A DNA stretch of 51,418 nucleotides from Comamonadaceae bacterium (GTDB lineage Bacteria > Pseudomonadota > Gammaproteobacteria > Burkholderiales > Burkholderiaceae_C), in contig CANGMW010000001.1 in the NCBI GenBank assembly GCA_947454695.1, positions 1 to 51,418 of the forward strand, in the 5' to 3' direction. The notes beneath the pieces are model-generated. The model searched no databases. It saw only the letters and a program-made list of their open reading frames with translations, and had not been told where the DNA came from. This document shows positions 1-51,418 of this stretch, piece by piece (positions within the stretch are counted from its first letter, which is position 1; each line of letters opens with the position of its first letter). Position numbers and translations under genes: made by a program.

Positions 1-399
1 TCCAGCCTTGAGATTCCTTTGAACACCCGCTCCACCTTGGATTTACTTCGCGATGCCTCTCCCATCAGCCTAGGGGAGATCGCCTGGCGCGTCGGCTTTG
101 TGATGGCGGCTTTCAACCTGCTGATCGTGGCGCTGGCTGCCACCCGGGTCAACCCCAGGGTGGGAAGAACTGGCAACTTGGTCTTTTCTTTGCTCTTGTT
201 TCAGGTGTATTTGAACTTTCTGACCTTGGGACAAAACTGGATTGCCTCCCAAGCGGTCAGTTTTTTAACCTTCAACGCGCTCTTGCATGGCGGCGCCTTT
301 TTATTGGCGCTGCTGTGGCTGGCCAAGGTACACCACAACTGGAGCTGGCGCAGTCTGTTCGCGCTTCAGCACCCTCCCATTCGCAAGGCAGTGGCATGA
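1..399 (+). CDS. lptF: LPS export ABC permease LptF, C-terminal fragment (5' end outside the window)
   Basis: Frame 1 is open from base 1 to TGA 397-399. The hydrophobic C-terminal helices are typical of YjgP/YjgQ permeases. The stop overlaps the ATG of the next YjgP/YjgQ gene (ATGA at 396-399), the usual lptF-lptG arrangement. Confidence 0.75.
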   Translation, partial: SSLEIPLNTRSTLDLLRDASPISLGEIAWRVGFVMAAFNLLIVALAATRVNPRVGRTGNLVFSLLLFQVYLNFLTLGQNWIASQAVSFLTFNALLHGGAFLLALLWLAKVHHNWSWRSLFALQHPPIRKAVA

Positions 400-1505
400 A
401 AACGCTTAGCCGATTGATTCATGCAGAGGTGTTTTCTGCGGTAGCGTTTGTGACGCTTGGATTTTTGGCGCTGTTTAGTTTTTTTGACTTCGTCGATCAG
501 TTGCCTTCGGTTGGCAAAGCGGGGACTTTGTCGGACTACAAATTGCCCCAAGCTGCCAGCTATGTGGCGCTGCTGATTCCCAATCACTTGTACGAATTGC
601 TGCCCATCACGGTATTGATCGGGACAATTTTTGTAATGACCCGACTCGCGCAAAGCTCTGAGTTCACGATTTTGCGCACCAGTGGCTTGGGCCCTTGGCG
701 CGCCTTGCGCACTTTGCTGGTGACCGGGGTCACGTTTGTGGTGGTGACCTTTGCCATCGGTGACTACTTGGCGCCTTGGGCGGACAAAACGGCCCAGTTA
801 CTCAAAGCGCGCTTTGAAGGCGCTTTAACGGTGGGTCAAACAGGTGCCTGGCTGCGCGAGAAACAAGCCTACGCGCAGTTTGCAGTGAATGTCAGCGCCC
901 TGGACGCCGATGGCAGCATGCGAGGTGTGCGTATTTTTGAATTTGACAACCAGAACTTGCTGGTTTCCATGACCCGTGCGCCCAAAGCCGAGTTTGGTCT
1001 CAACGATGCCTGGCTGCTCAAAGAAGCTCAGCGGACCGAGTTTCAAGCGCGGTCCGGCGGGTCATCCGAAATTAACCGATTCACCTCTGAAACGATGCGC
1101 TGGCCTACGGACATCACGGCGGAAATGGTGTCTGCGGCGGTGCTCAAACCCGAGCGCATGAGCACCATCGACTTATTTCAGTACATCCGTCACCTCAATG
1201 CCAATGGGCAGTCTGCCGAGCGCTATGAAATCGAATTCTGGAAGAAGGTTTTTTACCCCTTGAGTTGCCTGGTGATGGTGGTGCTGGCCTTGCCGTTTGC
1301 CTATTTGCATTTCCGCAACGAAGGCATTTCGATCTACGTGTTTGGTGGGGTGATGGCCGGTATCAGCTTCTTTTTCCTCAACAACGTGTTTGGCTACATC
1401 GGTGAGCTAAGGCATTGGGTTCCGTGGCTCACTGCAGCACTGCCCGGCATGATTTATTCCGTTATCTCACTCACTGCATTCGCGTGGCTGGTGCTGCGCC
1501 GATGA
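396..1505 (+). CDS. lptG: LPS export ABC permease LptG
   Basis: 369 aa with YjgP/YjgQ architecture: three N-terminal TM helices, a soluble middle domain and a C-terminal TM bundle. ATG 396 (MKTLSRLIH...) overlaps the lptF stop. The ORF-track start at 315 lies inside lptF and is rejected. Confidence 0.85.
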   Translation: MKTLSRLIHAEVFSAVAFVTLGFLALFSFFDFVDQLPSVGKAGTLSDYKLPQAASYVALLIPNHLYELLPITVLIGTIFVMTRLAQSSEFTILRTSGLGPWRALRTLLVTGVTFVVVTFAIGDYLAPWADKTAQLLKARFEGALTVGQTGAWLREKQAYAQFAVNVSALDADGSMRGVRIFEFDNQNLLVSMTRAPKAEFGLNDAWLLKEAQRTEFQARSGGSSEINRFTSETMRWPTDITAEMVSAAVLKPERMSTIDLFQYIRHLNANGQSAERYEIEFWKKVFYPLSCLVMVVLALPFAYLHFRNEGISIYVFGGVMAGISFFFLNNVFGYIGELRHWVPWLTAALPGMIYSVISLTAFAWLVLRR

Positions 1506-1530
1506 GGCCATCCATCACAAGCCAGTCCTT

Positions 1531-1905
1531 ATGAGCCAATCTACTTCCCCTCAGGGCGTCATCCTCTTTGCACACGGGTCCCGGGATCCTTTGTGGCACC
1601 GCCCGATGCAGCAGGTCGCCCAGCGCGCACTCGCCCTCAATCCCAAGACCGTCGTGGCCTGTGCGTACTTGGAGCTCACCTCGCCGGATTTGCCAAGTTG
1701 CGCCGCCGATATGGTCGCTCAGGGCGTGCAAGCCATCACGGTGGTGCCGATGTTTTTAGGCGTGGGCCGGCACGCCCGTGAAGATTTGCCACTTCTGATG
1801 CAAAGCATTCAAGCGCAATATCCCCAGGTGTCGTTCACGCTTCAAGCCGCCATTGGCGAGCACCCCTTGGTTGTGGAGTTGTTGGCCCAGATCGCTTTAT
1901 CCTGA
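1531..1905 (+). CDS. Small CbiX/SirB-type sirohydrochlorin chelatase family protein
   Basis: 124 aa. 'VILFAHGSRDPLW' followed by 'VVPMFLGVGRHAREDLP' is the CbiX(S) chelatase pattern (His in the HGSR motif, second-half F-L-x-x-G-x-H). Confidence 0.7.
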   Translation: MSQSTSPQGVILFAHGSRDPLWHRPMQQVAQRALALNPKTVVACAYLELTSPDLPSCAADMVAQGVQAITVVPMFLGVGRHAREDLPLLMQSIQAQYPQVSFTLQAAIGEHPLVVELLAQIALS

Positions 1906-1924
1906 CACCTCAAGCAAGCATGAA

Positions 1925-1952
1925 TTAGAACCACCTGCACGGTACGTACAAT
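1925..1952 (+). promoter_or_regulatory. Candidate sigma70 promoter for the PAP2/UbiA/GT-C/HAD operon (TTAGAA-16 nt-TACAAT)
   Basis: TTAGAA at 1925-1930 and TACAAT at 1947-1952 with a 16-nt spacer, in the 82-nt gap between the CbiX stop and ATG 1988. Read by eye only. Confidence 0.3.
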
Positions 1953-1987
1953 CCCGCAAGCCCTTCGGCCACTGGGCTCTCCCATTC

Positions 1988-2680
1988 ATGACATCCAAAC
2001 CTTCAAGCCAATCCAACTTCTTGCTGCTCGTGCTGGCGTCTTCGCTGGTGGTGGCCCTTTTGCCCGTGCTGTGGCCGCAAATCGATTTGCTTGTGGCTGG
2101 TTTCTTTTTAAAGTCCCACCCTGAGTTGCAAACAAACCCCGGCGTTTGGGTGAATCTGATCAATGAATTCACCCCGGACTTGTTTCGCAGCGTGGCCATC
2201 GCCTTGCTGATTGGCTGGCTACTGGTGGTGCTGAGCCGCCGCTGGAAGCGTTCAGCTTTGGCATTGGCATTTGTCGGCTTTTCATTGTTGCTGGGGCCGG
2301 GTCTGGCCACCTGGGCGGTTAAAGAACACCAGTTGCGCGCGCGCCCCTTTGACGTGGTGGAGTTTGGCGGGCAACGGCAGTTCACGCCGGCCTTGGAGCA
2401 AGCCAATCAATGCAACGTGAATTGCGCTTTTGTCAGTGGCCATGTGGCCTGTGGTTTTTTCTTCGCCTCGCTCATGCTGCTGGATCCGCGGCGACGGCGC
2501 TGGTGGCTAGCATCTGGCGTGGTTGCAGGCCTCGTCATTGGCTATGCGCGCATGTCGGTCGGCGCGCATTGGCTCAGCGACGTGTTGTGGGCGTTTCCCA
2601 TCACCCTGGCCAGCAGTTGGCTGGTCTGGCGTGTACTGGTGGTGTTCTATAAAAATGAATTGCCCCGAGAATTGGCATAA
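1988..2680 (+). CDS. PAP2-family (type 2 phosphatidic acid / polyprenyl phosphate) phosphatase, integral membrane
   Basis: All three PAP2 motifs are present: K-x6-RP (KEHQLRARP), SGH (FVSGHVA) and R-x5-H-x3-D (ARMSVGAHWLSD), with several TM helices. Start moved to ATG 1988 (MTSKPSS...) because the 1853 start overlaps CbiX. Confidence 0.85.
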   Translation: MTSKPSSQSNFLLLVLASSLVVALLPVLWPQIDLLVAGFFLKSHPELQTNPGVWVNLINEFTPDLFRSVAIALLIGWLLVVLSRRWKRSALALAFVGFSLLLGPGLATWAVKEHQLRARPFDVVEFGGQRQFTPALEQANQCNVNCAFVSGHVACGFFFASLMLLDPRRRRWWLASGVVAGLVIGYARMSVGAHWLSDVLWAFPITLASSWLVWRVLVVFYKNELPRELA

Positions 2681-2683
2681 ATC

Positions 2684-3550
2684 ATGACTTCTCCTTTGGC
2701 CATGGCCCGATCTTTGGTGGTGTTGATGCGCCCGCATCAATGGCTGAAAAACGTCTTTGTGTTCGCGGGTTTGTTGTTCAGCCCCAACTGGCGTGATGGG
2801 GCCCTGATGGGTCCGATCCTGAGTGCCTTTGCTGCCTTTTGCTGCTTTTCAAGTTTGGTTTACATCATCAATGACTGGCGTGACCGGTCCAGCGACGCAC
2901 AGCATCCCGAAAAACGTCTGCGGCCCTTGGCCAGTGGCGCGGTGCCTTTGTCACTGGCTTTTGTTTTAGCCAGTGCTTTGCTCTTTGCCGGATTGGGTTT
3001 GGCGGCGGGCAACACCCCCTTGCTGGGGCTGCTGGCTGTTTATGTGGCCTTGAACCTGGCTTACTCCTGGGGGCTCAAACACGTTCCGGTGGTGGATGTG
3101 TCCATCATCGCCAGTGGCTTCATGTTGCGCTTGCTGGCGGGCACGCTGGCGGTGGGTATTCCGCCCTCACGATGGCTTTTGCTCACGGGACTTTTCATTG
3201 CCTTGTTTTTGGGTTTTTCCAAACGCAAGGCCGAAAGTTTTCATGACGCGGCACTGCAACGTCATGTCATGCAGCATTACCCCGCATCTCTGCTGGACAC
3301 CTATGTGGCCGTCACCATGACGGCCACTCTGATGACCTACAGCCTGTATGCGACCAGCCCGGAGACCCTGTTGCTCCACGGTGAGCGGCTGGTCTACACC
3401 GTGCCGGTGGTGATCTTTGGCATGCTGCGTTATGCCTATCAAGTCCAGCGTGGTCGCGGTGAAGACGTCGCCCGTGATCTGCTTCGCGATCCTTGGATCT
3501 TGCTCGCCTTAATGTTTTGGCTGCTGATTTTCTTGTTCCCTCGTTTTTGA
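2684..3550 (+). CDS. UbiA-superfamily polyprenyl-phosphate 5-phosphoribosyltransferase (Rv3806c / DPPR synthase-like)
   Basis: 288 aa polytopic protein. 'RPHQWLKN', the Asp-rich motif NDWRDRSSDAQHPEKRLRPLASG, 'GLKHVPVVD', 'KRKAES' and the C-terminal 'LRYAYQVQRGRGEDVARDLLRD' parallel my recollection of mycobacterial UbiA Rv3806c (NDVRDVEADREHPTKRFRP...). The start lies 4 nt after the PAP2 stop. Confidence 0.8.
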   Translation: MTSPLAMARSLVVLMRPHQWLKNVFVFAGLLFSPNWRDGALMGPILSAFAAFCCFSSLVYIINDWRDRSSDAQHPEKRLRPLASGAVPLSLAFVLASALLFAGLGLAAGNTPLLGLLAVYVALNLAYSWGLKHVPVVDVSIIASGFMLRLLAGTLAVGIPPSRWLLLTGLFIALFLGFSKRKAESFHDAALQRHVMQHYPASLLDTYVAVTMTATLMTYSLYATSPETLLLHGERLVYTVPVVIFGMLRYAYQVQRGRGEDVARDLLRDPWILLALMFWLLIFLFPRF

Positions 3551-3561
3551 ACGTCAGTCAC

Positions 3562-5136
3562 ATGGATCCCGTTGCCATGAGCAAGCCAAGCGTCGTCCAT
3601 CTTCCCGACATGTCTAAGCCCCGGCTGATGCGCTGGCTCCTGCTCGTTGGTTTGTCGGCGTTCTTGCTGCGCCTTTGGATCTCCATGGCCTTGCCAGTGA
3701 CCGGGGACGAGGCTTATTTTTATTGGTGGGGTATTTTTCGTGACTGGGGCTATTACGACCATCCGCCTATGGCCGGCTGGTGGATGAGCGCTATGCAGAC
3801 CACGCTGGGGCATGCCCCGTGGGCGATTCGTTTACCGGCTGTGCTCTTGCCTGTGGCGATGGGTGCGGTCATCTGGTGGACCTTTTTGCCCCTGGACCGG
3901 GACCGCGCCGGCTGGGCTGTGCTGTTGTTCTGGCTGGCGCCGCTGAACTGGCTCAATGCCTTGATCACCACCGACACGCCGCTGATGTTCTGGTCGCTGT
4001 TGTCGATGGCCTGCCTGGTGCGCGCCGAACTCGTTCCCAAAGACCATGCGCCGCGATGGGGTCTGTACACCGCCAGCGGCCTGTTTCTGAGTTTGGCCTT
4101 CCTGTCTAAATATTTTGCCGTGGTACTGGGGTTTGCCTACGTCGTGTACTTTGTCTTGTACCGGCGTGATCGTTGGCCCGCGCTGTTGCTGTTGTGCTTG
4201 TGTGCCCTGCCCGGACCTTTGATCAACTTGGCCTGGAATGCCTCACATGGCTGGGCGAACATCATGTTCAACGTGTTTAACCGACATCAAAGTTCCGGGG
4301 TTGAGCTGCACAAGCCGCTGCTTTACTTAGCCATGCTGGCCTATTTGGTCACACCGGGCGCGCTTTGGTTGATCTTCAAGCATCGGCGGGTGTGGCGTGA
4401 TGCCTGGGGTTCCAAGCCGGCAGTTTCAAAACTGGTGGTGTGTTTGTTGGTGGTACCCCTGGTGTTTTTTGGATGCTTGTCTTTGAAGAAGGTGGTGGGC
4501 TTGCATTGGGTGTTTTCTTTTTACCCGATGCTCTTCGTCTTCATGGCGTTCAGCTTGCCCAAGGCGAGCTTGAAACGATGTGCTCAGGCATTGGCGGCAT
4601 TTACCGCCTTACACGTGTTGATCGTGGGGCTAATCGCAACCACGTCATTGGAACAGTGGCAAGGTAAGTCCCACTACTTTTCACTTGTCCGCGCCTTTCG
4701 TACTGCCCAAATCCTCGAAAAATTCGATTCTCCCGGGACCGTTTTGATGGCAGACGCCTACTCGCCCGCTTCGGTTTACGGCTATGTGCGTGAGCGCTAT
4801 GTGCCGGTCTTTGGCCCAGGCAGTTTTCACGCGCGGCAAGATGATTTTGAAACCGACTTTTCACAATTTCAAGGTCAAACCATCCGTGTGCTGCTGTCCG
4901 ATCCAGCCGTGTTGTCCGACTTTGCGCCCTACTTTGATTCGGTGAAAGCCGTCCAGATTGAGCAAGACGGCGCAACGTTTTACGGCGTAGAAGGCGTCAA
5001 CTTCAACTATCCCGCCTACCGTGATGGTGTGTTGCGTTGGGTGTACCAGCGCTACTACAACATCCCCAGCTGGTTACCCATGACAGACTGCCCGTTTTGT
5101 CGCAAAGTATGTGGCGAACCGAGGTGTGCGCCATGA
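3562..5136 (+). CDS. GT-C fold glycosyltransferase (ArnT / PMT_2, GT39/GT83-like), polyprenyl-phosphate-sugar dependent
   Basis: About 11 TM helices. The first loop carries 'PVTGDEAYFYWWG' and 'GYYDHPPMAGWW' (the DE / DHPP signature of ArnT/PMT-type GT-C enzymes). A soluble C-terminal domain of about 150 aa follows. The start is uncertain (ATG 3562, 3577 or 3610); the ORF-track start 3493 overlaps the upstream gene. Confidence 0.8.
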   Translation: MDPVAMSKPSVVHLPDMSKPRLMRWLLLVGLSAFLLRLWISMALPVTGDEAYFYWWGIFRDWGYYDHPPMAGWWMSAMQTTLGHAPWAIRLPAVLLPVAMGAVIWWTFLPLDRDRAGWAVLLFWLAPLNWLNALITTDTPLMFWSLLSMACLVRAELVPKDHAPRWGLYTASGLFLSLAFLSKYFAVVLGFAYVVYFVLYRRDRWPALLLLCLCALPGPLINLAWNASHGWANIMFNVFNRHQSSGVELHKPLLYLAMLAYLVTPGALWLIFKHRRVWRDAWGSKPAVSKLVVCLLVVPLVFFGCLSLKKVVGLHWVFSFYPMLFVFMAFSLPKASLKRCAQALAAFTALHVLIVGLIATTSLEQWQGKSHYFSLVRAFRTAQILEKFDSPGTVLMADAYSPASVYGYVRERYVPVFGPGSFHARQDDFETDFSQFQGQTIRVLLSDPAVLSDFAPYFDSVKAVQIEQDGATFYGVEGVNFNYPAYRDGVLRWVYQRYYNIPSWLPMTDCPFCRKVCGEPRCAP

Positions 5137-5789
5137 ACGCACCAACGCCGACCTTGATGAATCCAAGTGCTGAGCGCGTGGTGATCGCGGCCTTTGATTT
5201 TGATGGCACCTTGACGCGGGGCGACACCTTGATCCCCTTTTTGCGTCGCAGTCTGGGCCTCGGGCTGTTTTGCCGAGCCCTGGTCTTGAGTTCGCCTTGG
5301 CTCATGGCTTACCTGTTGCGCTTGATCAGCAACGAAAGGGCCAAAGCCCGTTTGCTGCGCGTGAGTGTGGCAGGTTGGTCCCGACAGCAGGCATTGCTCC
5401 GGGCTGAACAGTTCGTCAGGCAAGCTCTGCCCGCCATGTGGCGTGGCGCGGCTTTGCAACAACTGCGCGACCACCAGCAACGCGGTCACCGGTGTGTGCT
5501 CGTCAGTGCTTCGCCCGATCTTTATCTGGAAGCGGTGGCACGGACTTTGCGCGTCGATGGTTTGATCTGCACCCGCATGGCGGTCGATCACGGCTTGTAC
5601 ACCGGTGACCTGTCCACCCCGAATTGTTATGGCCCGCAAAAAGTGATCCGCTTGGAAGCCTGGCTGCGCGACCATATCGGCGCTCAAGCCTTTGAGTTGT
5701 ACGCCTATGGCGACTCAGCGGGTGACCGCGAGCTGCTGGCGATTGCCGACCACGCCTGGCTTCGAGGACGTCCTCAGGGGGGAAAGTGA
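5133..5789 (+). CDS. HAD-IB family hydrolase (phosphatase)
   Basis: HAD motif I 'AAFDFDGTLT', motif II 'VLVSASP', motif IV 'YGDSAGDRELL'. ATG 5133 overlaps the GT-C stop (ATGA 5133-5136). Confidence 0.8.
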   Translation: MNAPTPTLMNPSAERVVIAAFDFDGTLTRGDTLIPFLRRSLGLGLFCRALVLSSPWLMAYLLRLISNERAKARLLRVSVAGWSRQQALLRAEQFVRQALPAMWRGAALQQLRDHQQRGHRCVLVSASPDLYLEAVARTLRVDGLICTRMAVDHGLYTGDLSTPNCYGPQKVIRLEAWLRDHIGAQAFELYAYGDSAGDRELLAIADHAWLRGRPQGGK

Positions 5790-5831
5790 TTGGTCGGGCA
5801 TAATGAAGGCCAGTTTTAGCTGGATTTCGAT

Positions 5832-6785
5832 ATGAACCTTCACCAATTCCGATTTGTCCAGGAAGCGGCCCGACACAATTTGAACCTGACCGAGGCGGCC
5901 AAAGCACTGCACACCTCGCAGCCGGGGGTGTCCAAGGCCATCATCGAGCTGGAAGAGGAATTGGGCATCGAGATTTTTGCCCGTCACGGCAAACGACTCA
6001 AACGTATCACCGAGCCAGGCCAGCATGTGCTCAAGAGCATCGAGATCGTGATGCGTGAACTGGGCAACCTCAAGCGCATCGGCGAGCAGTACAGCGCGCA
6101 GGACAACGGCACCTTGTCGATCGCCACCACCCACACCCAGGCCCGCTATGTGCTGCCCGAACCAGTGGCCAAATTGCGCGCGGCCTACCCCAAAGTCAAT
6201 CTGAGCCTGCACCAGGGCACACCCGATCAAGTCGCGCGCATGCTGATCGACGATGTGGCCGAAATCGGCATCGCCACCGAGTCCTTGTCGGATTACAGCG
6301 AACTCGTTACCCTGCCCTGCTACGAGTGGCAGCATGTGCTGGTGTTGCCGGCCGACCACCCCTTGGCGGGCAAAGCCCGGCTCACCCTGGAAGACATCGC
6401 CGCCGAGCCGATCATCACCTACCACCCGTCTTTCACCGGCCGCACCCGGATCGACAACGCGTTTGCCGCGCGCAAACTTCAGCCAAGGATTGCCCTGGAA
6501 GCCATTGATTCCGATGTGATCAAGACCTACGTCAAGTTGGGCATGGGCATTGGTATCGTGGCGGAAATGTCGGTGCGTGAACTGAGCGACAAAGGCACAG
6601 ACGGTGAACTGGTGATCCGTCCTTTGGGCCAACTTTTTGGTCAGAACGTGACCCGGGTCGCGTTCAAGCGCGGGGCCTATTTGCGCAATTTTGTTTTTGA
6701 TTTCGCTGAGCTATTGAGTGATCGCCTCACCCGCGATCTGGTCGCGCGTGCCATGACCGGGCATGTGAACGACTACGAGCTTTGA
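5832..6785 (+). CDS. cysB: LysR-family transcriptional regulator, CysB/Cbl type
   Basis: The N-terminus 'MNLHQFRFVQEAARHNLNLTEAAKALHTSQPGVSKAIIELEEELGIEIF' is the characteristic CysB HTH. 317 aa, with a type-2 periplasmic-binding-fold effector domain. Confidence 0.85.
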   Translation: MNLHQFRFVQEAARHNLNLTEAAKALHTSQPGVSKAIIELEEELGIEIFARHGKRLKRITEPGQHVLKSIEIVMRELGNLKRIGEQYSAQDNGTLSIATTHTQARYVLPEPVAKLRAAYPKVNLSLHQGTPDQVARMLIDDVAEIGIATESLSDYSELVTLPCYEWQHVLVLPADHPLAGKARLTLEDIAAEPIITYHPSFTGRTRIDNAFAARKLQPRIALEAIDSDVIKTYVKLGMGIGIVAEMSVRELSDKGTDGELVIRPLGQLFGQNVTRVAFKRGAYLRNFVFDFAELLSDRLTRDLVARAMTGHVNDYEL

Positions 6786-6837
6786 ACCTCCTTTCGCCGC
6801 CGCCACTTCTACACCACTCACTTCCCGCTGACGCACC

Positions 6838-7986
6838 ATGACGCCCCATCTCGACTCCCGTTTGCCCAAGGTTGGCACCACCATCTTCACCGTCATGTCG
6901 GGCCTGGCGACTGAAAAAGGTGCGGTCAATCTGGGACAAGGATTCCCCGACTTCAACTGTGACCCGCGCTTAGTTCACGATGTGACGCACGCCATGACCG
7001 AAGGGCTTAACCAGTACCCGCCGATGACCGGCGTTCCGGTTTTGCGGGACGCGATTGCGGCCAAAATCCAAAACCTGTACGGACGCCGCTACGACCCGGT
7101 GACTGAAATCACCGTCACGGCCGGCGCCACACAAGCGATTCTCACGGCCATTTTGGCCATCGTGCACCCGGGCGATGAGGTGATTGTTCTGGAGCCTTGC
7201 TACGACAGCTATGTACCCAATATTGAACTCGCCGGTGGCGTGGTGGTGCGCGTGCCGCTCACGCCCGGCACCTTCCGGCCTGACTTTGACAAAATCTCGG
7301 CGGCCCTCTCCCCTAGGACCCGCGCCATCATCGTCAACTCCCCCCACAATCCCAGCGGCACGGTCTGGACCGAAGATGAGATGCGCCAGCTGCAGGACCT
7401 CCTGGCACCCACCAATGTGTTCTTGATTTCCGACGAAGTCTATGAGCACATGGTGTTCGATGGTCGCGCCCATCAAAGCGCTGCGCGTTTCCCGGAATTG
7501 GCCGAGCGAACCTTCATCGTCTCCAGTTTCGGCAAGACTTACCATGTGACCGGTTGGAAAATCGGCTTTGTCGCCGCCCCGGCCGCCATGTCGGCCGAAT
7601 TCAGAAAAGTGCACCAGTTCAATGTGTTCACGGTGAACACACCGGTGCAATTTGGCCTGGCCAGCTTCATGGCCGACCCCAAGCCATACCTGGAACTGCC
7701 CGCCTTTTACCAGCGCAAGCGCGACCTGTTCCGCGAAGGCTTGCAGCGCACACGCTTCAAACTGCTGCCCAGCGAGGGCACCTATTTCCAGTGCGTGGAC
7801 ATCTCCGCCGTGAGTGATCTGAAGGAAGCAGAATTTTGCATGTGGCTCACCACCGAGATCGGCGTGGCGGCTATTCCCCTGTCGGCCTTTTACGATGCCG
7901 GCTTTGATCAGCGGGTGGTGCGTTTTTGCTTTGCCAAGAAAGACGAAACTTTGCAACTCGCCCTGGAGCGGCTGGCCAAGTTATAG
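6838..7986 (+). CDS. PLP-dependent class I aminotransferase, YbdL (methionine aminotransferase)-like
   Basis: 'LPKVGTTIFTVMSGLATEKGAVNLGQGFPDF', 'NSPHNPSG' and the PLP lysine in 'SSFGKTYHVTGWK'. Confidence 0.85.
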   Translation: MTPHLDSRLPKVGTTIFTVMSGLATEKGAVNLGQGFPDFNCDPRLVHDVTHAMTEGLNQYPPMTGVPVLRDAIAAKIQNLYGRRYDPVTEITVTAGATQAILTAILAIVHPGDEVIVLEPCYDSYVPNIELAGGVVVRVPLTPGTFRPDFDKISAALSPRTRAIIVNSPHNPSGTVWTEDEMRQLQDLLAPTNVFLISDEVYEHMVFDGRAHQSAARFPELAERTFIVSSFGKTYHVTGWKIGFVAAPAAMSAEFRKVHQFNVFTVNTPVQFGLASFMADPKPYLELPAFYQRKRDLFREGLQRTRFKLLPSEGTYFQCVDISAVSDLKEAEFCMWLTTEIGVAAIPLSAFYDAGFDQRVVRFCFAKKDETLQLALERLAKL

Positions 7987-8934
7987 GCTTGCCCGTCGCG
8001 ACTCACGTCGCGCAATCCAGATGGTCGAGACGGAGATGACCAAGCCACCCACGAGCGTCGAATTGGCGGGTTGGTCCGAGAACACCAGCCACCCCATGAT
8101 GCTGGCCCACACCAGTTCCAAAAACTTCAAAGACTGCGTGGCCGAGATATCCACCAAGCCATAAGAACGCGTCAGGCAGTAGTGCGCGGCACTGCCCATC
8201 ACGCCGCAGGCCAAGTAGCCTCCCCACTGCAACAGCGTGGGGGTCTGCCAGTTCAGCACGGCCAAGGGAATGCTCAAAACGGTCACCGTCAGGGCTTGCC
8301 ACAAGACAATCACCCCGGCCGTTTCATAGCGCGTCAAGGCCTTGGTGATGAGGAACGAGGCCGCAAACATGGGCACGGAGGCCAACATGATCAGGCTGTA
8401 CACGCCGCTGCTGCCGTGTCCGCTGAAGTTAGGCCCCATCACAACCACCACGCCGGTGAAGCCAATGGCCGCGGCCAGCCAGCGCTCCCAGTGCATCGAT
8501 TCGCGTAAGAACAACCACGCGCCGATCATGATGAAAATCGGCGTGGTGAAGCTGATGGCCGTCATCTCTGCCAAGGAAATTTTCGGCAACGCTACAAACC
8601 ACAACCCTAGACCGACGGTGTGCACAATCCCGCGCGTAAATTGGCCGCCGATATTGACCGGCATGAAAGTTTTCACACCATAGCGCCAGACCAGGGGCAG
8701 CATCACCACCACCCCGCACAGGTAACGCAAAAACTGCGATTGGAAAGGATCCAACTGGCCTGTCAGCAAGCGCGCCATGGTGTTGAGTTGGACAAAAAAT
8801 ATTCCCGCCAAAAGCGTCCACAACAGGCCCTTGACCGCGGGATCCAGACGCGCGACATGGTGGCGGGTCAGCGCGAAGCGTCGCTGAAGCCCACTTCGCT
8901 GATGGGGGGCTACGGGACGTTTTTTGAATGGCAT
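7981..8934 (-). CDS. DMT-superfamily (EamA-like) transporter
   Basis: 317 aa, about 10 TM helices arranged as two EamA-type repeats, with a basic N-terminal tail. Confidence 0.8.
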   Translation of the reverse strand: MPFKKRPVAPHQRSGLQRRFALTRHHVARLDPAVKGLLWTLLAGIFFVQLNTMARLLTGQLDPFQSQFLRYLCGVVVMLPLVWRYGVKTFMPVNIGGQFTRGIVHTVGLGLWFVALPKISLAEMTAISFTTPIFIMIGAWLFLRESMHWERWLAAAIGFTGVVVVMGPNFSGHGSSGVYSLIMLASVPMFAASFLITKALTRYETAGVIVLWQALTVTVLSIPLAVLNWQTPTLLQWGGYLACGVMGSAAHYCLTRSYGLVDISATQSLKFLELVWASIMGWLVFSDQPANSTLVGGLVISVSTIWIARRESRRASL

Positions 8935-9003
8935 GCAGGTAGTCTAGAGGTAGCGGCGTCGAGCCACGGTCGCCAGAGGGACGGGGGCGGCTTTTTCTTG
9001 GCT

Positions 9004-12000
9004 TCAGCTGTTGAGTTGTTGCCAGGCTTTGTCCAGTCGCTTAACACTGACCGGCTGGGGTGTGCGCAATTCCTGGGCGAAAAAGCTGACGCGCAATTCT
9101 TCCAAGAGCCAGCGAAATTCCTGCAATCGCGCGTCCATCACGCCCCGGCGGTCGGCCACCAGCCGCCAGTAGCGCTGCTCCAAGGGCCGCAGCTCTGCCA
9201 GCTTGGCCGCATCACGCGCGGGGTCGGCCCGGTATTTGTCTAAGCGCAAGGTGATGGCCTTGAGGTAGCGCGCCATGTGCTGCAACTGCGCCCAGGGCGT
9301 GAGCGCGATGAAGCGCTTGGGCATGAGACGCTGCAACTGCTGGGTGCAGTCGGCCACGGCATCCACAGCAGACTTGCTGTCCTTGATTTTGCGCGCTGCG
9401 GTGCTGTATTCGGTCAAAACAACGGCGGCCAGTCGCGCCACTTCACTGGCAATCAGCGTCAGGCGCCCTCGCCCCTCTTCAAGCCGGCGCTTGAAGCTGG
9501 CCTCGTCCACGGGCCAAGGCTCCAGCAAGAAAGCGCGGTCCAGCGCCACATCCACGATCTGGGTGCGCAATTCATCGACCGTGCCGCCACCGGTGCCGTC
9601 TGCGTTGCGCCCGACCTGCATGAAGGTGGTTCCCATTTTTTGCAGGTCCGGGATATTTTTCTCCAGGTACTTCAGGGCATCTTTGATCTGCAAACCAAAC
9701 AAGCGACGAAGACCTGCCCGGTGCTTGCTGGCGGCTGAATCAGGCTCGTCAAAGACCTCGATGCCCACCGCATCCCCCAGATCGATCAAGGCAGGAAAGC
9801 CAATCAGCGTTTGACCGCCCTTGCGGATTTCCATCAACTCGGGCAACTCGCCAAATGTCCAGGCGGTGTAGCGCTGCTCGGCGTTGGAGTTGCTTGAATT
9901 AGCCCGCACGGCTGAGCTCGGCTGCCCTGCTGGGTTGTTCGCTTTATGGCCCTTGCTTGGTGTCGCCCCCGGCGCCACATCGCCTTTGCTCACCGGCTGC
10001 GGGTTTGATGCCGTGATTTGCGCTACTTTGAGCTGAGCCAATGCTTGAAACGCGCCACGGGCTTGACCACCCAGTTCGGCCTTGAGTGCGCCGATGTTGC
10101 GGCCCATGCCGAGCTGGCGGCCGTGCTCATCGACGACGCGCAAGTTCATGAAACTGTGCGGCGGCAGCATGTCCAATTTGAAGTCGCCGCGTTGGATATC
10201 CAGCGAGGTGGCATCGCGCACCAACTTGAGTACGGCATCGGTCAGCGAGCCGTGACCGAACTTTTCATCTTTGAGCAGCGTCTGAGCCATGTTGGCGGCG
10301 GTCTGCGGCAGCGGCACCAGGCGTGAGCGCGGGCGCTGGTGAAGGGTTTTGAGCAGGGCCTGAATTTTGTCCTTGAGCATGCCCGGCACCAGCCACTCGC
10401 AGCGCTCATCCTGCACCTGGTTGAGCACAAACAAAGGCACGGTGACGGTCAGGCCGTCGCGCGCATCACCGGGTTCATGCAAGTAGCCTGCAGCACAGTC
10501 CACGCCACCCAGGCGCAGGGTTTTGGGAAAGGCATTGGTGGTAATGCCCGCGGCCTCGTGACGCATCAACTCATCGCGGGTGAGAACCAGCAGCTGCGCT
10601 TGGTCCTTGCTGGCTTGCCGGTACCAGGTCTCAAAAGTATGGCCACTGCACACATCGGGCGGCAATTGCTGGTCGTAAAAAGCATAGATCAGCTCGTCAT
10701 CGACCAGCACATCCTGGCGACGGGCCTTGTGCTCCAGATCCTGCACTTGGCGAATGAGCTTGCGATTGGCCGCCAGGAAAGGCAGCGTGCTGTCCCACTC
10801 CTCGCCCACCAGCGCCTCACGGATGAAAATCTCGCGGGCGCCTTGCGGATCGATGCGCCCGAAGTTCACGCGGCGTCCGTTGTAGATCACGATGCCGTAC
10901 AAGGTGGCGCGCTCCAGCGAAATGACCTCCGCCGCCTTTTTTTCCCAATGCGGATCCAAAAACTGCTTCTTGAGCAGGTGTGCCGCCACCTGCTCCACCC
11001 ACTGAGGTTCGATGTTGGCAATCCCCCGTCCAAACAAGCGGGTGGTCTGCACCAGTTCAGCCGCCACGATCCAGCGGCCCGGTTTTTTGCTCAGGTGTGC
11101 GCCGGGATGCCGGTAGAACTTGATGCCGCGCGCGCCCAGGTACTCCCCTGCGGCCACCTCTTCTTCGAGCTTGTAGCCAATGTTGCCCAGTAGCCCGGAG
11201 AGCATGGCCAGATGGATTTGCTCGTAACTGGCTGCCAGGGTGTTGAGCCGCCACTGGTGTTCAGCGACCACGGTGTGCAACTGCGAATGGATGTCGCGCC
11301 ACTCCCGCACACGGCGCATGCTGACAAAGTTTTGCCGCAGCAGCTGCTCAAACTGCCGGTTCGAGAGTTTGTGCGTCGTTGGTGCCGCCGCCGGCGGTGC
11401 CCCGCGCGCAGGCACGGCTTGACGCTTGCCGGCTACGGACACATCTGATGGAGCGGCGCTGGCAGATGTGCCACCGCGCGCATTTTCCAGCCAGCGCCAC
11501 AACTTCAAGTAGCCGCTGAATTCACTTTTCTCATCATCAAACTTGGCATGCGCCTGATCCGCTTGCGCCTGCGCCTCCATGGGACGGTCACGGGCATCTT
11601 GCACGGACAAAGCGGACGCAATGATCAGCACTTCATCCAAGGCGTTCAGGCTGCGCGCTTCCAAAATCATGCGGCCCACCCGGGGGTCCAGCGGTAAGCG
11701 CGAAAGCTCCTGCCCGATGGGCGTGAGTTCATTGGCGTCGTCCACCGCACCGAGCTCATGGAGCAGCTGATACCCATCGGTGATCGCACGGCTGGAGGGC
11801 GCATCGATGAAGGGGAAATCCTCCACCAGCCCTAAGCGCAAGGACTTCATGCGCAAAATCACACCCGCCAGCGAGCTGCGCAGGATTTCCGGGTCGGTGA
11901 AGCGGGGGCGCGCCGTGAAGTCTTTTTCCTCAAACAAGCGAATGCAAATGCCGTCGGCCACCCGTCCGCAGCGCCCGGCGCGCTGGTTGGCCGCCGCCTG

Positions 12001-13044
12001 ACTGATGGGCTCGACCAGCAACTGCTCGACTTTGCTCCTGAAACTGTAGCGCTTGACGCGTGCTGTGCCGGCATCGATCACATACCGGATGCCGGGCACG
12101 GTGAGCGAGGTTTCCGCCACATTGGTGGCCAGCACAATGCGTCGGCCGTGGTGGCTGTCAAAAATGCGGTCTTGTTCGGCTTGCGACAAACGCGCAAACA
12201 GCGGCAGCACTTCGGCCCCTCGGGTCAGGGGGGCGTGACTCAGATGGCCGCGCAAATGGTCGGCGGCCTCACGGATCTCGCGTTCGCCGGGCAGGAACAC
12301 CAAAATGTCGCCCTGGTCCTGGGGCGATCGCCAAAGCTCATCCACCGCATCAGCGATGGCCTCGTTCAGGCCGTGGTCGCGGCTTTCTTCGAAGGGGCGC
12401 CAGCGCTGTTCCACGGGAAAGGTGCGCCCGGAGACCAAGATCACCGGCGCCGGCTGACCTGGCGTGTTCCCTTTGGCAGGGCTGGCGAAATGCTTGGCGA
12501 AGCGGTCCGCGTCAATCGTGGCCGAGGTGATGATGACCTTCAGGTCGGGGCGCTTGGGCAGCAACTGGCGCAAATAGCCCAACAGAAAATCGATGTTCAG
12601 GCTGCGCTCATGCGCCTCGTCAATGATCAGGGTGTCATAGGCCCGCAACAGCGGATCGGACTGGGTCTCGGCCAGCAAGATGCCGTCCGTCATGAGCTTG
12701 ACCGAGGCGTCGCGGGACAAACGGTCCTGAAAACGCACCTTGTAGCCCACCACCTCGCCCAGCGGCGTTTGCAGTTCTTCGGCGATGCGCTTGGCCACGG
12801 AACTCGCAGCAATGCGGCGCGGTTGGGTGTGTCCAATGAGTTGACCGCGCTCGCCGGGCGCGGCATTGCACTTGCCGCGGCCCATGGCCAGCGCAATTTT
12901 GGGCAGCTGGGTGGTTTTGCCCGAGCCGGTCTCTCCGCAGACGATGACGACTTGGTGCTGGGCGATCGCTGCCATGATCTCGTCGCGTTTACCCGACACT
13001 GGCAGGGCTGGCGGAAACTCGATTTTCAGGGTCTGGGGGTTCAA
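9004..13044 (-). CDS. hrpA: ATP-dependent RNA helicase HrpA (DEAH box)
   Basis: 1346 aa with 'GETGSGKTTQLPK' (Walker A), 'DEAHER' and 'SATID', plus the HA2/OB and long HrpA C-terminal region. Confidence 0.95.
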   Translation of the reverse strand: MNPQTLKIEFPPALPVSGKRDEIMAAIAQHQVVIVCGETGSGKTTQLPKIALAMGRGKCNAAPGERGQLIGHTQPRRIAASSVAKRIAEELQTPLGEVVGYKVRFQDRLSRDASVKLMTDGILLAETQSDPLLRAYDTLIIDEAHERSLNIDFLLGYLRQLLPKRPDLKVIITSATIDADRFAKHFASPAKGNTPGQPAPVILVSGRTFPVEQRWRPFEESRDHGLNEAIADAVDELWRSPQDQGDILVFLPGEREIREAADHLRGHLSHAPLTRGAEVLPLFARLSQAEQDRIFDSHHGRRIVLATNVAETSLTVPGIRYVIDAGTARVKRYSFRSKVEQLLVEPISQAAANQRAGRCGRVADGICIRLFEEKDFTARPRFTDPEILRSSLAGVILRMKSLRLGLVEDFPFIDAPSSRAITDGYQLLHELGAVDDANELTPIGQELSRLPLDPRVGRMILEARSLNALDEVLIIASALSVQDARDRPMEAQAQADQAHAKFDDEKSEFSGYLKLWRWLENARGGTSASAAPSDVSVAGKRQAVPARGAPPAAAPTTHKLSNRQFEQLLRQNFVSMRRVREWRDIHSQLHTVVAEHQWRLNTLAASYEQIHLAMLSGLLGNIGYKLEEEVAAGEYLGARGIKFYRHPGAHLSKKPGRWIVAAELVQTTRLFGRGIANIEPQWVEQVAAHLLKKQFLDPHWEKKAAEVISLERATLYGIVIYNGRRVNFGRIDPQGAREIFIREALVGEEWDSTLPFLAANRKLIRQVQDLEHKARRQDVLVDDELIYAFYDQQLPPDVCSGHTFETWYRQASKDQAQLLVLTRDELMRHEAAGITTNAFPKTLRLGGVDCAAGYLHEPGDARDGLTVTVPLFVLNQVQDERCEWLVPGMLKDKIQALLKTLHQRPRSRLVPLPQTAANMAQTLLKDEKFGHGSLTDAVLKLVRDATSLDIQRGDFKLDMLPPHSFMNLRVVDEHGRQLGMGRNIGALKAELGGQARGAFQALAQLKVAQITASNPQPVSKGDVAPGATPSKGHKANNPAGQPSSAVRANSSNSNAEQRYTAWTFGELPELMEIRKGGQTLIGFPALIDLGDAVGIEVFDEPDSAASKHRAGLRRLFGLQIKDALKYLEKNIPDLQKMGTTFMQVGRNADGTGGGTVDELRTQIVDVALDRAFLLEPWPVDEASFKRRLEEGRGRLTLIASEVARLAAVVLTEYSTAARKIKDSKSAVDAVADCTQQLQRLMPKRFIALTPWAQLQHMARYLKAITLRLDKYRADPARDAAKLAELRPLEQRYWRLVADRRGVMDARLQEFRWLLEELRVSFFAQELRTPQPVSVKRLDKAWQQLNS

Positions 13045-13098
13045 GGCTTAACTTCGTAGAGAATCGCTAATTATCCCTGCCCCACACCAGAGTCCTGC

Positions 13099-14448
13099 AT
13101 GTCCGCTGTTTTTGACTTCACCTTTGTCCCCTGGTTCCGCTCGGTCGCGCCCTACATTCACATGCACCGCGGCAAGACCTTTGTCGTGGCCATTGCCGGG
13201 GAGGCCATTGCGGCGGGCAAGTTGCAGCATCTGGCACAGGACCTGGCCCTGATCCAAAGCATGGGCGTGAAGATCGTGCTGGTGCACGGTTTTCGCCCGC
13301 AGGTCAATGAGCAGCTCAAGGCCAAAGGCCATGAGCCCAAGTATTCCCACGGCATGCGCATCACCGACGAGGTGTCGCTGGACTGTGCCCAGGAAGCCGC
13401 CGGTCAGCTGCGCTATGAAATTGAAGCCGCTTTCAGCCAGGGCTTGCCCAACACGCCCATGGCCGGCTCCACGGTTCGGGTGCTGTCGGGCAACTTCATC
13501 ACCGCGCGGCCGGTGGGCATCGTGGACGGCGTGGATTTCCAGCATTCGGGCCTGGTGCGCAAGGTCGATACCGCGGGCATCAAACGCACCCTGGACTTTG
13601 GTGCCATGGTGCTGCTCTCGCCCTTTGGTTTTTCACCCACCGGCGAAGCCTTCAACCTCACCATGGAAGAAGTAGCCACCTCCGTGGCGATTGCCTTGCA
13701 GGCCGATAAATTGATTTTCCTGACCGAAATCGCCGGCGTTCGCATAGACCCGCTCGCACCCGAGGGGGAAGACAACCCGATTGACACCGAGTTGCCGCTG
13801 GCCGCTGCTGAAAAATTATTGGCGTCTCTGCCCGACCCCAAACAACCCACCGACACCGCGTTTTACCTGCAGCACTGCGTGAAGGCCTGCAAGAGCGGCG
13901 TGGAGCGCAGCCACATCTTGCCCTTCTCGGTCGATGGCGCCTTGCTGCTGGAAATCTATGTGCACGACGGCATCGGCACCATGGTGGTGGATGAAAAACT
14001 CGAAGAGTTGCGCGAAGCCGCTTCAGACGATGTGGGCGGCATCTTGCACCTGATTGAACCGTTCGAAAAAGACGGCACGCTGGTCAAACGCAGCCGCACT
14101 GAAATTGAGCGCGACATCGGCAACTACACGATCCTAGACCATGACGGCGTGATCTTCGCCTGTGCGGCCCTGTACCCCTACCCCGAAGCGAAAACGGCCG
14201 AAATGGCCGCACTCACCGTCTCGCCGGAATCTCAGGGTCAGGGCGATGGTGAGCGGGTCTTAAAGCGCATCGAACACCGGGCTCGCGACATGGGCTTGGA
14301 GAGTATTTTTGTGCTGACCACCCGCACCACCCATTGGTTTTTGCGCCGTGGCTTTGTCCAAGCAGATCCCGATCAGTTGCCCGAGGCCCGAAAGCGCAAA
14401 TACAACTGGGACCGCAAATCGCAGGTCCTGGTCAAAAAACTCACCTAA
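13099..14448 (+). CDS. argA: Amino-acid N-acetyltransferase (N-acetylglutamate synthase) ArgA
   Basis: 449 aa with an N-terminal amino-acid-kinase fold ('FVPWFRSVAPYIHMHRGKTFVV') and a C-terminal GNAT domain ('QGQGDGERVLKRIE'). Confidence 0.9.
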   Translation: MSAVFDFTFVPWFRSVAPYIHMHRGKTFVVAIAGEAIAAGKLQHLAQDLALIQSMGVKIVLVHGFRPQVNEQLKAKGHEPKYSHGMRITDEVSLDCAQEAAGQLRYEIEAAFSQGLPNTPMAGSTVRVLSGNFITARPVGIVDGVDFQHSGLVRKVDTAGIKRTLDFGAMVLLSPFGFSPTGEAFNLTMEEVATSVAIALQADKLIFLTEIAGVRIDPLAPEGEDNPIDTELPLAAAEKLLASLPDPKQPTDTAFYLQHCVKACKSGVERSHILPFSVDGALLLEIYVHDGIGTMVVDEKLEELREAASDDVGGILHLIEPFEKDGTLVKRSRTEIERDIGNYTILDHDGVIFACAALYPYPEAKTAEMAALTVSPESQGQGDGERVLKRIEHRARDMGLESIFVLTTRTTHWFLRRGFVQADPDQLPEARKRKYNWDRKSQVLVKKLT

Positions 14449-15380
14449 GCGAGTTCAGCCAAACGCCGGTTCTGCCGCGCGGTCAGGCGGGCGATGTCGG
14501 CCACATCCTGTGCCGACAGCTTGGGGCCGGGTTTGCGCACAGCGGCACTGGCAATCACCCCGCGTTCTGCCAGGATGTGCTTGCGCACCGCCAGGCCGAT
14601 GCCGGTTTGCTGCTCATAACGAGCCAAGGGCAAGTAAGCATCGAACAAGTCATGGGCGCGTTCCGTCTCACCACGGGCATGCGCCGCGCACACCTCCACC
14701 ATCATTTCGGGATAAGCAAAACCGGTCATCGCGCCATCGGCACCGCGGCTGAGTTCTTCGGGCAGAAACAGTCCGCCGCCGTTGCCCGTCAGGATGGACA
14801 CGCGGCGCAACTCGCCTTTTTGGCTGGCGGCCCGAAGCGCCGAGAGCTTGGTCAGACCGGGAGAGTCTTCGTGCTTGAGCATCACGCAGTGCGGTGAGCT
14901 CTGGATGATCTTCATGATCACCCCGGTCGACATTTGAACGCCGGTAGCCACCGGGTGGTCTTGCAAGACCCAGGGCACCTGGGGCCCCAGTGTTTCGTTG
15001 ACCATGTCGAAATAGGCCAGGATTTGGTCATCGGTGCGCACGGTCGAGGGCGGCGCCACCATCACGCCCGCTGCACCCAAGTCCATCACACTTTGGGTGA
15101 GTTCCCGCATAGGCGCAAAGCCCGGGGCCGAGGCCCCGACCACCACCGGCACGCGCCCTTGCACGCGCGCGAGCACCTGCTGGACAAACTGACGTGATTC
15201 CTCCATGGTGAGCTTGGGCGCTTCGCCCATGATGCCCAGCACGGTCAGGCCGGTGACGCCTTTGTCCAGGCAAAAATCCACCATGCGGTCGGTGCTGGAC
15301 AAATCCAATGCCCCGCTGTCGGTGAAGGGGGTGACCGTGATCAGGTACACCCCGCGGGCATCGGCATTCAAGCTATTCAT
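14445..15380 (-). CDS. Dihydrodipicolinate synthase (DapA/NAL) family lyase
   Basis: 311 aa with a DHDPS-family N-terminus ('GVYLITVTPFTDSGALDL...MVDFCLDKGVTGLTVLGIMGE'). The specific substrate cannot be assigned. Confidence 0.8.
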   Translation of the reverse strand: MNSLNADARGVYLITVTPFTDSGALDLSSTDRMVDFCLDKGVTGLTVLGIMGEAPKLTMEESRQFVQQVLARVQGRVPVVVGASAPGFAPMRELTQSVMDLGAAGVMVAPPSTVRTDDQILAYFDMVNETLGPQVPWVLQDHPVATGVQMSTGVIMKIIQSSPHCVMLKHEDSPGLTKLSALRAASQKGELRRVSILTGNGGGLFLPEELSRGADGAMTGFAYPEMMVEVCAAHARGETERAHDLFDAYLPLARYEQQTGIGLAVRKHILAERGVIASAAVRKPGPKLSAQDVADIARLTARQNRRLAELA

Positions 15381-15404
15381 ATCGCAACGCGTGAAGATAG
15401 GCTT

Positions 15405-15917
15405 TCAGGCCTTGTTGAAGAGACGGCGCCCACACACCACCAGGCTGATCAGCCCGATCACGGCAAAAACCAGCAACGACCAGTTGGCGATAGAGCCGCC
15501 CAGAAAAGTCCAGTCCACCTTGGAGCAGTCGCCGCTGCCTTTGAGCAGCATGGGTACGACGCGTTGGAGCGGAAAGGCTTCGATCATGCCGTACAGGTCC
15601 CGCCCGCAACTCACCGCCTCGGGCGGGTACCACTGCAGCCAAGTCTGGCGCGCCGCCACAAACGCGCCCGCGCCAGCCAGGACAGCGATCAATGCCGCCG
15701 CACTCAGGTGAACGCCGGGACGCGCGCTCAGGGCGGCCAGGCCCGCAACCAGGGCAATCAGGAGCAATGCATAGCGCTGAACAATGCACATCGGGCAGGG
15801 CTCCAAGCCCACGACATGCTGCAAATACATGCCAAAGCCCAGCATGCCGATGCCGACGGCGCACAAGGCCAGCAAAGCGCGACGCGGGTAATGGTCCAGT
15901 GCTTGAATAAACATCAC
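15405..15917 (-). CDS. dsbB: Disulfide bond formation protein B
   Basis: 170 aa with 4 TM helices, the CxxC 'CPMCIVQRY' in the first periplasmic loop and a second Cys pair in the second loop. Confidence 0.85.
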   Translation of the reverse strand: MMFIQALDHYPRRALLALCAVGIGMLGFGMYLQHVVGLEPCPMCIVQRYALLLIALVAGLAALSARPGVHLSAAALIAVLAGAGAFVAARQTWLQWYPPEAVSCGRDLYGMIEAFPLQRVVPMLLKGSGDCSKVDWTFLGGSIANWSLLVFAVIGLISLVVCGRRLFNKA

Positions 15918-16136
15918 ATTCCCTTTTCAATTGAACGACTGGCGGGCAGACAATTCGGCCGCCTCGATAGCCACAATCACTATTGTTGCGCAGGAATGGC
16001 TTGCCATCGCCGATATTTAGCCTCGGGCAAGCGCTTGTGGTGCCTTGCGTCCCTAGACGCGCTCGGGTGATTTGAAACGAATAAGATAGGGCCAAGGCAA
16101 TTTGCCATCTGTTTCAAGATCATCAAGAGGTATTTC

Positions 16137-16409
16137 ATGGCACGTATGGTTAACTGCATCAAGCTCGGCAAGGAAGCTGAAGGTTTGGATTTCCCGCCCT
16201 ATCCCGGTGATCTGGGCAAGCGCATCTGGGAAGGTGTGAGCAAAGAGGCCTGGGCCGCCTGGCTCAAGCACCAGACCATGCTGGTCAATGAAAACCGATT
16301 GAATCTGGCCGACGCCCGGGCCCGCCAGTACCTGGCGCGTCAGATGGAAAACCATTTCTTTGGCGGTGGCGCCGATGCGGCGCAAGGTTTTGTTCCCCCC
16401 AGCCCCTGA
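16137..16409 (+). CDS. yggX: Fe(2+)-trafficking / oxidative damage protection protein YggX
   Basis: 90 aa. '[56 protein letters not shown]' is the YggX signature. Confidence 0.9.
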
Positions 16410-16453
16410 TGGGGCTTGTGCCGGCTCGACGTCGACCTTGAACAGGCCCGCGC

Positions 16454-18214
16454 TTGTTGGCCTCACCTAGCATTTATCGCCATGGGGCATGGCAAGGCCG
16501 GCCTTGCTGGCGGGTGTTGGATACCCGCTGGGATGCACAGCGCTGTTTGAATTTATGGCAGGACTGGCTGGATGATGCCCAGCGGCCTCGCCTGCTGCAT
16601 CTGGTGGCTTTGTGCGCCCAGGTCCCCTCTGCTAAGGAGGTACGGGTCGCGACCCAAAGCCACGCGGTTTCCTGCGGCCTTGCCGAAGAACTCGCCCGGG
16701 CGCTCTGGGGGCTCTTACCCGGCTTCCACCGCATCAGTTTGCAAGGCGGGCAATTTCTGCTCACGCTGTGCATCGGCCCGACTCAAGCCCTTTTAAGAGA
16801 ACAACAGTTTGCGGCGGATGCTGTAGTGTTGGACCTCGGGCCCGAGTCTGAGCACACCCCGGTCTGGGACCGTTGGGGCTTGAAGTCACTGGCCCGCTGT
16901 TGCCAGCGCGGCGCGCCCGTCTCCTTGGTGGGCGACGCGAGCACCATGAAGCCCGACTTGGTTCAAAACGGTTTTGTTGAAACCGAGGGCGCCTGGCAAT
17001 ACAACCCGCCTTGGCAGACCCGCCACAACCGTGACGCCTGGCGTTCGCCCCCGATGGACGTGGCGCGCTGCACGGTGGTGGGGGCCGGTCTGGCCGGCGC
17101 GGCGGTTGCGGCTGCGCTGGCACGTCGCGGCTGGCAAGTGACTGTCCTGGACGCGCAAGAAAGCCCTGCAGGTGGCGCCTCTGGATTGCCTGCGGGACTC
17201 TTGGTCGCGCATGTTTCGGCCGATGACAGCCCCCGATCGCGGCTCGCGCGCGCAGGTGTGCGCATGATGTTGGCTCAAGCCCATGACCATCTTGTGCGGG
17301 ATCAGGATTGGGCGCCCCGTGGCGTTGTGGAACACCGTCTGGATGGCCGCAGTGGCTTGCCCCTGAATTGGCCTGCGGCTGAAGCGCAGGATTGGGCCAA
17401 CCTAGGGGCATCCGACGATCTCACCGCGTCCAATGCGGCGCAAGCCCTGCATCACAAACCCGCCGGCTGGATCAAACCCGCCAAAATGGTGCAGGCCTGG
17501 CTGGCCACGCCCGGCGTGCGCTTTGTGGGCCGGGCGCATGTGAAGGGCTTGACTCAGGAAGGTGCACATTGGAACGTGATCGATGCACAGGGGCGCACAC
17601 TGGCCTGCGCCGAGCTGGTGGTGCTGGCCAATGCGCAGGCAGCCCTGCCCTTGCTGCAAGCCATCGACCAGGAGCACCCGGAATACGCCTTGCAAACCTC
17701 TGGACTGCCGGCTCAAACGGGCATGCGGGGCGTGGTGTCCTGGGCGATACAGTGCCTAGGTGATGACCAAGCGCTGCCTGAGCTGCCCGTGAACGGTCAA
17801 GGCAGCTTGATCCCCCATGTGCCCACGGCTTCGGGTCTGAGCTGGTATCTGGGCGCCACCTACGAAGACGCCCGACATGAAGCGCAAACCCTTGCGCAGC
17901 ACCACGCCAGCAATCTGAACAAGTTGGTGCGCTTGTTGCCCGATGTCGCCCAGCACCTGGCTCCACGTTTTGCCAGCAAGGAAGTCCAAAGCTGGACGGG
18001 CGTGCGCTGCGTCAGCGACGACCGCATGCCGGTGGTGGGGGCGCTTCAAAGCGGTCCTCAACCGAATCTGTGGGTGAGTGCCGCCATGGGCTCACGGGGT
18101 TTGAGTTTTGCTTACCTCTGTGCAGAACTGCTGGCGGCGCGTCTGGGTGCCGAGCCCTTGCCAGTAGAAGCCTCGCTGGCGGCCAGTCTGCTGGCCACAC
18201 GGCAAGCCAAATAG
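16454..18214 (+). CDS. mnmC: MnmC-like tRNA (cmnm5s2U34) FAD-dependent oxidoreductase with an N-terminal MnmC(m)-like domain
   Basis: FAD Rossmann loop 'VVGAGLAGAAVAAALARRGWQVTVLD' at about residue 205 and a DAO-type C-terminal domain. The N-terminal 200 aa are collinear with the MnmC methyltransferase half. The start is uncertain (TTG 16454 is the first in-frame start; no ATG nearby). Confidence 0.7.
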   Translation: MLASPSIYRHGAWQGRPCWRVLDTRWDAQRCLNLWQDWLDDAQRPRLLHLVALCAQVPSAKEVRVATQSHAVSCGLAEELARALWGLLPGFHRISLQGGQFLLTLCIGPTQALLREQQFAADAVVLDLGPESEHTPVWDRWGLKSLARCCQRGAPVSLVGDASTMKPDLVQNGFVETEGAWQYNPPWQTRHNRDAWRSPPMDVARCTVVGAGLAGAAVAAALARRGWQVTVLDAQESPAGGASGLPAGLLVAHVSADDSPRSRLARAGVRMMLAQAHDHLVRDQDWAPRGVVEHRLDGRSGLPLNWPAAEAQDWANLGASDDLTASNAAQALHHKPAGWIKPAKMVQAWLATPGVRFVGRAHVKGLTQEGAHWNVIDAQGRTLACAELVVLANAQAALPLLQAIDQEHPEYALQTSGLPAQTGMRGVVSWAIQCLGDDQALPELPVNGQGSLIPHVPTASGLSWYLGATYEDARHEAQTLAQHHASNLNKLVRLLPDVAQHLAPRFASKEVQSWTGVRCVSDDRMPVVGALQSGPQPNLWVSAAMGSRGLSFAYLCAELLAARLGAEPLPVEASLAASLLATRQAK

Positions 18215-18236
18215 CCGCAAGAGGTGGGTTTGCGGC
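18214..18236 (+). terminator. Stem-loop immediately after the mnmC stop (weak terminator candidate)
   Basis: GCCGCAA (18214-18220) pairs with TTGCGGC (18230-18236) around a 9-nt loop. No T-tract follows. Confidence 0.25.
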
Positions 18237-18308
18237 GCTGAGCAAGGCCATATCAGGCTATATCAGGCCATATGCCGGTGGAGCATATGGGTACAAGAAA
18301 ATTGTATT

Positions 18309-18336
18309 TTGAGCTGATCTCAAAGCCCCCTATAGT
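18309..18336 (+). promoter_or_regulatory. Candidate sigma70 promoter of the sulfate-assimilation operon (TTGAGC-16 nt-TATAGT)
   Basis: TTGAGC at 18309-18314 and TATAGT at 18331-18336. The -10 ends 9 nt before ATG 18346, and there is no Shine-Dalgarno between them. Confidence 0.3.
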
Positions 18337-18345
18337 CCCGCCTAT

Positions 18346-19137
18346 ATGCAAGATTTGGCGTTTGTTTTGGCGGGATTCTTCGTCGGGCTCGTGGTCGGCC
18401 TGACGGGGGTCGGGGGCGGCTCTTTGATGACCCCCATCCTGATTTTCTTTTTTGGCATCAAGCCCTACTTGGCGGTGGGCACCGATTTGCTGTTTGCCGC
18501 CTTCACCAAACTCAGCGGTACGGTGAAATTGGCGCGCCGAGGTGCTGTCAATTGGCGCATCGTGCTACATCTCTCGGCTGGCAGCATTCCGGCCGCCCTG
18601 ATCACTTTGTACGTCTTGCACCACATCGGACCCGCCGATCCCGCAGTGCAGGCGCTGATGACCACCACCCTGGGTGCGGCGCTGATCTTGACGGCGGCTG
18701 CCACACTCTTCAAAGCCATTCGTGGCAAAGCCTTGCCGGCGAGCTTGCCCAAGTGCGAGGCGCACCAGGCAGCCCAACCCCGCCATTGGAGCCTGCCGCT
18801 GCTCATGGGCGCCCTGGTGGGCACACTGGTGAGTTTGACCTCGGTGGGTGCGGGTGCGATCGGCGTGAGTGTGTTGTTGATCATCTACCCGCGCCTGCCC
18901 CTGCCGCGCATTGTGGCTGCCGATATCGCGTATGCCGTTCCCCTGACCTTGGTCGCGGGTCTAGGGCATGCCTCTCTTGGCTCTGTGGATTGGCCTTTGC
19001 TCTTAAAATTGCTGGCTGGCTCAATTCCGGGCATTTGGGTGGGCGCCCACCTGATGCACCGTATCAACGAGCGCCTCATTCGCTCCCTTCTGTCTTTCTT
19101 GATTGCATGGGCCGGCTTGAAATTACTGGCCATCTGA
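18346..19137 (+). CDS. TauE/SafE (TSUP) family anion (sulfite/sulfate-type) transporter
   Basis: 263 aa with about 8 TM helices. 'GLVVGLTGVGGGSLMTPIL' near the N-terminus and the repeat 'SLTSVGAGAIGVSVLL' are typical TSUP motifs. Confidence 0.85.
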   Translation: MQDLAFVLAGFFVGLVVGLTGVGGGSLMTPILIFFFGIKPYLAVGTDLLFAAFTKLSGTVKLARRGAVNWRIVLHLSAGSIPAALITLYVLHHIGPADPAVQALMTTTLGAALILTAAATLFKAIRGKALPASLPKCEAHQAAQPRHWSLPLLMGALVGTLVSLTSVGAGAIGVSVLLIIYPRLPLPRIVAADIAYAVPLTLVAGLGHASLGSVDWPLLLKLLAGSIPGIWVGAHLMHRINERLIRSLLSFLIAWAGLKLLAI

Positions 19138-19159
19138 CCTCTTTTGAACACCACCTACG

Positions 19160-20989
19160 ATGTACCAATACACCGACTTTGACCGTGAATTTGTTCGTAA
19201 CCGGGCGGCACAATTCCGCGACCAACTCGAGCGCAACCTGGCCGGCCAACTTAGCGATGAGGCGTTTCGCCCTTTGCGTTTGCAAAACGGCTGGTACGTT
19301 CAGCGCCATGCCCCCATGCTGCGTGTGGCCGTGCCCTACGGCGAACTCTCCAGCGCGCAAGTCCGTGTGCTCGCCCGTATCGCCCGCGAATTTGACCAAC
19401 CCTCGCATGCCGTTTTTCAAGGTGCGGTAGCCGCGCAAAACAAACTGGGCGACATTCAGTTGCGCGATGGCAAAGCCATTGGCAGCCAGTTGACCACCGG
19501 CTATGCCCACTTCACGACACGCCAGAACGTGCAGTTCAACTGGATTCCTTTGGACAAAAGTGCGGACGTCATGGACCTGCTGGCCAGTGTGGACATGCAT
19601 GGCATCCAGACCAGCGGCAACTGCATTCGCAACATCACCACCGACGAGCGCGCGGGTGTCGCTGCCGATGAGGTGGCCGATCCACGGCCCTATGCCGAGA
19701 TCATGCGTCAGTGGAGCACGCTGCACCCCGAGTTTGCTTTTCTGCCGCGCAAGTTCAAGATCGCCATCACCGGCGCCAAAGAGGACCGCGCCGCCACCGC
19801 TTGGCACGATGTGGGCTTGCACTTGGTCCAAGACGCCGCGGGTACCGTGGGCTTTAAGGTGCTGGTGGGCGGCGGCATGGGTCGTACGCCGGTGATTGCG
19901 ACCACCATCCGGTCGTTCCTGCCGGCCGATCAAATCCTGAACTACCTCGAAGCGGTGGTGCGTGTCTACAACCGCTGGGGCCGTCGCGACAATATGTACA
20001 AAGCGCGCATCAAGATCCTGGTGAAGGCCGAAGGTCAGCGCTACATCGACGAAGTCGAAGCCGAGTACCAGGACATTGTGAACAAAGACGGCGCACCGCA
20101 CACCATCACGGCGGTGGAGCTGGCCCGGGTCAGCGCCTCGTTTCAGGCACCGGCCTTCGCCCAAGCCGCCCAAGCCGCACAAGCCGCCCAAGTCGCCCAA
20201 GTCGCCGAGACGAAGCCGCCAGCTGCTGACCCTGAGTATGTGCGTTGGCTCAAACAGAATGTGGCCGCCCATAAAAACCCGGCGCTGCGCGCTGTCACCC
20301 TGTCATTCAAGCGTGTGGGGCAAGCCCCGGGTGACGCCACCGCCGACCAACTCGACGCTGTGGCTGAACTTGTGGATCGTTTCAGCGCCGGCGAAGTACG
20401 TGTCACGCACGACCAGAACCTGGTCCTGCCCTGGGTACGTGCCGACGAGCTGCCGCTGCTGTGGCAACAAGCCCGCCAACTCGGTCTGGCGCGATCCAAC
20501 ATCCGCTTGCTGACCGACATGATTGCCTGCCCCGGCGGGGATTTTTGCGATCTGGCCAACGCGCGCTCCATTCCGATCGCCCAAGCCATCACCGAGCGCT
20601 ACGAAGACCTGGACGAGCTGCACGATCTGGGCGAAATCGACCTGCACATCAGCGGTTGCATCAACTCCTGCGGTCACCACCACAGCGGGCACATCGGTAT
20701 TTTGGGCGTGGACAAAGACGGGCGCGAGTGGTACCAGGTCACCTTGGGTGGCTCGGACGGCTCGGCCCTGAGTGGCGCACCGGGTGCGGGCAAAGTGGTC
20801 GGCCCGTCCTTCTCAGCGGCCGAAGTGCCCGATGTGATTGAAGCACTGCTGGACACCTACCGCGCGCAACGCTCGTGCGGCGAGCCCTTGATTGATACCT
20901 TGCGACGTGTCGGCGCCGAGCCGTTCAAAGTGGCTGCCAATGCGGTTCGTCAAGACACCGCCAGACACAGTGCGGATGCATCGGCCTGA
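19160..20989 (+). CDS. cysI: Assimilatory sulfite reductase hemoprotein (nitrite/sulfite reductase family, siroheme-[4Fe-4S])
   Basis: 609 aa with two NIR_SIR ferredoxin-like/4Fe-4S halves. The cluster/siroheme Cys motif is 'CPGGDFCDLA...SGCINSCGHHH'. Sits in an operon with cysH, cysD and cysN. Confidence 0.9.
   Translation: MYQYTDFDREFVRNRAAQFRDQLERNLAGQLSDEAFRPLRLQNGWYVQRHAPMLRVAVPYGELSSAQVRVLARIAREFDQPSHAVFQGAVAAQNKLGDIQLRDGKAIGSQLTTGYAHFTTRQNVQFNWIPLDKSADVMDLLASVDMHGIQTSGNCIRNITTDERAGVAADEVADPRPYAEIMRQWSTLHPEFAFLPRKFKIAITGAKEDRAATAWHDVGLHLVQDAAGTVGFKVLVGGGMGRTPVIATTIRSFLPADQILNYLEAVVRVYNRWGRRDNMYKARIKILVKAEGQRYIDEVEAEYQDIVNKDGAPHTITAVELARVSASFQAPAFAQAAQAAQAAQVAQVAETKPPAADPEYVRWLKQNVAAHKNPALRAVTLSFKRVGQAPGDATADQLDAVAELVDRFSAGEVRVTHDQNLVLPWVRADELPLLWQQARQLGLARSNIRLLTDMIACPGGDFCDLANARSIPIAQAITERYEDLDELHDLGEIDLHISGCINSCGHHHSGHIGILGVDKDGREWYQVTLGGSDGSALSGAPGAGKVVGPSFSAAEVPDVIEALLDTYRAQRSCGEPLIDTLRRVGAEPFKVAANAVRQDTARHSADASA
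20159..20203 (+). repeat. Five tandem copies of a 9-bp unit (GCCCAAGCC and variants) inside cysI
   Basis: gcccaagcc gcccaagcc gcacaagcc gcccaagtc gcccaagtc encodes AQA-AQA-AQA-AQV-AQV, in the linker between the two halves of CysI. Confidence 0.9.
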
Positions 20990-21008
20990 GCGGATTAAAG
21001 AAAAGACC

Positions 21009-21389
21009 ATGAAACTTATCTCTGTGACCCAACACCAGGCCAGCCCGAGCGATGCTTCGGTGCTGACGTTGGCCAACGATGTCGATCCCCGCACCCTTGC
21101 TTTGCAAGGCATCACCCGGATTGATCTGCATTTCCCCAAATTCACCGATGGACGGGCTTTCAGCCAGGCTTATTTAATTCGCCGTCGTCTGGGATTCACC
21201 GGAGAAATCCGCGCCACCGGCGATGTGCTGGTCGATCAACTGCAGCAGATGGCGCGCAGCGGCTTTGATACGGCCGTGCTGGCCGACGGCCAGGACGCGG
21301 AGATTGCGCAGCGGCAGTTGAGCCGCTACAAAGACTTCTACCAAGGCGATGCGGTGCACGCCCAACCGCATTTTGGGGAAGCCGCCTGA
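21009..21389 (+). CDS. DUF934-family protein (uncharacterised partner of bacterial sulfite reductase operons)
   Basis: 126 aa starting at ATG 21009 (MKLISVTQH...), 19 nt after the cysI stop. Its stop overlaps the cysH ATG (TGATG). 'FPKFTDGRAFSQAYLIRRRLGFTGEIRATGDVLVDQL' matches what I recall of DUF934. Confidence 0.7.
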   Translation: MKLISVTQHQASPSDASVLTLANDVDPRTLALQGITRIDLHFPKFTDGRAFSQAYLIRRRLGFTGEIRATGDVLVDQLQQMARSGFDTAVLADGQDAEIAQRQLSRYKDFYQGDAVHAQPHFGEAA

Positions 21390-22147
21390 TGTCTGCCATT
21401 GAACTCAACGCACGCGCCAGCGCCAGTTTTTCAGCCAAGTTGGAACACACCCGCCAACTGCTCGCTCAGATTGCCCTTGACTACGCAGCCCCGCACGGCA
21501 GTGCCGCGCCTGGGGTCAGCCTGGCCTGCAGCTTAGGTGCAGAAGACATGGTCTTGGCCCACCTGATCAACAGCGCGCAAGTCCAGATCGACATCTTCGT
21601 CCTGGAAACCGGCATGCTCAACCCGCAAACGCTGGCGCTGCTGGCGCAACTCAAGGCCGATTCCTTCAACGCGGTGCAGGTTTTCCAACCGGTGCAGACG
21701 GCCGTGGTCGAGTTCGTTCAACGCGAAGGGAAGGACGCGATGTACAAGTCGATCGAGCTGCGCAAAGCCTGCTGCCACATCCGCAAAATGGAGCCGCTGG
21801 AGCGTGCGCTCAAAGGCAAGAAAGCGTGGATCACCGGTTTGCGCCGGGAGCAGTCGGGCGCCCGTGCCGAAGTGCCCTTTGTGGATGAAAGCGATGCCAA
21901 GCGCGTCAAATTCAACCCGCTGGCCGACTGGACCTGGGGTGACGTCTGGCACTACATCGCCCAACACCAGGTGGCCTACAACGCTTTGCATGACGAGTTT
22001 TTCCCCAGCATCGGCTGCGCCCCCTGCACCCGGGCCATTGCCATGGGTGAAGACTTCCGCGCCGGGCGCTGGTGGTGGGAAGACGAAGCCGCCAAAGAAT
22101 GCGGCTTGCACGTCAAAACCTCCGAATTGAAAACGGGCCACGCATGA
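21389..22147 (+). CDS. cysH: Adenylyl-sulfate (APS) / PAPS reductase, thioredoxin-dependent, Fe-S type
   Basis: PAPS_reduct fold. It has the catalytic C-terminal 'ECGLH' and the extra Cys pairs 'ACCHIRKMEPL' and 'SIGCAPCT', which mark [4Fe-4S] APS reductases. Confidence 0.9.
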   Translation: MSAIELNARASASFSAKLEHTRQLLAQIALDYAAPHGSAAPGVSLACSLGAEDMVLAHLINSAQVQIDIFVLETGMLNPQTLALLAQLKADSFNAVQVFQPVQTAVVEFVQREGKDAMYKSIELRKACCHIRKMEPLERALKGKKAWITGLRREQSGARAEVPFVDESDAKRVKFNPLADWTWGDVWHYIAQHQVAYNALHDEFFPSIGCAPCTRAIAMGEDFRAGRWWWEDEAAKECGLHVKTSELKTGHA

Positions 22148-23103
22148 ACGCCATCTCCGAACACGAACGACTCACGCACGCCATGACGACATCGCACGCC
22201 CCTACCCTGAGCAACGCGCACTTAGACGCGCTCGAAGAAGAAACCATTTTCATCCTGCGCGAAGTGGCCGCAGTTTTTGAGCGCCCTACTTTGCTGTTCT
22301 CTGGCGGCAAAGATTCGCTGGTGCTGCTCAAATGTGCCGAGAAAGCCTTTGGTTCGGGCCGCTTGCCCTACCCCTTGCTGATGATCGACACGGGCCACAA
22401 CTTCCCCGAAGTCACCGATTTCCGGGATTTCCGCGCCAAAGAACTGAACGCCGAGTTGATCGTTCGCAACGTGGAAGACTCCATGGCGCGCGGCACGGTG
22501 CGCCTCGCGCATCCCGGTGAGAGCCGCAATGTGCACCAGTCGGTCACCCTGCTCGAAGCGATTGAAGAGTTCCGTTTTGACGCGCTGATCGGCGGCGCCC
22601 GCCGGGACGAAGAAAAGGCCCGTGCCAAGGAGCGCATTTTTTCGCACCGTGACAGCTTCGGCCAATGGCAACCTAAGGCGCAGCGGCCTGAGTTGTGGAC
22701 CCTCTTTAACACCCGGCTGCAACCGGGCGAGCATTTCCGTGTCTTCCCCATTTCCAACTGGACCGAGCTGGATGTGTGGCAATACATTGAGCGCGAGAAC
22801 ATCGCCCTGCCCTCCATCTACTACACGCATGAGCGTCAGGTCGTGGACCGTAAAGGCCTCTTGGTGCCCGTCACCGAACTCACGCCGCCGCGCGAAGGTG
22901 AAACGGTGCAAACCCGCCAGGTGCGTTTTCGCACGGTGGGCGACATCACCTGCACCTGCCCGGTGGAAAGCACGGCCGCCACGGCCGCCGATATCGTGAT
23001 TGAAACGCTGGCCGCCGACGTGAGCGAACGCGGCGCGACCCGCATGGATGACAAAACCTCGGAAGCATCCATGGAAAAACGCAAGAAAGACGGTTACTTC
23101 TGA
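22144..23103 (+). CDS. cysD: Sulfate adenylyltransferase subunit 2
   Basis: 'LDALEEETIFILREVAAVFERPTLLFSGGKDSLVLL' is the PP-loop and 'DGYF' the C-terminus. ATG 22144 overlaps the cysH stop (ATGA). Confidence 0.95.
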   Translation: MNAISEHERLTHAMTTSHAPTLSNAHLDALEEETIFILREVAAVFERPTLLFSGGKDSLVLLKCAEKAFGSGRLPYPLLMIDTGHNFPEVTDFRDFRAKELNAELIVRNVEDSMARGTVRLAHPGESRNVHQSVTLLEAIEEFRFDALIGGARRDEEKARAKERIFSHRDSFGQWQPKAQRPELWTLFNTRLQPGEHFRVFPISNWTELDVWQYIERENIALPSIYYTHERQVVDRKGLLVPVTELTPPREGETVQTRQVRFRTVGDITCTCPVESTAATAADIVIETLAADVSERGATRMDDKTSEASMEKRKKDGYF

Positions 23104-24434
23104 TGTCCAGCCCCACTCTTTTGAATAAGCAAAACGCGGCTGCGCCTGTGGCTCAAGATGCGGATGTGCATTCCGCCCTCAAGTTCATCACCTGCGGCAG
23201 CGTCGATGATGGCAAGAGCACCTTGATCGGCCGCCTGCTGGTGGACACCAAGGCGGTGTTGCAAGACCACTTGGCCGGCGTGCAGCGCCAAGGCGAAACC
23301 GACCTGGCCCTGCTCACCGATGGCTTGAGCGCCGAGCGCGAGCAAGGCATCACGATCGACGTGGCGTACCGCTACTTCAGCACGGAAAATCGCAAGTTCA
23401 TCATTGGCGACGCGCCAGGTCATGAGCAGTACACGCGCAATATGGTGACCGCAGCCTCCAGCGCCGATGCCGCCGTGGTTCTGGTCGACGCGACCAAACT
23501 GGATTGGCAAAACGCCGCGCTGCCCTTGTTGGTACAAACCCGTCGCCACTCGTTGTTGCTCAAACTGCTGCGCGTGTCCTCCATTGTGTTCGCCGTGAAC
23601 AAGCTCGATGCCGTCGCCGATGCGGCGCTCGCCTTCAAGAACATCCAGTCGGCCTTGAATGAATTTGCCCGCAGTGCCGGCATCGCGGTCACCGCGGTGG
23701 TCCCCTTGTCCGCGCTCAAGGGCTGGAATGTGGTGGACGCTGCGCCAGATGCCCACTGGTGTGGCTACCAAGGCCCCACGCTGCTGCAAATTCTGGAGGC
23801 ATTGCCCGTCACCGGCCCTGATCGCGATGTGGCATTCACTTTCCCCGTTCAGTGGGTCGAGAAATTTTCCGCCAGCAGCGACACCAGCCAAGGCCGTCGC
23901 GTGTTCTGGGGACGCGTGGCCACCGGGCAGGTGGTTCCCGGCCAAACCGTCACCATCATGCCCAGCGGTCAGACCGCGACCGTGGCCAAGGTTTTGAACC
24001 ATGTTCGTCAAGCCACATCGGTCGCCAGTGGCCACAGCGCTGGCATTGTGCTGGACCGCGAGGTGGACGTCTCCCGGGGTGACTGGCTGCTGACTGAGCC
24101 CGCCGAGGGCCCTGAACTGCCGCGTTTGCGCGAAATCAGCACGACCCTGGCTTGGATGGACGATGAGCCGCTGGTAGCAGGCCGCGTGTACTGGGCTTTG
24201 CATGGTCACCGCTGGGTCAAAGCGAAAATCAAGCGCATCGTGCACCGCCTCAATATCAACACCCTGGCCGAGGAAGATGCCTCGCAGTTAGAGCCCAATG
24301 CCATTGGTCATGTGGAGATTGCCCTCCAAGAGCCCTTGCTGGCCCTGCCCTACGCCCAATCGCGGGTTTTAGGCGCCCTGATTTTGGTAGACACCGCCAC
24401 ACACAAAACCTCCGCCGCCTTGATGCTGAATTGA
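23103..24434 (+). CDS. cysN: Sulfate adenylyltransferase subunit 1 (GTPase), without a fused APS kinase domain
   Basis: G1 'GSVDDGKSTLIGRLL', G3 'DAPGHEQY', G4 'NKLD'. At 443 aa it is the GTPase plus beta-barrel domains only. ATG overlaps the cysD stop (TGATG). Confidence 0.9.
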   Translation: MSSPTLLNKQNAAAPVAQDADVHSALKFITCGSVDDGKSTLIGRLLVDTKAVLQDHLAGVQRQGETDLALLTDGLSAEREQGITIDVAYRYFSTENRKFIIGDAPGHEQYTRNMVTAASSADAAVVLVDATKLDWQNAALPLLVQTRRHSLLLKLLRVSSIVFAVNKLDAVADAALAFKNIQSALNEFARSAGIAVTAVVPLSALKGWNVVDAAPDAHWCGYQGPTLLQILEALPVTGPDRDVAFTFPVQWVEKFSASSDTSQGRRVFWGRVATGQVVPGQTVTIMPSGQTATVAKVLNHVRQATSVASGHSAGIVLDREVDVSRGDWLLTEPAEGPELPRLREISTTLAWMDDEPLVAGRVYWALHGHRWVKAKIKRIVHRLNINTLAEEDASQLEPNAIGHVEIALQEPLLALPYAQSRVLGALILVDTATHKTSAALMLN

Positions 24435-24486
24435 TGCAACGCAAACAACCCTTCGCACCTTAAGGACGCCTTTTCCCAGTCATTTC

Positions 24487-24511
24487 AAAACCCAATAAAA
24501 TCAAGGGTTTT
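24487..24511 (+). terminator. AT-rich stem-loop between cysN and fdxA (weak terminator/attenuator candidate)
   Basis: AAAACCC (24487-24493) pairs with GGGTTTT (24505-24511) around an 11-nt loop. Only 3 G:C pairs. Confidence 0.25.
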
Positions 24512-24534
24512 CACTCAAACTCCAGAACTACAAC

Positions 24535-24864
24535 ATGACCCACGTCGTCACCGAATCCTGCATCCGATGCAAATACACCGATTGCGTCGATGTCTGCCCT
24601 GTGGATTGTTTCCGCGAAGGCCCCAACTTTTTGACCATCGACCCCGATGAGTGCATTGATTGCGCCGTGTGCATTCCTGAATGCCCGGTCAACGCGATCT
24701 TTGCCGAAGAAGATCTGCCTGCCGACCAGCAACACATGATCAAACTCAACGCTGATCTGGCCCGCTTGCCCACCTGGAAGAGCATCACCAAGCGCAAAAC
24801 ACCCTTGCCCGATGCCGACGACTGGAAAGATAAAAGCGACAAGCTCAAGGAGCTGATTCGCTAA
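24535..24864 (+). CDS. fdxA: 7Fe ([3Fe-4S][4Fe-4S]) ferredoxin, FdxA type
   Basis: '[26 protein letters not shown]...[18 protein letters not shown]' is the Azotobacter-type ferredoxin I cysteine pattern. Confidence 0.9.
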
Positions 24865-24871
24865 CCGACTT

Positions 24872-25972
24872 ATGGAACAGAAACTCAATCAAGCTGTGAT
24901 CAATACCGCGCAGGCCCATGAAGGCCCCATTGAAACCGACGCCGTCATCGTTGGCGCAGGCCCCGTTGGCTTGTTCCAGGTGTTCGAGCTGGGTCTTTTG
25001 GAAATCAAAGCCCATGTGATTGACTCACTGGCTTACCCGGGTGGACAACCGGTGGAGCTGTATCCGGATAAGCCGATCTACGACATCCCCGCCGTGCCTG
25101 TGTGCACTGGTCAAGAGTTGACCGATGCCCTGCTCAAGCAGATTGAGCCGTTTGGCGCGACTTTCCACCTCGGCCAGGAAGTGACCACGGTGCAAAAGCA
25201 GGACGATGGCCGTTTCTTTGTTGAGACCTCCAAAGGCACGCAGTTTCTGACCAAAACCATTTTCATCGCTGCTGGCGTGGGTGCTTTTCAGCCCCGCACG
25301 CTCAAAGTGGATGGCATTGAAGCTTATGAAGGCTCGCAACTCTTTTACCGCGTGAAAAACCCGGCCGACTTTGCCGGCAAAAACCTGGTGATCGTGGGTG
25401 GCGGTGACTCCGCTCTGGATTGGGTTCTGAATTTCGTGAAGGACGGCCCGAACAAGGCCGAGAGCGTCATCCTGATCCACCGCCGTGATGGCTTCAAAGC
25501 GGCCCCGTCCAGCGTGGCCAAGATGCGGGAGCTGTGCGAAGCCTACGAGATGCAATTCATCGTCGGCCAAATCACCGGCCTGGATGAAAAAGACGGAAAG
25601 ATCGCCGGCGCCAAAGTCACCGGCGCCGATGGCGTCACCCGCGTGGTGCCGCTGGATGTTTTATTGGTCTTCTTCGGCCTGAGCCCCAAACTGGGTCCAA
25701 TTGCCGAGTGGGGCCTGGACATTGAGCGCAAGCAGCTGGTGGTGGACACCGAAAAGTTCTCAACCAACGTGCCCGGCATCTTTGCGGTCGGTGACATCAA
25801 CACCTACCCGGGCAAGAAAAAACTCATTTTGTCGGGCTTCCATGAATGCGCGCTGGCCGCTTTCGGCGCCGTGCCCTTCATCTTCCCGGAAAAGAAAGTG
25901 TTCTTGCAATACACGACCACCAGTCCCAAATTGCACAAGGTGCTCGGGGTGGAGTCGCCGGTTTTTGACTGA
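24872..25972 (+). CDS. Thioredoxin-reductase-like ferredoxin--NADP(+) reductase
   Basis: 366 aa with FAD loop '[11 protein letters not shown]', NADPH loop '[12 protein letters not shown]' and '[12 protein letters not shown]'. No CxxC redox pair, which fits FNR rather than TrxB. Confidence 0.85.
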
Positions 25973-26021
25973 TCGCTCAAGGCTTCACTAGCCTTACAAT
26001 TCAACCGTGTCCTGACCGACA

Positions 26022-26116
26022 CGTTCGCTAGGGGTGTTGCCAAGGTCTTGGACCTGTGGCTTCTGAGAAAGTCCCTTTGAACCTGATTGAGGTAATCCTC
26101 GCGCAGGGAAGCAGGC
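26022..26116 (+). promoter_or_regulatory. TPP (THI-box) riboswitch aptamer
   Basis: The + strand reads CGCUAGGGGUGUUGCCAAGGUCUUGGACCUGUGGCUUCUGAGAAAGUCCCUUUGAACCUGAUUGAGGUAAUCCUCGCGCAGGGAAGCAGG. The conserved blocks appear in the canonical order: GGGGUG, a P3 hairpin (CCAAG/CUUGG), CUGAGA, (G)UCCC pairing back to GGGG(U), AACCUGAU, a GAGG/CCUC stem around UAAU (compensatory to CUGG/CCAG of E. coli thiM), then GCG-AGGGAA. Confidence 0.8.
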
Positions 26117-26190
26117 ATTCATGGCCGTCACGATCACCTCGCTGACCCCAAGCCGCCCGCCCTCTGCCCGTTAAAACTGATATGGGCTTG

Positions 26191-27048
26191 TCAACGGTGC
26201 AACTCGATAATTTTCATGGCCACAGGCGCGAAGCCGTGGTTGAGCGGTCCGTGACCCTGCCCGGTTTGCACGTCGGCGCCGGCCGCAATCGCCCCCAAAA
26301 TGTAGGCGCGGGCCTGGCTGACCGCTTGCGGCAAATCGAGTCCCATGGCCAGATGCGCCGCTATCGCCGAGGACAAGGTGCAGCCCGTGCCGTGCACATT
26401 GCGGCTCTCAATGCGTTGCGAAGCCAGGCGCAGTGGGGCCCGATCTGTTTGCAGCAAAAGGTCGACCACCTGCGAGCCACTCAAATGCCCGCCTTTGAGC
26501 AAAACGGCCGGTGCGCCCAAGGCCAACAAAGCCTGCGCCGCTTCCGGCAGGGCCTCCACCCCGGCGATCGCACGCCCCAGCAGCAACTCGGCTTCGTCCA
26601 GATTGGGGGTGATGACACTGACCAGGGGAAAGAGTTGCTGGACCAGCACCTGAACCGTCTCTGCGGCAATCAAGCGGTCGCCACTGGTGGCCACCATCAC
26701 CGGATCCAGCACCACATGGCGCAATTGGTAGCGGGCAATGGCTTGGGCCACCACCTCCACGACCTCGGGCGAATGCAACATGCCGATCTTGACCGCGTCC
26801 ACGCCGATGTCGGAAACAACCGCATCGATCTGATCGCGCAGCATCTCGGGCGGCACGCCGTGGATCGCGCGCACGCCTTGGGTATTTTGAGCGGTGATGG
26901 CGGTGATCGCCGTCATGCCGAAGCAGCCCAGGGCGCTGAAAGTTTTCAAATCGGCCTGGATACCGGCGCCGCCGCCGCTGTCGGATCCCGCAATGCTCAG
27001 AACGCGCGGGTAGCGCTTGGGGCTTGTCGTTTCAGTGTGTGTGCTCAT
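26191..27048 (-). CDS. thiD: Hydroxymethylpyrimidine / phosphomethylpyrimidine kinase
   Basis: '[22 protein letters not shown]', 'LLKGGHL' and '[16 protein letters not shown]'. 285 aa. Confidence 0.9.
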
Positions 27049-27074
27049 TTTGAAAATTATCAGGGCAATTGGTC

Positions 27075-28169
27075 ATGAACTCTGAAGGTCCTGTTTCAAT
27101 CGTTTTGGGCGCGGGCCTGATGGGCCGCTTGCTGGCCTGGCAGCTGGCCCGCGCAGGCCACCGGGTCAGTGTCTATGAGGCGCAAGGCCCCGATGCCCAG
27201 GGTTCACCCGCCCGGGTGGCTGCCGCCATGCTGGCCCCGCTCGCCGAGTCCGCCATCACCGAGGCCTCTGTGGTGGACATGGGTCGCTACGCCCTCACGC
27301 GCTGGCCGGCTTTGCTTGCACAGCTCGTGCAGCCGGTGTTCTTTCAGCAGCAAGGTACCTTGATTCTGTGGCACCGCCAGGATGCCCCGGAGGCCCAGCG
27401 ATTTGAACGCCAATTGCGCACCACCAATACGCGCCATCCCGACCTGCCGGCCTTAGAAAATTTAGACACGACCGGCATCCACGCGCTGGAGCCGTCGCTG
27501 GGCCAGCGTTTTGCCCAGGGTCTGTACCTGCCCGGCGAGGGGCAGTTGGATAACCGGCAGTTGCTGGCCGCTTTGCTGCATGAACTCCAGGCCTTGAACG
27601 TCACTCTCCATTGGCAATGTCCGCGCGCGCCGGAGGATTTTTCGCCGGGCCAGACCGGTCAACCGGACTTTGTGTTCGATTGCCGCGGCTTAGGCGCCCA
27701 CCCGCAATGGGGACAGCTGCGCGGGGTACGGGGCGAGGTGGCGCGCTTGCATGCGCCTGAGGTGAGCTTGAGCCGCCCCACCCGGCTGATTCACCCGCGC
27801 TACCCCATCTACATTGCGCCTAAAGAAGACCACGTGTTTGTGATCGGTGCCACAGAAATTGAAAGTGATGACTTGTCCCCGCCCAGCGTGCGCTCGACCT
27901 TGGAGCTCCTGAGTGCGGCGTACTCCGTGCACAGCGGTTTTGCCGAGGCCCGCATCCTGGAAATCGCTACCCAGTGTCGCCCGACCCTGCCGGACAATTT
28001 GCCGGCGATCCGAACGCTGGGTCCGCGCACGCTGCAGATCAACGGGCTGTACCGTCATGGCTTCATGATCTCGCCGGCCCTGCTGGATGTGGCGCTGTCG
28101 TGGGTTCAGGGTGACGGTATGAATTTGGCCCAACGCTTCCAACTCCAACTTCAAAGCCGTTCCAATTAA
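27075..28169 (+). CDS. thiO: FAD-dependent glycine oxidase ThiO
   Basis: The dinucleotide loop 'IVLGAGLMGRLLAWQLARAGHRVSVYE', a DAO-family fold, and its position as first gene of thiO-thiS-thiG-thiE. ATG 27075 is preferred over TTG 27069. Confidence 0.8.
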   Translation: MNSEGPVSIVLGAGLMGRLLAWQLARAGHRVSVYEAQGPDAQGSPARVAAAMLAPLAESAITEASVVDMGRYALTRWPALLAQLVQPVFFQQQGTLILWHRQDAPEAQRFERQLRTTNTRHPDLPALENLDTTGIHALEPSLGQRFAQGLYLPGEGQLDNRQLLAALLHELQALNVTLHWQCPRAPEDFSPGQTGQPDFVFDCRGLGAHPQWGQLRGVRGEVARLHAPEVSLSRPTRLIHPRYPIYIAPKEDHVFVIGATEIESDDLSPPSVRSTLELLSAAYSVHSGFAEARILEIATQCRPTLPDNLPAIRTLGPRTLQINGLYRHGFMISPALLDVALSWVQGDGMNLAQRFQLQLQSRSN

Positions 28170-28172
28170 GCC

Positions 28173-28370
28173 ATGCACGTTGTCATCAACAAAGTCGACC
28201 ACACGCTTTCTGCGGGCGCCACCTTGGCCGATGCCATTGCGCTGATCCAGGCCAAACCGCCGTTTGCGGTGGCGGTGAACCTGCAGTTTGTTCCCAAAAC
28301 CCACTACGCACAGTACCTATTGCAAGCCCAGGACCAGGTCGAGATCATCTCGCCTGTGACGGGCGGCTAA
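28173..28370 (+). CDS. thiS: Thiamine biosynthesis sulfur carrier protein ThiS
   Basis: 65 aa, ubiquitin-like, ends in 'VTGG'. It lies between thiO and thiG. Confidence 0.85.
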
Positions 28371-28386
28371 ACCAGAAGATTTCACC

Positions 28387-29205
28387 ATGTTCCATCCCAC
28401 CGATACCGATGCGCTGATCTTGTACGACGAATCTTTTCACAGCCGTTTGATGTTGGGCACGGCGCGCTACCCCTCACCCAGTGTGTTGGAGTCGGCCGTG
28501 CAGCAAGCGCGTCCGGCCATGTTGACGGCCTCACTGCGCCGGCAAGGCGCCGCCCCGGACACGCACCACGGTGAACACGGCAACAGTTTTTGGGAGCTCC
28601 TGCGCGGCTTGAACGTGCCGGTGCTGCCCAACACGGCCGGATGCCACAGCGTGCAGGAAGCCATCACCACTGCCGAAATGGCCCGTGAAGTGTTCAATAC
28701 CGCCTGGATCAAGTTGGAGCTGATTGGCGACGACTACAGCCTGCAGCCCGATACCTTGAACCTGGTTGAGGCCGCGCAGTGGCTGATTAAAAACGGCTTC
28801 AAGGTGCTGCCCTACTGCACCGAAGATCTGGTGCTCTGCCGCCGTCTGGTCGATGTCGGCTGTCAGGCGGTGATGCCCTGGGCCGCCCCGATTGGCACGG
28901 GCAAAGGCCCAACCAACCCTTATGGCTTGCGCCAGTTGCGCGAGCGACTCCCCGATGTGCCCATGATCGTGGACGCGGGACTCGGGCGTCCCTCGCACGC
29001 CTGTACGGTGATGGAGTGGGGATTTGATGCCGTCTTGCTCAACACCGCGGTGGCGCTGGCCCAGGACCCGGTGGTCATGGCTGGCGCTTTTGCAGCGGCC
29101 ACGCAGGCCGGCCGCCACGCTTTTCGATCAGGCGCGATGGCCGAACAGGAATCCGCTCAACCCAGCACACCGGTACTGGGCACGCCGTTTTGGCACCACA
29201 ACTAA
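28387..29205 (+). CDS. thiG: Thiazole synthase
   Basis: '[12 protein letters not shown]', 'LPNTAGC', 'IKLELIGD', 'VLPYCTEDL', '[13 protein letters not shown]' and 'VDAGLG' are ThiG hallmarks. Confidence 0.95.
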
Positions 29206-29211
29206 GTCAAG

Positions 29212-30099
29212 ATGAACACGCTCACCCCACAAGCGCAGGCGATCGTCCAAGCGCATCAAGACCAGCTGGCCCTGCCCGTCGTCAGTCTGGCTGCAACGCA
29301 CTACAGCCGCGAGGATGCGATCTACCGCAGCGCCAAGCAGGCGTGTCTGGCCATGGGCTTTATCGAGATCGATGCCGAATGCCTGGGCCGGGCCTGGCAG
29401 GCCATGACGCAGCGCCTGGGTGCATTCGATCCTCTACGCTGGCCCGACGAGCCGGCGGATTTCGGCCTCCAGCCTTGGCCCCGCGAACAGGCATTTGCCA
29501 CCTGTCCCCACGCCCTGGGCTTGTATGCGGTGCTGCCGGATGCGGCATGGGTCGCTCGCATGGCACGGGCCGGTGTGCCCACGGTGCAGTTGCGCATGAA
29601 ATCAGACGATGCCCGTGACGTTTTACGCGAGGTGAAGGCGGCGGTGCAGGCTGTCCAAGGCACCGGCGCCCTGCTCTTCATCAACGACCATTGGCAAGCG
29701 GCCATCGAGGCCGGCGCCTATGGCGTGCATTTGGGACAAGAGGACATGGCGGTGGCGAACCTGCAGACCATCCGCGCGGCCGGCTTGCGCTTGGGCCTGT
29801 CCAGCCATGGCTACGCCGAGATGCTGCGGGCCGACGCCTTCAGCCCGAGCTACATCGCGATGGGGGCGGTGTTTCCCACGACGCTCAAGCGCATGGCCAC
29901 CGCTCCCCAGGGTGCCGGTCGTCTGCATGCTTATGCCCGTCTGATGCGCCATTACCCCACTGTGGCGATTGGGGGCATTGATGCCGGCAATTTGGCGCAG
30001 GTCAAGACCAGCGGGGCGGGTTCTTTTGCGGTGGTGCGGGCCATCACCGCCGCCCCGGATCCGGAGCAAGCGGCAGCCGAATTGATGCGCTTGATTTGA
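29212..30099 (+). CDS. thiE: Thiamine-phosphate synthase with an N-terminal extension of about 100 aa
   Basis: The ThiE core runs from about residue 102 ('LGLYAVLPD...VQLRMK...LFINDHW...GVHLGQEDM...GLSSH...YIAMGAVFPT...IGGI'). Residues 1-101 have no ThiE counterpart. Confidence 0.85.
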   Translation: MNTLTPQAQAIVQAHQDQLALPVVSLAATHYSREDAIYRSAKQACLAMGFIEIDAECLGRAWQAMTQRLGAFDPLRWPDEPADFGLQPWPREQAFATCPHALGLYAVLPDAAWVARMARAGVPTVQLRMKSDDARDVLREVKAAVQAVQGTGALLFINDHWQAAIEAGAYGVHLGQEDMAVANLQTIRAAGLRLGLSSHGYAEMLRADAFSPSYIAMGAVFPTTLKRMATAPQGAGRLHAYARLMRHYPTVAIGGIDAGNLAQVKTSGAGSFAVVRAITAAPDPEQAAAELMRLI

Positions 30100-30120
30100 G
30101 GCGCCTGATCGCAAGCTGAA

Positions 30121-30510
30121 TTAGAAATTCAGCGCGGTCATGCACAGGCCGACCAGCGAGGCCAGCAAGAGCGCGGCCACGGGGATAAAACTCAGTGCGT
30201 AGCCCAGCGTCCGGTTGCCTTGCGGATTGGTGTAGTCGCGCAAATAGATGAAGCGCCCCACCAGATAGACCGCAGCAATGAGGCTCATCCAGCCCGCGGG
30301 CCAGTAACCGGCGGCCATCCACAGGGCCGGCACCAGCACCACCAACAACTCCAAGGTGTTCATCTGCACGCGAAAGTAGCGCTCAAACATCTCGTTGCCC
30401 GTGGTGGCGGGACCCGGCACATTGAACTTGCCACGGGCACGGCCGACCAACACACCGAAGTACAAAAATTGCAGCAAGGCCAACACAGTGACCAGATCAA
30501 CCCAAACCAT
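30121..30510 (-). CDS. MAPEG-family membrane protein
   Basis: About 129 aa with 4 TM helices and the MAPEG-like 'RVQMNTLE...YLVGRFIYLRDY' region. Start placed at the second ATG (30510, MVWVDL...), which has GGGAG 7 nt upstream. The ORF-track start 30537 is possible. Confidence 0.65.
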   Translation of the reverse strand: MVWVDLVTVLALLQFLYFGVLVGRARGKFNVPGPATTGNEMFERYFRVQMNTLELLVVLVPALWMAAGYWPAGWMSLIAAVYLVGRFIYLRDYTNPQGNRTLGYALSFIPVAALLLASLVGLCMTALNF

Positions 30511-30630
30511 AGAGCGCTCCCGAATAGTGATGAACATGCAATTTAACAGTGTTGTGGGCGAGCAGTGGAAAGATCGCCCCTGACTTGTGGCCTAATAGCG
30601 GCTTGGACCTTTTTTTATCAGGAAATTCAA

Positions 30631-30801
30631 ATGGGCAACAAGATCGTTACTGAAGCAGACCGCAAACGCACCCCCCGTCCCAAGCCTTTGCCTGGCATGA
30701 CTTTGGCCACCCCAGGCCGTGGCCAGCGCGTGAGCTTGGAGCGCGGCGTGGCAACACGAAGCAAAAAGAATCCGGGCAAACGCGCCAACAAAGGCGGTTG
30801 A
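30631..30801 (+). CDS. Small, highly basic hypothetical protein (56 aa)
   Basis: ATG 30631 is preceded by AGGAAA at -12 to -7. The sequence is MGNKIVTEADRKRTPRPKPLPGMTLATPGRGQRVSLERGVATRSKKNPGKRANKGG. Two hairpins follow. I recognise no family. Confidence 0.4.
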   Translation: MGNKIVTEADRKRTPRPKPLPGMTLATPGRGQRVSLERGVATRSKKNPGKRANKGG

Positions 30802-30835
30802 TTTGTCTCCTTGGCTTTTGTCAAAAGCCAAAGTT

Positions 30836-30861
30836 AAAAGCCCTCCTAGGAGGGCTTTTTT
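30836..30861. terminator. Bidirectional rho-independent terminator shared by the small ORF (+) and purL (-)
   Basis: AAAAGCCCTC-ctag-GAGGGCTTTT gives a 10-bp stem with a GC core. A T6 run follows on the + strand and A4 precedes it (T4 on the - strand). A second smaller hairpin, TTGGCTTTT-gtc-AAAAGCCAA, lies at 30811-30831. Confidence 0.7.
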
Positions 30862-30888
30862 CATGGGTTGGTGCCAGACAGGCTGGCT

Positions 30889-33800
30889 TTAGCTGACCCA
30901 GCGACGCGCGTTGTGCCACAGCTGCATCCAAGGACTTGCCGCACCGGCGTCACCCGAGGTCCAGCTCATCTGGATATTGCGAAACACCCGCTCAGGGTGC
31001 GGCATCATGGCGGTGAAGCGTCCATCAGCGGTGGTCACTGCGGTCAGGCCGGCGGGGCTGCCGTTGGGATTGAAGGGGTAAGTTTCGGTTGCCGCCCCGT
31101 GGTGGTCAACAAAGCGCATAGCCGGAATGACACGCGCCTGATCGCCCCGGTACGCAAAATTGGCAAAGCCTTCCCCGTGCGCCACCGCAATGGGCAAACG
31201 GCTGCCGGCCATGCCCTGCAGGAACAGGCTGGGCGACTCCAGGATTTCGACCATGGACAGGCGCGCTTCAAAGCGCTCGCTGCGGTTGGTGGTGAAACGC
31301 GGCCAGTCCTGTGCGCCCGGAATGATGTCGGCCAGTTCGGCAAACATCTGGCAACCGTTGCACACGCCCAAGCCAAAGGTGTCGGTGCGGGTAAAGAACG
31401 CTTTGAACTGATCCGCCAATGCCGGGTTGAAGGTGATGGAGCGTGCCCAGCCGATACCGGCGCCCAAGGTGTCGCCGTAACTGAAGCCCCCACAGGCCAC
31501 TACGCCTTGGAAGTCTTGCAAGCGGGCACGTCCGCTTTGCAAGTCGCTCATGTGCACATCAAAGGCCTCAAACCCGGCTTGGGTGAAGGCATAAGCCATC
31601 TCGACGTGGGAGTTCACGCCTTGCTCGCGCAGCACAGCCACTTGGGGTCGACTCAGCAGCAAGGCCGGTGCCACGCAGGCCTCGGGGGTGAAGCTTAAAT
31701 GCACCTGCAGCCCCGGGTTGTTCAAGTCACCCACATGGGCATGCTCCTCGTCCGCGCAGGCCGGGTTGTCACGCAGTTGGCAAATTTTCCAGCTCACGCT
31801 GTCCCACACCTGGTGCAAGTCGGTGAGCTTCGCACTGAAGACGGCTTTGGCATCACGCCAGATCTGCACCTCGCCCACGCCGGCCTGCACCGCACTGCCG
31901 GCCGGGCGGGTTTTGCCGATGACATGGGTGTGACGGGACAAACCATGCTCGCGCAGCACCTGCAAGACCTCTGCGCGCTGCGCGGTAGCAACTTGCAAGA
32001 CCACGCCGAGTTCTTCGTTAAAGAGCGCTTGCAGCGTGCGCTCATCGCGGCGCGCGCTGACCTGCGTCGCCCAGTTCTTGCTGTCGCCATGGTCAGCCCG
32101 GCTGTCGCTGATGCCGTCGCCTTCAGTCACGAGCAAATCGACATTCAGGGCCACCCCCACTTGTCCGGCAAACGCCATTTCGCACACGGCGGCTAACAAG
32201 CCGCCATCGCTGCGGTCGTGGTAGGCCAGGATCAGGCCCTTGGCACGCAGCGCATTGACCGCATGCACCAGGTTCACCAGGTCTTTGGGGTCGTCCAGGT
32301 CGGGCACGGTGTCACCCGTCTGATTCAGGGTTTGCGCCAGAATGCTGCCGCCCATGCGCATCTGGCCTTTACCCAGATCAACCAACAGCAAAGAGGTATC
32401 CGCCTCCTGCGCATTGAGTTGCGGCGTGAGCGTGCCCCGGACATCGGCCAAGGTGGCAAAGGCGGTGACGACCAAGGACACCGGTGAAGTCACCTTCTTG
32501 GACTGCCCTTCACTTTGCCACTGGGTGCGCATCGACAAGCTGTCTTTACCGACCGGAATGGAAATGCCCAAGGCGGGGCACAAGTCCATGCCCACCGCTT
32601 TGACGGTGGCGTACAGCGCCGCATCTTCGCCGGGCTCACCACAGGCGGCCATCCAATTGGCCGAGAGTTTCACCCGGGGAAGCTCCATGGGGGCGGCCAG
32701 CAAATTGGTGATGGCCTCAGCCACCGCCATGCGGCCGGAAGCGGGTGCGTCCAGGCTGGCCAGCGGGGTGCGCTCGCCCATGCTCATGGCCTCGCCCGCA
32801 AAGCCGGCGTAGTCGGCCAGCGTGACCGAACAGTCGGCCACGGGGACTTGCCAGGGACCCACCATCTGATCACGGTGGGTGAGCCCCCCCACGGTGCGGT
32901 CACCAATGGTGATCAAAAACCGTTTGGACGCCACCGTGGGATGGCTGAGCACATCAATCACGGCTTGTTGCAAGACGACACCATCCAGGTTCAAGGGCTT
33001 GAACTGACGCGCCACGGTCTGTACATCGCGGTGCATTTTGGGTGGCTTGCCCAGCAAGACCTGCATGGGCATGTTGACTGCATCGCCCACGCTGGTCGCA
33101 GGGGTCTTCACCGCCTGGAATTTCTGGGCGCCGTGCGCGTTATCTTCATCGCTCAGCACCAACTGACGGGCTTGCGTGGCCACGCCGACCACCGCAAACG
33201 GGCAACGCTCGCGCTCGCAAAAAGCCCGGAAGGTCTCCAAGGACTCGGGGGCAATCGCCATCACATACCGTTCCTGGCTCTCGTTGCACCAGATTTCTTT
33301 GGGCGCCAGACCGGATTCTTCCAGCGGGACGGCACGCAGGTCAAAGCGGGCACCGCGGCCGGCGTCGTTGGTGAGCTCGGGAAACGCGTTGGAGATGCCG
33401 CCGGCACCCACATCGTGAATCGCCAAAATCGGATTGGCTTCGCCCAAGGCCCAGCAATGGTTGATGACTTCTTGCGCACGACGTTCGATTTCGGGGTTGC
33501 CACGTTGCACCGAATCAAAGTCGAGCTCGGCCGCATTGGCGCCTGTGGCCATGGAACTGGCCGCGCCGCCGCCCATGCCAATGCGCATGCCCGGCCCGCC
33601 GAGTTGGATCAGCAGGGAACCCGCAGGAAATTCGATTTTGTGCGTGAGGCCGGCGTCGATCGTGCCCAAGCCTCCGGCAATCATGATGGGCTTGTGGTAG
33701 CCGCGCTGCACCTGATCGACATCGCTGTGAACGGCTTGCTCGTATTCGCGGAAATAGCCGGTGAGGTTGGGTCGGCCGAACTCGTTGTTGAATGCCGCGC

Positions 33801-34926
33801 CGCCCAAGGGGCCTTCGATCATGATTTGCAGCGGGCTGGCAATGTGCGCCGGCTTGCCAAAGTCACCGCCCCAGAGTTTGGAGACGGTGAAGCCCGTCAG
33901 ACCCGCTTTGGGCTTGGAGCCCCGGCCGGTAGCGCCCTCGTCGCGGATTTCGCCGCCGGCACCTGTAGAGGCGCCCGGGAACGGCGAGATAGCGGTGGGA
34001 TGGTTGTGGGTCTCCACCTTCATCAGCACATGGTTGAGCGCCGGCTGGGCGCGGTAGCTGGGTGTGCTGGTGGTGTTTGCTGTGGCGACAAAACGTTCAA
34101 CCTGCGAGCCTTCCATGATGGAGGCGTTGTCCGAATACGCCACCACCGTGTGTTGGGGACTGGTCTGGTGGGTGTGGCGGATCATGCCGAACATGCTGCG
34201 CGGCTGGGCCACACCATCGATGGTGAAGTCGGCGTTGAAAATCTTGTGACGGCAGTGTTCGCTGTTGGCCTGGGCGAACATCATGAGCTCGACATCGGTG
34301 GGATTGCGCCCCAGCTGATCAAAGGCCTTGACCAGGTAGTCGATTTCATCCTCAGCCAAGGCCAGACCAAACTGCACATTGGCAGCCTTCAAAGCGCTGA
34401 CCCCGCCGCCCAACACATCAATGTGTTCCATAGGCGCTGCCTGCAATTCGGTGAAGAGGCTGCTGGCCTGCGCCCGCTCAAACATAACGCTTTCCGTCAT
34501 GCGGTCATGCAGCAGGGCGGCGACTTGGCTTAACTGATCCGCGCTCAGACTCGCCGTTCGCAGCAGTCTGGACTTGAGGCTCAGGCGGTATTCCACAATC
34601 CGCTCAATACGGCGCACCGGCAATCCGCAGTTGTGCGCGATGTCGCTGGCTTTGGACGCCCAAGGCGAGACCGTCCCCAGGCGCGGTGACACCACGATCA
34701 GCGGCCCATCGAGCGCACCCTTATAGGGCTCGCCGTAGGTCAGCAGGGCCGAGAGCTGTTGCTTCAATGCCGGGGAAGGCGCTGCATCGGTCGCAGCCAG
34801 ATGGACATAGCGAGCGGCCAAATCGGTGATCTTGTCGTCAATGGCTTTCAGGCCGGGCAAAAGTTGCTGAACTCGAAAACTGCTGAGGGCACTGGCGCCT
34901 TCAAAGAAGCTGATGTGCAGGGTCAC
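30889..34926 (-). CDS. purL: Phosphoribosylformylglycinamidine synthase (single-chain large PurL)
   Basis: 1345 aa with N-terminal '[11 protein letters not shown]', duplicated PurM-like domains and a C-terminal glutaminase ('GVCNGCQM', 'MMPHPER'). It starts at GTG 34926, and an in-frame stop 9 nt upstream excludes a longer ORF. Confidence 0.97.
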
Positions 34927-35078
34927 GGTGGTGGCCTAGTGGTGGTAGGGCAAGTGGTGGGGAAAGTGGCGGACGCAGTGTCCGAGAAGCCGCTCATTTT
35001 AACTGCACGGATACCGGGCCTGACATCCTAAGGGCCTCACCCCGAACGGGTGAATTCGAGCGATGGGATAATTCAGAC

Positions 35079-35888
35079 ATGACGATCACCATCAAAGACG
35101 AGCAAGGCATCGCGGGCATGCGCCTGGCCGGGCGTTTGGCCTCCCAAGTACTGGACTACCTGGAGCCCTTTGTGAAGCCAGGCGTGACCACCAACGCCCT
35201 GGACAAACTGGCCCATGACTACATCGTGGACGTGCAAGGCGCCATCCCCGCCCCGCTGAATTACGCCCCGGACGGCTACCCGCCCTACCCCAAGTCGATT
35301 TGCAGCTCGATCAACCACCAGGTGTGCCACGGCATCCCCAATGACAAGCCGCTGAAAAAAGGCGACATTGTTAACTTGGACATCACCATCATCAAAGACG
35401 GCTGGCACGGTGACACCAGCCGCATGTTTTGTGTGGGAGATGCTTCAATCGCGGCCAAGCGATTGTGTGCCTTGACCCACGAAGCCATGTGGCACGGCAT
35501 TCAACAGGTCAGGCCTGGTGCCCATCTGGGCGACATCGGCTGGGCTATTCAGTCCTTTGCCGAAGGTCACGGCTTCTCGGTGGTGCGTGAATTTTGCGGG
35601 CATGGCATTGGTCGGGGCTTTCATGAAGACCCGCAAGTGCTGCACTACGGCAAGCCGGGCACCTTGACGGAACTCAAAGCCGGCATGACCTTCACCATCG
35701 AGCCCATGATCAACGCCGGTCGTCGCGACATCAAAGAGCTCGGCGACGGCTGGACCATCGTGACCAAAGACCATTCACTGTCGGCGCAATGGGAACACAC
35801 AGTGCTGGTCACCCCCACCGGCTACGAAGTGCTGACCCTGTCGGCGGGCAGTCCGGCCATTCCCGACTTCGTGCAACCGTCCGCTTAA
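35079..35888 (+). CDS. map: Type I methionine aminopeptidase
   Basis: 'CHGIP', 'DITIIKDGWHGDTS', 'FCGHGIG', 'TIEPM' and 'QWEHTVLVT' are the metal-ligand motifs. Confidence 0.95.
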   Translation: MTITIKDEQGIAGMRLAGRLASQVLDYLEPFVKPGVTTNALDKLAHDYIVDVQGAIPAPLNYAPDGYPPYPKSICSSINHQVCHGIPNDKPLKKGDIVNLDITIIKDGWHGDTSRMFCVGDASIAAKRLCALTHEAMWHGIQQVRPGAHLGDIGWAIQSFAEGHGFSVVREFCGHGIGRGFHEDPQVLHYGKPGTLTELKAGMTFTIEPMINAGRRDIKELGDGWTIVTKDHSLSAQWEHTVLVTPTGYEVLTLSAGSPAIPDFVQPSA

Positions 35889-35908
35889 GCGTCCCTGCCG
35901 CGACCCCT

Positions 35909-38500
35909 ATGCCCAACACCAAAGCCCTGCGAGACCTGTTTCGCGTTCGCAAGTCAGAATTATTGGGGCCATTGGCCCACAGTGGTTCTTCGCCCCGACA
36001 GGTCCGAACGACGCTGCGAAAACTGGCCCAGCTGGCTGACGATGTGCTTAAAACCCTGTGGCAGCAAGCAGGCTTTGACAAGCCGTTTGCACTGGTCGCC
36101 GTCGGCGGGTTTGGTCGAGGTGAGCTGTTTGCACACTCTGATATCGATGTACTGGTCTTGTTGCCAAACGGCCAATCACCTGACAACAACCCCGAGCTGA
36201 CTGCCCGCATCGAATCCTTCATCACCAGTTGCTGGGACGCGGGCCTGGAGATCGGCTCCAGCGTTCGCACCCTGGACGAATGTCTGGCCGAGGCCGCCAA
36301 AGACGTGACTATTCAGACGGCCTTGATCGAATCGCGTCTGGTCACGGGCAATACCGGGCTTTTTGAGGCGTTTCGCAAAGCGTTTACCCAAGCGATCGAT
36401 CCACGCGCTTTTTTTGTAGCCAAAACGCTGGAGATGAACCAGCGGCACAGCAAATTTGAAGACACGCCCTATTCGCTGGAGCCCAATTGCAAGGAGTCAC
36501 CCGGCGGCCTGCGTGACCTGCAAGTCATTTTGTGGGTGACACAGGCTGCAGGTTACGGCAAGACCTGGGACGATTTGGCGCGTAATGGCCTGGCCACGCC
36601 GTTTGAGGTCAAGCAGCTTAAAAACAACGAAGCGATGTTGCAATACATCCGGCTGCGTCTGCACCTGACCGCCAACCGGCGCGAAGACCGTTTGGTATTT
36701 GACTTGCAAACTGCGGTCGCTGAATCCATGGGCTACACCTCCTCCACGGCGGAATCTGGCAAGCCCCTGGAGCGTGCTAGCGAAGCCTTGATGCGTCGCT
36801 ACTACTGGGCCGCCAAAGCGGTGGTGCAACTCAACCAGATTCTGTTGCTCAACATTGAAGCCCGCATCAATCCACCGGCCAAAGAGCCGCGACCGATCAA
36901 TGCCCGCTTCAGCGACAAAGACGGCTTGATTGAGGTCAATAGCGATGACCTCTACCAACGCGAGCCGCATGCCATTTTGGAAACCTTCTTGGTTTACCAA
37001 ACCACCCACGGCGCCAAGGGCCTGTCTGCGCGGACCCTGCGCGCTTTGTACAACGCGCGCGGACTGATGGATGGCAAGTTCCGCAACGACCCGGTGAACC
37101 GGCAGACCTTTTTGGCCATCCTGCAGCAGCCCGAAGGCATCACCCATGCGATGCGTTTGATGAACCAGACATCCGTTCTGGGACGTTACCTGTGGGCGTT
37201 TCGTCGCATCGTGGGGCAAATGCAGCACGACCTGTTCCATGTGTACACGGTGGACCAGCACATCCTGATGGTGCTGCGCAATGCGCGCCGTTTTTTCATG
37301 GCCGAGCACGCGCATGAGTACCCGTTTTGCTCGCAACTGGCCTCAGGCTGGGACAAGCCTTGGGTCTTGTTCACCGCCGCCTTGTTTCACGACATTGCCA
37401 AAGGCCGTGGCGGCGACCACTCCGAACTGGGCGCGGTGGATGTGCGGCGTTTTTGTCGCCAACACGGCATAGCCAAAGACGATGCACGCTTGATCGAGTT
37501 CGTGGTCAAAGAACATTTGTCGATGAGTCAGATCGCTCAAAAATCGGATTTGAGCGACCCTGACGTGATCCAAGCCTTTGCCAAGCGGGTGGGTAATGAG
37601 AAAAACCTCACCGCCCTGTACTTGTTCACCGTCGCCGACATCCGGGGCACGAGCCCCAAGGTCTGGAATGCGTGGAAAGGCAAGCTGCTAGAGGACCTGT
37701 ACCGGCTCACGCTGCGTTCGCTGGGCGGCTATGTTGCATCCTCCGATGCCGAGCTGGAAATCCGAAAGCGCGAAGCGCTGGTGATTCTGGCCTTGCACAC
37801 CCTGCCCCATGAAGCGCAAAAGCCCTTGTGGGACACACTGGATGTGAGTTATTTCATGCGCCACGATGCCAATGACATCGCCTGGCACACGCGCCACCTC
37901 TCGCGTTTGGTCGGCACACCCGAGGTCATCGTGCGCGCGCGCCGCTCACCGGCAGGCGAAGGCTTGCAGGTCTTGGTCTACACCAAGGACCAGCCCGATT
38001 TGTTTGCCCGCATCTGCGGCTACTTTGACCAAGGTGGCTTCAGTATTTTGGACGCCCGCATCCACACGGCACTCAACGGCTATGCACTGGACACGTTCCA
38101 GGTGGTGACGCCCACCGCCACCGAGCAGTTTCGTGAACTCACCAGCATGGTGGAGTTTGAGCTGGCCCAAGCCATTGCAAAGGCCGACGCCTTGCCCCCT
38201 CCCAGCCGGGGCCGGCTCTCGCGTCGCGTCAAGAGCTTCCCCATCACACCGCATGTGAGCCTCAAGCCCGATGAAAAAGCCCAGCGCTGGCTGCTGAGCA
38301 TTTCTGCCAATGACCAAGTGGGATTGCTGTACAAAGTGGCCCGTGTCTTGGGCCAGCACAAGCTGAATTTGCAATTGGCCAAAATCAACACACTGGGCGA
38401 ACGTGTGGATGACATCTTTCTGGTCGATGGTTCTGCCCTGCAGAACAACCGCGCTCAGATTGAAATCGAAACCGAATTGCTCAAGGTGCTGGCCGCCTGA
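35909..38500 (+). CDS. glnD: Bifunctional [protein-PII] uridylyltransferase / uridylyl-removing enzyme
   Basis: Nucleotidyltransferase motif 'GGFGRGELFAHSDIDVLVL', HD domain 'LFHDIAKGRGGDH' and two C-terminal ACT domains. Start set to ATG 35909 (MPNTKAL...) because the ORF-track start 35789 overlaps map. Confidence 0.93.
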   Translation: MPNTKALRDLFRVRKSELLGPLAHSGSSPRQVRTTLRKLAQLADDVLKTLWQQAGFDKPFALVAVGGFGRGELFAHSDIDVLVLLPNGQSPDNNPELTARIESFITSCWDAGLEIGSSVRTLDECLAEAAKDVTIQTALIESRLVTGNTGLFEAFRKAFTQAIDPRAFFVAKTLEMNQRHSKFEDTPYSLEPNCKESPGGLRDLQVILWVTQAAGYGKTWDDLARNGLATPFEVKQLKNNEAMLQYIRLRLHLTANRREDRLVFDLQTAVAESMGYTSSTAESGKPLERASEALMRRYYWAAKAVVQLNQILLLNIEARINPPAKEPRPINARFSDKDGLIEVNSDDLYQREPHAILETFLVYQTTHGAKGLSARTLRALYNARGLMDGKFRNDPVNRQTFLAILQQPEGITHAMRLMNQTSVLGRYLWAFRRIVGQMQHDLFHVYTVDQHILMVLRNARRFFMAEHAHEYPFCSQLASGWDKPWVLFTAALFHDIAKGRGGDHSELGAVDVRRFCRQHGIAKDDARLIEFVVKEHLSMSQIAQKSDLSDPDVIQAFAKRVGNEKNLTALYLFTVADIRGTSPKVWNAWKGKLLEDLYRLTLRSLGGYVASSDAELEIRKREALVILALHTLPHEAQKPLWDTLDVSYFMRHDANDIAWHTRHLSRLVGTPEVIVRARRSPAGEGLQVLVYTKDQPDLFARICGYFDQGGFSILDARIHTALNGYALDTFQVVTPTATEQFRELTSMVEFELAQAIAKADALPPPSRGRLSRRVKSFPITPHVSLKPDEKAQRWLLSISANDQVGLLYKVARVLGQHKLNLQLAKINTLGERVDDIFLVDGSALQNNRAQIEIETELLKVLAA

Positions 38501-38513
38501 AGCGCCAGCCTGT

Positions 38514-41115
<2,602 letters not shown>

Positions 41116-41120
41116 TCAAC

Positions 41121-42155
41121 TCAGGAAAAAAGACGGCGTGCCAGCGTGGAGCCGGCGGGCATGTCACGCGATTCCAAGGTGTCGTAAAGCCGTTCAAGTT
41201 CAGCGCCAATTTGATCCATGGCGTCATGGTTTAAGGCATGCCCGTCATCATCGGTCACCACACCGTCCATGGTTTGCGCCAAGGACTGTACACACTCACG
41301 CAAGCGCTGGTATGGGCGTTCATCACGTGGCACGTGGGCCACTTCCAGGTTCAAAACCAGCTCGTGGATGGCCGTTTGGTCGGGGTCTTCAGACAAGGCG
41401 GCTTGCGCGTCGTACATCAAACCCAACAGGGAAGGCAAGCCCGGGGTGCTCGAGGGCAACACCATGCGCCCAGGTAAAACACCCGGCACAAAACCCAATC
41501 GGGCTGCATTTTGCTGCACATAGCCTGGACTCCAGGCCGTGTGGCGTGCTTTTAAATTCATCGTGAGTTGGGCGTCGTGATCGCTGGCAAAACCATCGAG
41601 TTCGCGGGCTCGCGCCACTTCATCGCGCATTTCGGGAAAGTCGGGGGTGCCGCCCAGCGCATCGGACAGCGCGTTGGCCTTGACCACAAACTCGGAATAC
41701 TCAATCTCGTTGAGCGGGCCGCTGCGGTTGGCCAACTGCACCCCGGTTTGCAGCATGTCATAGCGCTGGCCTGCCTCGGGGCTTTCCCATTTGCGGGTGT
41801 GGCTGTTGAGCCCCTCCACAGCAAAAGGCTTGCTACCGACCCGACGGGTGCTGGGCATGGCTTGAATCACCGCGTCGCCCGAAACGGGTTCATCCAACAT
41901 GATGGCAGCGATCACATCGATCAGCGAATCCATGAGCGGTTTCTTCTCAAGCGAAGGCGGCAAGATCAAGTCAGGGTCTTGCAAATCCTCAGTAGCCAGG
42001 GCGTGGTCTTGTCCCAGGGAATGCGGCTCAATGCGCGGCTGGCCGGGTTCGGGCTGACGCGGCTGATTACGACGCGAGCTCAGCGTGTTGTAAGTCACCA
42101 CCCCGGCCAACACCAGCCCGCCGGCAATGGCCATTCCAATTTGCAGCGTGCTCAT
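41121..42155 (-). CDS. zipA: Cell division protein ZipA-like
   Basis: A single N-terminal TM helix, a P/Q-rich linker and a globular C-terminal domain. It sits between smc and ligA, the conserved proteobacterial smc-zipA-ligA order. Confidence 0.7.
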   Translation of the reverse strand: MSTLQIGMAIAGGLVLAGVVTYNTLSSRRNQPRQPEPGQPRIEPHSLGQDHALATEDLQDPDLILPPSLEKKPLMDSLIDVIAAIMLDEPVSGDAVIQAMPSTRRVGSKPFAVEGLNSHTRKWESPEAGQRYDMLQTGVQLANRSGPLNEIEYSEFVVKANALSDALGGTPDFPEMRDEVARARELDGFASDHDAQLTMNLKARHTAWSPGYVQQNAARLGFVPGVLPGRMVLPSSTPGLPSLLGLMYDAQAALSEDPDQTAIHELVLNLEVAHVPRDERPYQRLRECVQSLAQTMDGVVTDDDGHALNHDAMDQIGAELERLYDTLESRDMPAGSTLARRLFS

Positions 42156-42162
42156 GGCGACA

Positions 42163-45100
42163 TCAAGCCGCTTCGGCCATAGTCACGGCGGACTCCATGT
42201 CCACCACCACAATGCGCGAGACCCCCTGCTCTTGCATCGTCACACCAATCAACTGCTCGGCCATTTCCATAGCGATCTTGTTGTGGCTGATGAACAGGAA
42301 CTGCGTGCCTTTGCTCATGGCCGCGACCAGCTTGGCATACCGCTCGGTGTTGGCGTCATCCAAGGGCGCGTCGACTTCGTCCAGCAAACAGAAAGGGGCC
42401 GGGTTGAGTTGGAAAATCGCAAACACCAGCGCGATGGCCGTGAGGGCTTTTTCGCCACCGGACAAGAGGTGAATGGTCTGGTTCTTTTTGCCAGGCGGTT
42501 GGGCGTAGACCTGAACACCCGCGTCCAGAATTTCGTCGCCCGTCATCATGAGCTTGGCCTGGCCACCGCCAAAGAGTTCGGGGAACATGCGCCCGAAATG
42601 CTCGTTCACGGTATTGAAAGTGCCGCCCAGCAGCTCACGCGTTTCACCGTCAATTTTGCGGATGGCGTCTTCCAGCGTGGTCATGGCCTCGGTCAAATCA
42701 GCCGACTGGGCATCCAGGAACTGCTTGCGCTCACGCGCTGCGCTGAGCTCTTCAAGCGCGGCCAGGTTCACCGCGCCCAAGGCGGCAATCTCGCGGTTGA
42801 GGCGGTCAATCTCTGATTGCAAGCCGGTGAGGCGGACATGGCCGGCTTCGATCGATTGCGCCACGGCATCCAGATCGGCCTTGGCGTCTTCCAGCAACTG
42901 GCTGTACTGCTCCAGGCCCAGGCGAGCGGCCTGTTCTTTGAGCTGAAACTCGGTGATGCGCTGGCGCAGAGGGTCAAGTTCGCGCTCAAGTTGCAGGCGT
43001 CGCTCATCGCTGGCGCGCAGCTTGTTGGTCAGATCGTCGTATTCGCTGCGGCGCGCACCCAAAATCTGTTCACGCTCCAGCTTCACTGACAGAGCAGATT
43101 GCAAACCGGCTTGCGCAGCAGCGTCCGACAGGCGCGCCAGTTCCTCGCCGGCGCGTTGTTCCTCAGTGGCAATCGAGCTGGCTTGCTGGGTCGCTGTTTC
43201 AATGGTGCGCGACAGTTCAGCTTTGCGGGCGTCCAGTGTTCGCAGTGAGAACGTGGCTTCCTGCGCTTGCCGCTCCAGACCCCGCAATTGCTCGCGGCAG
43301 GCGTTCAGTTTGCGTTCCGCCTCCAAGACGCGCTCGTCGAGCTGGGCGTGACGTTCCTGGCTGTCAGCCAGCTGCATGTCGAGTTCTTCAAAACGCGCTT
43401 CAGCGGCGACACGGCGGCCTTGTAAATCTTCCAGTTGCGCGTCCACTTCCTGCAAGTCACCCGCGAGCTGCTCGCTGCGGGCGCGAGTTTGCTCGGCCAA
43501 CTGGGTCAGACGCAAGGTCTCTACTTGGAGTTCATGCGCACGGCTTTGGCTCTCGGACGCTTCCCGACGCGCCACCACCAAACGCTGCGACGCATCGGCA
43601 TAAGCCGCCTCTGCACGCACCAAGGCGGAGCGGGCCTCTTCGCTGATCAGCGACTGCGCACGCAACTGCTTCTCCAAGTTCTCAATTTCTTGAGCACGGG
43701 CGAGCAAACCGGCTTGTTCGGAATCCTGCGCGTAAAAGCTCACGCTGTGGTGCGTGATGGCGTGCCCCGTTTTAACGAACAAGGTCTCGCCCGGCTGCAG
43801 CTGTTCTCGCAGGCGCATGCCTTCATCAAAGCCAGAAGCCACATAGCAACCCTGCAGCCAATCCACCAACACCGCCCGCAGGCCGGCATCGTTCACGCGC
43901 AGCAAATCAGACAGACGCGACAACGCGCCATTCTTCTCGCTTACGCTGGCCGAGGGCGGGCTGTAGAACGACAGCTTGGCCGGTGGTGCGTCTGCGCTGA
44001 AGGCACTGACCATCTCCAGGCGGCTGACCTCCAGCGCGCCCATGCGCTCGCGCAGGGCAGCTTCCAGTGCGTTTTCCCAACCCTGTTCAATGTGAATCTT
44101 GGTCCAGACGCCTTGCAATTCAGCCAAGCCATGTTTAGCCAGCCAAGGCTGCAATTTGCCATCGGTTTTGACTTTGTCTTGCAAGGCTCTGAGCGCATCG
44201 AGACGGGCGGAAAAGTCAGCCTGTTTGGCCGACTCGTCATTGACAGACTGCTGTTGCTGGCGACGTGCCTCATCGAGTTGGGGCACGCTGTCTTGAAGCT
44301 CATGCAAACGGGCTTCGGCCACCTCATTGGCTTGGGTGGCTTGTGCCAGCTGGGCTTGCAAATTGGCCAGTCGGGCCTCGTCCGGGGCGTTCAGCGCATT
44401 TTGATCGGCACTGAGTCGCTCGCGTCGCAAGTTGAGCTGACGGGACTGCTCTTCGATGTTGCGCTGCTCAGCGGCCAGGACCTGAATCTGTTGTTGAACC
44501 TGCGACACGCTTTGGCGTTGTTCATTGGCCTGGTTTTGCGCCAGTCGAAGCGCATCTTCCAGGTCCGGCAAAGCCATGGACTGCTCTTCCAACTGGGCCG
44601 CCAACAACTGGGTTTGCTCCTCGCCCGTCATCGCCAGTTCGGCCAAACGTTCAATTTCAGCCACTGCGTCGTCTTGTCGAGTTGACCACTGTGCGGCCTG
44701 CTCTTTCAGGGTCTGCAAGCGCTCCTGGACCCGTTGACGGCCTTCGACCACAAAGCGGATTTCGGCTTCAAGACGTCCCACCTCGGTACTGGCTTCGTAC
44801 AGCAAACCTTGAGCCTGATTGACCTGATCACCCGCCACGTAGTGGGCTTGGCGAATCGTCTCCAAGTCTGCCTCGATGTGGCGCAAATCAGCGATGCGCG
44901 ATTCCAACTCGATGACTGATTTCTCGGCGTCCTGCTTGATCTTGCCCTGGTCTGCCAGGGCTTCGGCGCGCTTCAAAAACCAAAGTTGTTGTTGTTTGAG
45001 CGTCACATCGGCTTGCAAACCGTTGTAACGTTGAGCGACCTCGGCCTGGCGCTCGAGCTTTTCCAAATTGGCGTTGAGCTCGCGCAGGATGTCTTCGACC

Positions 45101-45678
45101 CGGGTGAGGTTTTCGCGCGTGTCAGACAGTCGGTTTTCGGTCTCGCGGCGGCGTTCCTTATATTTAGAAACGCCAGCGGCCTCTTCAAGAAACAAGCGCA
45201 GTTCTTCGGGTTTGGACTCGATGATGCGGCTGATGGTGCCTTGGCCGATGATGGCGTAGGCCCGTGGACCCAAACCCGTTCCGAGAAAAACGTCCTGAAC
45301 GTCGCGACGTCGCACGGCTTGGTTGTTGATGTAGTAACTGGAATTGCCGTCACGGGTCAGCACCCGCTTGACCGCGATTTCGGTGAACTGGCTCCATTGG
45401 CCACCGGCGCGGTGGTCGGCATTGTCAAACACCAGTTCCACGCTGGCACGGCTGGCGGCCTTGCGGGTGGTGGTGCCATTGAAAATCACGTCCTGCATGG
45501 ACTCGCCGCGCAACTCGCTGGCGCGGCTTTCGCCCAGTACCCAGCGCACGGCGTCCATGATGTTGGATTTGCCGCAGCCGTTGGGTCCGACCACCCCGAC
45601 CAACTGGCCCGGGAGCATAAAGTTGGTCGGTTCGGCAAACGACTTGAAGCCTGATAACTTGATGGAATTGAGACGCAC
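42163..45678 (-). CDS. smc: Chromosome segregation protein SMC
   Basis: 1171 aa with Walker A 'GPNGCGKSNIMDA', long coiled coils, a hinge, the signature 'LSGGEKALTA' and Walker B 'FCLLDEVDAPLD'. Confidence 0.95.
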   Translation of the reverse strand: MRLNSIKLSGFKSFAEPTNFMLPGQLVGVVGPNGCGKSNIMDAVRWVLGESRASELRGESMQDVIFNGTTTRKAASRASVELVFDNADHRAGGQWSQFTEIAVKRVLTRDGNSSYYINNQAVRRRDVQDVFLGTGLGPRAYAIIGQGTISRIIESKPEELRLFLEEAAGVSKYKERRRETENRLSDTRENLTRVEDILRELNANLEKLERQAEVAQRYNGLQADVTLKQQQLWFLKRAEALADQGKIKQDAEKSVIELESRIADLRHIEADLETIRQAHYVAGDQVNQAQGLLYEASTEVGRLEAEIRFVVEGRQRVQERLQTLKEQAAQWSTRQDDAVAEIERLAELAMTGEEQTQLLAAQLEEQSMALPDLEDALRLAQNQANEQRQSVSQVQQQIQVLAAEQRNIEEQSRQLNLRRERLSADQNALNAPDEARLANLQAQLAQATQANEVAEARLHELQDSVPQLDEARRQQQQSVNDESAKQADFSARLDALRALQDKVKTDGKLQPWLAKHGLAELQGVWTKIHIEQGWENALEAALRERMGALEVSRLEMVSAFSADAPPAKLSFYSPPSASVSEKNGALSRLSDLLRVNDAGLRAVLVDWLQGCYVASGFDEGMRLREQLQPGETLFVKTGHAITHHSVSFYAQDSEQAGLLARAQEIENLEKQLRAQSLISEEARSALVRAEAAYADASQRLVVARREASESQSRAHELQVETLRLTQLAEQTRARSEQLAGDLQEVDAQLEDLQGRRVAAEARFEELDMQLADSQERHAQLDERVLEAERKLNACREQLRGLERQAQEATFSLRTLDARKAELSRTIETATQQASSIATEEQRAGEELARLSDAAAQAGLQSALSVKLEREQILGARRSEYDDLTNKLRASDERRLQLERELDPLRQRITEFQLKEQAARLGLEQYSQLLEDAKADLDAVAQSIEAGHVRLTGLQSEIDRLNREIAALGAVNLAALEELSAARERKQFLDAQSADLTEAMTTLEDAIRKIDGETRELLGGTFNTVNEHFGRMFPELFGGGQAKLMMTGDEILDAGVQVYAQPPGKKNQTIHLLSGGEKALTAIALVFAIFQLNPAPFCLLDEVDAPLDDANTERYAKLVAAMSKGTQFLFISHNKIAMEMAEQLIGVTMQEQGVSRIVVVDMESAVTMAEAA

Positions 45679-45803
45679 GGCGGATTCTGTCTAACTTCGA
45701 AGGGTTGAAGGTTGGATTTTCCCACCTTGGGTGGTGGCTTGGTCCGTCCATGATGATACCTTCTGCGGGTTGGCGGGCAGGCACATACGGGATAATCCTA
45801 TGG

Positions 45804-46994
45804 ATGAACCCCTTGCTCACGAAACTCCAGCCCTACCCCTTTGAGCGGCTCAGGCAGTTGTTTGCCGATGTTGTGCCCAATCCGGCCTACCGGCCCATCA
45901 GTTTGGGCATTGGCGAGCCCAAACACGCCACCCCAGAGCTGATCCGCAACGCCCTGCGCAATCACCTTGACGGACTGGCAGCCTATCCCGGTACCGCCGG
46001 TGAGCCCGTCTTTCGAGAGGCCGTGACGGGCTGGCTGGTGCGCCGCTATGGGCTGCAGCTCAACCCGACCACCCAGGTCTTGCCGGTCAACGGCACCCGG
46101 GAAGCCTTGTTTGCCCTGACCCAATGCGTGGTGGATGCCGCACAACCCGGGGCCTTGGTCCTGTGCCCCAACCCGTTCTACCAAATTTACGAGGGCGCCG
46201 CATTGCTGGCCGGTGCCACGCCGTATTTTGTCAACAGTGACCCGGCTCGCAACTTTGCGGTCGACTGGGACAGCGTGCCCGCCGAGGTCTGGGCCCGCAC
46301 GCAGCTGATCTTTGTCTGCTCGCCCGGCAACCCCACGGGCGCAGTCATGCCCTTGCCCGAGTGGAAAAAACTGTTCGAACTCAGCGACCGCCACGGCTTT
46401 GTCATTGCCTCGGACGAGTGCTACAGCGAAATCTATTTCCGGGACGAGCCCCCCTTGGGCGGCCTGGAGGCCGCCAAACAACTGGGCCGAGACGACTTTA
46501 AAAACCTGATTGCGCTCACCAGCCTGTCCAAGCGCAGCAATGTGCCGGGCATGCGCAGTGGTTTTGTGGCGGGGGACGCCGCGCTCATCAAACAGTTTTT
46601 GCTCTACCGCACCTACCACGGCAGCGCCATGAGCACCGTGGTGCAAGCCGCCAGCGTCGCTGCCTGGAATGACGAGGCGCATGTGATTGACAACCGCAAC
46701 CAGTACCGCACCAAATTTGCCCAGGTCACGCCCGTCTTGGCCGAGGTGCTGGATGTGGCCCTGCCCGACGCGGCTTTTTACCTGTGGGCGGGCGTGAAAG
46801 GCAGTGACACGGATTTCGCAAGGGATTTGTACGCTCTTTACAATGTGACCGTTTTACCCGGCAGTTATCTAGCCCGTGAGGCCCACGGTATCAACCCCGG
46901 TGCCGGGCGCATCCGCATGGCCTTGGTAGCCGAAACCGCCGAATGCCTGGAAGCTGCCCATCGCATCAACCAGTTTGTCAAATCCAGAACCTGA
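45804..46994 (+). CDS. dapC: Succinyldiaminopimelate transaminase
   Basis: '[19 protein letters not shown]', 'PGNPTG' and the PLP lysine in '[14 protein letters not shown]'. It is adjacent to dapD. The ORF-track start 45705 is rejected. Confidence 0.85.
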
Positions 46995-47010
46995 AACGCA
47001 AAGAAAAACC

Positions 47011-47835
47011 ATGACCCAAAATCTGCAAAACATCATCGAAGCCGCCTGGGACAACCGCGCCAATATCTCCGTGCAATCCGCACCGGTTGAAGTGGTCAAT
47101 GCGGTCGAGGCCGTGATCACGGAACTCAACAAAGGCCGTCTGCGTGTGGCCACCCGCCAAGGCGTGGGCCAGTGGACGGTGCACCAGTGGATCAAAAAAG
47201 CGGTGCTGTTGTCCTTCCGTCTTAAAGACAACGAGATCATCAAAGCCGGCGATCTGGGCTTTTACGACAAAGTGCAAACCAAGTTCTCGCATCTGAGCCC
47301 CGAGCAAATGAAAGCCAGCGGCGTTCGCGTGGTCCCACCCGCCGTGGCGCGCCGTGGCAGCTACATCGCCAAAGGCGCCATCCTGATGCCCTCCTACGTG
47401 AACATCGGCGCTTATGTGGACGAGAACACCATGGTCGACACCTGGGCCACGGTGGGCTCGTGCGCGCAGATCGGCAAGAACGTGCACCTCTCCGGCGGCG
47501 TGGGCATTGGCGGCGTGCTGGAGCCCGTGCAGGCCGGCCCCACCATCATTGAAGACAACTGTTTCATCGGTGCGCGCTCCGAAGTGGTTGAAGGCGTCGT
47601 CGTCGAAGAAAACTCCGTGCTGTCGATGGGTGTGTACATCGGCCAAAGCACCCCGATTTATGACCGTGCAACCGGCGAAGTGAGCTATGGTCGTGTGCCT
47701 GCGGGCTCGGTGGTCATCAGCGGCACCCTGCCCAAGGACAACGGCAAGTACAGCTTGTATGCCGCCATCATCGTCAAACGGGTAGATGCACAAACCCGTG
47801 CCAAAACCAGTTTGAACGATTTGCTGCGCGACTAA
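47011..47835 (+). CDS. dapD: 2,3,4,5-tetrahydropyridine-2,6-dicarboxylate N-succinyltransferase
   Basis: '[20 protein letters not shown]' and the hexapeptide-repeat left-handed beta-helix region ('[36 protein letters not shown]'). Confidence 0.93.
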
Positions 47836-47871
47836 AAAAACAACGCGTCAAGTTTTGGGGGGAATTGTCAA

Positions 47872-49017
47872 ATGAGCACCATGAACCGCATCTTGCGTTT
47901 GATGAGCGAAAAAAAGGCCTCGGAGGTTTACCTCTCGGCCAATGCACCCGCGCTCATCCGTATCAACGGTCAATGCGTGCCCATCAACAGCCAGTCTTTA
48001 CCGGAAGACGCCACGCTCAAGCTGCTGGCAGAAATCGTACCCCAAGACAAGCTCGATGAACTGGCGCAAAACGGTGAGCTCAATATGGGCTTTCCCCTCA
48101 AGGATGTTGGCCGGTTTCGCCTGAGCGCGATGCGCCAGCGGGGCACGGTGGCTGCGGTGATTCGCTTCATTGCGCCAGAAGTACCCAAGCTGGCCACCTT
48201 GTCACTGCCTTCCGTTTTGTCGGATCTGATCATGGAAAAGCGGGGGCTGATTCTGATGGTGGGCGCCACCGGCATGGGCAAAAGTACCACCATGGCTTCG
48301 ATGATTGATTACCGTAACGAACATGCCACCGGGCATATTCTCACGATTGAAGACCCCATCGAATACAGCTTCACCAACCGGCGCTCCATCATCAATCAGC
48401 GAGAAATTGGCGCAGACACAGCCACGCTGGAAGTGGCATTGCGCAACGCCATGCGCCAATCACCCGATGTCATCATGATTGGCGAGATTCGTGACCGCCA
48501 AACCATGTCCTCGGCGATCTCTTACGCGCAGTCTGGCCACCTGTGCCTGGCCACGTTGCACGCCAATAACAGTTACCAAGCGCTCAATAGGATCTTGAGT
48601 TTTTACCCGGCCGAAGTGCGTCCGACGTTACTGTCCGATTTAGGTGCAGCCTTGCGTGCTGTCGTCTCGCAACGTTTGCTTCGAACGCTGGGAGGTAGCC
48701 GAACACCCGCCGTAGAAATTTTGCTCAACACCAAACTGGTGACTGAATTGCTTGAAAAAGGCGATTTTTTTGGCGTCAAAGAAGCGATGGAAAAAGCCAT
48801 GGCCGAAGGTTCACAAACCTTTGAGCAAGATATCGCGCGCCTGATCACAGAAAACATCGTCGATCGCAAAGAAGGCCTGGCCAATTCGGACTCCCCCACC
48901 AACCTGATGTGGCGTCTGCAAAACGATTTCAACCAAGCCAGCCAACCCGCTGCGCAAGAAGCTCTGGTGGATGATGAGCCCAGCTTCACAGAAATTTCCC
49001 TGGATGTGAAGCATTAA
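47872..49017 (+). CDS. PilT/PilU-family type IV pilus retraction-type ATPase (PilU-like)
   Basis: Walker A '[10 protein letters not shown]', Asp box 'ILTIEDPIE', Walker B '[11 protein letters not shown]' and His box '[12 protein letters not shown]'. The N-terminus '[18 protein letters not shown]' is PilU-like. Confidence 0.85.
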
Positions 49018-49049
49018 TTTCTGTTGGATTCTTTTTTATAAACCACGAC

Positions 49050-50210
49050 ATGACCCGTACCCTCGCCCTCACCGAAGAACTGATCGCCTTGGCATCCCCT
49101 ACCCCTCAAGATGCAGGCTGCCAGGCCCTGATCGCTTCGCGCTTGGCGCCACTGGGCTTTGTGTGCGAGACCATGCTCAGTGGGCCTGAGAATTTCCGGG
49201 TGAGCAATCTGTGGGCCAAGCGGGTGTCCACCCGCTCGAACGCCAGCCAGCCCGGCAAACTTTTGGTGTTTGCCGGTCACACCGATGTGGTCCCGACCGG
49301 GCCGCTGACGCAATGGACGAGCGACCCATTTGTGCCCACCCACCGGGACGGCAAACTGTATGGCCGGGGCGCCAGCGACATGAAGACCTCATTGGCTGCT
49401 TTTGTGGTGGCCATTGAAGAATTTCTGGCACAGCAACCCGATACCCCCTTGTCCTTGGCCCTGCTGTTGACCAGCGACGAAGAAGGGCCTTCGGTGGATG
49501 GCACGGTCGTGGTGTGTGAGCGCCTCAAAGCACGCGGCGAAGTGCTCGACTTTTGCATTGTTGGCGAACCGACCTCAGTGACGCGCACCGGCGACATGAT
49601 CAAAAATGGCCGGCGCGGCACCATGAGCGGCAAGCTCACGGTTCAAGGCGTGCAAGGCCACATCGCCTACCCGCATCTGGCTAAAAATCCGATTCACCTG
49701 TTCGCACCCGCCATGGCCGAACTCACCGGCATCGTGTGGGATAAGGGCAATGATTTTTTCCCACCCACCACCTGGCAGATCAGCAATATCCACGCGGGAA
49801 CGGGTGCGAGCAATGTCATCCCCGGCCAGCTGATCGTGGATTTTAATTTCCGTTTTTGTACCGAATCCACACCACAAAGCCTGCAACAAACTTTGATCGC
49901 CGTGCTGGAAAAACATGGCCTGACTTACTCCCTGGACTGGGTCATCAACGGCCTGCCCTTTCTCACCACACCGGGCACTTTGGTCAATGCCGTGCGCCAA
50001 GCCATTCGTGACGAAGCGGGCCTGGAAACTGAACTGTCCACCACGGGTGGCACCAGCGACGGACGCTTTATTTCACAGATTTGTCCTGAGGTGATTGAAC
50101 TGGGCCCCCCCAACGCCAGCATCCACAAAATTGATGAGCACATCGCCGTGGCCGATATTGAGCCGCTGAAAAATATTTACCGTCGTGTGATGGAAAACCT
50201 GTGCGCATGA
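49050..50210 (+). CDS. dapE: Succinyl-diaminopimelate desuccinylase
   Basis: M20 peptidase motifs 'FAGHTDVVP', 'GRGASDMK' and 'TSDEEG', plus a dimerisation domain. 386 aa. Confidence 0.9.
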
Positions 50211-51094
50211 GCGACTCCAATCTCAGCGACTGCAGTGTTCTTGAACTGATTGAGTCGGGTGCCCGGCAACTCACCCAAGCCCAAGTGGCGTTTGGCCACG
50301 GAACGGCATCTGCTTTTGACGAAGCAGCGTGGTTGGTCCTTTGGTGCCTGGGATTTCCCTTAGATGGCTTGGACTCAGTGCGAGATCAATCGGTCGCACC
50401 GGTGGATCAAGCCCGTGTGCAAACCTTGATTCAAGAGCGCATTCGCACACGCCAACCTGCGGCCTACCTCACCCATGAAGCCTGGCTGATGGGCGTGCCG
50501 TTTTATGTGGATGAGCGCAGCATCGTGCCGCGTTCTTTTATTGCGGAATTGATGGTCAACGGCGCCATCGATTACTGGCTAAGCGACAAAACCCAAAGGG
50601 TGCTTGACCTGTGCACGGGCAATGGCAGTCTGGCGGTTCTGGCAGCCATGACCTACCCTGACATCACCGTGCAGGGTGCTGACATTTCCGATGATGCCTT
50701 GGCCGTGGCGCGCATCAATGTAGACAAACACAGGCTGCAAGACCGCATCACCTTGCTCAAGTCCGACGGACTGTCGCATGTGCACGGGCCCTACGACCTC
50801 ATTCTTTGCAATCCGCCCTATGTCAACGCCAAGAGCATGGCCGCTTTGCCAGCCGAATACCAAGCCGAGCCTGAGCTCGCTTTGGCCGGTGGGGTGGATG
50901 GCATGGATTTCATCCGTCAGTTGTTTAAAGACCTCCCGGCCCAACTCAGCCCACATGGCGTGCTGGTGCTGGAAATTGGCAACGAGCGGGAACATTTCGA
51001 ATTGGCATTCCCAACCCTGGAAGTGGTTTGGCTTGAGACGAGCGCAGGCGAAGATCAGGTTCTATTGCTCACTCAAGACACGCTTCAATCATGA
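50207..51094 (+). CDS. prmB: Ribosomal protein L3 N5-glutamine methyltransferase PrmB
   Basis: '[14 protein letters not shown]', the SAM loop '[13 protein letters not shown]' and 'CNPPYV'. ATG 50207 overlaps the dapE stop (ATGA). Confidence 0.85.
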
Positions 51095-51418
51095 TCACTT
51101 TAAAAAATATCACCCTTCGCCGTAGCGCGAAGGTGTTGCTCGACGGCGCTACCGTCACCATCAACCCGGGGGAGAAAGTGGGTTTGGTGGGCCGCAATGG
51201 CGCGGGCAAATCCACACTCTTTGCCCTGCTCAACGGCAACTTGCATGAAGACAGCGGCGAGTATTCCATTCCCGCGCAGTGGCGCATGGGTCAGGTCGCA
51301 CAGGACATGCCCGAGACCACGCAAAGTGCCACCGATTTTGTCGTGCAGGGTGACACCGTGTTGCTGGCCGCTCAGCAGGAAGTGCAAGCGGCTGAAGCCA
51401 CCGAGGATTACGACCGCA
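51091..51418 (+). CDS. ABC-F family ATP-binding protein, N-terminal fragment (3' end outside the window)
   Basis: Not in the ORF track because no stop is reached. My translation from ATG 51091 (overlapping the prmB stop, ATGA) gives [47 protein letters not shown]..., with the Walker A 'GRNGAGKST' typical of YheS/Uup-type ABC-F proteins. Confidence 0.75.
   Translation, partial: MITLKNITLRRSAKVLLDGATVTINPGEKVGLVGRNGAGKSTLFALLNGNLHEDSGEYSIPAQWRMGQVAQDMPETTQSATDFVVQGDTVLLAAQQEVQAAEATEDYDR

Follow-up and report, generated by a model that had tools for sequence, protein, structure and literature searches.

A stretch of Comamonadaceae DNA (contig CANGMW010000001.1, 51,418 nucleotides, hereafter the window) carries a four-gene operon near lptFG, which raises the question of what lipid-linked sugar the operon would make, and onto what that sugar would be transferred, in a host that is a freshwater-type betaproteobacterium. 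An earlier note on this DNA had compared the operon with the mycobacterial decaprenyl-phospho-arabinose pathway, which comprises Rv3806c, Rv3807c, DprE1/DprE2 and the Emb/Aft GT-C enzymes. The gene content that it claimed was confirmed, as four co-directional open reading frames on the + strand matched PF01569 (PAP2), PF01040 (UbiA), PF13231 (GT-C) and PF12710 (HAD-IB), and all of the motifs that it listed were present (three in PAP2, the quoted strings in UbiA, and DE and DHPP in GT-C). Overall, we read the operon as encoding extracytoplasmic pentofuranosylation in the manner described by Kelly et al. (PNAS 2024, PMC11127046), with LPS as the most likely acceptor, at a probability of roughly 0.55. 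The pathway concept is thus already published: systems of a polyprenyl-phosphate 5-phosphoribosyltransferase (PPPRS), HAD phosphatase, flippase and GT-C enzyme for O-antigen pentofuranosylation were characterised in that study, contrary to the earlier statement that no characterised system was known for this gene set. New here are a stand-alone HAD, another GT-C family and, in relatives, another flippase family.

The 3' end of lptF (1–399) and lptG (396–1505, + strand; TIGR04408 LptG, 344.8 bits) are followed by a gene for a small CbiX-type chelatase of 124 aa (1531–1905, + strand; PF01903, E 1.7e-24), which lies between lptG and the operon, and a CysB-family LysR regulator (5832–6785, + strand; NF009327, 450.8 bits) forms the downstream bound. 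The operon therefore does not stand directly downstream of lptFG, as had been proposed. The order lptG-cbiX...cysB is a conserved backbone around it, with cbiX syntenic with lptG in 18 of 80 related Comamonadaceae loci, and among these loci linkage of the operon to lptFG is lineage-specific, being confined to a Curvibacter/Hylemonella-like lineage. Two of the three junctions described earlier stood, namely the 3-nt spacer between PAP2 and UbiA (2680/2684) and the 4-nt overlap of GT-C and HAD (5136/5133), which was independently called likewise in locus L082. The gap between UbiA and GT-C is 26 nt rather than 11 nt, since gene callers and 15 homologues place the GT-C start at the ATG at 3577; the ATG at 3562, which would give the 11-nt junction, is not kept in the 79%-identical relative L081.

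The UbiA protein (2684–3550, + strand, 288 aa; PF01040, E 1.3e-22) is assigned to the Rv3806c family of phosphoribosyltransferases, in keeping with what had been suggested. It passed the cut-offs of two NCBIfam DPPRS models (NF008977, 237.5 bits, cut-off 234; NF008978, 224.3 bits, cut-off 207), whereas the heme-o and 4-HB prenyltransferase models gave 23–30 bits, and on these scores a quinone or heme prenyltransferase was rejected. It also matched Rv3806c in PDB 8j8j (E 7.8e-38). When this alignment was read against the PRPP/Mg residues of Rv3806c given in PMC10994848, 11 of 13 were identical (R22, K28, Y70, N73, D74, D77, D81, K87, R90, Y138 and K143) and the remaining two were conservative changes (Q135 to N and Y157 to F). 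Like the mycobacterial pathway, this one begins with an enzyme clearly homologous to Rv3806c, in which the PRPP site is conserved, and would hand a lipid-linked pentofuranose to a GT-C enzyme acting beyond the membrane; it presumably differs in its carrier, undecaprenyl phosphate instead of decaprenyl phosphate. UbiA thus very probably performs donor synthesis and, in the best supported step of the pathway, would transfer ribose-5-phosphate from PRPP to undecaprenyl phosphate at the cytoplasmic face.

Gene order in relatives was compared across 160 loci (80 from Comamonadaceae genomes and 80 distant metagenome loci), and UbiA and this GT-C family were neighbours in ~140 of them, which fits the earlier reading of a donor pathway joined to a GT-C enzyme. 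The pairing recurred in both sets: the two genes were adjacent or near-adjacent in ~72/80 Comamonadaceae loci, while in the distant loci, where the GT-C protein is ~40% identical to that of the window, UbiA directly followed GT-C in ~66/80 and a UbiA homologue occurred anywhere in 68/80. These neighbourhoods indicate that UbiA is evolutionarily coupled to the GT-C transferase. It is highly improbable that synteny is all that links the two, with UbiA and GT-C acting on unrelated substrates rather than in a single pathway: GT-C is unlinked from UbiA in some genomes (L171, L172 and L160/L161), but the adjacency is found in two gene orders and in clades just ~40% identical, the window junctions overlap or are very short, and one Gallionellaceae module is complete, comprising GT-C, DprE1, DprE2, HAD, UbiA and a flippase-like gene.

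Which phosphatase acts on the UbiA product was judged from the same loci. The HAD-IB protein (5133–5789, + strand, 218 aa; PF12710, E 4.8e-40; TIGR01490, 141 bits) has the DFDGT nucleophile motif and neither a transmembrane helix nor a signal peptide, and its gene came after GT-C in 70–73 of the 80 Comamonadaceae loci. The TIGR01490 subfamily also adjoins PPPRS in the Gallionellaceae module, on a Lactococcus plasmid and on a phage fragment, and the window protein is homologous to these stand-alone HADs (41% identity, E 3e-44; 26%, E 1e-14; and 32%, E 9e-34, respectively); it matched the HAD portion of the fused PRK08238 model weakly (E 8.6e-4). In the characterised Citrobacter ORF15, a HAD domain removes the 5'-phosphate (PMC11127046). 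Rather than an extra hydrolase, as first described, HAD-IB appears to be the conserved phosphatase partner of UbiA and GT-C, in preference to PAP2, and it is probably the polyprenyl-P-ribose-5-P 5'-phosphatase. Comparative genomics thus suggests that this soluble, cytoplasmic enzyme would take off the 5'-phosphate to give Und-P-beta-D-ribofuranose, with PAP2 not involved. There is also a two-gene clade, aroG-GT-C-UbiA, with no linked phosphatase at all, in which unlinked enzymes could remove the 5'-phosphate or ribose-5-phosphate itself could be transferred.

The PAP2-family membrane phosphatase (1988–2680, + strand, 230 aa; PF01569, E 1e-17) had been taken as the Rv3807c half of the mycobacterial pair, in which case it would remove the 5'-phosphate from polyprenyl-P-ribose-5-P and HAD-IB would be unrelated or auxiliary. 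Its gene ends 3 nt ahead of UbiA, Mycobacteriales pair a PAP2 with DPPR synthase, as at a Rhodococcus locus, an Rv3807c homologue also occurs in P. aeruginosa Pa5196, and a Marivivens plasmid pairs PPPRS with a 'divergent PAP2'. We nevertheless consider this role unlikely. In sequence comparisons the window PAP2 was not significantly similar to either the Marivivens DUF212 protein or the Rhodococcus ruber PAP2 that occupies the place of Rv3807c, and its nearest curated family is LpxF (lipid A 4'-phosphatase; 88 bits over the full length, under the 400-bit cut-off), as opposed to Und-PP phosphatases for the Rhodococcus protein; JGI automatically names its homologues 'lipid A 4'-phosphatase'. 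The K/R-rich loops RRWKRS and DPRRRRW are on the other side of the membrane from the catalytic motifs KEHQLRARP (KX6RP), SGH and RMSVGAHWLSD (RX5HX3D), which predicts a periplasmic active site, whereas the step that uses PRPP is cytoplasmic. Moreover, PAP2 is present in only 13 of the 80 related loci, where HAD-IB is nearly universal, and missing from 67, among them six linked to lptG, and a 64%-identical homologue was found away from any module. Given the low LpxF score and the absence from most related loci, this accessory operon member may be associated with the pathway only incidentally.

The GT-C glycosyltransferase (3577–5136, + strand, 519 aa; PF13231 PMT_2, E 2.4e-15; PF02366 PMT, E 7e-9) belongs to a distinct, widespread family of 224 50%-identity clusters at E ≤ 1e-30, throughout which DE and DHPP are invariant. 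The family invariants, numbered after P0256, which heads alignment A2, are D43, E44, H61, W67, R83, K170, Y171, H301, W302, R417 and D420. No NCBIfam model and, with the family profile included, no PDB sequence was matched, and ArnT itself was picked up neither by sequence nor by profile. An AF2 model (pLDDT 74, pTM 0.75) found ArnT as its best Foldseek match (5ezm/5f15, E 3.6e-8, TM 0.60, 16% identity), over the full length including the C-terminal periplasmic domain and four orders of magnitude in E-value ahead of all others; the mycobacterial-type enzymes AftB, AftA and EmbA ranked far below. From this modelled fold we infer that the enzyme would move ribofuranose onto a conserved envelope acceptor in the periplasm; an ArnT-like fold at 16% identity leaves that acceptor unspecified. 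Transfer to Ser/Thr by PMT and to pilin by TfpW, the latter in the D-arabinofuranosylation system of P. aeruginosa Pa5196 (TfpW with PsPA7_6245-6251), are precedents for O-glycosylation of periplasmic or surface proteins with pentofuranose, and the PMT and PMT_2 assignments, as well as Pmt4 and OST structures among the Foldseek matches, are in line with them. We regard a protein acceptor as improbable, given the clear full-length lead of ArnT, the absence from the window GT-C of the MIR domains of PMT and the TPR repeats of TfpW, and the lack of a linked pilin or other target gene; TfpW is linked to pilA, while in the window there is only a T2SSE-type ATPase 42 kb off.

The lipid-linked sugar is expected to be flipped to the periplasmic side. 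In 76 of the 79 loci that could be assessed, UbiA and GT-C flank a flippase-like PF03706/TIGR00374 (MprF-type) gene; the window has no such candidate, and L081 shares its flippase-less order, so this lineage would need a flippase that is promiscuous or encoded elsewhere. Nor is a dedicated flippase known from Pa5196, which also combines a Gram-negative Rv3806c homologue with a GT-C enzyme, and ArnE/F can substitute for Rv3789. All operon genes are under purifying selection (dN/dS 0.08–0.15 at dS ~0.85–1.0, window versus L081), which together with the Pa5196 precedent supports an operon that is functional without a linked flippase. Neither a DprE1/DprE2-type nor an SDR epimerase was linked in the window or the 160 loci, unlike in mycobacteria and Pa5196, both of which also have an Rv3807c-type protein. 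Because of this, the sugar would remain ribose, which we somewhat favour over an epimer; an epimerase could be encoded beyond the window. Homologous Gallionellaceae and Sulfuriferula modules contain a DprE1/DprE2-like pair, and the family therefore seems to follow the 'auxiliary epimerase' principle set out by Kelly et al., in which epimerases that change the pentose are optional.

The closest characterised relative is the three-component system of Citrobacter youngae O1/O2 (ORF15, ORF14 and ORF12; PMC11127046), which likewise combines a UbiA-family polyprenyl-phosphoribose synthase that depends on PRPP with a HAD-family 5'-phosphatase and a periplasmic GT-C transferase. In the window, by contrast, the HAD is a separate gene and not an N-terminal domain, the GT-C enzyme is PMT_2/ArnT-like and not GT136 (EpsG-like with a carbohydrate-binding module), an LpxF-like PAP2 is added and the operon lies outside an O-antigen cluster; the MprF-type flippase of relatives also differs from the MATE or SMR proteins of the Kelly et al. 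systems. This sole biochemically characterised Gram-negative precedent modifies O-antigen, and the Lactococcus and Marivivens PPPRS comparators lie among polysaccharide genes, so the same donor might serve a polysaccharide (O-antigen, capsule or an EPS side chain), with PAP2 a bystander or lipid-carrier recycler. We judge this rather unlikely: in the window and most relatives the module is outside glycan clusters, its conservation across genera is atypical of serotype-variable side-chain modification, and the GT-C enzyme has no carbohydrate-binding module and is assigned by Pfam to PMT_2, as against the EpsG family for ORF12.

LPS, at lipid A or the inner core, is the acceptor that we favour, tentatively and at somewhat under even odds, and this is the most provisional step of the pathway. 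ArnT (GT83) is the lipid A 4-amino-arabinose transferase, and in Rhizobium the LpxE/LpxF and RgtD route replaces a lipid A phosphate with a sugar. The window transferase resembles ArnT in fold and in its predicted use of a polyprenyl-phosphate sugar donor, although action on lipid A is putative, arnBCADEF are absent from the window and the donor would derive from PRPP instead of a nucleotide sugar. Following the Rhizobium logic, the co-operonic, LpxF-like PAP2 could take a phosphate off lipid A, whereby the acceptor position would be freed or created. Four features point to LPS: ArnT is the best full-length structural match, the LpxF-like gene lies just 3 nt from UbiA, the module occupies fixed housekeeping contexts (lptG/cbiX/cysB, peptidase and TetR genes, tgt/queA or aroG) and not variable O-antigen clusters, and a GT9 heptosyltransferase adjoins the Gallionellaceae module. 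We also counted in favour of an LPS acceptor that the betaproteobacterium Rhodospirillum tenue reportedly has a D-arabinose-containing lipid A.

The UbiA-family protein encoded at 2684–3550 (+ strand; PF01040, E = 1.3e-22) is, by profile and residue comparison, an Rv3806c-type phosphoribosyltransferase, that is, a polyprenyl-phosphate 5-phosphoribosyltransferase (PPPRS) of the DPPRS family. It scored above the cut-offs of both NCBIfam DPPRS models, NF008977 (237.5 bits, cut-off 234) and NF008978 (224.3 bits, cut-off 207), whereas the models for heme-o synthase, chlorophyll synthase and 4-hydroxybenzoate prenyltransferase gave 17–30 bits. These scores favour a DPPR synthase over the quinone or heme prenyltransferase that the earlier note had named as the alternative. 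The only solved relatives were two Rv3806c cryo-EM entries (E = 7.8e-38), and when the PDB alignment was compared with the Mg/PRPP sites of Rv3806c (PMC10994848), the window protein was identical at R22, K28, Y70, N73, D74, D77, D81, K87, R90, Y138 and K143 and kept the NDxxDxxxD motif. Substitutions at these sites were Q135 to Asn and Y157 to Phe, the latter of which is also found in some mycobacteria (PMC10994848).

From position 1 to about 6800 the genes listed here lie on the + strand. The 3' end of lptF is followed by lptG (396–1505; TIGR04408, 345 bits), a small CbiX chelatase of 124 aa (1531–1905), the PAP2 phosphatase (1988–2680), the UbiA protein, a PMT_2/PMT-type membrane protein (GT-C; 3577–5136, matching both Pfam families), the HAD-IB hydrolase (5133–5789) and a CysB-family regulator (5832–6785). 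An aminotransferase gene and hrpA are further neighbours. The motifs quoted in the earlier note were found in the window proteins, and its 3-nt spacer and 4-nt overlap, the latter at the GT-C stop codon, were as described; the 11-nt gap it gave between the UbiA and GT-C genes is actually 26 nt, since gene callers and homologues use the start at 3577 and the ATG at 3562 is not kept in the closest relative. The earlier note put the operon immediately 3' of the LPS transporter genes; this holds only approximately, as cbiX separates it from lptG. Base composition was unremarkable, without an island signature. Promoter and terminator consensus scans of window positions 1–7000 returned counts equal to the shuffled-sequence background, and the operon boundaries therefore rest on spacing and synteny only.

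The GT-C protein had no match in NCBIfam at E ≤ 0.01 and none among PDB sequences, whether queried as a single sequence or as a 25-member family profile; ArnT was found by fold comparison only. In Foldseek, an AlphaFold2 model (pLDDT 74, pTM 0.75) was nearest to Cupriavidus metallidurans ArnT (5ezm/5f15; E = 3.6e-8, TM 0.60, full length, with 562 aligned columns against 5ezm), followed by AglB, PglB, OST and Pmt4 at E of ~1e-4 and, lower, by AftB, AftA and EmbA. The protein is thus predicted to share with ArnT/GT83 a TM core and a C-terminal periplasmic domain, but it has no sequence-level membership of that family and no arn genes occur in the window. Its own family comprised 4294 clusters (50% identity) at E ≤ 1e-3 and 224 end-to-end aligned clusters at E ≤ 1e-30, with invariants that included a DE pair after TM1, the DHPP His, SKY, GLHW and, in the C-terminal domain, an R..D pair. 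Named members came from Polaromonas, Curvibacter, Hylemonella, Gallionellaceae, Sulfuriferula and other Nitrosomonadales, with isolated names from Sporomusaceae and Omnitrophota. Unusually long members (P0329, P0312 and others) were checked for domain fusions that might reveal a partner, and none was informative. The protein ends in a four-cysteine motif, CPFCxxxCGxxRC (residues 505–517, window 5089–5127), which was invariant among 15 Comamonadaceae homologues and not conserved in the wider family; since the predicted periplasmic C-terminal domain ends with it, it could form disulfides or bind metal.

Relatives turned up in 500 genomes when each species was represented by one genome, and the best 80 loci, all from Comamonadaceae, showed a core order of UbiA, ~330-aa membrane protein, GT-C and HAD-IB, with HAD-IB 3' of GT-C in 70–73 of them. 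Culturable carriers of the module include Curvibacter sp. PAE-UM, Curvibacter delicatus NBRC 14919 and Polaromonas aquatica. PAP2 was present in 13 of the 80 (12 of the 18 lptG-cbiX-linked loci and one other) and in no Polaromonas locus. Linkage to lptG was restricted to a Curvibacter/Hylemonella-like lineage; lptFG adjacency is weak functional evidence, as it was seen in 18 of the 80 loci, the module lying elsewhere in the Polaromonas, tgt/queA and aroG lineages. Two Burkholderiales MAGs had only tgt-UbiA-GT-C-queA. A metagenome scan was seeded with family members sharing ~40% identity with the window GT-C. Of the 80 more distant loci that it yielded, ~66 had the PPPRS gene immediately after GT-C, between aroG and a cNMP-binding gene, and had no linked HAD, flippase or PAP2. 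The occurrence of this pair alone argues that GT-C plus PPPRS is the deeply conserved core.

The module was complete and expanded in a Gallionellaceae MAG (L169; DATKTO010000014.1, 4827–14078), in the order GT-C, FAD_binding_4/ALO (DprE1-like, 454 aa), adh_short (DprE2-like, 245 aa), HAD (PF12710), UbiA and LPG_synthase_TM, with a GT9 heptosyltransferase gene and a second flippase-like gene just upstream. In Sulfuriferula nivalis (L168; AP021881.1, 8001–12179), GT-C was followed by DprE1-like, DprE2-like and HAD genes, and an inserted IS element (Y2_Tnp plus integrase) separated HAD from UbiA. Identities between window and Gallionellaceae proteins were 50% for UbiA, 37% for GT-C and 41% for HAD (E = 3e-44). 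The module family is best described as a large betaproteobacterial PPPRS plus ArnT-like GT-C set with variable accessories. In two metagenome contigs (L160, 596–4431; L161, 286–3851), a 36%-identity GT-C gene without an adjoining UbiA gene lay directly between lptG and cysB homologues, and the lptG...cysB slot is thus held by the GT-C family in a second lineage.

Two phosphatases are encoded in the operon, and we favour HAD-IB, rather than PAP2, as the enzyme predicted to remove the 5'-phosphate. HAD-IB is a soluble protein with a DxDGT nucleophile and no signal peptide; it stands alone, is translationally coupled to GT-C, and is a near-universal partner in Comamonadaceae and Gallionellaceae modules. 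Stand-alone homologues of the TIGR01490 subfamily also adjoin PPPRS genes in three other lineages, including a Lactococcus plasmid polysaccharide locus (membrane protein, PPPRS, HAD-IB, GtrA) and a phage fragment whose HAD-IB was 32% identical to that of the window (E = 9e-34). Against the fused PRK08238 model, the window HAD-IB matched the HAD half only weakly (E = 8.6e-4). In Citrobacter ORF15, 5'-phosphate removal is carried out by a HAD domain (PMC11127046).

The alternative phosphatase, PAP2, had been likened to Rv3807c in the earlier note, and this was not borne out: comparison with the PAP2 at the Rv3807c position of Rhodococcus ruber, taken from a glf-GT-PAP2-DPPRS arrangement, gave nothing significant (best HSP 19 bits over 10 residues), and the nearest NCBIfam families of the two proteins differed. 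Nor was there significant similarity to the 'divergent PAP2' adjoining the PPPRS of Marivivens. The best curated family for the window PAP2, by ~20 orders of magnitude in E-value, was LpxF (NF045633; E = 6.8e-25, full length), and homologues carry the JGI name for LpxF function, lipid A 4'-phosphatase. By hydropathy and the positive-inside rule, all three PAP2 motifs lie opposite the K/R-rich loops RRWKRS and DPRRRRW and are therefore predicted to be periplasmic; the protein resembles LpxF in this respect but falls below the equivalog cut-off (88.2 against 400 bits). A 64%-identical PAP2 homologue was found at another locus (L084, 6125–7672) beside a second PAP2 and an MFS transporter, far from UbiA/GT-C modules, which indicates that this subfamily has a life of its own.

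The ~330-aa membrane protein of the relatives is flippase-like and belongs to the MprF flippase-domain family (PF03706 LPG_synthase_TM/TIGR00374), not to MATE or SMR; the Polaromonas and Gallionellaceae versions were 34% identical. Its gene was present in 76 of 79 assessable Comamonadaceae loci. There was no flippase-like gene in the operon, no PF03706 homologue anywhere in the 51-kb window, and no flippase or epimerase candidate in Pfam scans of the remaining window ORFs. Nor did the two closest relatives, L081 (GT-C 79% identical) and L082 (GT-C 100%), have the PF03706 gene; their gene order was exactly that of the window. Comparison of the window with L081 gave dN/dS values of 0.10 (PAP2), 0.08 (UbiA) and 0.15 (GT-C) at a dS of ~0.85–1.0, which argues that the flippase-less operon is not decaying. 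Operation without a linked flippase is plausible by precedent, since P. aeruginosa Pa5196 yielded no dedicated flippase and the loss of Rv3789 is complemented by ArnE/F. With the DprE1-like and DprE2-like proteins of Gallionellaceae as tblastn queries, no homologue was found in the window or in 160 related loci, and the window had no FAD_binding_4 gene and no pathway-linked SDR; both genes were present in the Sulfuriferula and Gallionellaceae relatives (L168 and L169).

In the pathway that we propose, the UbiA protein would convert PRPP and Und-P to Und-P-ribose-5-P at the cytoplasmic face, and HAD-IB would take off the 5'-phosphate. As no epimerisation would follow, the donor would be Und-P-ribofuranose; in the Gallionellaceae and Sulfuriferula relatives, it would instead be Und-P-arabinofuranose. 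The donor would then be flipped, via the MprF-type protein in relatives and via an unlinked or promiscuous flippase here, and the sugar would be transferred in the periplasm by the ArnT-like GT-C. As the acceptor, we tentatively favour lipid A or the inner core of LPS (probability about 0.4). ArnT is the best structural match of the GT-C, which favours LPS, and a protein acceptor appears improbable. The recruitment of an LpxF-like, predicted periplasm-facing PAP2 to the operon through a 3-nt junction points the same way, as does the heptosyltransferase beside the Gallionellaceae module. Modules occupy constant sites among housekeeping genes and not variable glycan clusters, which again favours LPS, and transfer to polysaccharide side chains is in our view unlikely, if less so than transfer to protein. 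An LPS acceptor is also favoured by the record of D-arabinose-containing lipid A in the betaproteobacterium Rhodospirillum tenue, reported by Tharanathan and colleagues in 1978; arabinose has been reported in all Rhodocyclus tenuis LPS.

The PPPRS plus ArnT-like GT-C family spans hundreds of species in Comamonadaceae, Gallionellaceae, Sulfuriferula and others, and it is conceivable, at rather long odds, that it places D-pentofuranose directly on the lipid A or inner core of Betaproteobacteria. If so, the epimerase-containing versions would explain D-arabinose lipid A such as that of R. tenue, and the window's LpxF-like PAP2 and GT-C would jointly swap a lipid A phosphate for ribofuranose, a hitherto undescribed lipid A modification with PRPP, not a nucleotide sugar, as its source.

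The general mechanism of extracytoplasmic pentofuranosylation was published in 2024 (PMC11127046), which supersedes the remark in the earlier note that no LPS or envelope modification with this gene set was known to have been characterised. As in the three-component systems of that study (Citrobacter ORF15/ORF14/ORF12), a HAD-family phosphoribose phosphatase accompanies the synthase in the window; unlike them, the HAD is separate from the synthase rather than fused to it, there is no MATE or SMR flippase, and the operon lies outside any polysaccharide cluster. The GT-C also differs, being of the PMT_2/PMT type and not GT136-like, and is set apart by description from ORF12, an EpsG-family protein that has a CBM at its C-terminus and resembles no existing GT family (PMC11127046). 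From the mycobacterial DPA pathway, the window differs in having no Rv3807c-type PAP2, no DprE1/DprE2 and no Emb/Aft-type GT-C. Literature searches on this gene set found no study of the module, and in the supplement of the 2024 study there is no mention of these genera, of PAP2 or of MprF.

If the prediction holds, pentofuranosylation would reach beyond the serotype-specific decoration of O-antigens to a module conserved on the chromosome, and the pathway would gain another GT-C family and another flippase family. It would also occur widely among environmental Betaproteobacteria, with Curvibacter, Polaromonas and iron-oxidising Gallionellaceae among them. Curvibacter is the main symbiont of Hydra. 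Should the acceptor be LPS, this would be a new PRPP-derived modification of lipid A or core that could affect cationic-peptide resistance, phage receptors and host recognition. The natural variants with and without the flippase-like gene, HAD, PAP2 and DprE1/DprE2 offer a ready comparative set for identifying the essential parts.

The remainder of the window encodes housekeeping functions (sulfate assimilation, thiamine, glnD, ligA, smc and dapD/dapE). Three ORFs had no Pfam match at E ≤ 1e-5, at 15373–16095 (- strand, 240 aa), 26182–27078 (+ strand, 298 aa) and 41121–42155 (- strand, 344 aa); the last has ligA on one side and a 1171-aa smc-like ORF on the other, where zipA is often situated. 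CbiX lies near cysB and a sulfate-assimilation block at 19160–24434 (sulfite reductase, two PAPS_reduct-domain genes and a CysN-like GTPase), and a role as siroheme ferrochelatase rather than in cobalamin synthesis is consistent with this setting.

Two further loci were noted in the searches. The phage fragment from human faeces (L167, MT837543.1, 898–5419), itself unannotated, carries a compact pentofuranosylation cassette of PPPRS, stand-alone HAD-IB, an SMR/EamA protein (118 aa), an SDR epimerase and a DUF6044 membrane protein (565 aa). The cassette may serve seroconversion, and its composition hints that DUF6044 is a glycosyltransferase. In Rhodococcus ruber, a linear record of 74 kb that is typed as a plasmid (L173, pmega_4, NZ_CP145323.1, 1318–7803) carries the arabinogalactan core arrangement of glf, glycosyltransferase, PAP2 and DPPR synthase. 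The gene that follows is annotated as 'flagellar motor control protein ZomB'; it occupies the place of aftB in mycobacteria, and the label is therefore probably a misnomer.

Follow-up and report, generated by a model that had tools for sequence, protein, structure and literature searches.

Organization of the locus

The DNA analysed here, referred to as the window, is a stretch of 51,418 nucleotides from a Comamonadaceae bacterium. Its plus strand carries a gene for an FNR-like pyridine-nucleotide oxidoreductase (24872-25972, assigned by Pfam), which converges with thiD on the minus strand (26191-27048), the gene for hydroxymethylpyrimidine/phosphomethylpyrimidine kinase (Pfam Phos_pyr_kin, 1.6e-96, with abundant homologues). 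Beyond thiD, the plus strand continues with thiO (27075-28169, Pfam DAO), thiS (28173-28370, Pfam ThiS), thiG (28387-29205, Pfam ThiG) and thiE (29212-30099, Pfam TMP-TENI). The FNR-like gene and thiD are separated by 218 nt (25973-26190), thiD and thiO by 26 nt; neighbours and distances are those given by the first-pass annotation. The latter spacer is too short to accommodate both a promoter and a leader for thiO. On the minus strand it contains a -10-like hexamer, GATAAT (27056-27061), exactly 7 nt upstream of the thiD ATG. Most relatives conserve the spacer motif, AAATTATC (reverse complement GATAATTT), equally far from where thiD starts, and a leaderless thiD mRNA might be transcribed from GATAAT as its promoter.

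A TPP riboswitch aptamer occupies the 218-nt gap and faces the 3´ end of thiD; the thiamine genes of its own strand begin about 960 nt downstream. According to gene maps, the same splitting of same-strand operon genes by an opposite-strand gene occurs in the window and in at least 20 related loci. In many Comamonadaceae, the equivalent aptamer precedes a gene for a CytX-type permease that is convergent with thiD (Transp_cyt_pur in L001, L003, L006, L008, L014, L018, L019, L021, L097 and others). No cytX was detected by tblastn within the 51 kb of the window and none directly follows its aptamer, which sets the locus apart from a cytX-type HMP-permease unit. This cytX-less layout (FNR, aptamer, reversed thiD, then thiOSGE) recurs in at least nine diverged lineages, namely the window with L083, L084, L086, L087, L088, L167/168 (Curvibacter fontanus assemblies), L169, L170/171 and L172. 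Cultured representatives are known for both layouts, among them Curvibacter fontanus (L168, GCA_054780335.1) for the cytX-less one and Variovorax sp. Root473 (L003) for the one with cytX. The thiD genes of the cytX-less lineages differ from each other at 41-50% of four-fold-degenerate sites, and neutral sites are near saturation among lineages that keep the aptamer.

The TPP aptamer

The first-pass annotation placed a THI-box aptamer at 26022-26116 of the plus strand. A cmscan search of the whole window recovered it as a match to RF00059 at 26020-26126 (+), with 56.0 bits (E = 2.2e-08; the gathering score is 54.3). The match covers the full model (positions 1-105) and is the only one in the window above the gathering score. 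With R1, a model built in this analysis, the same segment scores 101.8 bits. All of the sequence blocks previously quoted are present (GGGGTG, CTGAGA, TCCC and AACCTGAT-GAGG-TAAT-CCTC-GCG-AGGGAA), and alignment to the RF00059 consensus puts the ligand-binding core blocks CUGAGA, ACCUGAU and GGGA in canonical order.

Over 26 related aptamers, the core varies little or not at all. Among the nine cytX-less lineages, its 60 nt have a mean identity of 95.2% and a minimum of 90%, and the core in the window is almost identical to those that precede cytX in relatives. Helix covariation, proposed earlier as a check, is seen in P3 and P5. The sequence of P3 differs from lineage to lineage, yet it folds in all nine of them (-5 to -17 kcal/mol) and is compensated in every one. 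In P5, a paired change from CCTCG to GCTCA moves the register of the helix. P2 and P4 are invariant and therefore say nothing about compensatory change. By covariance-model score, core blocks and compensated helices, the element is a real TPP riboswitch aptamer.

Promoter, leader and upstream frame

The hexamer TACAAT, reported by the first-pass annotation at 25995-26000 (+), is indeed there. TACAAT or TAAAAT is found 5-8 nt upstream of the 5´ hairpin in all nine cytX-less lineages, and in cytX-type relatives as well. A consensus promoter scan returned no full -35/-10 site of the sigma-70 type in 25700-27400; for this reason, the candidate promoter from which the riboswitch transcript would start was assigned by the conserved -10 hexamer alone. 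The 5´-terminal hairpin itself (CGTGTC/GACACG, 26006-26023, +, minimum-free-energy folds) lies directly upstream of the aptamer and overlaps its first bases. Every relative has a hairpin at the equivalent place with a stem of different sequence, for example GTGCTC/GAGCAC in L084, GTGCC/GGCAC in L087 and GCGCTC/GAGCGC in L170.

The aptamer is followed on the plus strand by a C-rich, G-poor leader tract (26143-26171) with the box CCCTCTGCC and GCCCGT (26166-26171); the leader of the window consists of 37% C and 23% G. Identity of leaders among cytX-less lineages is about 60%. Some elements recur nevertheless: most cytX-less leaders contain a CCCTGC box complementary to GCAGGG of the aptamer, and leaders of both types share CAAGCCG..CCTGCC. 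In predicted folds, GCCCGU pairs with AUGGGC (26182-26187). The tract might serve as a rut site or as a toggle. Thermodynamic folding of the window gave the same accessibility of the start codon at 26182 with the aptamer masked or free (0.46 vs 0.46), and masked-versus-free folding in five lineages revealed no consistent change. RNAalifold predicted no consensus pairs for the expression platform from the nine cytX-less leaders, because these are too different in length and sequence.

A short open frame on the plus strand (26121-26174) starts with the ATG at 26121 and reads MAVTITSLTPSRPPSAR, 17 codons up to the TAA at 26172-26174, as previously annotated. Its Shine-Dalgarno-like AGGGAAG falls within the 3´ half of the aptamer. 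Such an upstream frame exists in the window, L083, L172 (18 codons) and L084 (12 codons); no ATG-initiated counterpart was found in L169, L088 and L167, and none could be established for L086, L087 and L170. Owing to this limited presence, we rejected the 17-codon frame as the regulated product. It stands outside the conserved parts of the locus and its role is uncertain.

An open frame antisense to the whole of thiD

The first-pass annotation saw only this 17-codon frame downstream of the aptamer, and there it is incomplete: the same strand holds an ORF of 298 codons (26182-27078), which we call asD and which covers all of thiD in codon-aligned antisense. It starts about 70 nt past the aptamer, 7 nt behind the stop of the 17-codon frame and 9 nt ahead of the complement of the thiD stop codon. 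To keep it open, thiD has to do without the codons TTA, CTA and TCA. In the window it contains none of them, which is true of no other gene among the 30 with at least 250 codons; across the window, the three codons occur 2.5 times per 285 codons.

Taken by itself, the window shows a lack of antisense stops that is only mildly improbable (P about 0.015-0.08), and the strength of the case comes from the comparative set. Not one of the three codons is present in thiD in any of the 15 related loci whose thiD-thiO spacer is below 60 nt, whereas Leu and Ser codon use in the neighbouring genes predicts about 62. This absence persists at GC3 of 0.51-0.57 (L095 and L004), in loci whose neighbouring genes make free use of TTA and CTA. 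The probability of zero for single loci is 5e-9 in L095 (GC3 0.51), 5e-6 in L004 (GC3 0.57), 1.6e-3 in L096, 4e-3 in both L014 and L002, and 0.015 in the window. The remaining two antisense frames of thiD contain 5-15 stops. Control loci, where thiD does not adjoin thiO or thiO has its own aptamer, showed 67 such codons with 47-58 expected. The idea that the open frame is a meaningless by-product of high-GC3 codon usage starts from the fact that the codon-aligned shadow frame is often open in GC-rich genes, and the mild probability for the window alone would agree with it, but we give it almost no credence and rejected it, since codon-usage expectation, the AT-richer loci and the controls all speak against it, as does the continuation of the frame into non-coding DNA.

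This continuation concerns the downstream end. In the window, the TGA of asD overlaps the ATG of thiO as ATGA. The stop of asD lies -1 to +4 nt from the thiO start in all cases, usually as ATGA, and the junction is kept even when thiD and thiO are 92-175 nt apart (L084, L169, L172, L092): the frame then runs open through the non-coding spacer and ends at the thiO ATG. At the other end, the start codon at -9 is conserved in eight of the nine cytX-less lineages. Elsewhere, asD begins on or right next to the stop of an upstream gene on the same strand, which is cytX in L006, FNR in L005 and an SDR-like gene in L007, L004, L095 and L002. Shine-Dalgarno sequences of asD starts are weak or absent (in the window, GTTAAAACTGATATG). 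As judged from stop-codon avoidance in relatives, the asD frame is held open by selection.

The amino acid sequence of asD gives a different picture. It matches no Pfam family, and a large protein search found only six similar sequences, all unnamed, in 5.8 billion clusters; we therefore rejected asD as a known protein. Four-fold-degenerate sites of thiD, which are first codon positions of asD, diverge by 0.505, compared with 0.512 in thiG, 0.547 in thiO and 0.567 in thiE. These divergences reveal no extra constraint on thiD wobble positions of the kind that a functional asD protein would predict, so that only the openness of asD is selected. In summary, thiD carries a full-length codon-aligned reverse ORF together with significant avoidance of TTA, CTA and TCA, and the product of this ORF has neither a known homologous family nor a constraint of its own, as in ambigrammatic genes.

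Origin of the layout

Long-spacer relatives possess aptamers that point at thiO directly (71 bits in L099, 58 bits in L101, 38-50 bits in the others). Judged from these, thiOSGE is normally TPP-regulated in this family. Other lineages (L002, L004, L005, L007, L095, L096) contain asD and thiOSGE with no TPP aptamer nearby. Some lineages can therefore dispense with TPP control of thiOSGE, and the presence of asD alone is no proof of control by a riboswitch. In L005, both cytX and the aptamer are missing and a gap of 48 nt remains. We suggest that the layout of the window arose from the commoner order TPP-cytX-asD-thiOSGE through loss of the HMP permease gene cytX.

A proposed model of riboswitch control across a reversed gene

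Based on these sequence comparisons, we consider it probable that a working TPP riboswitch leads a noncontiguous operon composed of promoter, 5´ hairpin, aptamer, short leader, asD and thiO-thiS-thiG-thiE. Whether thiD is ambigrammatic in the further sense, with an antisense bridge ORF of unconstrained sequence whose sole function would be to ferry ribosomes from the TPP riboswitch or an upstream gene to thiOSGE (through Rho protection and translational coupling), is a question on which we are evenly divided. The process might proceed as follows. At low TPP, the leader would let ribosomes initiate at ATG 26182, possibly assisted by translation of the 17-codon frame. Ribosomes would then trail RNA polymerase over 0.9 kb antisense to thiD, shielding the transcript from Rho-dependent termination, and would pass to thiO at the ATGA overlap. 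Upon TPP binding, initiation would be blocked, the untranslated C-rich RNA would be terminated and thiOSGE would be switched off.

There are four presumed steps in this model. Firstly, transcription should cross thiD from the side of the aptamer; a terminator scan found no intrinsic-terminator-like site in 25700-27400, and with no intrinsic terminator between aptamer and thiO, read-through would meet no block. The 26-nt spacer and the frame kept open across thiD lend further indirect support to a single spanning transcript. Secondly, asD should be translated. Thirdly, Rho would take part, by analogy with the TPP riboswitch of E. coli thiM, where Rho-dependent termination results from translational repression (PMC5499598). 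Fourthly, the direction of the response would be that of an OFF switch. Head-on transcription into thiD at low TPP looks costly in such an operon, because thiD is needed at low TPP too.

One of the earlier readings had the aptamer lead thiOSGE from a distance, with thiD enclosed in the leader in reverse orientation. It is the best supported of the three, except that the assumed 5´ UTR of roughly 1 kb is a selected stop-free ORF whose stop lies on the thiO ATG.

Alternative explanations

Another of the earlier readings was a TPP-gated antisense RNA that controls thiD. Spelled out as a rival, this would be an excludon or antisense regulator, in which the RNA mainly represses or tunes thiD, by transcriptional interference or by cleavage of double-stranded RNA, with thiOSGE affected secondarily. 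As the primary role we regard this as unlikely. The transcript necessarily covers thiD in antisense over its full length and meets no terminator on the way, thiD apparently has its own promoter in the spacer, so that two transcription units would collide, and overlapping transcripts of noncontiguous operons are known to repress each other (PMC11034616). A non-coding RNA, however, gives no cause for avoiding stops in one frame over 285 codons, nor for placing the stop of that frame on the thiO ATG, and asD is equally kept in loci that have no riboswitch. Moreover, a usual OFF switch would repress thiD at low TPP, just when it is needed. Interference with thiD may well occur as a side effect of the operon transcript, which is compatible with the operon model.

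That asD is a true overlapping gene for a functional, TPP-regulated protein, and not a mere translated bridge, appears quite improbable to us. Such a protein would account for a long ORF that is kept across the family and coupled at both ends to same-strand genes, and work on Pseudomonas aeruginosa has reported antisense genes that are long and translated (PMC8850804). It is hard to reconcile with thiD four-fold sites that diverge like those of thiG and nearly like those of thiO and thiE, or with the lack of a Pfam family and of any named relative.

The last of the earlier readings was a rearrangement relic. In its full form, the aptamer was left behind by deletion of cytX and regulates nothing, thiOSGE has its promoter within thiD, and translation of asD uses the resulting transcript or read-through from upstream genes. 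The part concerning origin agrees with our view, since relatives have TPP-cytX at exactly this site and the window is devoid of cytX; the loss of both cytX and aptamer from L005 and the existence of asD-thiOSGE in lineages with no aptamer fit as well. The part concerning decay does not hold, and the explanation as a whole is very improbable. Aptamer, -10 hexamer and 5´ hairpin are intact in at least nine cytX-less lineages despite near saturation of neutral sites, with a core 95% identical and P3 compensated. Further, asD is open throughout and its start (-9) comes directly after the riboswitch leader in eight of nine lineages, as fits transcription entering from the riboswitch side. The aptamer of the window is not a decaying relic and the cytX-less unit is conserved.

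Comparison with known systems

Related same-strand genes that are split by a reversed gene, to be crossed by the operon transcript, are known from noncontiguous operons, such as menE-menC-MW1733-ytkD and others in the atlas of Staphylococcus aureus (PMC11034616), and from excludons (reviewed in PMC7154746). The locus described here differs from both systems in that the crossing segment is a full-length codon-aligned ORF with overlapping stop and start codons, placed under a riboswitch, and in that the embedded gene shares the pathway of its neighbours and is not their antagonist. In the literature search, we found no translated bridge described for known cases. Within its incomplete coverage, and as absence of evidence only, the search also yielded no description of a TPP-controlled antisense RNA, of an antisense ORF in thiD or of translated bridge ORFs in operons.

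In aptamer and near-identical core, the locus resembles cytX-type TPP units of Comamonadaceae, but no annotated thiamine gene directly follows the aptamer and the first long ORF is antisense to thiD. The lack of an intrinsic terminator is shared with many proteobacterial riboswitches. Riboswitches that face the 3´ end of an opposite gene and produce antisense RNA by read-through have precedents: an S-box reportedly governs the antisense of the ubiG operon in Clostridium acetobutylicum, and a B12 riboswitch is said to govern AspocR in Listeria. Those riboswitches give rise to a non-coding antisense RNA by which the opposite gene is repressed, whereas in the window there is a conserved coding frame and a junction with same-strand genes, and the ligand is TPP. 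The TPP riboswitch of E. coli thiM likewise has no intrinsic terminator, and in the model proposed for it blocked translation exposes the RNA to Rho within the first ORF (PMC5499598). In thiM this ORF is the very gene under regulation, whereas in the window it would be a bridge of 298 codons with an unconstrained product.

The closest parallel to asD comes from ambigrammatic narnaviruses, which have a selected reverse ORF of no known homology over the RdRp gene; it was proposed that translation itself, and not its product, possibly matters, for example through ribosomes protecting the RNA (PMC8316113). Like that ORF, asD spans practically the whole forward gene, is selected and has no known homologous proteins. 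Narnaviruses are RNA viruses of eukaryotes, whereas asD lies opposite a biosynthetic gene of a bacterial chromosome. The benefit we propose for asD is also a different one, operon continuity (Rho protection and coupling to thiO) under control of a riboswitch.

Implications

According to the authors of the S. aureus atlas, noncontiguous operons are not computationally predictable and require transcriptomes (PMC11034616). Avoidance of TTA, CTA and TCA in the embedded gene, combined with stop/start overlaps at both ends of the antisense frame, offers a signature for them that can be read from sequence only. Gene callers systematically drop ORFs of the asD type, as the six entries among billions of protein clusters illustrate. 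Riboswitches listed in genome surveys as orphan or reverse-oriented, as was the one described here, may be correctly placed leaders.

If our model is true, a riboswitch can control genes located beyond an oppositely oriented gene, and bacteria can keep an operon intact across a reversed gene by means of a translated antisense frame whose protein is irrelevant. In that case, thiD and asD would represent a cellular equivalent, encoded on a chromosome, of the ambigrammatic narnaviruses.

The aptamer and its gene neighbours

An Rfam scan of the whole window returned a single match above the gathering score (54.3 bits), a TPP riboswitch (RF00059) at 26020-26126 (+) that covers the full model length and reaches 56.0 bits (E = 2.2e-08). 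The aptamer recognized by eye in the first-pass annotation is thereby confirmed, and it is an ordinary member of its family. Pfam agrees with the gene neighbours named there, i.e. an FNR-like pyridine-nucleotide oxidoreductase gene (FNR, 24872-25972, +), thiD (26191-27048, -; Phos_pyr_kin, 1.6e-96), thiO (27075-28169, +) and, after it on the same strand, thiS, thiG and thiE. The 218-nt gap between FNR and thiD, the -10-like hexamer TACAAT before the aptamer (25995-26000, +), the 17-codon ORF (26121-26174, +) and the 26-nt thiD-thiO spacer were likewise found as described. No intrinsic-terminator-like site was detected on either strand within 25700-27400.

A stop-free frame antisense to thiD

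The 17-codon ORF exists, but it had been taken for the only frame downstream of the aptamer, and a 298-codon frame on the same strand was missed. This frame, which we call asD, begins 70 nt past the aptamer end with ATG at 26182, 9 nt ahead of the triplet complementary to the thiD stop, and closes with TGA at 27076-27078 (+), overlapping the thiO ATG (27075-27077) as ATGA. Because the codons of asD and thiD are in register, a stop in asD requires TTA, CTA or TCA in thiD. Codon-aligned antisense frames are open by chance in many GC-rich genes, and the openness of asD was therefore tested against expectation.

Related thiD loci (L-numbers) were grouped by a criterion set beforehand: thiO divergent from thiD, with a spacer under 60 nt, too short to hold a promoter and leader or an aptamer. 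All 15 loci of this group (the window, L083, L086, L087, L088, L002, L003, L096, L007, L095, L005, L004, L097, L006 and L014) have no TTA, CTA or TCA in thiD, where about 62 in total are expected from Leu and Ser usage in neighbouring genes of the same loci. The probability of finding none is 5e-9 for L095 (thiD GC3 0.51; TTG in 25 of 32 Leu codons; TTA plus CTA 11/30 in the neighbours), 5e-6 for L004 (thiD GC3 0.57), 1.6e-3 for L096, about 4e-3 for L014 and L002, 0.02 for L007 and 0.015 for the window. The remaining loci, in which thiD follows thiM-thiE, or thiO is either missing or preceded by an aptamer of its own, served as controls and contain 67 such codons versus 47-58 expected. The other two antisense frames of thiD hold 5-15 stops, and thiD is the only one among 30 window genes of at least 250 codons that lacks an antisense stop. 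Zero counts were also obtained for loci of the window's own layout fetched later, and ORF listing recovered asD independently in L004 and L095.

The latter two loci are AT-richer and carry a one-strand chain of an SDR-like gene, asD and thiO (L004 3865-6667, L095 584-2295). Its junctions are of 2 nt and ATGA, and it lacks a TPP aptamer. TTG makes up some 80% of Leu codons in their thiD; CTT is entirely absent, although it makes no antisense stop.

Junctions of asD

In every locus examined except L173, the asD stop lies -1 to +4 nt from the thiO start, mostly as ATGA. Where the spacer measures 92-175 nt (L084, L169, L172, L092), the frame stays open through non-coding DNA to the thiO start. A one-base difference in a C-run separates L173 from the near-identical L172 and shifts its asD frame, which then no longer ends at thiO; with contig coverage of 1.7x, a sequencing error is likely. 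At the other end, asD begins on or next to the stop of an upstream same-strand gene: cytX in L006 (ATGA), FNR in L005 (ATGA) and a short-chain-dehydrogenase-like gene in L007 (ATGA), L004 and L095 (ATG 2 nt after the stop) and L002 (9 nt). In eight of nine lineages that lack cytX, the complement of the thiD stop is preceded, at a distance of exactly 9 nt, by a start codon (ATG or GTG). Given these junctions at both ends, asD acts like an operon member between an upstream gene or riboswitch leader and thiO.

The thiD-thiO spacer (window 27049-27074) contains a conserved motif, AAATTATC, which on the thiD strand reads GATAAT (27061..27056, -), located exactly 7 nt upstream of the thiD start codon. 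The same spacing occurs in L167, L169, L170, L088, L003, L002 and L092. No Shine-Dalgarno sequence precedes the thiD ATG of the window; the thiD mRNA may be leaderless, with its -35 region within thiO. Two independent metagenome assemblies with identical thiD (L081, L082) both end about 65-90 nt past the thiD start, within the first 21-22 thiO codons, where the window continues through. The cause may be strain differences or faulty assembly at the junction.

Conservation and origin of the arrangement

The layout without a CytX-type permease (cytX-less) recurs in the order cysD-cysN-ferredoxin-FNR, aptamer, reversed thiD, thiOSGE. It is present in two metagenome contigs with thiD identical to that of the window, in a 91%-identical relative (L083) and, with thiD only 77-81% identical, in L084/085, L086, L087, L088, L167/168 (two assemblies bearing the thiD named Curvibacter fontanus), L169, L170/171 and L172/173. 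Between these lineages 41-50% of four-fold-degenerate sites in thi genes differ, near saturation for the base composition. Outside P3, the 60 nt of aptamer core average 95.2% identity (minimum 90%), and the leader that follows has about 60%. P3 differs in sequence in each lineage and folds in all, and P5 shows a paired change preserving its four-base-pair helix. The lineages also retain, before the aptamer, a -10-like hexamer (either TACAAT or TAAAAT) and a 5' hairpin whose stems show compensatory changes, and in most of them a clear FNR intrinsic terminator lies upstream of both. Since an unconstrained 100-nt stretch would not outlast such divergence, we conclude that the transcription unit is under purifying selection.

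The hairpin (26006-26023) lies directly between hexamer and aptamer, outside the Rfam model. It occupies the same place in L001-L021 and L084-L172, with compensatory changes in cytX-type and cytX-less units, and may be a 5'-end stabiliser. A weak Rfam Trp_leader match (32 bits, below threshold) in L084 (5087-5166, -) and L085 (2617-2696, -) coincides with the FNR intrinsic terminator (AAGCCCGCC..GGCGGGCTTTTTCTTT) and is almost certainly just its hairpin.

The comparison set of thiD loci, one genome per species, was scanned with Rfam and tblastn. In many Comamonadaceae the same aptamer stands on the same side of thiD, followed there by the gene for a CytX-type HMP transporter, a permease of 443-462 aa that belongs to the cytosine/purine/thiamine family (Pfam Transp_cyt_pur). 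This gene abuts or overlaps thiD 3' end to 3' end. Aptamer cores of these relatives are nearly identical to that of the window, a CAAGCCG..CCTGCC element is common to the leaders of both types, and tblastn found no cytX in the whole 51 kb of the window. The window layout is thus TPP-cytX minus cytX.

In one relative, L005 (5849-5894), thiD is followed directly by the FNR-like gene after a 48-nt gap; cytX and aptamer are both lost, and asD is intact, its start still overlapped by the FNR stop (ATGA). In other Comamonadaceae (L008, L018, L024; ~3300-5000), a TPP-thiM-thiE-thiD operon ends with thiD, which is still convergent with TPP-cytX. Two aptamers thus point towards each other from either side of the thiD-cytX pair, and the frame antisense to thiD contains stops in these loci. 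L114 carries back-to-back TPP aptamers upstream of thiD in opposite directions (2550-2677, -, and 2723-2826, +; 49.7 and 50.7 bits, just under the gathering score). The window FNR-like protein is about 86% identical to Polaromonas versions (L018-L021); its thiD is closest to a Curvibacter-like group (77-81%) and only 64-67% identical to Polaromonas. Either two FNR paralogues or differing histories of the neighbouring genes would account for this mismatch.

Proposed role of asD

We suggest that thiOSGE is the likely target of the window aptamer. Relatives with long thiD-thiO spacers have a second TPP aptamer in the spacer, facing thiO (71 bits in L099 and 58 in L101 with RF00059; 38-50 in others), so TPP regulation of thiOSGE appears common in the family. 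In those loci the thiD antisense frame usually holds stops or ends in the spacer. In the window, thiD separates the sole aptamer from thiO; the aptamer faces thiO and is followed by a frame ending on the thiO start codon. Among sampled loci, leaving out L111 (aptamer about 1 kb from thiD, no cytX match), a permease-less aptamer immediately beside thiD is found only where asD-thiOSGE follows. The proposal of a thiOSGE leader is thus partly supported; the roughly 1-kb stretch is stop-free asD, not plain UTR.

In our model, ribosomes would initiate on asD at low TPP, possibly assisted by the 17-codon ORF, which has an SD-like AGGGAAG inside the aptamer 3' half and a stop 7 nt from the asD ATG. 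Translating across thiD, they would keep Rho off the RNA and then reinitiate at thiO. Bound TPP would prevent initiation, and the untranslated RNA, together with its C-rich, G-poor leader, would be terminated. The E. coli thiM TPP riboswitch exerts the same manner of control inside its own coding region (PMC5499598). The observed base of the model is a real aptamer, a conserved unit, no terminator, a stop-free frame and overlapping or abutting stop and start codons. A box complementary to aptamer GCAGGG (CCCTGC; window CCCTCTGCC) recurs in most leaders, and predicted folds of the window pair AUGGGC at the asD start with GCCCGU (26166-26171); folding calculations revealed no clear switch. The asD start sites have weak Shine-Dalgarno sequences. 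As asD-thiOSGE stands behind an ordinary gene without TPP control in some relatives, asD would be better evidence for transcripts and ribosomes crossing thiD than for riboswitch control.

The first-pass annotation had also considered a TPP-gated antisense RNA controlling thiD. Interference with thiD is plausible as a side effect, but pure antisense regulation is unlikely: it leaves the coding signature unexplained, its direction is wrong for an OFF switch, and several lineages have asD without any riboswitch. We regard it as very unlikely that the long frame encodes a functional protein, a view without support in our analysis. First codon positions of asD are third positions of thiD, and four-fold-site divergence of thiD (0.505) matches that of thiG (0.512) and is slightly under thiO (0.547) and thiE (0.567). 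No Pfam family matches asD, and a search of 5.8 billion protein clusters gave only six asD-like proteins, unnamed and domain-less. Selection on asD apparently acts on openness, not on protein. The relic suggested earlier holds as history, the layout being derived by cytX loss; a dead aptamer today is highly improbable, contradicted by conservation of a unit that shows no decay. That the open frame is a GC artefact is hardly credible in view of the codon-usage test.

The closest known architecture to a coupled asD-thiOSGE unit is that of noncontiguous operons and excludons (PMC11034616, PMC7154746), to which the window adds a codon-aligned, putatively translated bridge ORF, coupled junctions and a leading riboswitch. 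Ambigrammatic narnaviruses offer a parallel in stop-codon avoidance without protein constraint. Our literature searches turned up neither an account of this thiD arrangement nor a TPP example. We consider the finding of high interest because the coupled reading is testable in culturable genera, namely in cultured Curvibacter and Variovorax, and because stop-codon avoidance offers a possible sequence signature for operons crossing reversed genes.
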